This document shows, piece after piece, positions 1 through 64,000 of a stretch of DNA of 64,000 bases. The notes beneath the pieces were generated by a model. That model saw nothing but the letters and a program-made list of their open reading frames with translations, searched no databases and was not told the origin of the DNA. The stretch lies in the NCBI GenBank assembly GCA_964247055.1, contig OZ176051.1, forward strand, positions 9,362,001 through 9,426,000, given 5' to 3'. Positions within the stretch are counted from its first letter, which is position 1; each line of letters opens with the position of its first letter. Made by a program: the position numbers and the translations under genes. Source of the stretch: Paragordius varius. Lineage: Eukaryota > Animalia > Nematomorpha.

Positions 1-1356
1 CATTTTTTTTAAATGAAATACTAATATAACCCTAATAATTATATTAAAAGAATTTATAAGATTTTCAAATTAGTTTGTCTGTGAAAATTCTTGACTTATT
101 TAAGGATTGAAAATTTTGACCATTTAAATCCAAATAACTTTTACATCTGATAGATTTAAATGACTTACTACCATTTAAAAGATGCGGTTTTTTGCGCTCT
201 TTCGAATGATATAAAATACATGGCTTCAGATCTAAAACTTTAAATTTTCGAAATTTCGAGTTTAATGTTAAATCGGGGCCAAAAATTATCGATAAACTCT
301 GATATAAAAAAATTCCTTCATGTAAAACCAATTTTCTTTTCAGATATACTAATTATGTACTTTAATGAAATAAATTTTAAATATACAAGAACGACAGTTA
401 AAAAAAGTTAAAATTTGTTGTCTAGTGTAATTAAAAAAAATATTTTAGTATAGTTACATAAAAATATTTCGGACTTTTAAGTGTGTAAAAAGAAAAACGC
501 CATCTCTGGAACTGAGATTTCAAAAACCCTATATATATGATTTCAGGCTATTTATTTACCATTTGTACTTCATGTTCTTGAACACTTCAAGTTGATCTTT
601 GAACATTTCAAGTTGGTCCTTGAACATTTCAAGTTGGTCCTTGAACACTACAAGTTGGTCTTTAAAATTTTTTAACCATAATTTTTGGTGTTTTTTTATT
701 TTTATTTTTTAACTTTTCTTAATTTTTAATATATTTATTCATTTTTTTCTTAAAAACCACTTTTTTGATTCAAACTAATTTTCTCATTTAACAAAATTAT
801 AAAATTTTAAATGTTTTCAAAAATTATAATTAATAACCCAGAATACTTATATTTTTTATATACGTGTTAAAATCTTATAAATTATAAAAATAATTTTAAG
901 GTATTAATAAAGATATACGGTTTCTCAATGATTAAAAGTTGATATTGATTTAAAATTTTTCTTAAATAATAAAATTAGGTTAACAACGATAAGATAAGTG
1001 TTATACGATTTGATTTAAAAGTTAAAAACAAAAAAAATCAAAGGACCAACTTGGAGTGTGTTCAAGGAACTTGATTGTAAAGGACCAACTAGAAGTCAAG
1101 GACACTCTTGAAGTGCAAATGGTATATATAAAAAATACCTCCTAAAATAATAATCAACCATAATATCTCAACTTTTATCATTATTTTTTGAATTATCTTT
1201 ATTTATCTTTAATTTTCACTTTTTGCCCGATATCGATTTTCTCTAAATATATCAAAAACTAGGCCGTCAACAAATTAAAATTTTTGTGGCAAATTCACTG
1301 GTCATCAGCTATCTCGAAAATTTTTTTTAAAAAATAACTCTCTTTTTTGCACACAG
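1..1356. mobile_element. Right-hand part of a foldback/long-TIR DNA element in a TA run (left end outside the window)
   Basis: Ends ...ttttttgcacacag|TATATATA at 1356, the reverse complement of the ctgtgtgcaaaaaa end at 61345. Segments ~480-555 and ~1130-1320 align by eye with the right arm of the 61345-62535 element. Confidence 0.7.
557..1124. mobile_element. MITE with terminal inverted repeats and internal ~21-bp tandem repeats, nested in the foldback element
   Basis: Termini are taccatttgtacttca and tgaagtgcaaatggta. The unit gaacatttcaagttggtcctt repeats at ~590-660, and its reverse complement is near 1040-1110. Confidence 0.7.
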
Positions 1357-1784
1357 TATATATATACATTTTGAGTAATTACATCGGAAACTCTAAGAGC
1401 CCAAGTGGTGACTCATTAATTCTGTAAAATAATTAGAAGAAATAATTAACCGTTTAATTTTATTATAACTCTTCAGGTCAAATGAAATGAAGAACAGGAG
1501 CTTGATGGAACAAAATATTTATACACACCAAATTATTTGTTATTAATTATTATACAAACATTTTTAACTAAAAAAATTTTAAACAAAAGTAATACATAAA
1601 CACTATATTACCTTTTCACATTTTATATTATGGGTACTTATTTGGATTCTTTGTCCCTTTAAACTTATATGGTACAATTATTATTAGGGAAATTGTTTTT
1701 ACTAAATTAGTCCAAAATGTTTTTATAAATTTTTATATGTATATAGAATATAGAACCAACACTCGTGACAAACAGGTGATATTT

Positions 1785-4700
1785 AATTTAATAAATATCA
1801 TAACCTCGAATTTTTATCGAATAATTCCATGTCGGATGATATGACAAAATCAGTAAGGGCAATGTTCCATATTTTTTAAATGGATCTAAGCATTTATATA
1901 CGATTATTAAAGCTTCAAATAATGGTTGTTTTTTCATTTCATTTGTGTCGGATCAAGGTATAAAATAAGTTCTGGGTATAGAATGTGAACATTGATACAT
2001 TCAAAAATGTGAACATTCAAAATACAATGTCCATTATATCCCAAATTTAATTTTAATTGTATAAACAAATTTGATTATGCCAAAACTTGTTTAATGAGAG
2101 GGAGCTTTCCGCATGGATAACAGAATCCATGATATTTTGATCTTCGTGTAAGCTAAGATCATTTTCGGAACATGATTGCAAATCCAAATTTTGTATTGGT
2201 CTAGTTTCTATCGAATCGCATAAATTAAAAATTTTAAAATACCTGAAGGAAGTATATTTTGTAAACTTTTCTTCCAATGTCCCTTTGGATGTGGTTCATT
2301 TTGAATAAGAGGGATGTTTTTTTCGTTAACCCTTGTTACAGTCCATTTACTCAATAAAATAAAGGCTAACCATGCCACAATGATCAAAATAAAACAAATT
2401 ATAAAAATGAGTAATATAAAAGTAGTATCTATATTAAATGGATTAGATGCGACATGTTTAGAACGTAAACGTTTATTTTAAATTTATAAAATATTTTAGC
2501 CAATTATTGTTAAAATTATCACAAAATCTATTTAGCTCTTTTTAAATTTTCCCATTATTTTTATTTAGAGTATTGAGTAACGCCAAAAAATATTTTTTAC
2601 GATAAAAATTATCTTTGGGCGTACTCTAAGTTGAATCCATTTACCGAGCCATTATAATATTATTTGGTAAATATTGGAGATTTTAACAAATTTAATAAAT
2701 ATTTTTTTGTAAAATTTTTAACCGAATAAGTGTATTTTCTAAAAACACAATTGTAAGTTATTAATGGAGTATTTTGATATTGATGTCGGGAAATCGATCC
2801 TGTCAAACTTGAATAAAGATCTAAAAACTATTCAACAGTTTATTATAAGCTCCGAGATATGCACCGATCTATATTAATTTATATTACGCACCATAAAAAC
2901 ATTGGATTTTTAGATTCCACTTTATCAATAAGAGCTTGCTATTAACTCAGATAAATTTTTTCATGGTTCATAAAACTTAATTTATTTTTTTCCGCACATT
3001 CCATATTTACACTAAATTTAATTTGAAGTTAGCCAGGGTTCGTCAATTTTATTTTAATTTGTATCGAAATTGGTATAAACAGGGTTCAACACAAATAACT
3101 TCGCGGCTTCTGTGATAAATTCTGGTTATATTTTATTTATTTAGAGCCCTTTGGATTGATATATCTCATAAATAATCGTAAGTTTTGATTGAAATCAATT
3201 TTTTTAAACATTTATTAGAGCACTTTTGCATACACCCTGCTTTAAAACTTAATTGTAAATGTTTACATAATGCAGCTAAACTAGCGGAAAATGGATGGTA
3301 GGGGATCAAAAGTTGGTAATAACTTTATGAAAAATTCCCAGAGGTAGAATTATAACCAGTTCCACTGCAAAGCATATGTATTTAAACTAATTAGAGAGGG
3401 GTAGATAAATTATCACTCCAATAACAACCAAAGACATACATGTAGCAATTTTTTGTGGATAGGAAGCGGTAAACTATCAACATAGTGTAAACAATGTCAC
3501 ATGATATCTTGTCTCAAACTCGATATTGTTGTCAGAATGATGTTAATACTATAAAAACACATGTTGTAAAGAGAACGGCGAAAATAAAGAGAAAAGCTGT
3601 TAAATTTGGACGATGACACACTGGATCCTTTGAAAACCAACAAAACAGCCAACTTTGATAAAAAGGCAAAAACTGTTTGATGGGCAACAAATATTCATCA
3701 ATGAGTAGTTGCTGAAGCTTAAAAATTTAATTGCTTTTGTGATGTTACCAATTATATTCGGGTGGAAGAGTTTTGGGAATTTCTGACAACTTAACATGGT
3801 AAAACGGCAAAAATGGGGATCTAAAAATAATTTATGAATAGCTAAAAGCTTTGAGATAATGGACATCGAAATGATAAATGCGATTAATATTCTGGAAAAA
3901 AGTAATTAAATTTTGCAATTTGAGGATAGTATCGCACATTAGCTTAAATAAAATATTAAACAATAGAGGAAAATTCAACTATATTGTATTGTTTATATTA
4001 TTATAAGCCTAATCCAAAACTTAAATATAGAACGAGATGGATATTAAAATTTTGTAACCAAACAAATTGGTTCGAACCCAACGAAATATGTTTCTACGTT
4101 CGATACTATTTAAATCAATTTTCTAATCGAGCAACTTCCCAAAAAATTGGTAAATGAAATAGCCTAGTACTAATTAATGATAAAATAATTTAGGGATTTT
4201 TTTCACAAAGGCTTACAGCAGTGGTAACAAAATATAAAGGGACGAAAAAAAAATATCTTGTCGCAATGGTTAAACACCCACCATGTAATACCGATAAAAT
4301 TTCATAGCTTTTTTGACACATTTGCAGATATTTATACTTAAAATAAAAATTTAAAAATATAATAAATTTAAGGAGATTCCCTAGGGTCACGGTTGGAGTA
4401 CCTCTGCTAAAATGATTTTAATAATATTAACCTAATTTAAAAAAATCATATTTACAAAAGGGCATCGTACGGCAGAACCGTGAAAATAAAACCGATAATA
4501 CTCTCGCGTCAATAAATATTTCAACTCAAAACATAAAATAGATATAAAATTTTAGGGCAAATCTAGACAACACCTAATAATATATTCCAAAAGTTAAATA
4601 TTTTATTGACTTTGTTATGAAATTATTTTTGGAATATTAAAATTTTGAATTTATTTGATATAATCCAAAAACTTTCGTGGGCCGCAAATTGTTGCAGAAG

Positions 4701-7451
4701 ACCGCGTGTAGGACAGTGCTGGTAGATAAATGGACAATAAAAATCGAGATATTAGTGTTGGTTTGGTATGAAGCTTTAATTACTTCTTTAAATCAACGTT
4801 TTACTTATTCAAAGTTGTGGGCCCAAATAAGAATTAATTGCCTAAAATGTTTAATATTTATTTGTGAGAGATAGTTAATTTTTGTAAATCATCACACAAC
4901 GAAAAAAGTATTAGATGTTTTCTCTTATTTTTAGTTTCAATTGATTATTAACTAGAGCGATTTGATCACCGGCCGAAAGACGCAACTTACAAGAATTCGC
5001 TCTACATTCGATTGTATACGGAGGCCGATTTTTAGCATACACAGTTATTTTTGTGGAATATTGGTTTGGTAACAGGTGAGGCTTGATTTGGTCCCAGGTG
5101 CTTGCTTTATTATTCCATCTGATATCTAATATATCGATAAAGGGTAATATATTACACATTAGTAAAAAACGAATATCATTGACATAAGAGGTTTGTTTAT
5201 AAACATTTATTATGGGCAAAATTTTATGCGAATGGTTATAATACTCGTATTCATCAATGACTAAAAATCAAATAAAACTCATTTACGATTGTGTTGTATG
5301 CATGGCGATATTTGCTTTCACTAATCAGTTAACATACTGTTGTTTGTTAAATTTTAATTTTATGCCAGTAAGTATTAACTAATGCCCAAACTACATTTTC
5401 CGAAAATAAAATACATGCTGAGAATTATAAACTATCTATATAATTTTTAGGTAAATAATAAATAATTCACAATATAATAAAACTTTGTGTGACATATCGC
5501 GTATATATTCCCTATAGTGAACATCAAGTAAAAATACATTTTCGTTTATTTTTATTTGTAAATTATTTTTTTAATATTAAAGGGTTGGTATCATGTTAAG
5601 TTGCATTATATCATTAATTTCTTTTAATTTTTTTAAAAAATAAGTACTTTTGGAGGCAGTTTGGCACTCCTTAGCTACCAATTTAATTTCATGTAGAGAA
5701 TCCGATTTTTTTAGATATATTTTGTCGTATTTGGATATTTCGTTTCTCGAACCACTTAGTATCAACTTATTATTGTCCATGTAGGTTTTAAATTTAGTCA
5801 GGTATTCATAAGAAGGGCCAAGAATCTCAACATCTTTTATATTCCATCCAAGTGTTGAGAAACTAACTGTATTTTCACACTGATAGTATTTCCGAACACT
5901 TTTCGCTAATATATATTATATTAAATTAAGCCTAATTATTCTATAATAACGTGAGGTTTTTAGATTTTTAATAATTTTAGTAAAAAAATTTATATAACTC
6001 AGATTTTAATATACGTTAATAAAGTTTTGTGAGAGCACTAATACCCAATATGAATTAACTTGACAAAAAGTTTGCAGCTCATGTTTTTTAATCTTTACGA
6101 TTAATAGGTATGTACCGGAATATTTGTATTTATTTTGCATTGGAAAAGATTATAAATGATATATAATTGTAATAAAAAATTAATAATTAAACTTACTTAA
6201 ACTTTTGGGCATATATTTAAAGTTTCCAGCTTTGTCCCACGTTCCTGGATAAATAATACATAGTTTTAAGTTATTTTAGTTTATAACAAAAAGGAGAATT
6301 GCTTAAAGAATATTGAGAGCATTAACACACTCGCCTTCGAGCATTCAGAGTGATGATGGAAAAATTATACATTTAATTATAAATATATATGAAATGTAAA
6401 AAAAAATAAAGAAAACCATCAAATTTAATTATCCATCTTCTATATGCATATTGATTCACGAAAAGGACTAAAAATTCATTAGGAATCGCTGTTATATTAG
6501 CTTGAATAGAGCCGTTGGATTTTTGATAAATTCTACCATGACTATAAAGGTTTAATTCACAAGTTTTGGCTAAATTAGGGTCATTGAACAAATCAGAACA
6601 ATTTTCCTCAAATATAAATCGTCCATTGTAGCTCTTGTAATCCGTCAAAGGGTAGAAAATTTCAAAATAAAGGTTAAGTTCTTTACCATCTATGTTAATG
6701 GTCCAAAGTCCAGCATAATCACATTTACCAGGTATATTAAAGATTAATTTTGTTTTGTTTGACACTTGAAAAGGCATTTCTTTTCCATATTTGGTAGTTA
6801 TTTGAATGGTAGGGGGTGTTTTTGAATTTTTAAGAGGTTGCCAAAACTCAGCTATATCGATTTCATACTTTTTGATCTTATTTGGTGATACTATGCCCCC
6901 TGTAATTACTAACAATTGAAAAATTACTTTGCAAAATATATATGGAAAATATATATAAAATATCTATTGATATTTAAATTGGGCAAAAACCGTAACATAG
7001 TGTGTAAGGATAACACATATATTGTTTGTTATTCCATGATATTTAGCGAAAGGCGGTTATTACAAAATATATGCATCTTTCACCTATGAATCATACGTAA
7101 AAAATTAACACTTGCACAATGTAAGAGTATTATAATATTAAATTTATTACCTTTAAGCGAAATATTTCCATGCCTTATTGTCACACCATTTTTCAAAACG
7201 GAATAAGGGCCATCAACTAAATTCACTTTAGGCGCTATCTCTTGATCAAGAAATTGTGAATAATTAACATTAGGGTAGTAAAATGTTCCAAACGCAAAAT
7301 TGACAGTTATGTTAGCTCGACCTTGATACTCATCAAGAAGTTGATAATAATATTCTAGACCAAATGAAACCAAGATGTCATCGGGATTTGGTTGCTCCTG
7401 AGCTAATATATTGTAGAACCCAAATAGGAATAAAATTGGTAGTATAATCAT
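1785..7451 (-). pseudogene. Copy 1 of a putative single-pass receptor gene; ectodomain exons open, cytoplasmic exon frameshifted
   Basis: GT-AG exons 7451-7151, 6899-6417, 6244-6197, 5905-5648 and 5260-4991 splice in phase 1 into one open frame starting MIILPILFLFGFYNILAQEQ (signal-peptide-like). The TM exon is 2428-2243, followed by a 35-nt intron. The next exon has a 1-nt deletion relative to copy 2 (GGAAAGC vs GGAAAAGC, ~2107), giving a stop at 2053. Exons between 4990 and 2430 are unresolved. Confidence 0.7.
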
Positions 7452-9394
7452 TTCAAAAAAATTATAGCTTTGATATTATAATTCTTGGAGGTCTTATATA
7501 GAAATGCTTTAAAATAAAAATGGGCCCTACATATTAAAGGAGATAAAGCAAATATTATTGAAATTTGGTGTATAATGATATTGCAGGCTACTAAATAAAT
7601 ATTTTTTTATTTTCTTTGGACCAAAAGCCTAATTTTTATGTATATCGACAAAAACATTATGTAAAACTCGTGTCTAATACATTAGTTTTGTAAAATGTCA
7701 ATATTTGCAATAAACCAAAACAACTTTACCGACAGTTATTACGGTAAAAAAATAAATTAAAGTGTATTTGATCTGGCTAAGCTTACAATCTCAAATCTGG
7801 TTTAAACACGATCGCCAATTTTAAATTATATAACTCAAAATTTGTATTATAGTTAATTTATTATATATAAAAAAGGAATTAACTGTATAATTTTATGTGA
7901 TTTGAAGAGCATGAAACGGAATCTTATAGAAGGTTCACGACAAAATAATTAATATTGCGAAAAGAAAATATAGAATTACACTGGTAGATTTTCATTAAAT
8001 AATGCCAACAACTATATCTTTATTTTTATTAAATACCAATAAAATGCCAAAAATTTACCTATATGTCGTATTAATTAATAGCTTTTAACAAATATTTTAA
8101 ATAACCTACTTAAAAAAGTTTTTGAGCTAACCCACAATTTAGTTATAATTTGGAATGTTTTCAACTTTAAGCGATTATAATTTAAGAAATTAGGAACTTA
8201 TATATATAATTCGGCATATTACCTGATGATCAACATGAGCATATATATATCAATAAAATCCCATTTTAAGTCTAAATAGAATTATACTATTTAGTCCAAT
8301 TCAATACTTTTCTAACTAAACGCATATTTTATCAAGTAAAGGCATCATCCTAACTTCCAAACGCAACATTATTTGTAGTTAAAAATTTTATTTTAGACCT
8401 GAAATTCAGCTAACCATATTAAATCTAAAAGAATTCGTAATATAATTTGTTATAAAATAAAAAATTGTCTTTAAATGCAAAAATAATGTTGCGAAATGAA
8501 AAATTTGTCTTGCTTGAAAAATTTTATGGATAAAAATTGTGGCGGGAGCTATGTTGTGTTATGACATTGTTAATTTTTACCTAATAGTTAACCTGGTAAT
8601 TATTTAATTTTGATGATAATGATTACATATTCTTTTTTCTTAAATGTAAACTATAGAATGTGATTTTTTAAAATACTAGCGTAAATCTCGTGCTGCTACG
8701 CGGGCTATTTGAAAAAAGGGACAATATGATCCACATATGTGGATTATTTCGAAACATTATATAATAGCTATGATCTCATAGGAATTTTAAAACAGCATTC
8801 ATACTAATATATTGTTTACTTGGGCGAAAAAAAAATGATTTTTGTGGACTTAATTTTAAAAAAAATGGCATTTTACGGGGGGAGCGGGTAAGAAGTTGGC
8901 CTAAATTAAAAAAGCGAGCCGACTATGTTCGGCGCAATCGAAAATAATTAAATAAAAATCATATTTGAAAGAGAATGATCCAACACGTTCTCCGGAAAAT
9001 TGTCTCAAAGACACAATTTTTGTGGACTTCTCTTTTCAAAAAAACCGTTTTTTAGACGGGGTGGGCCCGAACTGGGGGTCTAATTTAAAAAAAGGGCCAA
9101 GCTATTGTCGGTATGATTATATTTTCGTCTGGAAAAAGATCACAAAGCCAGCATTTTCCATTTTTATAAATATATATAGATTTCGATATTGTGCCAAAAA
9201 TAAACATATCTTTCTTTTATGGGATATTCATCAAAAATAAAATTGAATCGTCATTTTTAATGGCAAACGATATATTATATCATCCTTTTATTTTCTCTAA
9301 AATGTTCTCTTACGTTATACCAAAATTGAGGGCCAAATAACTTAATGACAATAAAAACATTAACACATTTTTCATTCTATAATATTGATGATAT

Positions 9395-10870
9395 TGGATA
9401 TCTCTTAGTTTATGTACAAACTCTGGGGCAGTTGAGACGATTCGACCATATTGTAAGATATCTGCGCAAGTTCTTGGATTAAATGTGGTGTTATATTTTT
9501 CTAATCTAAATATCGTAGCTTAAGCCTTCCAAGTTTCCTAGCCCCTTCAACTGGGCCTAAGATGGTCGCTTTTTCTAAGTTATCGGTTCTCATCACATGT
9601 CCGTAAACTCTGTGCTGAAAGGCATGAATTTTTTGATGAAGGTTAGTTTGGGTTTAATATGTACTAATATTTTGTATTGTATCTTTTGCTCCCATTCTAT
9701 ACCAATATATCTATAGGTCCATAACTCAAACGCTTTTATTTTCTTGCAAATGACTTACAGCTTTAATGCATTATTGGAAAACTTATTGATCTATTACACG
9801 CTTTTTGATGGAATTGGGAATTTTTTTGGAGAATGGATTAAAGTATGATTATTGCATTTTCTGCCATTGCAGCTCTCCTGGTACTGCTGGTTGTAGAGGT
9901 TCCATTTATTAAATAGTAGATCTGAGGTAAATTAAGTAGTTCTGAATGTTTTGTTCTTAAAATTCACAGTAAGTCCTCTTTTGTTGGGATAAGAATTGTT
10001 GCGTCATCTGCGAAACGCAGGTTATTGATTGTCTCGCCTTCTATTATGATGCCTGCTGAGTCATTTCTATTATTTTTGTGATGTCAGTAAGTTAAATAGC
10101 GAAGGTGATAGTGTACATCCTTGTCTGACCCTTATTTGTCTATTTATTGTTTGGTTGGGGCTTGCTGAAACTCGTATAAATGCTTTTTCATTTGAAGATT
10201 GTTGAGATTTAATAATGTGCAGGGAAAATCCGCTTCACCCATAGTTTTTAATAGACCACCTTATCAAAGCCTCGGAGTAGTTCAGGAAGGAAAATATTTT
10301 TGTTGTATACATTTGCTTGTTCTATTATGCGTTTTATATTAGAGATGTGGTCTCGACAACTTTGAGTCGGAAACCAGCCTGTTTATTAGATATGGAGTTT
10401 CTGTACCAATTCTCTATGCTCATTTGGATTATTTGAAAAGTATTATGTGTTTGTGAGGTGTGATAATTCTGCAATAATCGCAATCTTTTCCTTGACATTT
10501 TCATGTATATTGGTATAAAGATTGATTTAGTCCAGTCTTTTAGCCATCCACAATTTCTTTTGGCCTAACTTGGTTATTATGTCAGTTGGTTTTAGGACTT
10601 CTTTCGAAATGCGTCCATCCTGGGGTTATGTTCTTAACGATTAGCAATCCTGTATTCAATTCTTGTTTGAGTTATGCTGGGTTCTGTTAAATGTGGAATA
10701 ATTTGTGCGGTATTTGTTTTAAAAATTTGCAATGTATTCCTTGTTACATCTTGTTGTTGGTTAGGTGATTCCTTCAATGTGATTTATTTGTGAATTCTAT
10801 GGGTTTATAAGGTATTCATATAGGGAGATGCTTCTTTAGACAATTCGTTTCAAATTTGTGGCAAGTATTT
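9395..10870 (-). mobile_element. Degenerate RTE-clade non-LTR retrotransposon (reverse transcriptase region)
   Basis: Minus-strand translation gives DWTKSIFIPI, QAGFR, VRQGCTLSPSLFNL and INNLRFADD, interrupted by stops and frameshifts. Confidence 0.88.
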
Positions 10871-11330
10871 AATGCCTGTATTTTTGATGTCACATAGCAT
10901 ATATTATTGGTACCATGCAATCTCGCCATTTTTGCGTTTATTCAAAAAGATAGCCTATTTTAAAGGGGTTAAAATTTTATATAAATAATAATATTTCATA
11001 TTTAAAAATTTATATAAGATTTTTTTGTAATGAACATCTAGTTTTTAACCAAAAAATATATTTAGCATAAAGTGGGCCTATTTTGCCATTTTTCGATCAA
11101 AAGTATAATTATTTAAAAAGATGTGCCCAAAACCTAAAGGATTATTAAAGTCCTGATTATATCAGATTATATATTTCATCAGGATGTTTTTAGACCGCCC
11201 GATTCACTCTGTGCATATAAAATAAATATACTGTAAGCATGGAATAATTAATATAAAATATAATGTCTTTCAATATTTATTTATTTTAAAGAACCATTTA
11301 TATCAACTTAAAGTATTTTTAGAGATCTGA

Positions 11331-14300
11331 TTATCTGAAAAGTAGTATCGTTTTCTTCAGGTTCTGTTTCATAATTGTTGTTATTGTTTTTGAATCAAGA
11401 ATAGTTGATCCCATAACCATTTTAGTATAGCGACCGGTTGACATAGCTAATATGTATATTGAGCACATTTCAAGTGTCTGCGTATCCAAAAAGTTCATCG
11501 GGATAGTCAGGTTTTCATTGTAATTTGAGTATAGGTAACATTTTCGTTTTGACTTTAACAATCTTTCGATGATCTTGAAGAGATATAAGCCAAAATTTAA
11601 TGTACATTTGTTTACCCGACCATTCGTCGTTAAAATCAAATTATAATCATGCACTTTCAACATCGAAGAACCTTCGGGCGTTGCGTTAGAGCTCATGCCT
11701 TAAAAAATGTAATTAAATTAATATTTTTGACATAAAATGATAAAATAGATCGTTAACATTATACTTATTGTCAATTCTCCTGCAACAGTGCTTTTGGTTT
11801 CGTCTAACAGGGATTCTAATTTCAGTAAATAGTCACAATATCCGACATTTGATAGTTCTTTTTCTACCGATCTCAAATATAGCATACCTTGACCAACACA
11901 CCGTATTTTTTCAAGATGGGGCATACTTATATCTATTGGCGAGTCGTTTAATTGTTGGATAAATAATTGAAAAATCAAAACATCTGCAGTCAATGATATT
12001 GAACTTATATCTATGTATATCAATAGCACATATATATATATATATATATATAGATATGTTAAGAAATTACATCGAAAACTTTAAGAACCCAAGTGGTGTC
12101 TGATTAATATAGTGAAATAATCAAAAGAAATAATTATCGGTCTCAATTTTATAATTAATCTCGCAGGTTCTTTGAAATGAAGGACAGGAGCTTTGGATCA
12201 AAATATTTGCACACAGACCAAAATTATCAGTTATGTTTATATACTACAAAATTTTTGGCACAAAAAAAATTTTAAACATAATGTAACACATAAACACTAT
12301 ATTACCTTTTCATATTTCTTTGTCCCTGCGCTTTAAACTTATATAGTACAATTATTATTAGGGAAATTATTTTCGCTAAATTAGACCAAAATGTTTTTCT
12401 AAATTTATATATGTTTAGAATATAGAACCAACACTCGTGACAAACAGCTGATATTAATTTAATAAATTTCTTAACCTGGAATTTTTATCGAACAATTCCA
12501 TGTCGGATGATATGACAAAATCAGTAAGGGCAATGTTCCATATTTTTTTAATGGATCCAAGCATTTATATACGATTATTAAAGCTTCAAATGACGGTTTT
12601 TTCATATCATTTGTGTCTGGATCAAAATATAAAACAAGTTCTGGATATAGGATATGGACATTGATACATTCAACAATGTGAACATTCAAACTACATTCCT
12701 GTCCATCATATCCCAGATATAATTTTAATTGTGTAAATAATTTTGATTTTGCCAAAACTTGTTTAATAAGAGGGAGCTTTTCCGCAAGTAAAGCAGAATC
12801 CATGATATTTTGATCTTCGTGTAAGCTAAGTTGATTTTCGGAACATGATTGTAAATCCAAATTTTGTATTGGTCTAGTTTCTATCAAATCGCATAAATTC
12901 TAAAATACCTGGAGTAGTGAATTTTGTAAATTTTTCTTCCAATGTCTCTTTAGATTTGATTTCATTTTGAATAAGAGGGGTGATTTTTTCGTTAACCCTT
13001 GTTACAGTCCATTTACTCAATAAAATAAAGGCTAACCATGCCACAATGACTAAAATAAAAGAAATTATAAAAATGAGAAGTATAAAAGTAGTATCTATAT
13101 TAAATGGATAAGTTGAAACATGTTTAGAACGTAAACGTTTATTTTAAATTTTTTAAATATTTCAACCTATTATTGTTAAAATTATCACAAAAGCTATTAC
13201 TTCTTTTAAAATTTTCCCATTAATGCTTTTTAGAGTTAAGTAATGCCAAAAATATATTTTGCACGATAAAAATTCCTTTGCGCTTAATCTAAGTTGAGAA
13301 ACTCTTCTTTTACCAAGCCATTCTAATATTCTTTAAAATTGGAGGTTTTAAAAAATTTTATAAATATTTTTTTGTAAAGTTTTGAACCGAATAAGTGTAT
13401 AAAACGCAATAGTAATTTATGGATTATTTTGATATTGAGGTCGTGTTATCAGTCCTATCAAACTTTGAATAAAGATCTAAAATCTATTCCACATTGATTT
13501 ATATAAATTTATATTTAATAAGAATACCACACCTTCAGGATTAAAACACCACAAGGTTCAGAGCCCTTTTCAATAAAGCATGTCTACCAAGGCTCATCAC
13601 TCAGCCCTTTATTGTTTTAATAATTTGTATAAACGAGGTAGCCAAGGTCGTTAATGTAAGGTCAGGTTGGCACTTAATGTTATGCAGATGACATAATCAT
13701 TTCTGATTCATTGGCTGAGTTAAAGCGAACGGTAAACAGATGGGTTATTATATAGAATCAATATCGTCTGAAAGTAAACAAAGCAAAACCTGAATTTATT
13801 ACTTTTGGGGGTCCACAACATGAAATGGAAGTTGATGATAATTGGGGTCTGAAAGGTAAAGAAAGGTGCAAATATTTGGGGGCAATGTTAAGTTCATATG
13901 GATCGTTGACCGATGATAATAATTTAAGTAAAGTGCAGTTGGGTAAATTGGAAGAAAATTTCAAACGTGTTATGTGATCGAAATATTGATGTTAGAGTAG
14001 GTATACAGTTCAGTTGTTCAAGCCACAATGATGTATAATTCAAAGACCTGGGGGGTTGAAAAATCCGAAGAAAGACATTTTGACGTCACTAAAATGAAAA
14101 TGCTTAGAATGATGTGTGTGGTAACGAGAAAGGACAGAATTAGGATTAAATTTATTCGTGAGAGCACAGATGTTAAACCAATAGTGGAAAAATGTCAAAA
14201 AATAGGCTACGTTGGTTTGGGCGCATTGAAAGGGGAGATTTTAATTATATTGCAAAAATAAAAGATAGTCATATAGTTGTAGGAAAACAAGGATGTGCGC

Positions 14301-17300
14301 GGCCTAAAACAAAATAGATAGACACAAAGAGAGCTAGCAGAATACGAGCAGTTCTATGGCGAGACCGGATACATGACCGTCACGAGTAAAAACATGTAAT
14401 GTAATTATTAAATATATATTTACTCACCGTAGAAACATTGTATATATCGACCAGTCGCGGAACTATAAATTTTGCCCCCCCCCCTCACTCCAAAAAATCG
14501 TTTGCAGTTATCTTTTCACATGGCGCATCATTTAGATTCGTAAAGAAATATTATATTTAAAAATGATAATATTTACATGACTTGGCATCCTGAGTCTAAA
14601 TTGCGCTCCCGGGATTTTTATATATAATAGTTAATACCCACCCGCCCTCCCTAACCACCGTCAATACCTTAATATTAATGTTCATTTTGAAGGTTTAAAA
14701 TAATTAAATATATATTAAAATGTATTAATTGGAAAACATGTTATAACATTTCGTTTTCCGTGAGCAAATTTTCTAATTTATCTTTTTATCCATTTGATCC
14801 ACCATCCATGTTCTTTTTAAATGCCCAGATTTAATGTTTTTTGTAATAGGTTTTTGAAAAGCAAAGATTTTCTGAATAAGGATTTCTTTTATATGACCTG
14901 GGGGACGATGTAAATTACACGATATCAGAATTTTCTTTATTACTCTATATTTATATAATACCCATATCGGAATTCTTTGAAATCAAACAAGTTAAACCAC
15001 GTTCCACATTAGTATGACTCAAACTATGCATATCATCTATACTTTTTTTGCTAATCGCTATCGTTTTCTCATTTGTGCTGGAGCTATCAGGAGGGCTAGG
15101 TTCAATAGTATGACTCGAGTTATCCAAATTATCTACACCATTACTGATATCAACTGTTTTTTGTTTCTCGTGTGAGCTAGCATCAAAGAATACATTTGTC
15201 AAAACGGGTTTTAAGAAATCTGTCATTATTTTAATTTTTGATGCTTATTTTTCCTTCGCTCATATTCGTTTTTACTCTTCACCCTAGTTTGGCACTAAGA
15301 TACAAAAAAACATTAAGAATTAAATATTTTGTAAGAAATTTTTTTACAACTGGCGATTATTGTGAAAACATGATGCGAATCCTTAAAATCTTTTAGTTCA
15401 GGGGTCGGCAACCTTTTCTTTTGTGCGGCGCCCAAGTAAATACCATAATAAACCATGATGCTGTAGCTAATATGGGATAATTATATCCTATTTTACTATG
15501 AAGACTTATATCCTAATTCATGTGGACAGCTTGTTTAGTGAAGCTGTCTCTATTTCGCTCGTCTGTAGGCTCACATATTCGTTTTTCATATAAACACATT
15601 GTCAACATATGCGCCAATACGGGCCTACCTAGGAATAGCAGCGGGAAAAGTTTTTAAATACAAACTAATTGCTAAAAGTTTTTCCTTCGGAATTCGGATA
15701 AATAAATTTTGACAGCTGTTTAGTCAGAATAATAAAATATTTTTTATGGTAATAAGGCTTTTTGATATTATAATAAAAATGCTACGAACCTGTCCCAAAA
15801 AAGTGGAACTAGAATCGGGCTCCAATCTAATAACGGAGCATGAATCGGTTCCTAAAAGAAACCAGGTTCCGATTCGAAGGCTTAATAAATATTTCTAAAT
15901 GTAATTGCATGGAATATGAATTTATATTTGAGAATGGCCCGCTAAAAAAATTGATCTCTGTTTTATTGTGTGGTGAAAGTTTATCGAAAATTTTATATTT
16001 TATAACAAAAGATAATTTAAAATAACATGCATCAAAGGATAAAAACATTATACAAATGATGCATATCAATGTATACCTGCTATTAAAAGTTGGCCAATTC
16101 ACTTCACAGTAAAGTATGTGAAATAACAATCTATAAAATTTAATGAATATCATTCACAATGTATGCATTGAAACATTTTTAAAATTATTGTTATTTCTCA
16201 TATGAATTGGTACACATTAATGTGAGTTGGCCTGCATTAAAATGCATATTGCATAATCAAAATAAATTAGATTATTAGAGAACATTGTTATAATGAATGT
16301 TTATCTTTTTCCCCTCCTTTATTTATTCACTATTAGATTGCCAGAAATTAATAATGGATCATCACTAAAATTTAATGGATAGTAAAAAATGCATTTTTTG
16401 CTCTTTCTTCCTTTGACTCAATAATATTAAAATTTACATGAACCCATTTCCTCACAAAAATTAAATATGTAAATTATCTTTCACTACATCAAAAAACGAA
16501 ATATATTTTTACGCTATATGAATATAATATTTTAAATGAGATTTTATTTGTAATTATTTTAATTTAACAGAGGCAAATTACATCTGTCAAAATTATGTGA
16601 ATTCTCATGAAACTATAATTTTTAATAACAAAATTAGGACTTGAAAATACATGAGATTCACTTGGTGTCAATCTATACTCATTTATTTATATTTAAACTA
16701 TTTTCATTTTTTAAAGTGTTAACTGAAGATAATTTAAAGTTTTTTATTAATTATAAATTTATAATTAAACCGCTTATTGAGATAGTAAAAAAATGCTCTT
16801 TTTCACCTTTTCTTCCTTTCAATAAATAATAATTCTCTTTATTCTTTGCCAGTATACTTACAAACAGGCAATTACTTACATATCTGTACATGAAAAAAAG
16901 TATTAAATTTTAAGCACCCCCCTCGCAACATAGAACGAGGGCCCAAATTTAATATAAATAAAAAGGGCCCCTGTTTTGCCTTGGGCCACCCCGCACTGCT
17001 CCCCCTAGCCCGTCGTTTCGCCACTGATTCCACTTTACCGCTATCAAGATCTTGCTATTAACTCACATACTTCCTTTGTGTAGTTAAATTATTTATTTGG
17101 TTTATAAAATTTTATTTATTTTTATCCGCACATTTATTTACTATATTTAATTTAAAGTTAGCCAGGGGTTGTCAATTTTATTTTAATGTGTATCAAAATT
17201 GCTATAAACAAAGTTCAAACACAAATATCTTCGCGGCTTCTTTGATAATATTTGGTTAAGTTTTTATTAGACCAATTTTGGATTGATAGACCTTCTATGT

Positions 17301-20300
17301 TATCGTAAATTTTTGATTGAAATCCAATTATTTATTTTTTTTAACATTTATTAGAGCTCTTTTGCACACACCCTGCTTTAAAACTTAATTGTAAATGTTT
17401 ACATAATGCAGCTAAACTAGCGGGATAAATGGTAGGGAATCAAAAGTTGGTAATAACTTTATGAAAAATTCCCAGAGGTCGAATCATAACGAGTTCCACT
17501 GTAAAGTATATGTATTTAAACTAGTTAGAAAGAGGGGCAATCGGCACTCCAATAACAACCAAAGACATACATGTAGCAAATTTAGTGGATAGGAAGCGGT
17601 AAACTATCAACTTAGTGTAAATAATGTCACATGATATCTTGTCTCAAACTCAATAGTGTTGTCAGAATGTTGTTAATACTATAAAAACACATGTTGTAAA
17701 GAGAACGACAAAAATAAAGAGAAAAGCAGTTAAATTTAGACGATGACACACTGGATCCTTTTAAAACCAACTAAACAACCCACTTTGATAAAAAGACAAA
17801 AACTGTTTGATGGGCAACAAATTTCCATCAATGAGTAGGTGCTGAAGCTTAAAAATATAATTGCTTTTGCGATGTTACCAATTATATTCGGGTGGGAAAG
17901 TTTTGGGAATTTCTAACATATTTAAACATAATATGGTAAAACGGCAAAAATGGGGATCTAAAAATAATTTATGAATAGCTAAAAGCTTTGAGATAATGGA
18001 CATCGAAATGATAAATGCGATTAAAATTCTGAAAAAAAGTATTAAATTTTCAATTTGCGAATAGCATTTTTATCGCACATTAGCTTAAATAAAATAATAA
18101 ACAATAGAGGAAAATTCAACTATATATTATTGTTTATATTATTATAAGCCTAATCCAAAACTTGAATATAGAACGAGATGGGTATTAAAATTATTGTAAC
18201 CGAACAAATTGGTTCGAACCCAACGAAATATGTTTCTACGTTCGATACTATTTAAATAAATTTTCTAATCGAGCAACTTCCCAAACAATTGGTAAATGAA
18301 ATAGCCTAGTACTAATTAATGATAAAATAAATTAGGGATTTTTTTCACAAAGGCTTACAGCAGTGGTAACAAAATATAAAGGGACGAAAAAAAATATCTT
18401 GTCGCAATGGTTAAGCACACACCATGTAATACCGATAAATTTCATAGCTTTTTTGACACATTTGCAGATATTTATACTTAAAATAAACATTTAAAAATAT
18501 AATAAATTTAAGGAGATTCCCTAGGGTCACGGTTGGAGTACCTCTGCTAAAATGATTTTAATAATCCTAACCTAATTAAAAAAATCATATTTACAAAAGG
18601 GCATCGTACGGCAGAACCGTGAAAATAAAACCGATAATACTCTCGCGTCAATAAATATTTCAGCTCAAAACATAAAATAGATATAAAATTTTAGGGCAAA
18701 TCTAAACAACACCTAAAAATATATTCTAAAAGTTAAATATTTTATTGACTTTGTTATTAAATTATTTTTGGAATATTAAAATTATGAATTTATTTGATAA
18801 ATCCAAAAACTTTCGCGGGCCGCAAATTTTTGCTGGAGACCGCGTGTATTAGAGTGCTGGAAGATAAATGGACAATAAAAATCGAAATACTAGTGTTGGT
18901 TTGGTATGAGGCTTTAATTACCTCTTTAAATCAACGTTTTACTTATTCAAAGTTGTGGTCCCAAATAAGAATTAATTGCCTAAAATGTTTATTATTTATT
19001 TGTTAATTTTTGTAAATCATCACAAAACGAGATAAGTATTAGATGTTTTCTCTTATCATTAGTTTCAATTGATTATTAACTAGAGCGATTTGATCACCGG
19101 CCGAAAGACGCAACTTACAAGAATTCGCTCTACATTCGATTGTATACGGAGACCGATTTTTAGCATACACAGTTATTTTTGTGGAATATTGGTTTGGTAA
19201 GAGGTGAGGCTTGATTTGGTCCCAGGTGCTTGCTTTATTATTCCATCTGATATCTAATATATCGGTAAAGGGTGATATATTCGACATTAGTAAAAAACGC
19301 ATATCATTGACATAAGAGGTTTGTTTATAAACATATAGTATGGGCAAAATTTTATTCGAATGGTTATAATACTCGTATTCATCAATGACTAAAAATCAAA
19401 AACTCATTTACGATTGTGTGAGTGTATGCATGGCGATATTTGTTTTCACTAATCAGTTAACATACTGTTGTTTGTTAAATTTTAATTTTACGCCAGTAAG
19501 TATTAACTAATGCCCAAACTACATTTTCCGAAAATAAAATACATGCTGAGAATTATAAATAATCTATATAATTTTTTATCTAAATAATAAATAATTTAAC
19601 AATATAATAAAACTTTGTGTGACATATCGCGTATATTTATTCCCTATAGTGAACATCAAGTAAAAATACAATTTCGTTTATTTTTATTTGCAAATTATTT
19701 TTTTTAATATTAAAGGGTTGGAATCATGTTAAATTGCATTATATCATTAATTTCTTTAAATATTTTAAAAAAATAAGTACTTTTGGAAGCAGTTTGGCAC
19801 TCTTGAGCTACCAATTTGATTTCATGTAGAGAATCCGATTTTTTTAGATATATTTTGTCGTATTTGGATATTTCTTTGCTCGAACCACTTAGTATCAACT
19901 TATTATTGTCCATGTAAGTTTTAAATTTAGTCAGGTATTCATAAGAAGGGCCAAGAATCTCAACATCTTTTATATTCCATCCAAGTGTTGAGAAACTAAC
20001 TGTATTTTCACACTGATAGTATTTCCGAACACTTTTCGCTAAACATATTATATTAAATTAAGCCTAATTATTCTATAATAACGTGAGGTTTGCAGATTTT
20101 TAATAATTTTAGTAAAAAAATTTATATAACTCAGATTTTAATATACGTTAATAGAGTTTTCTTAGAGCACTAATACACAATATGGAATTAACTTAACAAA
20201 AAGTTTGCAGCTCATATTTTTTAATCTTAACGATTAAGAATGTACCGGAATATTTAATTTGCAATGGAAAAGATGTTAAATATGAATAATATATAATTGT

Positions 20301-21575
20301 AATGAAAAATTAATAATTAAACTTACTTAAACTTTTGGGCATATATTTAAAGTTTCCAGCTTTGTCCCACGTTCCTGGATAAATAATACATAGTTTTAAG
20401 TTATTTTTCTAGTTTATAACAAAAAGGAGAATTGCTTAAAGAATTTTGAGAGCATTAACACACTCGCCTACGAGCATTCAGAGTGATGATGGAAAAATTA
20501 TACATTTAATTATAAATATATATGAAATGTAAAAATAAATAATAAAAACCATCAAATTTAATTATCCATCTTCTATATGTATATTGATTCACGAAAAGGA
20601 CTAAAAATTCATTATGAATCGCTGTTATATTAGCTTGAATAGAGCCGTTGGATATTTGATAAATTCTACCAGGACTATAAAGGTATAATTCACAAGTTTT
20701 GGCTAAATTTGGGTCATTGAACAAATCAGAACAATTTTCCTCAAATATAAATCGTCCATTGTAGCTCTTATAATCCGTCAAAGGGTAGAAAATTTCAAAA
20801 TAAAGGTTAAGTTCTTTACCATCTATGTTAATGGTCCAAAGTCCAGCATAATCACATTTACCAGGTATATTAATTATTAATTTTGTTTTGTTTGACACTT
20901 GAAAAGGCATTTCTTTTCCATATTTGGTAGTTATTTGAATGGTAGGGGGTGTTTTTGAATTTTTAAGAGGTTGCCAAAACTCAGCTATATCGATTTCATA
21001 CTTTTTGATCTTATTTGGTGATACTATGCCCCCTGTAATTACTAAAAATTGAAAAATTACTTTGCAAAATATATATGGAAAATATATATAAAATATCTAT
21101 TGATATTTAAATTGGGCAAAAAACGTAACATAGTGTGTAAGGATAACACATTGTTTATTATGATATTTAGCGAAAGGCGGTTATTACAAAATATATGCAT
21201 CTTTCGCCTATGAATCATACGTAAAAAATTAACACTTGCACAATGTAAGAGTATTATAATATTAAATTTATTACCTTGAAGAGAAATATTTCCATGCCTT
21301 ATTGTCACACCATTTTTCAAAACGGAATAAGGGCCATCAACTAAATTCAATTTAGGCGCTATCTCTTGATCAAGAAATTGTGAATAATTAACATTAGGGT
21401 AGTAAAATGTTCCAAACGCAAAATTGACAGTTATGTTAGCTCGACCTTGATACTCATCAAGAAGTTGATAATAATATTCTTGACCAAATGAAACCAAAAT
21501 GTCATCGGGATTCGGTTGCTCCTGAGCTAATATATTGTAGAACCCAAATAGGAATAAAATTGGTAGTAAAATCAT
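11331..21575 (-). CDS. Copy 2 (most complete) of the putative receptor gene: signal peptide, modular ectodomain, TM helix, cytoplasmic kinase-like region
   Basis: Exons 21575-21275, 21032-20550, 20374-20327, 20038-19781 and 19388-19119 are open and phase 1. TM exon 13094-12909 encodes TTFILLIFIISFILVIVAWLAFILLSKW. A 28-nt intron leads to exon 12880-12476, another 28-nt intron to an open exon from 12447, then ~11990-11765, a 66-nt intron and 11698-~11340. The middle exons (19118-13095) are unresolved, so intactness is not proven. Confidence 0.62.
12031..12052. repeat. (TA)11 microsatellite; empty site of the foldback insertion
   Basis: Read directly. Its flanks match, in reverse complement, the two flanks of the 61345-62535 element. 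Confidence 0.9.
13530..14400 (+). mobile_element. RTE-clade LINE 3' fragment in an intron of receptor copy 2
   Basis: Plus-strand motifs QGSSLSPLLF, YADDII, CKYLG and TWGVEKSEERHFDVTKMKMLRMMCVVTRKDRIR. Absent from the homologous intron of copy 1 (~2830-2915). Confidence 0.85.
14452..17026 (-). mobile_element. Composite, internally deleted hAT element (ZMYM1-like transposase remnants)
   Basis: Ends are cagtcgcggaac (14452) and gtttcgccactg (17026). Minus ORF 14951-15226 continues as GHLKRTWMV, then joins a C-terminal IRKFAHGKR remnant. A Charlie-type end, caggggtcggcaacc, lies at ~15398. No matching TSD. Confidence 0.6.
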
Positions 21576-23039
21576 TTCAAAAAAACTATAGCTTTGATAT
21601 AATTCTTGGAGGTCTTATATAGAAATACTTTAAAATAAAATGGGCCCTACATATTAAAGGAGATAAAGCAAATATTATTGAAATTTGGCAATGTATAATG
21701 ATATTGCAGGCTACTAAATAAATATTTTTTAATTTTCTTTGGACCAAAAGCCTAATTTTTATGTATTTCGACAAAAACATTATGTAAAACTCGTGTCTAA
21801 TACATTAGTTTTGTAAAATGTCAATATTTGCAATAAACCAAAACAACTTGCCCGACAGTTATTACGGTAAACAATAAATTAAAGTGTATTTGATCTGGCT
21901 AAGCTTACAATCTCAAATCTGGTTTAAACACGATCGCCAATTTTAAATTATATAAAACTTAAAGTTTGTATTATAGTTAATTTATTATATATAAAAAAGG
22001 AATTAACTGTATAATTTAAGTGATTTGAAGAACATGAAACGCAATCTTATAGAAGGTTCACGACAAAATAATTAATTTTCGAAAAGAAAATATAGAGATA
22101 CACTGGTAGTTTTTCATTAAATAATGCCAACAACTATATCTTTATTTTTTAAACAATAAAATGCCAAAAATTTACCTATATGTCGTATTAATTATTAGCT
22201 TTTAACAAATATTTTAAATAACCTACTTAAAAAAGTTTTTGAGCCAACCCACAATTTAGTTACAATTTGGAATGTTTTGAACTTCATTATTATATACTAT
22301 CTTTATGATCTAACTTAACATAACAATTACCACATCACTGTTGGTATTATAGATTATATTTATTCAGAAAAAATATATTGAATTGTACATTGACATCATT
22401 TTATTTTACAATTAATAAAGTACTAGGCAGTAAATGTTAGGGGTTTTCAGTGATTGTTGGGACAGCGGAGATTGTTTATTGGATATAACATTACATAAAC
22501 ATATAGATTTATTTCGATTTAGATCGTGTTTGACCAGAATTGTTTTGTAAGTTTAGCCACGAAAAATAATATTTATTTAGTATTTCCGTTTGTTACAGTT
22601 CAAACAAGTTGTTTTCGTTTAAGGGAAAAATTGGAATTTTTTTACCAAACTTAGGCCCTAGATATTTTTGTCAACATAGATATATAGAAATTTTAAGCTT
22701 TGGTCCATTATTTAATAATATTTATTTAGTTCCTTCATATAATGAGTTGCCAAATTTAATAATTATTTATCTCAACTGTTAATTTTTGAATGCTCTAACC
22801 TTACCACTTATTCCTACTATATAATTGAATTATGCAAAATTTTAAGATATATAGACATAATTCCAAGTAAGAAAGATTAACTAAAAGGTTCAGTAGCTAA
22901 GATAACTGTCAATTTTGCTTATGGAAATTTACTTAGATAAAATTAAATACAATTTTTTAAAAGTAATTAACCAAATAATACCTGTAGTAATTACTATCAA
23001 AAGCAAATTATATAATTTGATTGCTATGCATATCTAGGG

Positions 23040-23110
23040 CAGGGGTGTAACACATTTCGCGGACGGCATGCTTGTATCAAAAATTTGACGGGCCAAACAA
23101 AATATATGGG
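23040..23110 (+). mobile_element. hAT (Charlie-type) terminal sequence upstream of the satellite array
   Basis: atctaggg|caggggtgtaacac...gacgggcc resembles CAGGGGTGTCAAAC ends at a TCTAG-containing target. A second copy starts at 48609. Confidence 0.45.
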
Positions 23111-23479
23111 CATTAATAAAATTATTGAATTTAAAATATAAGAGTGCACAAATTATTGTTTATTTTAACAATTTTAGCTAGATCATGCCAATTTTTTGAG
23201 AAGATTTTTTCAAAAAAATCACTTATGCTTAGATCTCATGAAATGTAATTGAAATTTCTGGCGAACTCCATAAATATTTTAAAGGGACATGCGACCTTGT
23301 TAGATATTTTTGAATTAGGGTAATAATAGTGATCACATATTAGACTACTTTTTAATCGCCGTGAAATATTTTATTATATGATTAATTTTATTTTTTTGTC
23401 ACTTATGTATTAATACGACCGTTTGTGATGCGCCTCTTAACATGTTAAATAAATTTACACTATTAAACACTATAAAACA

Positions 23480-24530
23480 ACAATTAAATATTTTTTTCAA
23501 ATCATAATATGTTGCCTTGATATATCCAATAATTAAACATATATTTTCCACAATGCCCAATAACTTTTTAGTGTTTCTAACAATCAAACATATTTCAACA
23601 ATGAAATAATTTTTCCAACAATCAAATTATGTGGCCCAATAATATTTTAGTTTTTCCTACAATCAACATATATTTATACAAAAAAATAATTTCTCCAACA
23701 ATTTAAATATGTTGCTCAGCAATACCTAAGAGTTTTAACAATCAAAGATAGATTTTTAATAACTAAATAATTTTTCCAATAATCAAAAGAAATTGCCCAA
23801 TAATATTTTAGCATAACATTCAAAGCTATATTTTCAGCAATCAATATATGATGCCCAATAATAATTAGTGTGTCCGACAATCAAACCTTTATTTTCAACA
23901 ATCAAATAATTTTTTTAACAATCAAAATATGTTACCCAATAACTTTCTATTGTTTCCAACACTCAAACATATATTTTCAACAATGAAATAACTTTTTTAA
24001 TAATGAAAAGATGTTGTCAATAATATTTTAGTTTAAACAACAATCAAACATATATTTTTAATAATCAAATTGCCATTGCGTTGCTGAACCGGATCGATCA
24101 AGAAAACCGTTTTTTGTTACCGTGAGGCCTTTAGATTTTTCCAATAATCAAAAGATTTTGCCCAATAATATTTTATTATTTCCAACAATAAAACATATAT
24201 TGGAAACAATAATAATTTTTCCAACAATCTAAATTTGTTGCCCAGTAATTTGGTTATAACAACAATCAAACATATATTTCTAACAATCAAATAATTATTC
24301 CAACAATCAAAATATGTTGCCCAAAAATTATAATATTTCCAACAATCAAACATATATATTCAAAAAGGAAATAATTTTTCCAACTATCACAATTATTTAT
24401 AACATTTAAACTTATATTTTTAACAATCAAATAATTTTTCCAACAATCAAAATATATTGCCCAATAATTTTAGTGTTTCCAACAAGCATATAATTACAAA
24501 TATCAAATTATTTTCAAACAATGAAAAAAA
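23480..24530. repeat. Degenerate tandem satellite: ~80-bp units built from four ~20-bp CAACAATCAAA subunits
   Basis: gcccaat-like anchors recur near 23633, 23713, 23795, 23933 and 24013; the aacaatcaaa core recurs about every 20 nt. Confidence 0.85.
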
Positions 24531-24535
24531 GTTCC

Positions 24536-26574
24536 TGATGGTGTGTGGAGTTTATTACAAAGAAAATATTTATTCATTACCAAAATTAAACTTATGTGTG
24601 TAATATCACAATACTTCAATTATAGACTAACTATTTTGCTTGAAGGCACAATTAACAATATTAACTCCGTGTATCACAAAGTGTTATAATTGTTTGCAAT
24701 TATATAGGTGTTTTGTCCACAACAGTAGGTTCTACTTTAACATCACTCTTTCCCTGTAACTGATATCTATCTGGATGGTGTCGGATTCGTGTAGGGTCTC
24801 GCCGTTGTGTGTGAGTGTCAGTGGTAGGTGTTATGGTGGGTGTTTGGGATGGCAATTCAATGACGGGCTCCAAGGGTTGGGGCGGTATGTTCGGAGCTGT
24901 GGTCGTGCCAGTAGGGTATCTGACACATAGGTCAAGCGATTGTGGTGTTTATTTAGACAAAATTGTCTTTCCCATTCTTTCCCATCCTTCCCTTGTTCTC
25001 AATTGATCGGCGTGTTTTCGGATGATTTTGTTAACATCTCGTATTTTATATGGGAGTAATCCGAATACAATTTTTCGTTTTCATGGTATTCGTGATTAGG
25101 TTGCACATCCTCTACGAAGTCTTATTTTAGCCATGTGATTGGATTTTAGGAAAAGTTGTGCGGGACAGGTATTTGTAGCACTGTGAATGTTAGTGCGGTA
25201 TCCAAGCGTATTATTTATTTTTGATTGTCGGTAGTCTTCTGCCGACCGGTAATGTGTTTTTAGAGTATATATCACTAGTTCCACCATTCCGCTCGTTTTT
25301 GGATGATACGGAACTGATGTTACATGTTTAATGTTTGTCGTCATGAATTTCTTAAACTGCCCAGATGTAAAGTAAGACGCATTGTCAATTACTATCAATC
25401 CTGGAAATCCATATAGACTGAAACATTCGTATAGGAAATATAAGATATTTTTGTTCGATATCATTTTCGATAGTTTAACTTCGACCATCCAATAAAATTG
25501 TCTATTGGGCCTGCTATATCTAGATTTAATCTCTCCAATATTGCTGTATTGAAGTTCCAATTGTATGTGGGATTCAGTTTTGGCATCGACCCACTTTTTT
25601 AAGTCGCTTTCCATGTTGTGCTAAACGATTATTTGCTTTGGACCCCAGGTGTCCGACGTGTAAGTGTAAGATATTTATCTGCCAATATAACCCATACGTA
25701 TTTGCAATTTGATTTTGTTCTTGGTGCACTTATTACCTGGACTGGTCGGTGGTCTGGCTTCTAATATGGTTACGATTTAAGTTAAGATTATTGACAAACC
25801 TTACATGTTCTGTTGTTTGAAGACTTTCTGTGTCTTGTTGTTGAGGTTCTGTCGGCATGCGGGACAATGGATTTGCAATGTTTTCGTGACTTTTAATGTA
25901 CCGTAGATTGTAATCAAATTCGGAAGCTTTATACATCCAACGTAGTAGCTTGGAATGTTTATTTGGTCTAGTTTACGATTATTTCCAAACAGCTTTATTA
26001 GTGGTTTGTGATCAGTAGGAAATTCAAACTTCTTCCCCGTAATAAGCGTTTTAAATTTTTCAAAGCTAAAAGTATGGCTTGTGCTTCCTTTTCTATCACT
26101 GAATAATTTTCTTCGGGATTAGACCACTTTCTTGATGCGTATACAATGGGTTTATTTATGCCCTCCTGAGTGGTCTGCAGCAACACTGCTCCGTACCCTT
26201 TATTCGGGGCACCTGTTTCAATTATTATAGGAAACTCAGGATTGAACGGGGTTACTTTAAAAGTATGGCCTATTAAATTTTTGGCTCTGTTAAAACAGTC
26301 CTCGAGGTCTTTGGTCCATATCCAGGGTCATAACTGCCTAGGTCGTGAATTACAGAAAAACTTCCACATTTCGGAAGGCATTGTGTGTGAAAACTTACTA
26401 AGCCTAAAAAAGACTTGAGTGTTTTTTGTCATAAACTTGGGAAGTCTTGCATGGCTCTAACTTTATCTGCTGCTGGTGCGATGCCGTTGTTTGATTTAAC
26501 ATATCCTAAATAGCTTATGACCGGTTGAAAAAGTTTAAGTTTGCTTTTACTTAATTTTAAACCAGATTCTAGAC
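24536..26574 (-). mobile_element. Ty3/Gypsy LTR retrotransposon relic: RT end, RNase H, integrase, PPT, 3' LTR
   Basis: Motifs ISYLG, KPIVYASRKWSNPEENYSVIEKEAQAI, GFPGLIVIDNASYF and SVPYHPKTSGMVE. The polypurine tract agggaaagagtga is followed by a TG...CA LTR (~24742-24536) containing AATAAA. Confidence 0.9.
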
Positions 26575-29500
26575 CAGTGGTCACCCAAACTTCTGACGGA
26601 CAAATAAAATATATTTTTTTTGAGGGCCATTAACCTTTTAATGGCAAATATTCCATAGCGATTTGACACATATGCACATATTTATACTCTAACTCAGCCC
26701 ATGAATTTTTTGCGGATTGCATGTAAATTCAGCTAAAAACTCGTTTTGCACCATTAAAATTAAAATATATTGATAACAGAATTTATTTTGATATTAACTA
26801 ATAATTTTTGACAAATTTGGTTTCGCCTCATGACAGGCCAATAATAGGTCGTCCATGTGATCATGGATTAAACGATTTCTGTTTGTATTGACATACTTTA
26901 TTTTTGAATACGCCGTCTCTAGGGTTGTGCATTTGACTGCTTTTTTAAAAAGTCCGGTCTGACCCGGTCAGACCATGCTCATGACCACGGTTATGACCAC
27001 TTTACCTAAGTAATAATCATGCGATATTATATTGTGAAAAAAATGTTCGTACGACACTTGAGTTTCACTCATGTTTTTTCTTAAAATATATTATACATTA
27101 TTTTATATTTATTACAATATTTTCAAAATTTAATTTAGAATTTGGTTTTTAAATAAATTTTTCCACATTCTTGTGGCATTACTGGATATTTCAGATAAAA
27201 TTTTACCTAGTTTGTTTTCTTTCTTTCATCATTAAAATATCTTATAAAATGTTTATACATTTTATTGGTTCATAAATATAGAATAATCGCTGATTTTGCA
27301 AAATGCTTGATTGATTTGTTTTCAAAATAACTGGATATGCTAAATGCTAATGTTATAAAAATGCATGTTTATATTTATTTTATATTTTCTTAAAAGGTAT
27401 AATTACTATCTCTCTTCTAAAAAAATTAAGCACCAATTTTCAAGAAAAACAGCTGTTTTTTTAAATGACTATGGTCAAAAAATAAATAGTCACTGACCTG
27501 GTCATGACCCGGTCATTTGAACGGGTCATGACTTGGTCAACACAACCCTAGCCGTCTCACACGTGTAGGTTGAAGGAAAAATAGAACTTGAGCACATTTA
27601 TATTTCATACTTACTTGGCACATCTTGCCAAAACTCTACATATCTTTCTTCTCTACAATTCTCCTTGAATATATCCTCCAAATTGAAATCATTTTTAAAA
27701 TCTACGAATTCTTTAATGATATACGCCTGATCAAAACCGAAATGCTCAAGTTGCTAATATTGGATATATCCATATGCCATGGATTTTCAACAAGTTTTAA
27801 GCAATTTTTAGTATTTCTTAATTCATGAAATCTGAATTTAATCTCATGATTTTAGTATTAAATTAATCTTCGCGGTAAAGTCCATATTTTCTTTATGAAG
27901 CGTTTTAAGTGTTGGAAAATATAGGAGTGTTTTAATTATAAAATCTTGTTTATATATTATTAATTTTTCTGCAAAAGCAAATATTTGATTGGCAAATTGG
28001 GTTATGATTTTGGTCCCTTGAAGACTTGTATTAAAAATACTAAATTTATAAGTATTGTCGCAAAGATAGGCTAATAAAACCCATCATTTGTTAATTTCCT
28101 CGTCCAACTTTCTGTTATCTTTTATAAATAATAAAATTTCATGTAACAAAAAATATATAAAATACTTTGCTAAGGCTTAGCCATCTCACAGCGGTGTACA
28201 AAAGATTATCATAAAACTTAATATGGATTTCTTTTAGAAGGTTTTTGTATTTACGGCGGTTGAATTTTCCGCCACGGATGTGGTTAACTATATCAACAAC
28301 CGTTTTAATTACTGAATTGAGTGTTTCATCTTTAACACGCGTAACCAAGTTTTGCTGAATAAAGCTGTGAAAGGATAAAATATTTTGCAAATTATATTTG
28401 TTTTTTTAAAAGAGAAATAATCCTTGTTTTTTCCAATCATTGAGGGACAGCCATCTGTGCAGATAGAAACCAATTTTTTCAGATATACCATTATTATCAA
28501 AAAAATTATTTCGAGAAACTCACTTCCTTTCGTAGTATTATTTATTGGTAAAAATTTTAAATATTCCTCGTTGATTATGATGTCGTTGCAAATTTTCACA
28601 AAGAGCGCACATTGAGGTTTTGAACTAAAATCAGTGCTAGAAATATCAATGCTAAAATATTTGCAGTTTTTCAGAGCTAATAATGTATTGTTAAAAACAT
28701 ATTTAGATATATATTCTATGCGTCAAGCACATAATAAACCAGAAAGATAAGTTTTTTGCCTGTGATTAGATCTTTATTATGGAGTTTATCAAATAAAAAA
28801 CCATTTATTAGACATCTTTATATTAGTTGGGAATCAGTAAACGGTTTCATATTTGTTTCTAAAATATAGCAAATTTAATACGAAGCTAATGTTACGGCTT
28901 TTTCCTGGGAGAAAGGTATGAACATAAATAGATATTTCTTTCTGGTATAATTCCTTAATCTTTTTATATTTTTCGTTTCTTTCTTCATGATTTAGTAATT
29001 TATGAGAATGATGGATTGTAAAATGTCTTTCAATAATGTATTTTTTATAATTATGTTGTCCTTACATATAAGGCAGGTAATCACATTTTTATTTAAACGA
29101 CAAAGAATTTTTCTTCCCATACATTTTTAAAGAAGCGATTTTCATCGGATAATTTACGTTTTTTAGCATTAGATGTCATTCTTTAAATTTATGTTTTAAA
29201 TTGTGTAAATTTTTCAAAAAAATAAATATAATTTGAATAATGCTAGATAGCAAAGAATATGTATATGTAAGTTTGGGTGAAAGGCTTGCATAAATACAAA
29301 AAAGGAATGCAATAAATTTTTCAATAGAGAAAATAAAATAGAATTAAAACAACATAAGTTAAAATTTTGAAATCATTTTGATGTAGAGAAATTTTTATAC
29401 CTTTCAAATTGGGTAAAAAATAAAAATTACAACAATTAAATCTAAAGATAAATTAATATTAAAATAAGCGAAAATTCGTTAATGTGTAAATTAAAAATTA

Positions 29501-29595
29501 TCAATAAAAAAATAATTTAAGTATCAATGTGGTCATAGGAATTTTAAAACACTCTTAGAACATGCGGCCCGCAGGCCGCGGTTTGAGTACAACTG
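26575..29595 (-). mobile_element. Charlie/SPIN-like hAT transposon (GTF2IRD2-type transposase pseudogene)
   Basis: Ends are cagtggtcacccaaac and gtttgagtacaactg with subterminal gcggcccgcaggccgc. Transposase motifs are CLICK...LKRHF (BED finger), ICTDGCPSMIG, VVDIVNHIRG, VRWLS and SLQG. The left flank is ttctagac. Confidence 0.9.
26920..27550. mobile_element. hAT-type MITE (tagggttgtg family) with 8-bp TSD
   Basis: TIRs tagggttgtg and cacaacccta; TSD gccgtctc at 26912-26919 and 27551-27558; subterminal tgacc/ggtca repeats. Confidence 0.95.
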
Positions 29596-31155
29596 AGTTA
29601 CAGTCTCATGCGTGGACCTGATATATATTTTTTGTGCGCAAACCTCCGCATTTGAATCGAAAATACGATCCGTTAAATTATTTGGGTTGTGCACCTTTAG
29701 AACATATACTAATTAAATTAGCAAAATTGATCGATAAAAAATATATATTGTTAAGATCCAACATAAAGGAAGTTTTCTTGATTTGAGATTATTTAAAAAT
29801 ATCGCGTTATGTTCATAAATATATATATAATCAGATATTTTGTGAACTAAATTAAAAACATTTCCCGGACAAATTGTAATATAATGTAGCTACGTATCGT
29901 AGGTCAATCACTATAATAAAATATCCAGATATTGTAGACATGATTGGATCAAAATTGATTAATTTTCCCATGTTTGTCATAACGCATCTGAGACATGGCA
30001 ACACTGGCTACTATTATTGTGCTCACACTAAAAATCACCATACAATCAAAAAATTATATACAATCGGTGATCTAATCGAAAAAAAGTATTTTTCGCTTTT
30101 AAAGTAAAAATTGAATTTATACGAACAAAACGTGAAAAGATAAAGACAAACATTTCCTTTCACAAAACTTTGGTCTATTTTTTAACTTTGATTTTTTAAT
30201 GATGTTTGATAAACAAATAATATATTTTACAATTGTAATCAAATGATTTAATTAGGAAAAATTAGGGTTAAAAAGTTTAATTATCTTTTGAACAAAAAAA
30301 TACTTGTCTTTATGTTTTTTCGTTTTGGTGTATAATACTTACGCACTTACCCCTATTTCTTAATTGGTCCAACAAGGATTTCATTGTAAATTAATAGTTT
30401 TCGGGAGTGAGATGTTTATTCTCTATTTAGAATGCTTTTTCTGCTAAGCTAATCGTAACATTTTGAAATTCTAGATTAAGTTAAGAGATCCATGTATTTT
30501 TCGACCACTCTGGAGGAGCAGTAGTATATTTTTAATCTATTATTTTATAATTTTATAACACCAATGATTTAAACATTCAATGGCGTTTTATCAAATTTTT
30601 TAAATTCTTTATGCCATATTCATTGATATAAGTAAAAAAAAACAAGATCCTGCCGTATAAAAATCAAAAGGGCTAAGAGTCCTATTAATATTAACAATTA
30701 TGTTAATAATTTTATACAAATACGAGACACATTGCTGGTGGCCTATACCCTAAAAAGCCTAAATATGCATTCAAAAAAGGTTAAATTAAAACGATATTAT
30801 CAAATAAAATAAACTATGAGTGTCATTTAAATGAAATACTAAATTAATTAGAAAAAAATTTAATGAAAAAATTAGGATTAAGTCTATGAAAAGAGATATA
30901 TGTGTCTGTGCCAATGCAAATGGAATCTTTAATTGATATAACAACCATTCATCGTAAGTAAAATAAAGCTAACTAAAATTCAACAATATACGTTATAGAG
31001 AAATAATCCAATCAAAGTGGTATGCTAACGGGATCCTTTACTCTAATTATAATAAAATATATTTTTTTGAATTGCCCATAATATAAAGTATAGCTATTTA
31101 ACTTGATATAAGTAGATTGATTAATGGCAATATATATTTAAATATAATTACTAAT

Positions 31156-31616
31156 ATAGTTTGCACTTCAAAAGTCTTTTTTAACACTTCCAGTTGGCTC
31201 TCGAACATTTAAACACTTATATCTATAATTTTTTCATATTTTTATTATTTTTAATCTAGTATTATTACATATATCATTTTAACATTTTTCATTCTGAAAA
31301 CTTTCATTTTAACCCTATTTTCCAATTAACAATATTTTGATTTTATTTACGTTTTAAGTAAATTTAACGGAGAAAACTTTTATATTTATTAGGCTATAAT
31401 ATTTTTTTATTAAGTAACATTTAAAAATAAAGCAACTGTTTTTGAATGAACAAAGTTGATTTTGAAATAATATGAAATAATGGATTATATGATGAGTTAG
31501 ATGTATGACTCATAGTTTGATGATAATTATAAACAAAAGAAAATGCTCAAGGATTAAATAGAAGTCTTAGAGGACCAACTTGAAGAGTTAAAGAACACTC
31601 TTGAAGTACAAATAAT
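31156..31616. mobile_element. MITE related to the 557-1124 element
   Basis: Termini are tttgcacttcaa and cttgaagtacaaat, and it shares ggaccaacttgaag motifs. Only its left ~50 nt survive in unit B copy 2 (~58830-58880). Confidence 0.6.
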
Positions 31617-31858
31617 ATATATCGTTTTTTTTAAAAGTTAGAAATGTAAAATCAATATATATATATAGATATATACTTTTGTTTTTTTTGTAAAGAGTTA
31701 TTTTATGGCACATTGCATTGCAATATATTGTTAGTTATATAAAACAGGTTTGCATTTAATATTTTCTTACACAATTTGATGGAGAAAGTCATATCGATTA
31801 ATGTAGGTAAAACTTAATTAATAATGTAAAAAGAAGCATTTTTAATAAAACATAATAC

Positions 31859-34587
31859 CTGTCTTCAGTCAAATCCATTTCCAACACTTTTATTCTGTTC
31901 TCAGGAACTCTTCTATATGTGAATATATGGGTCAGCTAGGATATTCCCCTTTATGGCGCAATAATCCCCTGACAAAATAGCTCCACCAAACATGTGATCG
32001 GAATTTACCTCTAACCAATGCTTTCGTATGTATTCAAAGCGTTTATAATTGGCCCAATAACTGTTTCCGCGGCTATTAACCTATATGACACATTTAATAA
32101 GATCGAATTTGACTAAAGCCTTGTCATTGGAATTTTTTCCCAAATATCCAAAATGTAATCCATGTATAAAATCTAATAAAAAATGGATATTGGGGTTGGG
32201 TGTCTCATCGGGCATATAGTAACCGGTCTGATTGGCTGTAAATATGCTTAAAGGTGATAACTAGTCAAACAAATATTAAATATAAGTTACTGAACCAAAA
32301 AACCGTTCAACCTCTTTCAATAATCCATAATCATAAATGCAAATTTTATGAAAATTTAAACTCTTACAATATTTTTACTTTAAATTTAATGAAGAAGTCT
32401 ATTGTTTCCTATATTGATTCACGAATGCGTCTTTTTATGGGGCTTATTTGTACTGTTTTACATTTGAAACAGAGTCAGTAATTAAAAACTAATTTATATT
32501 CACGCTTTATTCGACATAAAATATGAGTAAACATTTTAAAAATTTATATTTATAATCGGGATTTAAGCAACTATAAATTATCATTTTATTTATTGCGCTT
32601 TTCTTGATCAATTAAATCAAAAATAAAATCAAGATTTTATAAATGAGAATACAAAAAAATGGTAAATACAACTCTACATATCGATATGCATAATTTTATG
32701 TTTATTCTATGATAGGGGTTTGGATTTCCAAATAATAAAATTTAAAATAATTTACTCACATAAAAGTATGAAATATAGGAAAAAACTTCATTGCAAAAAC
32801 ATTTGTTAAGGAATGGAAATGATTGAATCATTTATATATAGATTCCGCATTACCATATATGGCTTATAGGTTTAAATGAAAAAAAATAGTTTTCTTTAAT
32901 AATTTACTTGAGTCCATCTTTTCCAAACTTTTATGTAAGATTTATTCTTAAAGTGCAAAACCAATAGTGTTTTAGATGGCAAATACCAGATTAATCCACC
33001 TCCATATGGAGTATATTCCTTAACCTTTGGATGTTTGACATCATTTACAAGTTTTTCAATATGTTTAGTTGGTAATATATGATGACACAACAAATTTTAT
33101 ACACAATCAATTAATGTTTCCGCATATTCGTTGATAATCTAAAATGTATATTCACAAAATTAGTTAAATAAATGGTTAAATTCATTAATTTCTTCGAATT
33201 CGAAAAAAAAGGAATACCAGAACCATAGTGGTCCCTGGACGGCGTAATAATTTTAAATGAAACTGGGGTGATTGCAAGTGGGCCGGAACCGTGGTTCCCC
33301 ACGATATAAACGGTCCGGAATCGGTTTTGTACATTTGGAATCGGTTGCAATTTGGGTCCTGGATTTTCATTTGATGGTTTTCATTACATTGTCATTATAA
33401 TATAAACCAAAATATTGACAACTCCAAATCAAAACATAACTTATTAAAAAATAAATAGCAAATATATAAGTATAAAGGTAGATAATAAGTGTATTTTTAT
33501 TAAATATCGCATCTATGGGGGAAATCTTTATTTTATTTAAAAAAATGATTCACTAAGCAATTCATTCGTTAGACTACTTCTCAGACCTTTAATTATAATA
33601 TTTAGCGTAAAAAAGCTTTTTATTTGTTTTGAACCTAATATGTACCGTCTAACCTTACATGTTAAATTTTTATTATTTTTTCAAAATCTGTGGCCAAAAA
33701 AATTTGACAGCCTTAGGCAGTCCGTGGGCCGCCGTTTGAATACTACTGATATAGTATGGCTCATTTTTTTTCTGTTATATATTGATTATGGACGCTTCTA
33801 CATTTTTACCAGATTCATTAATTAATAAAATATAAGTTCCTACCCTATAGATTAAAAAATCTATAACATTATGTATGTGATTCTCTTTAAGTGTTAAAGA
33901 TTAATTCAAAAAAAATTCTCGACATGGTAATTCCATTTCGATCGTATACGAGTAAAAAATGTTTTATGATTAACTTTAAAATAATATTAGGCAATATAAA
34001 ATTTTGATGGAAAATTGGAAAAATGTTATTATACAATGGATAGTAAATATTTTAAACAAAAAGTTTTATTTTTAAAAATAAAACCATATGGAAACCACAT
34101 TTTTGAAGGTAGAACTGGAACCGAACTAATTTCTTGACGGTTGGAACCGAAAGAGGGCTGGTTGATTTTGAAAATAGAACCGGGGTGGTTCCTGAAATTA
34201 AAGCCGAACCGGGTTGGTTCTAACCTAATGGAACCGTTGCAGAAATCTCAGGAACCGGGTTCCGGTTCTGTATGGTTTCGATTCCGGTTTGAACCTCCGT
34301 AACATATAATAGCCCTTATCGGTTATTTTTCAAGACATAATAATTACTTCAATATTATAATGATCAAATGCATCATCCAAAACTACGTAGTACTCATAAA
34401 AATTTGTCCCATTTATTTTAAGATTTTCTAGGTCTGTTCTACAAAATTAAATACAACCTTGAATCATACCTTATGATGGAATCAACGAGTTGTTCCATTT
34501 CAGTCTATTTTCATGCCATATGGTTACACATACAAACACATTATAATTATTATAAAGTGGAATGCAATCCAGACAATCTACAGGGCC
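31859..34587 (-). pseudogene. CHS: Divergent animal-type chitin synthase (GT2) pseudogene; three catalytic-region exons recognisable
   Basis: Exon 34587-34470 reads VCVTIWHE..EMEQLVDSIIR (cf. CATMWHE), with a frameshift. Exon 33138-32908 reads TPYGGGLIWYLPSKTLLVLHFKNKSYIKVWKRWTQ|gt (cf. TPYGGRL...KRWSQ), with an in-frame TAA. Exon ~32260-31859 reads YKRFEYIRKHWLEVNSDHMFG...MDLTEDR|gt (cf. FEYAIGHWLQKATEHMIG...GEDR), with a TAG and a frameshift. Confidence 0.88.
34100..34300. repeat. Cluster of GAACCG/CGGTTC motifs, probably a DNA-transposon subterminal region
   Basis: Many ggaaccg/ccggttc motifs in both orientations. Similar clusters occur at ~33200-33370, ~15790-15880 and ~57001-57050. Confidence 0.5.
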
Positions 34588-36463
34588 CTAATAATATTAA
34601 GAATCAAGTTCGAGTGTATGACATACTTTTGATTTATGTATGTACAGCCACCCTACTTATTTATCTCATGTTTTCAATTAAAAATTTAAAAGGCTTGCAA
34701 ACAGGTAATACCACTTTGATGGAATAGGCTTATTAATTAAATTTATGCGCAAGTTATATTTGTATTCCTTTTCAAAAGTTGTAATTGGAATATAATTAGA
34801 GGAATGTTTTAATTTAATTCCAAGGGTAAAAATATAAGCCGTATCTATCATATGAAACCTTATATCAAAATAATTGTTTTAAAACATCTCACATTCGCAT
34901 CAGGAAAATTTGCTCACTTTCAAAAAATGCTTTCAGTACGGCCGCGAGATGTTTGTGACAATTAACAAAGGAATTTTATAGGGTAATACGATCTTTTAAA
35001 TTTGGCTAATTATGGGATATTTAATATAATTTTATAAATTAGTCGTATGCCGTATTTGCCTAATCACATCTCTTAAAGCATAATTATCAGGACATTTTTG
35101 TGCTGTTCTTACTGCTTGCGACTCGCAGATGATTGTCATCTAAACTAATTCCGAAAAAAATATGCTTGCTTATAATTTTTTTACATTTAATAACTATCAA
35201 AAATAAGAAGAATGTACCTTTGTGTTTTGATCTGTGGTTTGCCTTGATTTATTTTTAAATTTAAAATTGAGTATTTTCCACAATCTCAAAACATTGGCCA
35301 TTATGAAGGAATAAATGTTTAAATTTAAAAGTTTAAAAGTTTCCACCACAAATTCCGATTAAATTTTCATAACCATAAGGATCGTTGGGTTGGGATTCTG
35401 CCGTAAATTATGCAGAGATAGGAATTGAGTGTTTTGTATATTTATTACAGAACTTTTGGTGATAATCAAATTTAAATATAGTTTACTGTTATTGTTTAAC
35501 TAACAATTAATGGTTTGTTTATGCACATTCGCTGCTTTATTGGGTTTAACATCTATATTAATCTGCAGAAAAAAGGACTGCTAGTACAGTAAAATATTTT
35601 TTTTGATAAATTACTATTTAATATTAAAAACAATGTTTAATGTTTGTATACTAAAAACTATGCAGAGTAAATTGTGAGAGCCATCCTGTTACTGCAATAA
35701 TATGGCAATTAAACAATATTTAAACATAAACAACGGATGTTTTAATTGACATATATCAAATATATCTCAAGTCTTCTCCGGTTTTTTAGTAAAAACACGT
35801 TTTGAGAGAAAATGAGTCATTATACAAAATATTGGCCCATATGAATGAGCCTTCTTCATCCTGTTGAGAAGAAATTTTTGAGCCTGTTTTTTTCAGGATT
35901 AAAGTTATTACAAAAGCCGATACTCGAGAACTTCAAAAAATATTTTTCTAGAAATGCTAACCAAAGGTTATAATGTTTTAATGGTTTATTTTTACATATT
36001 TAGGCATGAGATAGTAGTCAGATAAATAATAAGCAAGTCTTTCAACTGAATATTTAGAATATCCTTAAATATATAAACTGCAGATATTTTCTCAATATGT
36101 CATATAAATTTTGTCCATCCTCACTTGAAACTATTCCAAAAGGTAATATCATCAGGAATACTATCAAGTATTTTTAATTTGGTTTATTTTAGACATATAT
36201 CTCTGCCACATACTTATGAATGGGGTCATATATCTTTGTATGGTATTGTGTTACACATGCAAATTTTAAATATATATTTTATATGTATGATATAGTTTTT
36301 AGTGAGATTAGCATTGTCTCTATTTTATATTTTTGTTCTATGTAAATAACATTTCCATTAGTTACTTGAAATTTTATTTGTTATTATGATATGCAAATTA
36401 TGTTCACTTAAAAATAGTATATAAAAAGTATATTACGATATATACCATTGTTAATTTTTACAT

Positions 36464-38830
36464 TGGTGGCCAATCGAATTCCGAACGAAGCTAAAGTTGA
36501 GGCCTTACCGATTTCCGAACGAACATGACAACGCCAAGTGCCAATCTCGCTAATGATAATATCAAGTTTGAGGAATGCGTTGATTATATGACAAATGTTA
36601 TGGAGGCGAAAGATATCCCTGTAAAGAACAAGCTCTCAAAACAACCTTACTTGCCTATGGTGGTCTATTGGTTGTGCGCAAAATAAATCAACGACTGTAT
36701 CCCAAAAAAATAAAAGATGCATCATGGAGCGAGATAATGACAACAGGCCTAAAAGAATTTAATCCCACAAAATCAAAATTTCAAAGCAGTTTTGAATTTT
36801 TTCGACTTGTGCGGAGCAACGCTAAATCTTTCACCCAATTTTTAGAACGGGTTAAGATCGCAGCCGAAGAGTCCAAATTCAATGATTCGATTGGGAACGT
36901 ATTCGGGATGCTTTCGTCATTGGTTTACGGCAACCTCAATTGGAAATCGATATACATTCAAGGTATCCAGATGCCTAGATCAACGGACAACCCGTGCCAC
37001 TAGAAACGACAATCGTTGAGGGAGTAGCCATGGACCAAACAAATGTCCTGCCTGGAACCGTAATTGGAAAAAATGTTGAAAACTCAACCACTTCGCTAAA
37101 ATGTGTACAAAAAACGCTGCCAAGAGTATGTTCAACCGCCAGATCCATATAAAAGAAATGCCAGCACGGGGACGCAGAATGTTGTCTATTAAAAGAAAAA
37201 ATGCCAAAGGCACCTGGCTTGGATTGGATCACGAGATTCAACATCGACATTCCTAAAGTACGAATTAACTTTCTTAAACTTGATAAAATTATTGAAAATT
37301 TTCCTAATGTATTTAAAGAGGAATTAGGCTGTTACATTGAGCCGGTTAAATTCATATAACATCAAATGCCTCCCTCAAGGTTTGGCCTTGTCGCCGAGTA
37401 CCGTTTCCCCTAAGAGCAAAAGTTGAGAACGAATTGCTAAGATTACAAAAATTAGACACTTTGGAACCAATAGATCCCAACCTCACACCTCTTACATGGG
37501 CCACGCCCACCGTCAATGTGCTAAAAACGAATGGAAAGGTAAGAATTTGTATGGATTTTAGAGTTACGATCAACAAATGGCTGACGGAGGACTCACATAT
37601 CATTCCAACGTTTGATGGTTTAGTAAGTAAGATCGAAGGCCAAGTTTTCACTAAGATTGATCTGAAAGATGCCTATCTACAAATGCCCATAACTAAAGAA
37701 TCACAACACCTCCTAACAATTCCAACGCACAAGGGTTTTTCCGCTACAAAAGGATGCCTTTCGGACTGTCAAAAGTACCAATAATTTTTCAACGAGTCAT
37801 GGACCAGGTTATATAAGATTGTCCCGGCACTTGTGCATATTTAGATGATGTTAGGCACATTTAAAAAATCTTAATGTTTTAAATGGGTTAGAATTAGCAG
37901 GTTTTAAATTAAGAAAAGATAAAATTGGTAAACTTTCTTTAAATTATCTGGGATTTTAAATAAGTAATAAAGGTATAAATCCTTGCAAGAAGAAAGTAAA
38001 AGCAATCAATGATTTTAAAAAACCTGTGGATAAAAATCTTAAATAAGTTTTTTAGGATTTTTAACGTTTCATGAAATATTTATACCCAAGCTTCAATTGA
38101 TTGGTGATTTACATAGTTTAACAAGTAAGAACGTCAGATGGAACGGTCGGAAAAATACGAGAAAAGTGGAAAGCAGCGAAGGAATTATTAAGTGAACAAG
38201 TATTTTTAACACCATACGATCCGGATAGAAAGTTAGTAATTGAAACCGATGCCTCAGACATAGGGTTTGGATGTATTTTAAGTCCTGTAGTAAATGGTGA
38301 TAGAAAACCCATTGCCTATGGTTGAAGAAAATGTAGTACCCGATGTGAACTACTTCACGATAGAAAGGAAATTAAAGGCTATTGTTTTTGCATTAGAAGA
38401 GTTTCATAACTTCGTTTATGGTAGTAGGTTTGAAACTTTGACAGAGTACCACTGGTTATGTTGAAAAATAGGGATAGAAATTTGAAAGAAATTGAGAATG
38501 CGAAAGTTTTAAGATGGGGTAACCGACTGAATGATTATGTTGAATCAAGTTATCAGGCGGGTCCGAAAAATAGAGCCGATTACTTGTCAAGATGCCCCGG
38601 GGAAGATAATGTTGAAAAAACTGATAGGGATTACATGGTAACGAGACATCTTAGGTTCCTAAATTGTCATAACATTCATTTAAGTCGAGATGAGATCTGG
38701 AGAGAGACAGTAAAGGATAAATTGCAAAAGGTAATCAAGGCTATTCATAATCAAGATTGGAGTGATGTTGAGTTGGCTGGGTTTACGAACCGGAAAGGAG
38801 AAATTTCGTACCAATATGGATTGCTAAGTT
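36464..38830 (+). mobile_element. Second Ty3/Gypsy relic: PBS, gag with zinc knuckles, RT and RNase H; no integrase
   Basis: ...taca t TGGtggcc is PBS-like. Gag includes the CCHC region CPAW..C..LNHFAKMC. RT motifs are WATP, VRICMDFR, FTKIDLKDAYLQ and YLDD; RNase H reads LVIETDASDIG. Multiple frameshifts. Confidence 0.9.
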
Positions 38831-39035
38831 TGAACGATATCGATCATCCCTCGGTTGCTTTGTATCTCAAATCAGTCATTTCTTTGGCTAAAGCCTTCCA
38901 GTCCTTATTACGGTATTTATAAAAATGCACGGATATCTTAAATTTATTACAAAACTTTTAAATAAGACCAAATATAAATCGCGATTAGAACTTTTTTCCA
39001 TCTAATTGATTAAAATTTTAACACGCCTCAAAAAA

Positions 39036-39383
39036 TCAATCACCTCCCTGAAATATATGTCCACATAATTCATCATCCAGGTGATTGAGCTTAAAAATAA
39101 GCTCATTCACATGGCTTATTGTGAATCGATTCTTATTATTCAGGAAAAACATGATTGCCATGCCAGAAAAACTATTTGTTTTATGCGGCAAATTTGGCAA
39201 GCCATTTTCTTTGAAATTATTAAAGTGGTACTCTGTTCGCGTATCCATTGATGCAAAGAGGTAGTCAATGTAAGGTAAGGTGTCTACAGGTGATGCGTAT
39301 ATCCCATCGAGAATAAGTTTCATTTCACTCGTTCTGTGTAATTCGGATTTGTTATGTTGTAAAATCGTAATATCTTCTAACAC
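39036..39383 (-). CDS. Unassigned 115-aa ORF between the Gypsy and mariner relics
   Basis: Open frame with protein-like composition; no motif I recognise. Confidence 0.25.
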   Translation of the reverse strand: MLEDITILQHNKSELHRTSEMKLILDGIYASPVDTLPYIDYLFASMDTRTEYHFNNFKENGLPNLPHKTNSFSGMAIMFFLNNKNRFTISHVNELIFKLNHLDDELCGHIFQGGD

Positions 39384-39479
39384 ATTCCGGTTGTTTTTTA
39401 TTAATGCATGTTACCACTTGTTGGTGAAAGTAACAGTTTTACCCGCGGGTTTTAAGATTTCATAATAAATAACACTCTG

Positions 39480-39900
39480 ATCCTACCAACACAGCATTGT
39501 CTTTTTGCAAAAGCAATTTTGGCTGTTGTTCATAGACCGTCATCTTTGCAAGATAAAGCCACAAATTTTACGCATTTGCAAATTAACCCATTCTCATAAC
39601 CTATCACATTTTGAGGCAAACTGATTTTCTTTCGTCACAATGATGGATAACTATTTTATTGCGATTTGATGTCATTCAAATTGTGTACGACCCATTTTCC
39701 GAGTTTATGTGCCTTTCTCTTTTGCAGACTATGTGATACATGTAATGCTTCTCCCATTTGCCGTTATCGAGATATATCATTAATTAACTATTGTCCTTTA
39801 TCATTAGCAAAGATGTGGTCTATGTGAGCGCCCACTCACTTTTACATTGAAATCAGAACTTTTAAATTAAACATGTTTCATACTTGTAGTCGATTGAGGT
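39480..39900 (-). mobile_element. Mariner transposase relic (HTH region and WVPHEL-type motif)
   Basis: Reads SDFNVKVSGRS, GEALHVSHS and HKLGKWVVHNLND (cf. Mos1-type WVPHEL), with stops. Confidence 0.75.
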
Positions 39901-40620
39901 TGATTAATATGCAGCAAACAATGACTCTCAACAGCCTTTTTTTCAATGAAATAAAGCAATCTTGATATAAAGCTTTTTTATAAAATTCGACATGATTGAT
40001 GAATGACAAGAGCAAGGGCAAGAGGCCTACGTATGTTTATTAAATGTCTAATTAATAAAATGGGGTCTGTGATAAATAATCGTATGCGTACTCTGCAATG
40101 ACGTCGTCTCTTAGTTGAATCAATAAGTATATGACAACATCAGATATATCCAACTGATTTAAAAATATATGAATGGGTATTTGATTTGACTAATATTTTG
40201 TCATTTATTTAGAAAAAATAATATTTTTGCTGTTATTTTAATAATTTTCGATATATATTTCATGTATATTTTACAGTGGTTAAACAGTTATTATCTATAT
40301 TATATTAATGGTTGTGTATAGGAAAATAAAAAATTCATTGATAAGTTTTGTGGTAATACAGGTTTGTATATTACCTTTTCTAAACGGTTAAAAAATAGCC
40401 CGTTGGAAAGTATATTATCAAATAAATTAAATATTTAAATTGTATTATCATTTGTAATGTAGTAGGATTTATAGCAAATAGATATTAAAAAACATTATTT
40501 ATATATTTAGATTCAATTAATACATAAAAATATTTCCCAATTTTTGATATTCATGATAGAATTTACGGTAAAGTTGTTTGTGTGATTTAAACTTAATTAA
40601 CTGTTCATGCAGTGAGGATT

Positions 40621-41060
40621 TCGATTTTAATGCTCCTTTAATTACTTTACATTTTGGTAATATAATTTTAACCCAAATATAGTCCGATAATTAATTAACA
40701 AAATCTATTTCATTATATTTTTTTGAATTTTATATCATAATAATAATGGATGTTTGCCGATCAATTATAATCTGATGTATTCGAATGAATCAAAGCTATT
40801 TTTTGTGTTTAATTATATATTGTATGATTAAATATTATTTTAAAACTTACGGAAGGTATTAAAAAATTAAACACAAAAAATAGTTTTGATTCATTCGAAT
40901 AGTCTACATCAGATTATAATTGATCGGCAATCTATTATTATTATGATATAAAATTCAAAAAAATATAATGAAATAGTTTTTGTTAATTAATTATCGGACT
41001 ATATTTGGGTTAAAATTATATTACCAAAATGTAAAGTAATTAAAGGAGCATTAAAATCGA
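40621..41060. repeat. Long near-perfect inverted repeat (foldback): arms ~190 bp, spacer ~50 nt
   Basis: tcgattttaatgctcctttaattactttac... (40621) pairs with ...gtaaagtaattaaaggagcattaaaatcga (41060). Confidence 0.93.
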
Positions 41061-44000
41061 GTAATAATTTATGAATAGCTAAAAACTTTGAGATAATGGA
41101 CATCGAAATGATAAATGCGATTAAAATTCTGGAAAAAAAGTAATTATTTCTTGCAATTTGCGGGAAAATAGCATTTTTATCGCACATTAGCTTGAATAAA
41201 ATATTAACCAATAGAGGGAAACTCAATTATATTTTATTATGTATATGTATCATAAGCCTAATCCTAAACTTCAAAACTTGAATATAGAACGAGATGAGGA
41301 TTAAATTTTGTAAGCAAATAGGTTGGTTCGAACCCAACGGAACATGTTCTTGCTAAGTTCGGTGCTATTTAAATGAATTTTCTAATCGAACAACTTCCCA
41401 AACTATTGGTAAATGAAATAGCCTAGTAATAATTAATGCTAATATAAATTAGTGATTGTATTCACAAAAGCTTACAGCATTGGTACTCAACAACAAAAGA
41501 TAAAGGGACGAAAAAAAATTTATCTTGTCGCAAGGGCCAAGTAACCATGTAATCCGATAAAAATTTCAGAGCTCTTTGACACATTTGCAGATATTTATAC
41601 TTAAAATAAACATTTCAAAATATAAAAAATTATTTAAGGGAAAAGATCCCTTAGAGTGGTTGGAGTACCACTGATAAAATGATTTTAATAATCCTAACCT
41701 AATTTAATTACAAAAGGGCTTTTACGTACGGCAGAACCGTGAAAATGAAACCGATAATACTCTCGCTTCAATAAATATTTCAGCTCAAAACATAAAATAG
41801 ATATAAAATTTTAGGGCAAATCTAAACAACACCTAAAAATATATTCTAAAAGTTAAATATTTTATTGACTTTGTTATTAAATTATTTTTGGAATATTAAA
41901 ATTATGAATTTATTTGATAAATCCAAAAACTTTCGCGGGCCGCAAATTATTGCAGAAGGCCGCGTGTAGGACCGTGCTGGTAGATAAATGGAATCGAGAT
42001 ACTACTGTTGGTTTATGAAGCTTTAATTATCTCTTTAAATCAACGTTTTACTTATTCAAAGTTGTGGGATCAAATAAGAATTTGCCTAAAATGTTTATTA
42101 TTTATTTGTGAGATATAGTTAATTTTTGTAAATCATCACAAAACGAGATAAGTATTAGATGTTTTGTCTTATTATTAGTTTCAATTGATTATTAACAAGA
42201 GCGATTTGATCACCGGCTGAAAGAAGCAACTTTATACAAGAATTCGCTGTGCATTTGATTGTATACGGAGACTGATATTTAGCATACACAGTTATTCTTG
42301 TGGAATATTGGTTTGGTAAGAGGTGAGGCTTGATTTGGTCCCAGGTGCTTGCCTCACTATTCCATCCGATATCTAATATATCGATAAAGGGTAATATATT
42401 ACACATTAGTAAAAAACGCATATCATTAACATAAGAGGTTTGTTTATAAACATATATTATGGGCAAAATTTTATGCGAATGGTTTTAATACTCGTATTCA
42501 TCAATGATTAAAAATCAAATAAAACTCATTTACGATTGTGTGAGTGTATGCATGGCGATATTTGCTTTCACTAATCAGTTAACATACTGTTGTTTGTTAA
42601 ATTTTAATTTTACGCCAGTAAGTATTAACTAATGCCCAAACTACATTTTCCGAAAATAAAATACATGCTGAGAATTATAAATAATCTATATATTTTTTAT
42701 CTAAATAATAAATAATTCACAATATAATAAAACTTTGTGTGACATATTGCGCATATATATTCCCTAAAGTGAACATCAAGTAAAAATACATTTTCGTTTA
42801 TTTTTATTTGTAATTTTTTTTTTAATATTAAAGGGTTGATGTTAAGTTGCATTATATCATTAAATTCTTTTAATTTTTTTAAAAAAATAAGTACTTTTGG
42901 AAGCAGTTTGGCACTTTTGAGCTACCAATTTGATTTCATGTAGAGAATCCGATTTTTTTAGATATATTTTGTCGTATTTGGATATTTCTTTTCTCGAACC
43001 ACTTAGTATCAACTTATTATTGTCCATGTAGGTTTTAAATTTAGTCAGGTATTCATAAGAAGGGCCAAGAATCTCAACATCTTTTATATTCCATCCAAGT
43101 GTTGAGAAACTAACTGTATTTTCACACTGATAGTATTTCCGAACACTTTTCGCTAATATATATTATATTAAATTAAGCCTAATTATTCTATAATAACGTG
43201 AGGTTTTTAGATTTTGAATTATTTTAGTAAAAAAATTTATATAACTCAAATTTTAATATACGTTAATAGAGTTTTCTTAGAGCACTAATACACAATATGG
43301 AATTAACTTAACAAAAAGTTTGCAGCTCATGTTTTTTAATATTTACGATTAATAGGTATGTACCGGAATATTTGTTTTTTTTGCAATGGAAAAGATGTTA
43401 AATATTGAATAATATATAATTGTAATAAAAAAATTAATAATTAAACTTACTTAAACTTTTGGGCATATATTTAAAGTTTCCAGCTTTGTCCCACGTTCCT
43501 GGATAAATAATACATAGTTTAAGTTATTTTTCTAGTTTATAACAAGGAGAATTGCCTAAATTTTGAGAGCATTAACACACTGGTCTACCAGGATTCACAG
43601 TAATGATGGAAAAATTTTACACTTAATTATAAATATATATGACATGTAAAAATTTTAAATAAATAATAAAAACCATCAAATTTAGTTTTCCATCTTCTAT
43701 ATACAAAATTATTCACGAAAAGGGCTAAAAACTCATCAGGAATCGCTGTTATATTAGCTTGAATAGAGCCGTTGGATATTTGATTTATTCTATAAAAACT
43801 ATGAAGGTTTAATTCACATGTTTTTGCTAAATTTGGGTCATTGAACAAATCGGAACAATCTTTCTCAAATATAAATCGTCCATTGTAGCTCTTGTAATCC
43901 GTCAAAGGGTAGAAAATTGTTGCAAGAAATCTAATTTCTTTACCATCTACGTTAATGGTCCAATATCCAGCATAATCACATTTACCAGGTATATTAAAGA

Positions 44001-44720
44001 TTAATTTTGTTTTGTTTGACACCTGAAAGGGCACTTTTTTTCCATATTTGGTAGTTATTTGAATGGTAGGGGGTGTTTTTGAATTTTTAAGAGGTTGCCA
44101 AAACTCATGTATATCGAATTCACACTTTTTGATCTTATTTGGTGATACATCTATGCCTCCTGTAGTTACTATAAATCGAGAAATTACATTACAAAATATT
44201 AGACATAGAAAAAAAATATAAAATATCTATTGATATTGATAAATTGGGCAAAAAACGTAACATAGTGTGTAAGGATAACACATATATTGTTATATTGTTA
44301 TTCAATGATATTTAGCGAAAAGCGGTTATTACAAAATATATGCATCATTCACCTATGAATCATACGTAAAAAATTAACACTTGCACATTGTAAGAGTATT
44401 ATAATATTAAATTTATTACCTTCAAGAGAAATATTTCCATGCTTTATTGTTACACCATTTTTCAAAACGGAATAAGGGCCATCAACTAAATTCAATTTAG
44501 GCGCTATCTCTTGATCAAGAAATTGGGAATAATTAACATTAGGGTAGGAAAATGTTCCAAACGCAAAATTGACAGTTATGTTAGCTCGACCTTGATACTC
44601 ATCAAGAAGTTGATAATAATATTCTTGACCAAATGAAACCCAAATATCATTAGGACTTGGTTGCTCCTGAGCTAATGTACTGTAGAACCCAAATAGGAAG
44701 AAAATTGGTAGTAAAATCAT
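41061..44720 (-). pseudogene. Copy 3 of the receptor gene: 5' exons only, disabled and truncated
   Basis: Exon 1 (44720-44420) and exon 2 are open. The exon-5 acceptor AG is changed to AA (~42509) and TAT is changed to TAA (~42485). Homology to copies 1 and 2 ends at 41061. Confidence 0.78.
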
Positions 44721-47199
44721 TTCAAAAAATTTAATAGCTTTGATATAATTATTGGAGGTCTTATATAGAAATGCTTTAAAATAAAATGGGCCCTACATAT
44801 TAAAGGAGATAAAGCAAATATTATTGAAATTTGGCAATGTATAATGATATTGCAGGCTACTAAATAAATATTTTTTAATTTTCTTTGGACCAAAATCCTA
44901 ATTTTTATGTATTTCGACAAAAACATTATGTAAAACTCGTGTCTAATACATTAGTTTTGTAAAATGTCAATATTTGCAATAAACCAAAACAACTTGCCCG
45001 ACAGTTATTACGGTAAACAATAAATTAAAGTGTATTTGATCTGGCTAAGCTTACAATCTCAAATCTGGTTTAAACACGATCGCCAATTTTAAATTATATA
45101 ACTCAAAATTTGTATTATAGTTAATTTATTATATATAAAAAAGGAATAAACTGTATAATTTTAAGTGATTTGAAGAGCATGAAACGGAATCTTATAGAAG
45201 GTTCACGACAAAATAAATAAATTTTGCGAAAAGAAAATATAGAGATACACTGGTAGTTTTTCATTAAATAATGCCAACAACTATATCTTTATTTTTATTA
45301 AATACCAATAAAATGCCAAAAATTTACCTATATGTCGTATTAATTATTAGCTTTTAACAAATATTTTAAATAACCTACTTAAAAAAGTTTTTGAGCCAAC
45401 CCACAATTTAGTTCAATTCGGAATGTTTTCAACTTTAAGCGATTATAATTTAAGAAATTAGGAACTTATATATATAATTCGGCATATTACCTGATGATCA
45501 ACATGAGCATATATAAATCAATGAAAATCCCATTTTAAGTCTAAATAGAATTATACCATTTAGTCCAGTTCAACACTTTTCCAACTAAACGCACATTTTA
45601 TCAAGTAAAGAGAGCATCGTAACTTCTAAACGTAACATTATTTGTAGTAAAAATTTTATTTAAGACCTGAAATTCAGCTAACCATATAAAATCTAAAAGA
45701 ATTCGTAATATAATTTATATAATAAAAAAAACTGTCTTTAAATGCAAAAATAATGTTGCGAAATGAAAAATTTGTCTTGCTTGAAAAATTTTATGGATAG
45801 AGGTTGTGGCGGGAGCTTGATAAAATGTTGCGATTGTTAAGATATTGTTGATTTTTACCGATTAGTTAACCTGGTAATTATTTAATTTTGATGATAATGA
45901 TTACATATTCATTTTCTTAGTCTAATGCAGCTTAATTAATGTAAACTATAGAATGTAATTTTTCAAAATACTAGCGTAAATCTCGTGCTGCTACGCGGGC
46001 TATTTGAAAAAAGGGACAATAAAATGATCCACATATGTGGATTATTTCGAAACATTATTTAATAGCTATGATCTCATAGGAATTTTAAAACAGTGTATTC
46101 ATACTAATATATTGTTTACTTGGGCGAAAAATAAAAAATGATTTTTGTGGACTTAATTTTTTTCAAAAAAATGGCATTTTACGGGGGGGAGCGGGTAAAA
46201 AGAGGGCCTAAAAAAGCGATCCGACTATGTTCGGCGCAATCGAAAATAAGTAACAAAAATCATATTTGAAAGAGAATGATCCAACACGTTCTCCGGAAAT
46301 TTGTCTCAAAGACAAATTTTTGTGGACTTCTCTTTTCAAAAAAACCGTTTTTTAGACGGGGTGGGCCCGAACTGTGGGCCTAATTTAAAAAAAGGGCGAA
46401 GCTATTGTCGGGGCATTCATTATGATTATATTTTCGATGGATTTGAATGGGTGTACCGGTTTTCTAGAAAAATATCACAAAGCCAGCATTTTCCATTTTT
46501 ATAAATATATATAGATTTCGATACTGTGACAAAAATAAACATATCTTTCTTTTATGGGATATTCATTAAAACTAAAATTGAATCGTTATCATTTTTAAAG
46601 GCAAACGATATATTAATATCATCCTTTTATTTTCTCTAAAATGTTCTTAATTTTATTGCTATTTTTTGTGTCATAAGACTCACAATAAGCGTTAGCCTAA
46701 ATATAAACTGGCTTATCGCTTTGCCTTTAAGGGTAATAGGTCTAAGTGTCGGGGGTCAATGATTTAGCCTTTAATGTCGGTATTTTAATTCGCATATGCT
46801 CAAACAGTTATGATTCAAATTGCCAACAGACAGTACTAATCTCATTTTTGTTTATTGTAAAAAAATTTAAATACCGATTTCTGATATCAATTTAATTTTT
46901 TTTAGATTTTATGCCAAAAAGCAAGACAATTTTTTATGCTACTTTTATAAAAGAGATCAATAATAAAAAACGATATATATAACGCCGCCCTCTAGTACCT
47001 TGCACAAAAAGTCTGGGGATTTTTTATGCTAACACACATTTTGTTCCCTTAACCACTCATATGCAACATCAAACTTTAATTTCCAGTGTAATAACTTTAC
47101 ATTTTAACTTAAGTTAAAAAAAATAAATTTATCCATTTGCAACATAACAATATTTTACCTATTATTTCATCTTATACTTACGATATACCAATATTGAAG

Positions 47200-48205
47200 G
47201 CCAAATAACTTAATTACAATAAAAACATTAACACATTTTTCAATCTATAATATTAATGATGTTGGATATCTCTTAGTTTATGTACAAACTCTGGGGCAGT
47301 TGTGACGATTCGACCATATTGTAAGATATCTGTGCAAGTTCTTGGATTAAATGTGGTGTATATTTTTAATCTAATCTAAATATCGTAGCTTAAGCCTTCC
47401 AAGTTTCCTAGCCCCTTCAACTAAGCCTAAGATTATCGCTTTTTCTAAGTTATCGGCTCTCATCACATGTCCGTAAACTCTGTGCTGAAAGGCATGAAAT
47501 TTTTGATGAAGGTTAGTTTGGGTTTAATATGTACTAATATTTTATATTGTATCTTTTGCTCCCATTCTAAACCAATATATCTATAGGTCCATAACTCAAA
47601 CGCTTTTATTTTATTGCAAATGACTTACAGCTTTAGTGCATTACTGGAAAACTTATTGATCTATTACACGCTTTTTGATGGAATTTGGAATTCTTTTGGA
47701 GAATGGATTTAAGTATGATTATTGCATTTTATGCCATTGCAGCTCTCCTGGTACTGCTGGTTGTAGAGGTGCCATTTATTAAAGTAGTAGATCTGAGGTA
47801 AGTTAAGTTTTTCTGAATGTTTTGTTCTTAAAATTCACAGTAAGTCCTCTTTTGTTGGGATAAGATTGTTGCGTCATCAGCGAAACGCAAGTTATTGGTT
47901 GTCTCGCCTTCTATTATGATGCCTGCTGAGTCATTTCTATTATATTTGTGATGTCAGTAAGTTAAATAGCGAAGGTGATAGTGTACATCCTTGTCTGACC
48001 CTCATTTCTCTATTTATTGTTTGGCTGGGGCTTGCTGAAACTCGTATAACTGCTTTTTCATTTGAAGATTGTTAAGATTTAATAATGTGCAGAGAAAATC
48101 CGCTTCACCCATAGTTTTTCATAGACCACCCTATCAAAGCCTTGGAGTAGTTCAGGAAGGAAAATATTTTTGTTGTATGCATTTGCTTGTTCTATCATGC
48201 GTTTT
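47200..48205 (-). mobile_element. Duplicate of the 9395-10870 RTE fragment, truncated at the unit A/B junction
   Basis: Nearly identical to ~9330-10330; abruptly joins unit B sequence at ~48210. Confidence 0.85.
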
Positions 48206-49042
48206 ATATTACAAACTTGTGCCCTAGATATTTTTCTCAACATAGATATATAGAAATTTTAAGCTTTGGTCCATTATTTAATAATATTTATTTAGTTTCC
48301 TCCATGCTTTAATGAGTTGCCAAATTAATAATTATTTATCTCAACTGTTAATTTTTGTCTAACCTTACCACTTATTCCTACTGAATATATAATTGAATTA
48401 TGCAAAATTTTAAGATATATAGACATAATTCCAAGTAAGAAAGATTAACTAAAAGGTTCAGTAGCTAAGATAACTGTCAATTTTGCTTATGGAAATTTAC
48501 TTAGATAAAATTAAATACAATTTTTTTAAAAGTAATTAACCAAATAATACCTGTAGTAATTACTATCAAAAGCAAATTATATAATTTGATTGCTATGCAT
48601 ATCTAGGGCAGGGGTGTAACACATTTCGCGGACGGCATGCTTGTATCAAAAATTTGACGGGCCAAACAAAATATATGGGCATTAATAAAATTATTGAATT
48701 TAAAATATAAGAGTGCACAAATTATTGTTTATTTTAACAATTTTAGCTAGATCATGCAAAATTTTTGAGAAGATTTTTATAAAAAAATCACTTATGCTTA
48801 GATCTCATAAAATATTAAAATTTCTGGCGAACTCCATAAATATTTTGGAGGGACATGCGACTTGTTAGATATTTCTGAATTAGGGTAATAATAGTGATCA
48901 CATATTAGACTACTTTTTAATCGCCGTGAAATATTTTATTATATGATTAATTTTATTTTTGTCACTTATGTATTAATACGACCGTTTGTGATGCGCCTCT
49001 TAACACGTTAAATAAATTTACACTATTAAACACTATAAAACA

Positions 49043-50093
49043 ACAATTAAATATTTTTTTCAAATCATAATATGTTGCCTTGATATTTCCAATAATTAAA
49101 CATATATTTTCCACAATGCCCAATAACTTTTTAGTGTTTCTAACAATCAAACATATTTCAACAATGAAATAATTTTTCCAACAATCAAATTATGTGGCCC
49201 AATAATATTTTAGTTTTTCCTACAATCAACATATATTTATACAAAAAAATAATTTCTCCAACAATTTAAATATGTTGCCCAGCAATACCTAAGAGTTTTA
49301 ACAATCAAAGATAGATTTTTAATAACTAAATAATTTTTCCAATAATCAAAAGAAATTGCCCAATAATATTTTAGCATAACATTCAAAGCTATATTTTCAG
49401 CAATCAATATATGATGCCCAATAATAATTAGTGTGTCCGACAATCAAACCTTTATTTTCAACAATCAAATAATTTTTTTAACAATCAAAATATGTTACCC
49501 AATAACTTTCTATTGTTTCCAACACTCAAACATATATTTTCAACAATGAAATAACTTTTTTAATAATGAAAAGATGTTGTCAATAATATTTTAGTTTAAA
49601 CAACAATCAAACATATATTTTTAATAATCAAATTGCCATTGCGTTGCTGAACCGGATCGATCAAGAAAACCGTTTTTTGTTACCGTGAGGCCTTTAGATT
49701 TTTCCAATAATCAAAAGATTTTGCCCAATAATATTTTATTATTTCCAACAATAAAACATATATTGGCAACAATAATAATTTTTCCAACAATCTAAATTTG
49801 TTGCCCAGTAATTTGGTTATAACAACAATCAAACATATATTTCTAACAATCAAATAATTATTCCAACAATCAAAATATGTTGCCCAAAAATTTTAATATT
49901 TCCAACAATCAAACATATATATTCAAAAAGGAAATAATTTTTCCAACTATCACAATTATTTATAACATTTAAACTTATATTTTTAACAATCAAATAATTT
50001 TTCCAACAATCAAAATATATTGCCCAATAATTTTAGTGTTTCCAACAAGCATATAATTACAAATATCAAATTATTTTCAAACAATAAAAAAAA
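49043..50093. repeat. Duplicate of the ~80-bp satellite array
   Basis: Nearly identical to 23480-24530, including the same GC-richer interruption. Confidence 0.85.
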
Positions 50094-50098
50094 GTTCC

Positions 50099-52190
50099 TG
50101 ATGGTGTGTGGAGTTTATTACAAAGAAAATATTTATTCATTACCAAAATTAAACTTATGTGTGTAATATCACAATACTTTAATTATAGACTAACTATTTT
50201 GCTTGAAGGCACAATTAACAATATTAACTCCGTGTATCACAAAGTGTTATAATTGTTTGCAATTATATAGGTGTTTTGTCCACAACAGTAGGTTCTACTT
50301 TAACATCACTCTTTCCCTGTAACTGATATCTATCTGGATGGTGTCGGATTCGTGTAGGGTCTCGCCGTTCTGTGTGAGTGTCAGTGGTAGGTGTTATGGT
50401 GGGTGTTTGGGATGGCAATTCAATGACGGGCTCCAAGGGTTGAGGCGGTATGTTCGGAGCTGTGGTCGTGTCAGTAGGGTATCTGACACATAGGTCAAGC
50501 GATTATGGTGTTTATTCAGACAAAATTGTCTTTCCCATTCTTTCCCATCCTTCCCTTGTTCTCAATTGATCGGCGTGTTTTCGGATGATTTTGTTACCAA
50601 CTCGTATTTTATATGGGTGTAATCCGAGTCGTCTATTTACAATTCCTTCTCGCCAACCATTCACTAGTTCATTTTTTATATACATTTTTTCGTTTTCATG
50701 GTATTCGTGATTAGGTTGTACATCGTCTAAGAAGTCTTATTTTAGCCATGTGATTGGATTGGAGGGGTGTACGTTTTAGGAAAAGTTGTGCGGGACAGGT
50801 ATTTGTAGCACTGTGGATGTTAGTGCGGTATCCCCAAAGCGTATTATTTATTTTTGATTTTCGGTAGTCTTCTGCCGACCGGTAATGTGTTTTTAGAGTA
50901 TATATCACTAGTTCCACCATTCCGCTCGTTTTTGGATGATACGGAACTGATGTTACATGTTTAATGTTTCCCGTCATGAATTTTTTAAACTGCCCATATG
51001 TAAAGTAAGACGCATTGTCAGTTACTATCAATCCTGAAAATCCATATAGACTGAAACATTCGTATAGGAAATATAAGATATTTTTGGTCGATATCATTTT
51101 CGATAGTTTAACTTCGACCATCCAATAAAATTGTCTATTGGGCCTGCTATATCTAGATTTAATCTCTCCCATATTGCTGTATTGAAGTTCCAATTGTATG
51201 TGGGATTCAGTTTTGGCATCGACCCACTTTTTTAAGTCGCTTTCCATGTTGTGCTAAACGATTATTTTGCTTTAGACATCAGGTGTCCGACGTGTAATAA
51301 GTGTAAGATATTTATCTGCCAATATAACCCGTACATATTTGCAATTTGATTTTGTTCTTGGGTCGGTGGTCTGGCTTCTAATATGGTTACGATTTAAGTT
51401 AAGATTATTGACAAACCTTACATGTTCTGTTGTTTGAAGACTTTCTGTGTCTTGTTGTTAAAGTTCTGTCGGCATGCGGAACAATGGATCTGCAATGTTT
51501 TCGTGACTTTTAATGTACCGTAGATTGTAATTAAATTCGGAAGCTTTATATATCCAACGTAGTAGCTTGGAATGTTTATTTGGTCTAGTTTACGATTATT
51601 TCCAAACAGCTTTATTAGTGGTTTGTGATCAGTACGCAATTCAAACTTCTTCCCCGTAATAAGCGTTTTAAATTTTTCAAAGCTAAAAGTATGGCTTGTG
51701 CTTCCTTTTCTATCACTGAATAATTTTCTTCGGGATTAGACCACTTTTTTGATGCGTATACAATGGGTTTATTTATGCCCTCCTGAGTGGTCTGTAGTAA
51801 CACTGCTCCGTACCCTTTATTCGGGGCATCTGTTTCAATTATTATAGGGAACTCAGGGTTGAACGGGGTTACTTTAAAAGTATGGCATATTAAATTTTTG
51901 GCTCTGTTAAAACAGTCCTCGAGGTCTTTGGTCCATATCCAGGGTTATAACTGCCTAGGTCGTGAATTACAGAAAAACTTCCACATTTTGGAAGGAATTG
52001 TGTGTGAAAACTTATAAGCCTAAAAAAGACTTGAGTGTTTTTTGTCATGAACTTGGGAAGTCTTTCATGGCTTTAACTTTATCGGCTGCTGGTGCGATGT
52101 CGTTGTTTCATTTAACATATCCTAAATAGCTTACGACCGGTTGAAAAAGTTTAAGTTTGCTTTTACTTAATTTTAAACCAGATTCTAGAC
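50099..52190 (-). mobile_element. Duplicate Ty3/Gypsy relic
   Basis: ORFs 50711-51247 (integrase) and 51615-51803 (RNase H) match those at 25096-26186; LTR ~50305-50099. Confidence 0.9.
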
Positions 52191-52532
52191 TAGTGGTCAC
52201 CCAATGACGGACAAATAAAATATATTTTTTTGAGGGCCATTAACCATTTAATGGCAAATATTCCATAGCGATTTGACACATATGGACATAATTATACTCT
52301 AACTCAGCCCATGAATTTTTTGCGGATTGCATGTAAATTCAGCTAAAAACTCGTTTTGCACCATTAAAATTAAAATATATTGATTACAGAATTTATTTTG
52401 ATATTAACTAATAATTTTTGATAAATTTGGTTTCCCCTCATGACAGGCCAATCTTAATAGGTCGTCCATATGATCATGGATTAAACGATTTCTGTTTGTA
52501 TTGACATACTTCATTTTTGAATACGCCGTCTC

Positions 52533-53166
52533 TAGGGTTGTGCATTTGACTGCTTTTTTAAAAAGTCCGGTCTGACCCGGTCAGACCATGGTCATGACCA
52601 CTTTACCTAAGTAAATATCATGCGATATTATATTGTGAAAATAATGTTCGTACGACACTTGAGTTTCACTAATAATGTCATGTTTTTTCTTAAAAGTTTA
52701 TATTATACATTATTTTATATTTATTACAATATTTTCAAAATTTAATTTAGAATTTGGTTTTAAAATAAATTTTGCCACATTCTTGTGGCCTTACTGGATA
52801 TTTCAGATAAAATTTTACCTAGTTTGTTTTACACTTTCTTTCATCATTAAAATATCTTATAAAATGTTTTAACATTTTATTGGTTCATAAATATAGAATA
52901 ATAGCATATTTTGCAAAATGCTTGATTGGTTTGTTTTCAAAATAGCTGGATATGCTAATTGCTAATGTTATAAAAATGCATGTTTATATTTATTTTATAT
53001 TTTCTTAAAAGGTATAATTACTATCTCTCTTCTAAAAAAAATTAAGCAGCAATTTTTAAAAAAAACAGCTGTTTTTTTAAATGACCATGGTCAAAAAATA
53101 AATAGTCACTGACCTGGTCATGACCCGGTCATTTAAACGGGTCATGACTTGGTCAGCATAACCCTA
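52533..53166. mobile_element. tagggttgtg MITE (same insertion as 26920-27550, copied by the segmental duplication)
   Basis: Same TSD, gccgtctc, at 52525-52532 and 53167-53174. Confidence 0.93.
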
Positions 53167-53587
53167 GCCGTCTCACACGTGTAGGTTGAAGGAACAGAAC
53201 TTGAGCACATTTATATTTCATACTTACTTGGCACATCTTGCCAAAACTCTATATATCTTTCTTCTCTACAATTCTCCTTGAATATATCCTCCAAATTGGA
53301 ATCATTTTTAAAATCTACGATTTCTTCAATGATATACGCCTGATCAAAACCGAAATGCTAAAGTTGCTTAATATTGGATATATCCATATGCCATAGATTT
53401 TCAACAAGTTTTAAGCAATTTTTAGTATTTCTTAATTCATGAAATCTGAATTTAATCTCATTAGATTAAAATGTTAAATGATTATAGTATTAAATTAATC
53501 TTCGCGGTAAAGTCCATATTTTCTTTAAGCGTTTTAAGTGTTGGAAAATATAGGAGTGTTTTAATTATAAAATCTTGTTTATATATT

Positions 53588-53760
53588 AGAATTAATTTGG
53601 CAAACGTATGAATATATTATTAACAAATAAAATAATTTATTAATAAAACTTATATTTCGACCATGTTAGCATGATCTTGATACATGGTCGAAATATAAGT
53701 TTTATTAATAAATTATTTTATTTGTTAATAATATATTCATACGTTTGCCAAATTAATTCT
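53588..53760. repeat. Perfect 79-bp-stem hairpin with a 15-nt loop, part of a 225-bp insertion
   Basis: Arm 53588-53666 is the exact reverse complement of 53682-53760; absent from the paralogous site (~27950). Confidence 0.95.
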
Positions 53761-56700
53761 TATATTGTCATTCACGTATGGAATCCTTAAATTTTAACAG
53801 TGTTTATATATTATTAATTTTTCTTCAAAAGCAATTATTTAATTGACAAATTGTGATATTATTTTGCTCCCTTGAAGACTTGTATTAAAAATACAAAATT
53901 TATAAGTAATGTCGCAAAGATAGGCTAATAAAACCCACCATTTGTTAAATTCCTCGTCCAACTTTCTGTTATCTTTTATAAATAATAGAATTTCATGTAA
54001 CAAAAAATCTATAAAATACTTTGCTAAGGCTTAGCCATCTCACAGCGGTGGACAAAAGATTATCATAAAACTTAATATGGATTTCTTTTAGAAGGTTTTT
54101 GTATTTACGGCGGTTGAATTTTCCGCCACGGATGTGGTTAACTATATCAACAACGGTTTTAATTACTGAATTGAGTGTTTCATCTTTAACACGCGAAACC
54201 AAGTTTTGCTGAATAAAGCAGTGAAAGGATAAAATATTTTGCAAATTATATTTGTTTTGAAAAGAGAAATAATCCTTTGTTTATTCCAATCATTGAGGGA
54301 CAGCCATCTGTGCAGATAGAAACCAATTTTTTCAGATATACCATTATTATCAAAAAAAGTGTTAATTATTTCGAGAAACTCACTTCCTTTCGTAGTATTA
54401 TTTATTGGTAAAAATTTTTATTCCTCGTTGATTATGTTGTCGTTGCAAATTTTCACGAAGAGCGCACATTGAGGTTTTGTACTAATATCAGTGCTAGAAA
54501 TAGCAATACTAAAATATTTGCAGTTTTTCAGAGCTAAAAATGTATTGTTAAAAACATATTTAGACATATATTCTATGCGTCGAGCACATAATAAATCAGA
54601 AAGATAAGTTTTTTAATTTGCCTGTGATTAGATCTTTATTATGGAGTTTATCAAATAAAATCCATTTATTAGACATCTTTATATTAATTGGGAATCAGTA
54701 AACGGTTTCATGTTTCTATAATATAGCAAATTTCATACGAAGCTAATGATACGGCTTTTTCCTGGGAGAAAGGTATGAACATAATAGATATTTCTTTCTG
54801 GTATAATTTCTTAATCTTTTTATATTTTTCGTATTTAGTAATTATGGAGAATGATGGATTGTAAAATGTCTTTCAATAATGTATTTTTAATTATGTTGCC
54901 CTTACATATAAGGCAGGTAATCACATTTTTATTTAAACGACAAAGAATTTTTCTTCCCATACATTTTTAAAGAAGCGATTTTCATCGGATAATTTACGTT
55001 TTTTAGCATTAGATGTCATTCTTAAATTTATGTTTTAAATTATGTAAATTTTTTCAAAAAAATAAATATAATTTGAATAATGCTAGATAGCAAAGAATAT
55101 GTATATGTAAGTTTGGGTGAAAGGCTTGCATAAATACAAAAAAGGAATGCAATAAATTTTTCAATAGAGAAAATAAAATAGAATTAAAACAACATAAGTT
55201 AAAATTTTGAAATCATTTTGATGTAGAGAAATTTTTATACATTTCAAATTGGGTAAAAAATAAAAATACAACAATTAAATCTAAAGATAAATTAATATTA
55301 AAATAAGCGAAAATTCGTTAATGTGTAAATTAAAAATTATCAATAAAAAAATAATTTAAGTATCAATGTGGTCATAGGAATTTTAAAACACTCTTAGGGC
55401 ATGCGGCCCGCAGGCCACGGTTTGAGTACAACTGAGTTTCAGTCTCATGCGTGGACCTGATATATATTTTTTGTGCGCAAACCTCCGCATTTGAATCGAA
55501 AATACGATCCGTTTTATTTGGGTTGTGCACCTTTAGAACATATACTAATTAAATTAGCAAAATTGATCGATAAAAAATATATATTGTTAAGATCCAACAT
55601 AAAAGAAGTTTTCTTGATTTGAAATTATTTAAAAATATCGCGTTATGTTCATAAATATATATATAATCAGATAATTTGTGAACTAAATTAAAAACATTTC
55701 CCGGACAAATTGTAATATAATGTAGCTAATCGTAGGTCAATCACTATAATAAAATATTCAGATGTTGTAGACATGATTGAATCAAAATTGATTAATTTTC
55801 CCATGTTTGTCATAACGCATCTGAGACATGGCAACACTGGCTACTATTATTGTGCTTACACTAAAAATCACCATACAATCAAAAAATTATATACAATCGG
55901 TGATCTAATCGAAAAAAAGTATTTTTCGCTTTTAAAGTAAAAATTGAATTTATACGAACAAAACGTGAAAAGATAAAGACAAAGATTTCCTTTCACAAAA
56001 CTCTGGTCTATTTTTTAACTTTGGTTTTTTAATGATGTTTGATAAACAATCAATAATATATTTTACAATTGTAATCAAATGATTTAATTAGGAAAAATTA
56101 GGGTTAAAAAATTTAATTATCTTTTGAACAAAAAAATACTTGTATTTATGTTTTTTCGTTTTGGTGTATAATACTTACGCACTTACCCCTATTTCTTAAT
56201 TGGTCCAACAAGGATTTCATTGTAAATTAATAGTTTTCGGGAGTGAGATTTTGTTTAAGCTTCTCTATCCAGAATGCTTTTTCTGCTAAGCTAATCGTAA
56301 CATTTTGAAATTCTAGATTGAGTTAAGAGATCCATGTATTTTTCGACCACTCTGGAGGAGCAGTGGTATTATTTTCATCTATTATTTTATGATTTTATAA
56401 CACCAGTGATTTAATTCAATGGCGTTTTATCAAATTTTTTAAATTCTTTATGCCATATTCATTGATATAAGTAAAAAAACAAGATCCTCCGTATAAAAAT
56501 CAAAAGGGCTAAGAGTCATATTATAATTAACAATTATGTTAATAATTTTATACAAATACGAGACACATTGCTGGTGGCCTATACCCTAAAAAGCCTAGGT
56601 ATGCATTCAAAAAAGGTTAACTTAAAACAATATTATCAAATAAAATAAACTATGAGTGTCATTTAAATGAAATACTAAATTAATTAGAAAAAAATTTAAT

Positions 56701-56834
56701 TAAAAAAATAGGATTAATTCTATGAAAAGAGATATATGTGCTCTGTGCCAATGCAAATGGAATCTTTAATTGATATAACAACCATTCATCGTAAGTAAAA
56801 TAAAGCTAACTAAAATTCAACAATATACGTTATA

Positions 56835-58657
56835 TAATGTGACCAGATATTTAGAACCCTGACGCAGTACAAAATTAAATACTTTGCCTATTTTTTACAC
56901 CAGATTTTCGGCGTGTTATATTAAATGATATTGTTCGTTACTATTTATAAGCTCATTAAAAACAATTGAAAATATCCAATAAATAAATTTATTTTTCTAT
57001 CAGGGATTGGAACCCGAACCGTAGTAGTTTCGGTCCGGTTCCATTCGATTTTGGCCTAAAATTTTGGAGTTTATTCCAATTCTATTTTTGAGTTTAATAT
57101 AAACAATTTATGAGTAATAATAGTAAAAAACAAACAAATAATATCAATAAATGAAAAATTTATAATTAATAATAAAATATGTTGTAACTAGGGTTGTGCT
57201 GACCAGGTCAGTAACTATTTATTTTTTGACCTTGGTCATTAAAAAAACAGCTGTTTTTTGAAAAATTGCTGGATTTTTTGGAAGAGAAATAGTAAGATTT
57301 TATCGTTTTTTAATATATTTTTTAAAAAAAATAAAAATTATATGCTAATTTAACAATAAAAAAATTTTTAAACATGAATCGAAGTAACATTAGCATTTAA
57401 GCATATCAAGTTATTTCGAAAAACAAAACAATCAACTTTGCAAAATATGCAATTATTCCATATAAGTGAACCAATAAAATGAAAAAACATTTTATAATTG
57501 GATATTACAATGATGAAACAAAGTGTAAAACATACTAGGTAAAATTTTTATTGAAATATCCAGTATTAAAAGCATTTGAAGATTCAAAGGTTATAAACAT
57601 GTGGCAAAATTTATTTCAAAACAAAATTCTTGATTAAATTTGATTGAAAATATAAAAAAATTTATAATAAAAACTTTTAAGAAAAAACATGACATTAGTA
57701 GTGAAACGCAAGTGTCGTACGAACATTATTTTCACAATCCAATATCGCATAATATTTACTTAAGTAAAAAGTGGTCATGACCGTGGTCATGACCATTGTC
57801 TGACCGGACTTTTTTTGAAAAAGCAGTCAAATGCACAACCCTAGTTGTAACGCTTCATAAAACACAAAGGCACGGAAAAGATGATTAAAAGAAAGGAATT
57901 GATAAAAAAATTTTATTTGTTATATGTGTGTGTATGTGTATGTCAAAATTAAAATAAGTTTAAAATTTGTTTAGGTAAAAATAAATGAATAATAAAACTG
58001 GCTAAATATTTAAGTTGAGGGAATAAAAAATTAAGAAATATCACTCCCACCTAATGAAAATATAAAAAGTAAAATATTAATTTTTTCTTACGAAAAAAAG
58101 GTTATATCGAAATTATAAGTAAAATTTTAAAAATATGTTACGGAATTAATTTTAAAAATTTTCCGTTTAATAATTATAATTTAAGTAAAATTTAACTGAA
58201 ACTTATCTGAAACAAAAATGAATTTACAAAACTTGATCAAATTACTATAATATAAATTTATTTTGTATTTATTTTAAATATAAGGTCGCTTTTGCGGAAG
58301 CCTTAGTGAAAGGGTCATTAGCCTAAATCTGAAGTCTGATATTTATAGTTCCGCCACTGCGCGAATGGCTGCATTCATAAGCGATTTTACAGGTTCAAAA
58401 CTCAATTCCATGTATAGTTAAAGCAAAAAATTAAAATTCTAAAAAGGTCATAGTTTTTTACCGCAAAAGAACCATTTATTTTAAAAAGGGTACTCCATGA
58501 AATTCTACAAAAAATATTCCATAAATAAAAGGGTAATTAAGACATATTTATTAAAAAAAAATTCAAAAAGCAGTACAAAAGTCAGCGCAGTACAGGCGCG
58601 GTTTTTTCCCGAAAACCCAGTACTGTACTGCGAAAAACAGCCTATATGGTCACTTTA
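56835..58657. mobile_element. Non-autonomous hAT element with 8-bp TSD, containing nested elements
   Basis: TIRs taatgtgacca and tggtcacttta; TSD acgttata at 56827-56834 and 58658-58665; the empty site is at ~30988-30995; subterminal gcagtac repeats. Confidence 0.95.
57189..57843. mobile_element. Third tagggttgtg MITE, an independent insertion in the opposite orientation
   Basis: TSD gttgtaac at 57181-57188 and 57844-57851; the internal sequence is the reverse complement of 26920-27550. Confidence 0.95.
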
Positions 58658-58879
58658 ACGTTATAGAGAAATAATCCAATCAAAGTGCTATGCTAATGGG
58701 ATCCTTTACTCGAATTATAATAAAATATATTTTGTTGAATTGCCCATAATATAAAGTATAGCTATTTAACTTGATATAAGTAGATATGATTAATGGCAAT
58801 ACATATTTAAATATAATTAATTAATATAGCGTTTGCACTTCAAAAGTCTTTTTTAACACTTCCAGTTGGCTCTCGAACA

Positions 58880-60600
58880 TAAAGATATATTATATTTAAT
58901 ATGATAATATTTACATTCTCGTCATCCTTAGTGTAAAAGTTTAGGGTTCTTGGAATTATTATATATATGATGGCTAGTACCCACCCGCCCACCGCCAATT
59001 CCTCAGTCTTAACGTACAAAAGTTAAAATAATTAAACAACGAGCATGTGAAAATCATGTTTTAAAATATCGTCTTCTCGATGTTGCGTGAGCAAATTTCC
59101 TAATTATAGTTCAATTGCTGGTAACCATTTGCTCAACCTTTTTACAGCCATCGTGCTTCTAATATAATTTTTAATTATTTTTAACTTTTATGAACGTTCC
59201 GCTGTAGCAACCGTAACTGGAAGTCTAAAACAATAATAATGCTGTTATAACTTCATCACAACTGGCTGAAGCTGTTGGGTAATTAATAATTAATAGCTCT
59301 GAAAAGTGATTGGCATTGTTTGAGCGATCTCATGCTTAAGCTAATTAGAAACTGAGACTATTTGAATCGGAAAATATTCACTTAAATCGTTTGGATAATT
59401 AATTATTAAATATTTTGGCTGAATTGATAAATTCCACTCATTTTATTTAACTTTGATAGAAGCAGAATTGATCAATAAGTATATATGTACTAATTAAATG
59501 GAATATGAATGTGCTAACCGATAAGATTTTTTAATTTTGAGAATGACCCGCTGAAAAAAAATTGCCGACCCGTATTTTAGTGTGTGGTAAAAGTTTATCG
59601 AAAATTTTATGTTTTAGAAATGAAAATAAATTTAAAAATAACATGCATCAAAGGTTAAAAACATTATCAAAATAATTAACATTAATGTATACCAGCTATA
59701 TTGGCCAATACAGTAAAGTATGTAAAATAACAATCATTCTGTAAAATTTAATGAATTTTTTCACGATGTATGCACTGATAAACATTGTTTACAAAATTAT
59801 TGTTATTTTTCATATTTGCTGTAATATGAATTGGCCAACATTAATGCGAGTTGGCCTGCATTAAATTGCATATTGTAAAATCAAAATATAAATTAAGATT
59901 ACTTGTTAGAGAATATTGTTATGATGAATGTTTTTCTTTTTTCCCTCCTTTTTTTGTTCACTATTAAAACTGCCAGAAATTAATAAATGAAACAATTTCA
60001 TTATGGCTAAAATGTAATGGATAGTCACAAAAATACATTTTTTGCTCTTTCTTACAATAATATTAAAATTTACATTAACCCATATTCTCATAAAAATTGA
60101 AATATGTAAATTGTCTTTCGCACTACATTAAAACCAAAATATATTTTTACGATATATTAATATATTATTGTAAATGAAATTTTATTTGTAATAATTTTAA
60201 TTTAGAGGCAAAAAAATTTTATCTGTCAAAATTTTGTGAATTCTCATAAAACTATAATACTATAGTTTTTATAACAAAATAATTTAGGACTTAAAAGTAA
60301 GCTTCACTTAATTTTTGGTGTCAATTATTATCTATATTCATATTATTTTTTACACCTTTTAATGGGAGGGAATTTAAAGCTGTTAATTAAATATTAACTT
60401 ATAATAAAACCGCTTATTGAGATAGTGAAAAAAATGGATTTTTTCGCTTTTTCTCCTTCGATCAATAATAATTCTCTTTATTCTTTGCCAGTATACTTAC
60501 AATCACGCAATCATTACTTACATATCTGTAAATAAAAATAATAGATTTTGGGCCCCTGCAAAATAGAAAGGGGACCCAAAATTAATTTAACAAATATTTG
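58880..60600 (-). mobile_element. hAT relic with C-terminal dimerisation domain, related to 14452-17026
   Basis: Minus-strand RLPVTVATAERSF..IRSTM and IRKFAHATSRR at ~59080-59240; 59520-60540 resembles 15900-16900. Confidence 0.75.
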
Positions 60601-61344
60601 GGCCCAGTACAAAATTTGGATTTGCAATCATATTCCGAAAATCAACTTAGCTTACACGAATATCAAAATATATAGTTTGAATGTTCACATTTTAAAATGT
60701 ATCAATGTTCACATCCTATACCCAGAACTGTTTTATACTTTGATCCAGACACAAATAAAATGAAAAAACCGTCATTTGAAACTTTAATAATCGTATGTAA
60801 ATACTTGAATCCATTAAAAATATGGAACATTGCTCTTAGATTTTGTCATAGCATTAGACATGGAATTATTCAATAAAATTCCAGGTTAAGATAATTATTA
60901 AATTAATAGCTGTTTGTCACGAATGTTGGTGCTAAAATTTAAATATATATATATAATTAAAAAAACATTTTGGTCTAATTTAGCAAAAATAATTTCTCTA
61001 ATAATAATTGTACTATATAAGTTTAAAGCACAGGGACAAAGTACCCAAATAAGTACCCATCCTATATAATGTGAAATGGTAATATAGTGTTCATGTATTA
61101 CAATTTGTTTAAAATCCTATTTTAGCCAAAATTTGTATAATATATTATATAATTAAAAATTTTGGTCTGTGCGTAAATATTTGTCCAATAAGCTCCTGCT
61201 CTTCATTTCAATGGACCTGAAAGGTTATTATAAAATTAACCCTTAATTATTTCTTTTAATTATTTCACGGAATTAATCAGACACCACTTAGGCTCTTAAA
61301 GTTGATGTAATTTCTTAATATATATATATATATATATATATATA

Positions 61345-62534
61345 CTGTGTGCAAAAAAGAAGGTCATTTTGATTTAACGAAAAAATATTTTTTTATAAGA
61401 TAGCTTATGACCAGCTCATTCATTCTCCGCAAAATTTTTTATTTGTTGACAACCTAGTTTTTGAAATATTGAGAGAAAATCGAAATCAGGCAGAAAGTGA
61501 AAATTAAGGATAATTAAGGATAATTCAAAAAATAATGAGAAAATCTGAAATATTATCGTTTATTATCATTTTAGGAGATAATTTCAATATATAAATAGCC
61601 TATAATCATATAGTTAGCGTTTCTATAAAATTTTAGGTCAAAAGATGGCGTTTTTTTTATCACATTTAAAAGACAAAAATTTAATGAAACTATATTAAAA
61701 TAATTTTTTTTAATTATTTACTACCTAAACTCACTATTATAATCCTAACATTCATATTTTATTTCGTAAAATAGACTTCTAAATCAAAATAAAACCTAAA
61801 ATATTGTTTTTTATTTTTGCATTTTTTTGTCATCTGGTTTGTGAGTATATATTTATACTGTTTCTATTTAGATTCTTCCATGATTGGGAAGTATTAAGCT
61901 TATTATTTATGCAAAATAGGATTTAAAAGTAGTGAAATATCAACCAACAATCCGTACAAATCTCAATACAATTATTAATTTGTCATAAAACAAACATGTT
62001 ACAGAAAATTGTAAGGATTTTTGGTTGATATTCCACTACTTTATTTTGCATATATAATATACTTAATAATTCCTAATCTAAGAATCCAAAATAAAAGAGT
62101 ATAAATTTTTTATATACTCATAAACCAGATGACAAAAAAATGCAATGTTAGGATTATAATAATGAATTTAGGTAGTAAATAATTAAAAAAAATTATTTTA
62201 ATATAGTTTCATTAAATATTTGTCCTTTAAATGTGATAAAAAAAAACGCCATCTTTTGACCTAAAATTTTATAGAAACGCTAACTATATGATTATAGGCT
62301 ATTTATATATTGAAATTATCTCCTAAAATGATAATAAACGATAATATTTTAGATTTTCTCATTATTTTTTGAATTATCCTTAATTATCCTTAATTTTCAC
62401 TTTTTGCCTGATTTCGATTTCTCCCAATATTTCAAAAACTAGGTTGTCAACAAATAAAAAATTTTGCGGAAAATGAATACGCTGGTCATAAGCTATCTTA
62501 TGAAAAAAAAAATTTCGTTAAATTTTTTTTGCAA

Positions 62535-62535
<1 letters not shown>
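61345..62535. mobile_element. ~1.2-kb foldback element inserted in a (TA)n run (Tc1/mariner-like TA target, inferred)
   Basis: Outer arms (~61345-61750 and ~62145-62535) are near-perfect inverted repeats; the inner arms are more diverged; flanked by (TA)n on both sides. Confidence 0.88.

Positions 62536-62599
<64 letters not shown>
62536..62599. repeat. (TA)n microsatellite, ~32 units
   Basis: Read directly. Confidence 0.97.
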
Positions 62600-62601
<2 letters not shown>

Positions 62602-64000
62602 CTCAATATCATTGACTGCAGATGTTTTGATCTTTTAATTATTTATCCAACAATTAAACGACTCGCCAATAGATATAAGTATGCCCCAACTTGAAAAAAT
62701 ACGGTGTGTTGGTCAAGGTATGCTATATTTGAGATCGGTAGAAAAAGAACTATCAAATGTCGGATATTGCGATTATTTATTGAAATTAGAACCCGTTTTA
62801 GACGAAAAAAGCATTGTTGCAGCGGAATTGACAATAAGTATAATGTTAAACATATTATGGAGATTATTTTTCTTAACCTACCTTTGCAATTAGAAGTATT
62901 GCTTGATAGGAAGGACTATAACTTCTAATTGGAAAGGTAGGCTAAGAAAAATAATTTCCATAATATGTTTAATATTTACTATATAGATGGCGTTTTCCGA
63001 TAAAAACTATTACCCTAATTAAATTAGTATAATGGTTTAGACTTATTTTATCATTTTTAAAGTGTATTAAAATACATTTTTATATTTAAGCTATGAGCTC
63101 TAACGCAACGCCCGAAGGCTAAAATTCGATGTTATAAGTGCATGATTATAAATTATTAAATTTTAAAGACGAATGCTCGGGTAAACAAATGTACATTAAA
63201 TTTTGGCCTTATATCTCTTCAACATCATCGAAAAATTGTTACAGTCAAAACGAAAATGTTACCTATCCAAAACTCAATTAATTATAATGAAAACCTGACT
63301 ATCCCGATAAACTTTTTGAAGTCGCAGACATTTGAAATGTGCTAAATATACCTATTAGCTATATGAACCGGTCACTATGCCAAAATGGTTATGGGAACAA
63401 CTATTCTTGATTCAAAAACAATAACAACAATTATGAAACAGATCCTGAAGCAGGATTTTAATAATCCTTTAGGTTTTCGGTATACCTTTTAAATAATTAC
63501 ACTGCTTCGTAGGCAAAATTGGCCCACTTTATCCTAAATATATTTTCCGTTTAAAAACTAGGCCCCATTACAAATAAATCTTATAAATATATATATATAT
63601 ATATAAATATTATTATTTATATGAAATTTTAACCCCTTTAAAAAAGGCTCTCTATTTGAATAAACGCAAAAATGTCGAGATTGCATGGTACCAATTTTTG
63701 ATATATTTTAAGTGACATCAAGTTTTTTTGATAAAATGCATACAAAATTTCTTGCAGCTATATGTAAAAATAATTGGATGGGGGTTTACCCTTTAATTAA
63801 TAAAAATGATATATTATACATAAGCCATTTAATTTTAGAAATCTTTTTGTTAGGGATATAAGACTTGTAAAAAAACTCTAAAAAATTAAAGGAAGTGTTA
63901 TTAAAAATATTAAATCCATTAAAATGAAGAAAATTAGGAGTAGATCAATGGTTATTTAAAAGTTAGGGGAAAAAATATTATAAAATGAAAATTAGCGGAG

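Follow-up and report, generated by a model that had tools for sequence, protein, structure and literature searches.

Two separate units, a putative secreted Ig-fold gene and a transmembrane-tail module, probably share one segmental duplication in Paragordius varius

The ~11-kb segmental duplication described here probably carries two separate things that travel together: a four-exon gene predicted to encode a secreted protein, and a downstream module encoding a transmembrane (TM) helix and a tail. Within the window (the whole 64-kb stretch of DNA that was analysed) the repeat unit of the central copy, copy B, extends from 10881 to 22284 (~11.4 kb) and encloses both. The original prediction had equated the ~11-kb block with the span of one gene; the repeat is real, but it probably holds two separate parts, and the lesson for annotation is that this duplicated block should not be equated with one gene. 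The four-exon gene would give rise to a secreted, N-glycosylated protein of ~418 amino acids, routed into the secretory pathway by its signal peptide, with a body formed by a string of small beta-sandwich modules, exon 2 alone supplying two Ig-like domains. What results is a clean gene model that can be checked, for ~33 putative secreted Ig-fold proteins forming an unannotated orphan family in an AT-rich animal genome. Since introns of 28-33 bases are mixed with introns of hundreds to thousands of bases, automatic gene prediction will probably overlook such genes here or join their exons wrongly.

The gene model of copy B consists of the following features:

21575-19039, minus strand: family gene copy B, four exons, 418 codons, every intron in phase 1
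21275-21575, minus strand: exon 1, with the ATG at 21575, a signal-like peptide and a conserved N-terminal segment; donor G/GTAATA, phase 1
20550-21032, minus strand: exon 2, encoding two predicted Ig-like beta-sandwich domains; AG acceptor and donor G/GTTTTT, both ends phase 1
19781-20038, minus strand: exon 3, a module with conserved Cys9...Cys80; both ends phase 1
19039-19253, minus strand: exon 4, the last with coding sequence; AG acceptor (19255-19254) conserved, ends with the stop codon TAA (19041-19039)
18995-19000, minus strand: AATAAA, 38 nt past the exon-4 stop, a likely poly(A) signal

The minus-strand ORFs, the hydrophobic N-terminus and the richness in sequons on which the original prediction was built were all recovered: the four open frames of copy B (21614-21060, 21096-20509, 20057-19713 and 19395-19042) splice into a 418-aa model that starts with the hydrophobic stretch MILLPILFLFGFYNILAQ, contains 8 N-x-S/T sequons and 7 Cys, and has no internal TM segment. 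Every junction is predicted to be GT-AG and phase 1, so that the exons act as interchangeable modules. Of the junctions proposed earlier, 21275>21032 has its GT-AG sites in place, as does 20550>20038. For 19781>19388 the donor at 19781 is present, but the acceptor at 19388 is not conserved, stop codons being found 5' of 19388 in distant paralogs. The acceptor that is conserved lies at 19255-19254 (AG); exon 4 therefore begins at 19253 and the frame comprises 418 codons instead of ~450, ending at a conserved stop (19041-19039) that the earlier model lacked. In a heuristic reading, the signal peptide consists of Met and ~16 hydrophobic residues up to a final AQ; exon 1 begins with it throughout the 18-member main subfamily, the hydrophobic N-termini of four divergent family members being less regular.

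The conservation pattern around exon 4 points to a gene that ends there. The position of the stop varies by no more than 2 residues in all 23 aligned paralogs, whereas the ORF tails of exons 1-3 overrun by random lengths, and an AATAAA is found within 120 nt after the stop in 20 of these 23 paralogs versus 26% of background windows (P ~1e-9, a value in which close paralogs are non-independent, though at least nine groups are independent). Translation would stop within exon 4, with the message probably ending at the AATAAA, 20-80 nt beyond. The only ORF segments common to all 23 loci compared were exons 1-4, and downstream of exon 4 no TM-like ORF above background was found in 17 paralogs outside the local cluster. 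The absence of the TM exon in all 17 indicates that the family is secreted. The proposed family of type I membrane receptors, with the TM and cytoplasmic exons as part of the family gene, could thus not be upheld, as exons 1-4 are all that the paralog groups share and both the stop and the AATAAA are conserved.

Within the ectodomain, structure prediction covered exon 2, and the searches were run with single exons. The AF2 model of exon 2, made with 16 paralogs, is all-beta (pLDDT 92.1, pTM 0.82) and consists of two tandem Ig-like beta-sandwiches of ~75 residues. Foldseek, the route suggested in the original prediction, connected this model to tandem Ig domains (of filamin, titin, IL-18R, VCAM-1 and CD2) with E ~1e-4. 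VIA related residues 1-80 to I-set Ig domains and residues 76-157 to the Ig-like domains of plexin, Izumo1 and LAIR1, in both cases with a Z of 6-7, which, being below 8, indicates a common fold only. A shape search of the ESM Atlas returned cadherin-like, PKD and Big_2 proteins. With Ig-like I-set/E-set domains (e.g. of titin, NCAM, Dpr/DIP, filamin and VCAM-1) exon 2 aligns over ~70 residues at an rmsd of 2-2.5 A and, like many extracellular Ig proteins, the family protein combines a signal peptide with sequons and with modular exons in phase 1. Judging from the modelled fold and the secretion signals, the most likely role of the four-exon protein is extracellular binding or recognition.

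Unlike known Ig domains, the family matches none of the Pfam Ig profiles: ten ORF pieces from ectodomain and tail gave zero Pfam matches at E up to 1, including ig, I-set, V-set and Ig_3. The cysteines of exon 2 differ as well. A canonical Ig pair lies 55-75 residues apart and bridges the two sheets, whereas domain 1 of exon 2 has no conserved pair and the pair in domain 2 (C97/C110) is separated by 13 residues. In exon 3, 71 residues separate Cys9 and Cys80, which vary little or not at all. A sequence search of the PDB with the ectodomain gave no match, and neither did an ESM Atlas feature search with exon 2 or a word-index protein search with exon 2, the length window of which excludes full-length proteins. 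A profile search of 1.84 billion representative proteins with the 16 exon-2 paralogs gave three borderline matches only (E 2e-6 to 4e-4), all of them giant proteins with TIG, cadherin or unassigned repeats and at least one of them of bacterial origin and carrying a type IX secretion signal; kinship to these three was rejected, the similarity being generic Ig-like. In agreement with the original prediction, in which no homologue was recognised, the ectodomain appears to lack a sequence relative in Pfam, the PDB and these 1.84 billion representatives.

The second part of the block comprises the following features:

13094-11331, minus strand: TM-plus-tail module, four phase-1 exons with predicted micro-introns of 28 and 33 nt
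12909-13094, minus strand: TM-helix exon, AG before and GT after, no in-frame ATG, both ends phase 1
12881-12908, minus strand: micro-intron (28 nt, GT-AG), restoring the frame into the next ORF
12476-12880, minus strand: tail exon C1 (135 codons), donor CAG/GTTAAG
11732-11983, minus strand: tail exon C2, acceptor CTGCAG/AT, phase 1; boundaries deduced solely from reading frame and GT-AG sites
11699-11731, minus strand: micro-intron (33 nt, GT-AG), linking C2 and C3 in frame
11331-11698, minus strand: tail exon C3, stop at 11333-11331, AATAAA ~50 nt downstream
2197-2477, minus strand: TM ORF of copy A, with a compensated -1/+1 frameshift; downstream of it, the tail ORFs are interrupted by stops and frameshifts
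60670-63695, plus strand: inverted, decayed copy of the tail module, with 6 stops and many frameshifts

Both the TM-helix exon and the junction 12909>12880 had been proposed before and both were recovered in the sequence. A helix of this kind occurs in only 7 of 1869 open frames and, among frames of at least 80 aa, only in the TM ORFs of copies A and B; basic residues follow it. The module exons are long same-strand ORFs in DNA of 28% GC, and in the tail region the exons of A and B are 88-93% identical versus 80-81% for the flanking non-coding DNA. Indels in the TM exon preserve the frame (-1/+1, +3), whereas those in its micro-intron do not (+7, +4; the length is 35 nt in A/L026 and 32 nt in L027/L028), and L033 shows a +4 in the micro-intron between C2 and C3. 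These patterns suggest that the module was once constrained, but it is now broken in most copies: stops and frameshifts are found in A, L026 and the inverted copy, the acceptor AG has become TG in L027/L028, and tail exon C3 of B/L029 carries a -4/-8 frameshift, the two deletions shifting a 45-codon segment of copy B relative to all other copies. The best-kept module, in the ancestral frame, is that of L031, which lacks exons 1-4 upstream and has a chitin-synthase-like gene there instead. Three intact tail copies are 97-100% identical in protein sequence, and their intactness therefore says little.

The distribution of the module differs from that of the four-exon gene. The TM ORF has 7 genomic matches, all within the 180-kb cluster at 9.36-9.54 Mb of contig C2, and the tail ORFs likewise match only there. 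The module of a TM helix and a ~340-aa tail would accordingly be read as a hitch-hiking gene piece of the local cluster and not as a defining part of the four-exon family. In non-coding DNA, A and B share 92-93% identity across the ectodomain part versus the 80-81% of the tail part, which shows that the two parts differ in history. One further segment separates the B-type from the A-type units:

13504-17081, strand not assigned: B-type-only segment, present in B, L029/L030 and L031/L032 and missing from A-type units

A dispersed repeat with a LINE-like RT tail makes up the first ~0.9 kb of this segment (13519-14420). A search of Rfam over the window gave no match.

No recognisable cytoplasmic signalling domain was found in the tail exons (Pfam for all exons, the PDB for C1 and C3, ESM Atlas features for C3), and the single-sequence AF2 model of C1 was uninformative (pLDDT 34). 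A kinase reading of the tail was rejected in the absence of a Pkinase or PK_Tyr_Ser-Thr match at E up to 1. HxD and DFG-like strings do occur in C3, but were discounted because the segment that holds them in B/L029 is shifted compared with L031, L026, L033 and the inverted copy. Copy B resembles single-pass receptor kinases and pseudokinases in having an ectodomain-like gene accompanied on its strand by a TM helix and a ~340-aa tail; unlike in these, no tail exon has a Pkinase or other Pfam match at E up to 1, and the tail of copy B is not found in the family outside the cluster. Both the "receptor" and the "pseudokinase" readings hence concern a passenger module and, in copy B, its frame-shifted stretch.

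Lacking an in-frame ATG and starting in phase 1, the TM exon requires an upstream phase-1 exon, and no other candidate 5' exon for the module was found between 19039 and 13143. The search for such an exon in 13144-18335 did bring up an island at 15900-16400 that is 96-100% identical between B and L031, with a 108-aa ORF in which the four B-L031 differences are all non-synonymous and which has no Pfam match. The donor expected after 19119 does exist:

19113-19118, minus strand: GTAAGT inside exon 4, phase 1

We consider it unlikely that, in the youngest clade only (copy B and formerly the A-type copies), alternative splicing of 19119 or of exon 3 to 13094 lets one gene give two products, one secreted and the other a type I membrane protein with a ~340-aa tail, as in IgM. 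Such splicing would provide the TM exon with a 5' exon, and an N-out topology would agree with the basic residues that follow the helix, with both parts inside one repeat unit. The predicted junctions 19119>13094 and 19781>13094 are both in frame, and the ends at 21275, 20550, 19781 and 19119 and those of the TM exon, C1, C2 and C3 are all in-frame phase 1, but phase agreement alone has a chance of one in three. Among the exon 4s examined, GTAAGT occurs only in copies with a TM exon downstream; this co-occurrence, however, represents a single phylogenetic event. The hexamer arose by a 3-nt deletion and was found in the youngest-clade copies examined only (A, B and L026-L028). Use of the donor would remove 26 codons that are conserved family-wide, the tail modules behind intact ectodomain genes are decaying, and the best-kept one has no such gene upstream. 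Moreover, GTAAGT is present 15 times in 27.7 kb of family coding exons compared with ~9 expected, which is chance level, and ~7 of the cases elsewhere are independent; its presence in exon 4 was therefore rejected as significant evidence. That the 3-nt deletion created an in-phase donor with which the secreted gene can splice to a captured TM-plus-tail module seems rather improbable; if true, a membrane receptor isoform born from a secreted protein would have been caught soon after the event. In the IgM heavy chain an internal donor in the last constant exon is spliced to membrane exons, and copy B has a layout that would allow the same: its terminal exon ends in a stop followed by AATAAA and has an in-phase GTAAGT inside, with a TM exon further downstream. 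Unlike in IgM, the donor of copy B stands at chance frequency, and the likeness is proposed as an analogy of mechanism.

The preferred reading of the module as a passenger also has to be weighed against an origin from the neighbouring gene. It is quite improbable, in our view, that the module represents the 3' end of a chitin-synthase-like gene or a duplicate of its 3' part, the array copies being dead 3' fragments. On either side the cluster is bordered by chitin-synthase-like genes in the same orientation, and one of them immediately precedes the best-kept module on its strand (L032 to L031), with motif-bearing minus-strand exons at L032 7608-1306 (a QRRRW-like QKRRW motif, WGTRE and late TM pairs), B-homologous DNA beginning at L032 1013 and the TM exon ~5 kb further on. 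No junction between this gene and the module was found, however, other chitin-synthase loci showed no similar tail in tblastn-type searches, and the label itself derives from motifs and a weak PF03142 match, the exons having no Pfam match when taken singly.

The genome-wide search for further paralogs proposed earlier was productive: exons 1, 2, 3 and 4 have 34, 37, 33 and 34 colinear genomic matches, respectively, giving ~33 paralogous loci on seven contigs (C2, C3, C5, C7, C8, C10 and C11). About ten of them sit in the cluster around copy B, and the closest kin of a copy is its neighbour, in line with the lineage-specific growth by tandem duplication that the original prediction had assumed. 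Two further copies in the window are:

4914-7451, minus strand: four-exon gene of copy A, with exons 1 to 4 at 7152-7451, 6418-6888, 5649-5903 and 4914-5123
42158-44720, minus strand: four-exon gene of copy C, with the TM exon absent downstream

A secreted family with such fast turnover is a reasonable place to search for surface, cuticle or host-interaction proteins. Between paralog pairs dN/dS is 0.15-0.48, and within the local cluster 0.6-0.8, which suggests purifying selection on the four-exon family overall and relaxed or diversifying selection in its youngest cluster. That the four-exon gene of copy B and much of the cluster are young non-functional duplicates, with frames open through recency only, would agree with the ratios inside the cluster and with the stops or frameshifts in at least three of the ~10 local copies (C2:9507009, 9525035 and 9429106), but is very improbable given the clear constraint on the family as a whole, the dN/dS of 0.34 for the A-B pair, and the four open exons with retained splice sites in A, B, C, L026 and L028. 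The family is thus best described as an apparently species-restricted orphan family that expands by tandem and by segmental or dispersed duplication, and that also decays.

The duplicated block of the local gene array on contig C2 (the cluster, about 9.36-9.54 Mb) consists of a gene for a predicted secreted Ig-fold protein and a passenger module, and not of the single receptor gene of the original prediction. In the assembly (eukaryotic, 110 Mb, 44 contigs, about 28% GC; window at C2:9362001-9426000), copy B, one of three minus-strand copies in the window (A, B and C), has four long open frames within 21614-19042 (minus strand). Translations of these frames were aligned with 22 paralogous loci, and each frame was found to have a conserved core with tails of random length on either side and GT/AG at the core edges, on which the following exon model was based.

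Exons of the family gene in copy B (conserved core and splice sites)
21575-21275, minus strand, exon 1 (E1)
21032-20550, minus strand, exon 2 (E2)
20038-19781, minus strand, exon 3 (E3)
19253-19039, minus strand, exon 4 (E4)

Each junction has GT-AG sites and falls in phase 1, the total frame has 418 codons, and the product has a hydrophobic N-terminus, eight sequons, seven cysteines and no internal hydrophobic stretch. The gene structure proposed earlier was largely right, with two junctions and one donor matching the conserved-core model, but its E4 acceptor (19388) is not conserved, since in distant paralogs stops precede the conserved AG (19255-19254); this junction was corrected, and a conserved stop had been missed.

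Each of the four exons had 33-37 colinear genomic matches (contigs C2, C3, C5, C7, C8, C10 and C11), and the family comprises about 33 loci, some ten of them inside C2:9.36-9.53 Mb. The dN/dS ratio (NG86) was 0.15-0.48 across family pairs, with deep pairs at about 0.3, and reached 0.6-0.8 within the cluster. The exon 2 tree showed two deep subfamilies, in which loci that lie next to each other are sisters (the C7 trio, the C5 pair, and A and B with the local copies L026 and L028, respectively), and copy C grouped weakly with a locus 3.5 Mb distant. The pattern is that of birth-and-death evolution through tandem and dispersed duplication. The family is real, and its proposed lineage restriction and tandem expansion were borne out.

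No match was found for any exon in Pfam (E up to 1, exons searched singly), nor for exon 2 in a word-index protein search, a PDB search by sequence or an Atlas search by features. A 16-sequence exon 2 profile gave only three borderline matches among 1.84 billion representatives, all of them giant proteins containing TIG, cadherin or unassigned repeats, and at least one of them bacterial. When exon 2 was modelled with AF2 from the paralog alignment, the structure was all-beta (pLDDT 92.1, pTM 0.82), and Foldseek matched it to tandem Ig domains (filamin, titin, IL-18R, VCAM-1, CD2, NCAM; E about 1e-4). With VIA, residues 1-80 matched I-set domains and residues 76-157 the Ig-like domains of plexin, Izumo1 and LAIR1 (Z 6-7 for both), while the Atlas search by shape returned cadherin-like, PKD and Big_2 proteins. 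In exon 3, Cys9 and Cys80 are invariant or nearly so. In searches exon by exon the family is an orphan in sequence, and its fold, as modelled for exon 2, is a common Ig-like one; the protein may have a binding role.

When the same-strand open frames of 23 loci were compared all against all, E1-E4 were the only segments common to every locus, and no segment downstream of E4 was common to different paralog groups. The E4 stop (TAA, TAG or TGA) lies within two residues of one position in 23 of 23 loci, and 20 of these have AATAAA no more than 120 nt beyond the stop, compared with a background frequency of 26% of windows (binomial P about 1e-9; at least nine groups are independent, close paralogs are not). 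Downstream of E4 in 17 loci outside the cluster, two weak TM-like frames were found in about 110 kb, which is the background rate. This lack of excess, together with the conserved stop and AATAAA, points to a secreted product and argues against the proposed family of type I membrane receptors; a GPI-type tail would not be expected in view of the hydrophilic C-terminus.

The TM helix noted before is nevertheless real: of the window's 1869 open frames, only 7 contain an uncharged 21-residue stretch as hydrophobic as this one, and among frames of at least 80 aa such a stretch is confined to the TM ORFs of copies A and B.

TM-tail module of copy B
13094-12909, minus strand, TM exon, AG directly before, no in-frame ATG
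12881-12908, minus strand, micro-intron between TM exon and C1, 28 nt, GT-AG, frame-restoring, +7 and +4 length variants in other copies
12880-12476, minus strand, tail exon C1, joined to the TM exon via the 28-nt intron
11983-11732, minus strand, tail exon C2, phase-1 join from C1
11699-11731, minus strand, micro-intron between tail exons C2 and C3, 33 nt, GT-AG, frame-restoring, +4 in flank segment L033
11698-11331, minus strand, tail exon C3, AATAAA after the stop

Between A-type and B-type module copies the exons are 88-93% identical versus 80-81% for flanking non-coding DNA, and indels keep the frame in the TM exon (-1/+1, +3) but not in the first micro-intron (+7, +4), from which we infer that the module is, or recently was, coding.

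The module is separate from the family gene. Its matches are confined to C2:9.36-9.54 Mb, it is absent from copy C, and it carries stops and frameshifts in A, L026 and an inverted copy (60670-63695). In the local copies L027 and L028 the acceptor AG has become TG and all sequence past the micro-intron is gone. In tail exon C3, copy B and cluster segment L029 have two deletions in common (-4 and -8 nt), which shift about 45 codons (11520-11655, minus strand) into a frame unlike that of every other copy, the new frame being open too. A kinase reading of the tail was rejected: the HxD/DFG-like strings sit in this derived frame, and no kinase profile matched. Only segment L031 keeps the ancestral frame throughout; E1-E4 are absent upstream of it, and chitin-synthase-like exons lie about 5 kb upstream on the same strand. 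In non-coding DNA, A and B are 92-93% identical over the ectodomain part but 80-81% over the tail part, so the histories of the two halves of the "unit" differ.

It is unlikely that copy B itself makes a membrane receptor by splicing E1-E4 to the TM-tail module, although every exon ends in phase 1, a GTAAGT (the product of a 3-nt deletion) follows 19119 in E4 of the youngest clade, and no alternative 5' exon was found to precede the TM exon. Use of this donor would remove 26 codons conserved family-wide, family exons contain 15 GTAAGT hexamers in 27.7 kb (about nine expected), the co-occurrence of donor and TM exon is a single phylogenetic event, and the decaying tail modules are those behind intact ectodomain genes. 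A second TM-like frame, CHRLNLTAFLFIFVVLFTTCVFIVLTTF (17700-17790, minus strand), about 1.3 kb downstream of E4 and at the equivalent place in A, L027 and L028, is probably due to chance.

The whole cluster is flanked on both sides by chitin-synthase-like exons, called by motifs (QKRRW, WGTRE, PYGGRL...KRWSQV, DGD).

Chitin-synthase-like exons (motif reading)
L032:1306-7608 = C2:9542306-9548608, minus strand
L033:912-2036 = C2:9352912-9354036, minus strand

The far stretch (L032) stops where B-type unit homology starts. We also observed a dispersed repeat of about 0.9 kb (13519-14420; at least 344 candidate copies genome-wide, 83-86% identity) with a LINE-like reverse-transcriptase C-terminal ORF (14028-14261, plus strand). 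At 15900-16400, B and L031 are 96-100% identical (surroundings 87-95%); this island, with a 79% match at 59530-60590, holds a 108-aa ATG ORF (16153-15830, minus strand) without Pfam match, in which all differences are non-synonymous. Decayed LTR-retrotransposon pieces lie between gene copies (25096-25614, minus strand; 36668-37003 and 37434-37784, plus strand), with weak, sub-threshold Pfam matches (rve/DDE_3, Retrotrans_gag, RVT_1). A second duplicated block (22637-30997, matching 48202-56834) includes the first of these pieces. Each copy of this block contains an array of diverged direct repeats (23553-24527 and 49116-50048), in which a 103-nt reference is matched in register eight times, at 60-76% identity and with irregular spacing (21-224 nt, several about 80 nt).
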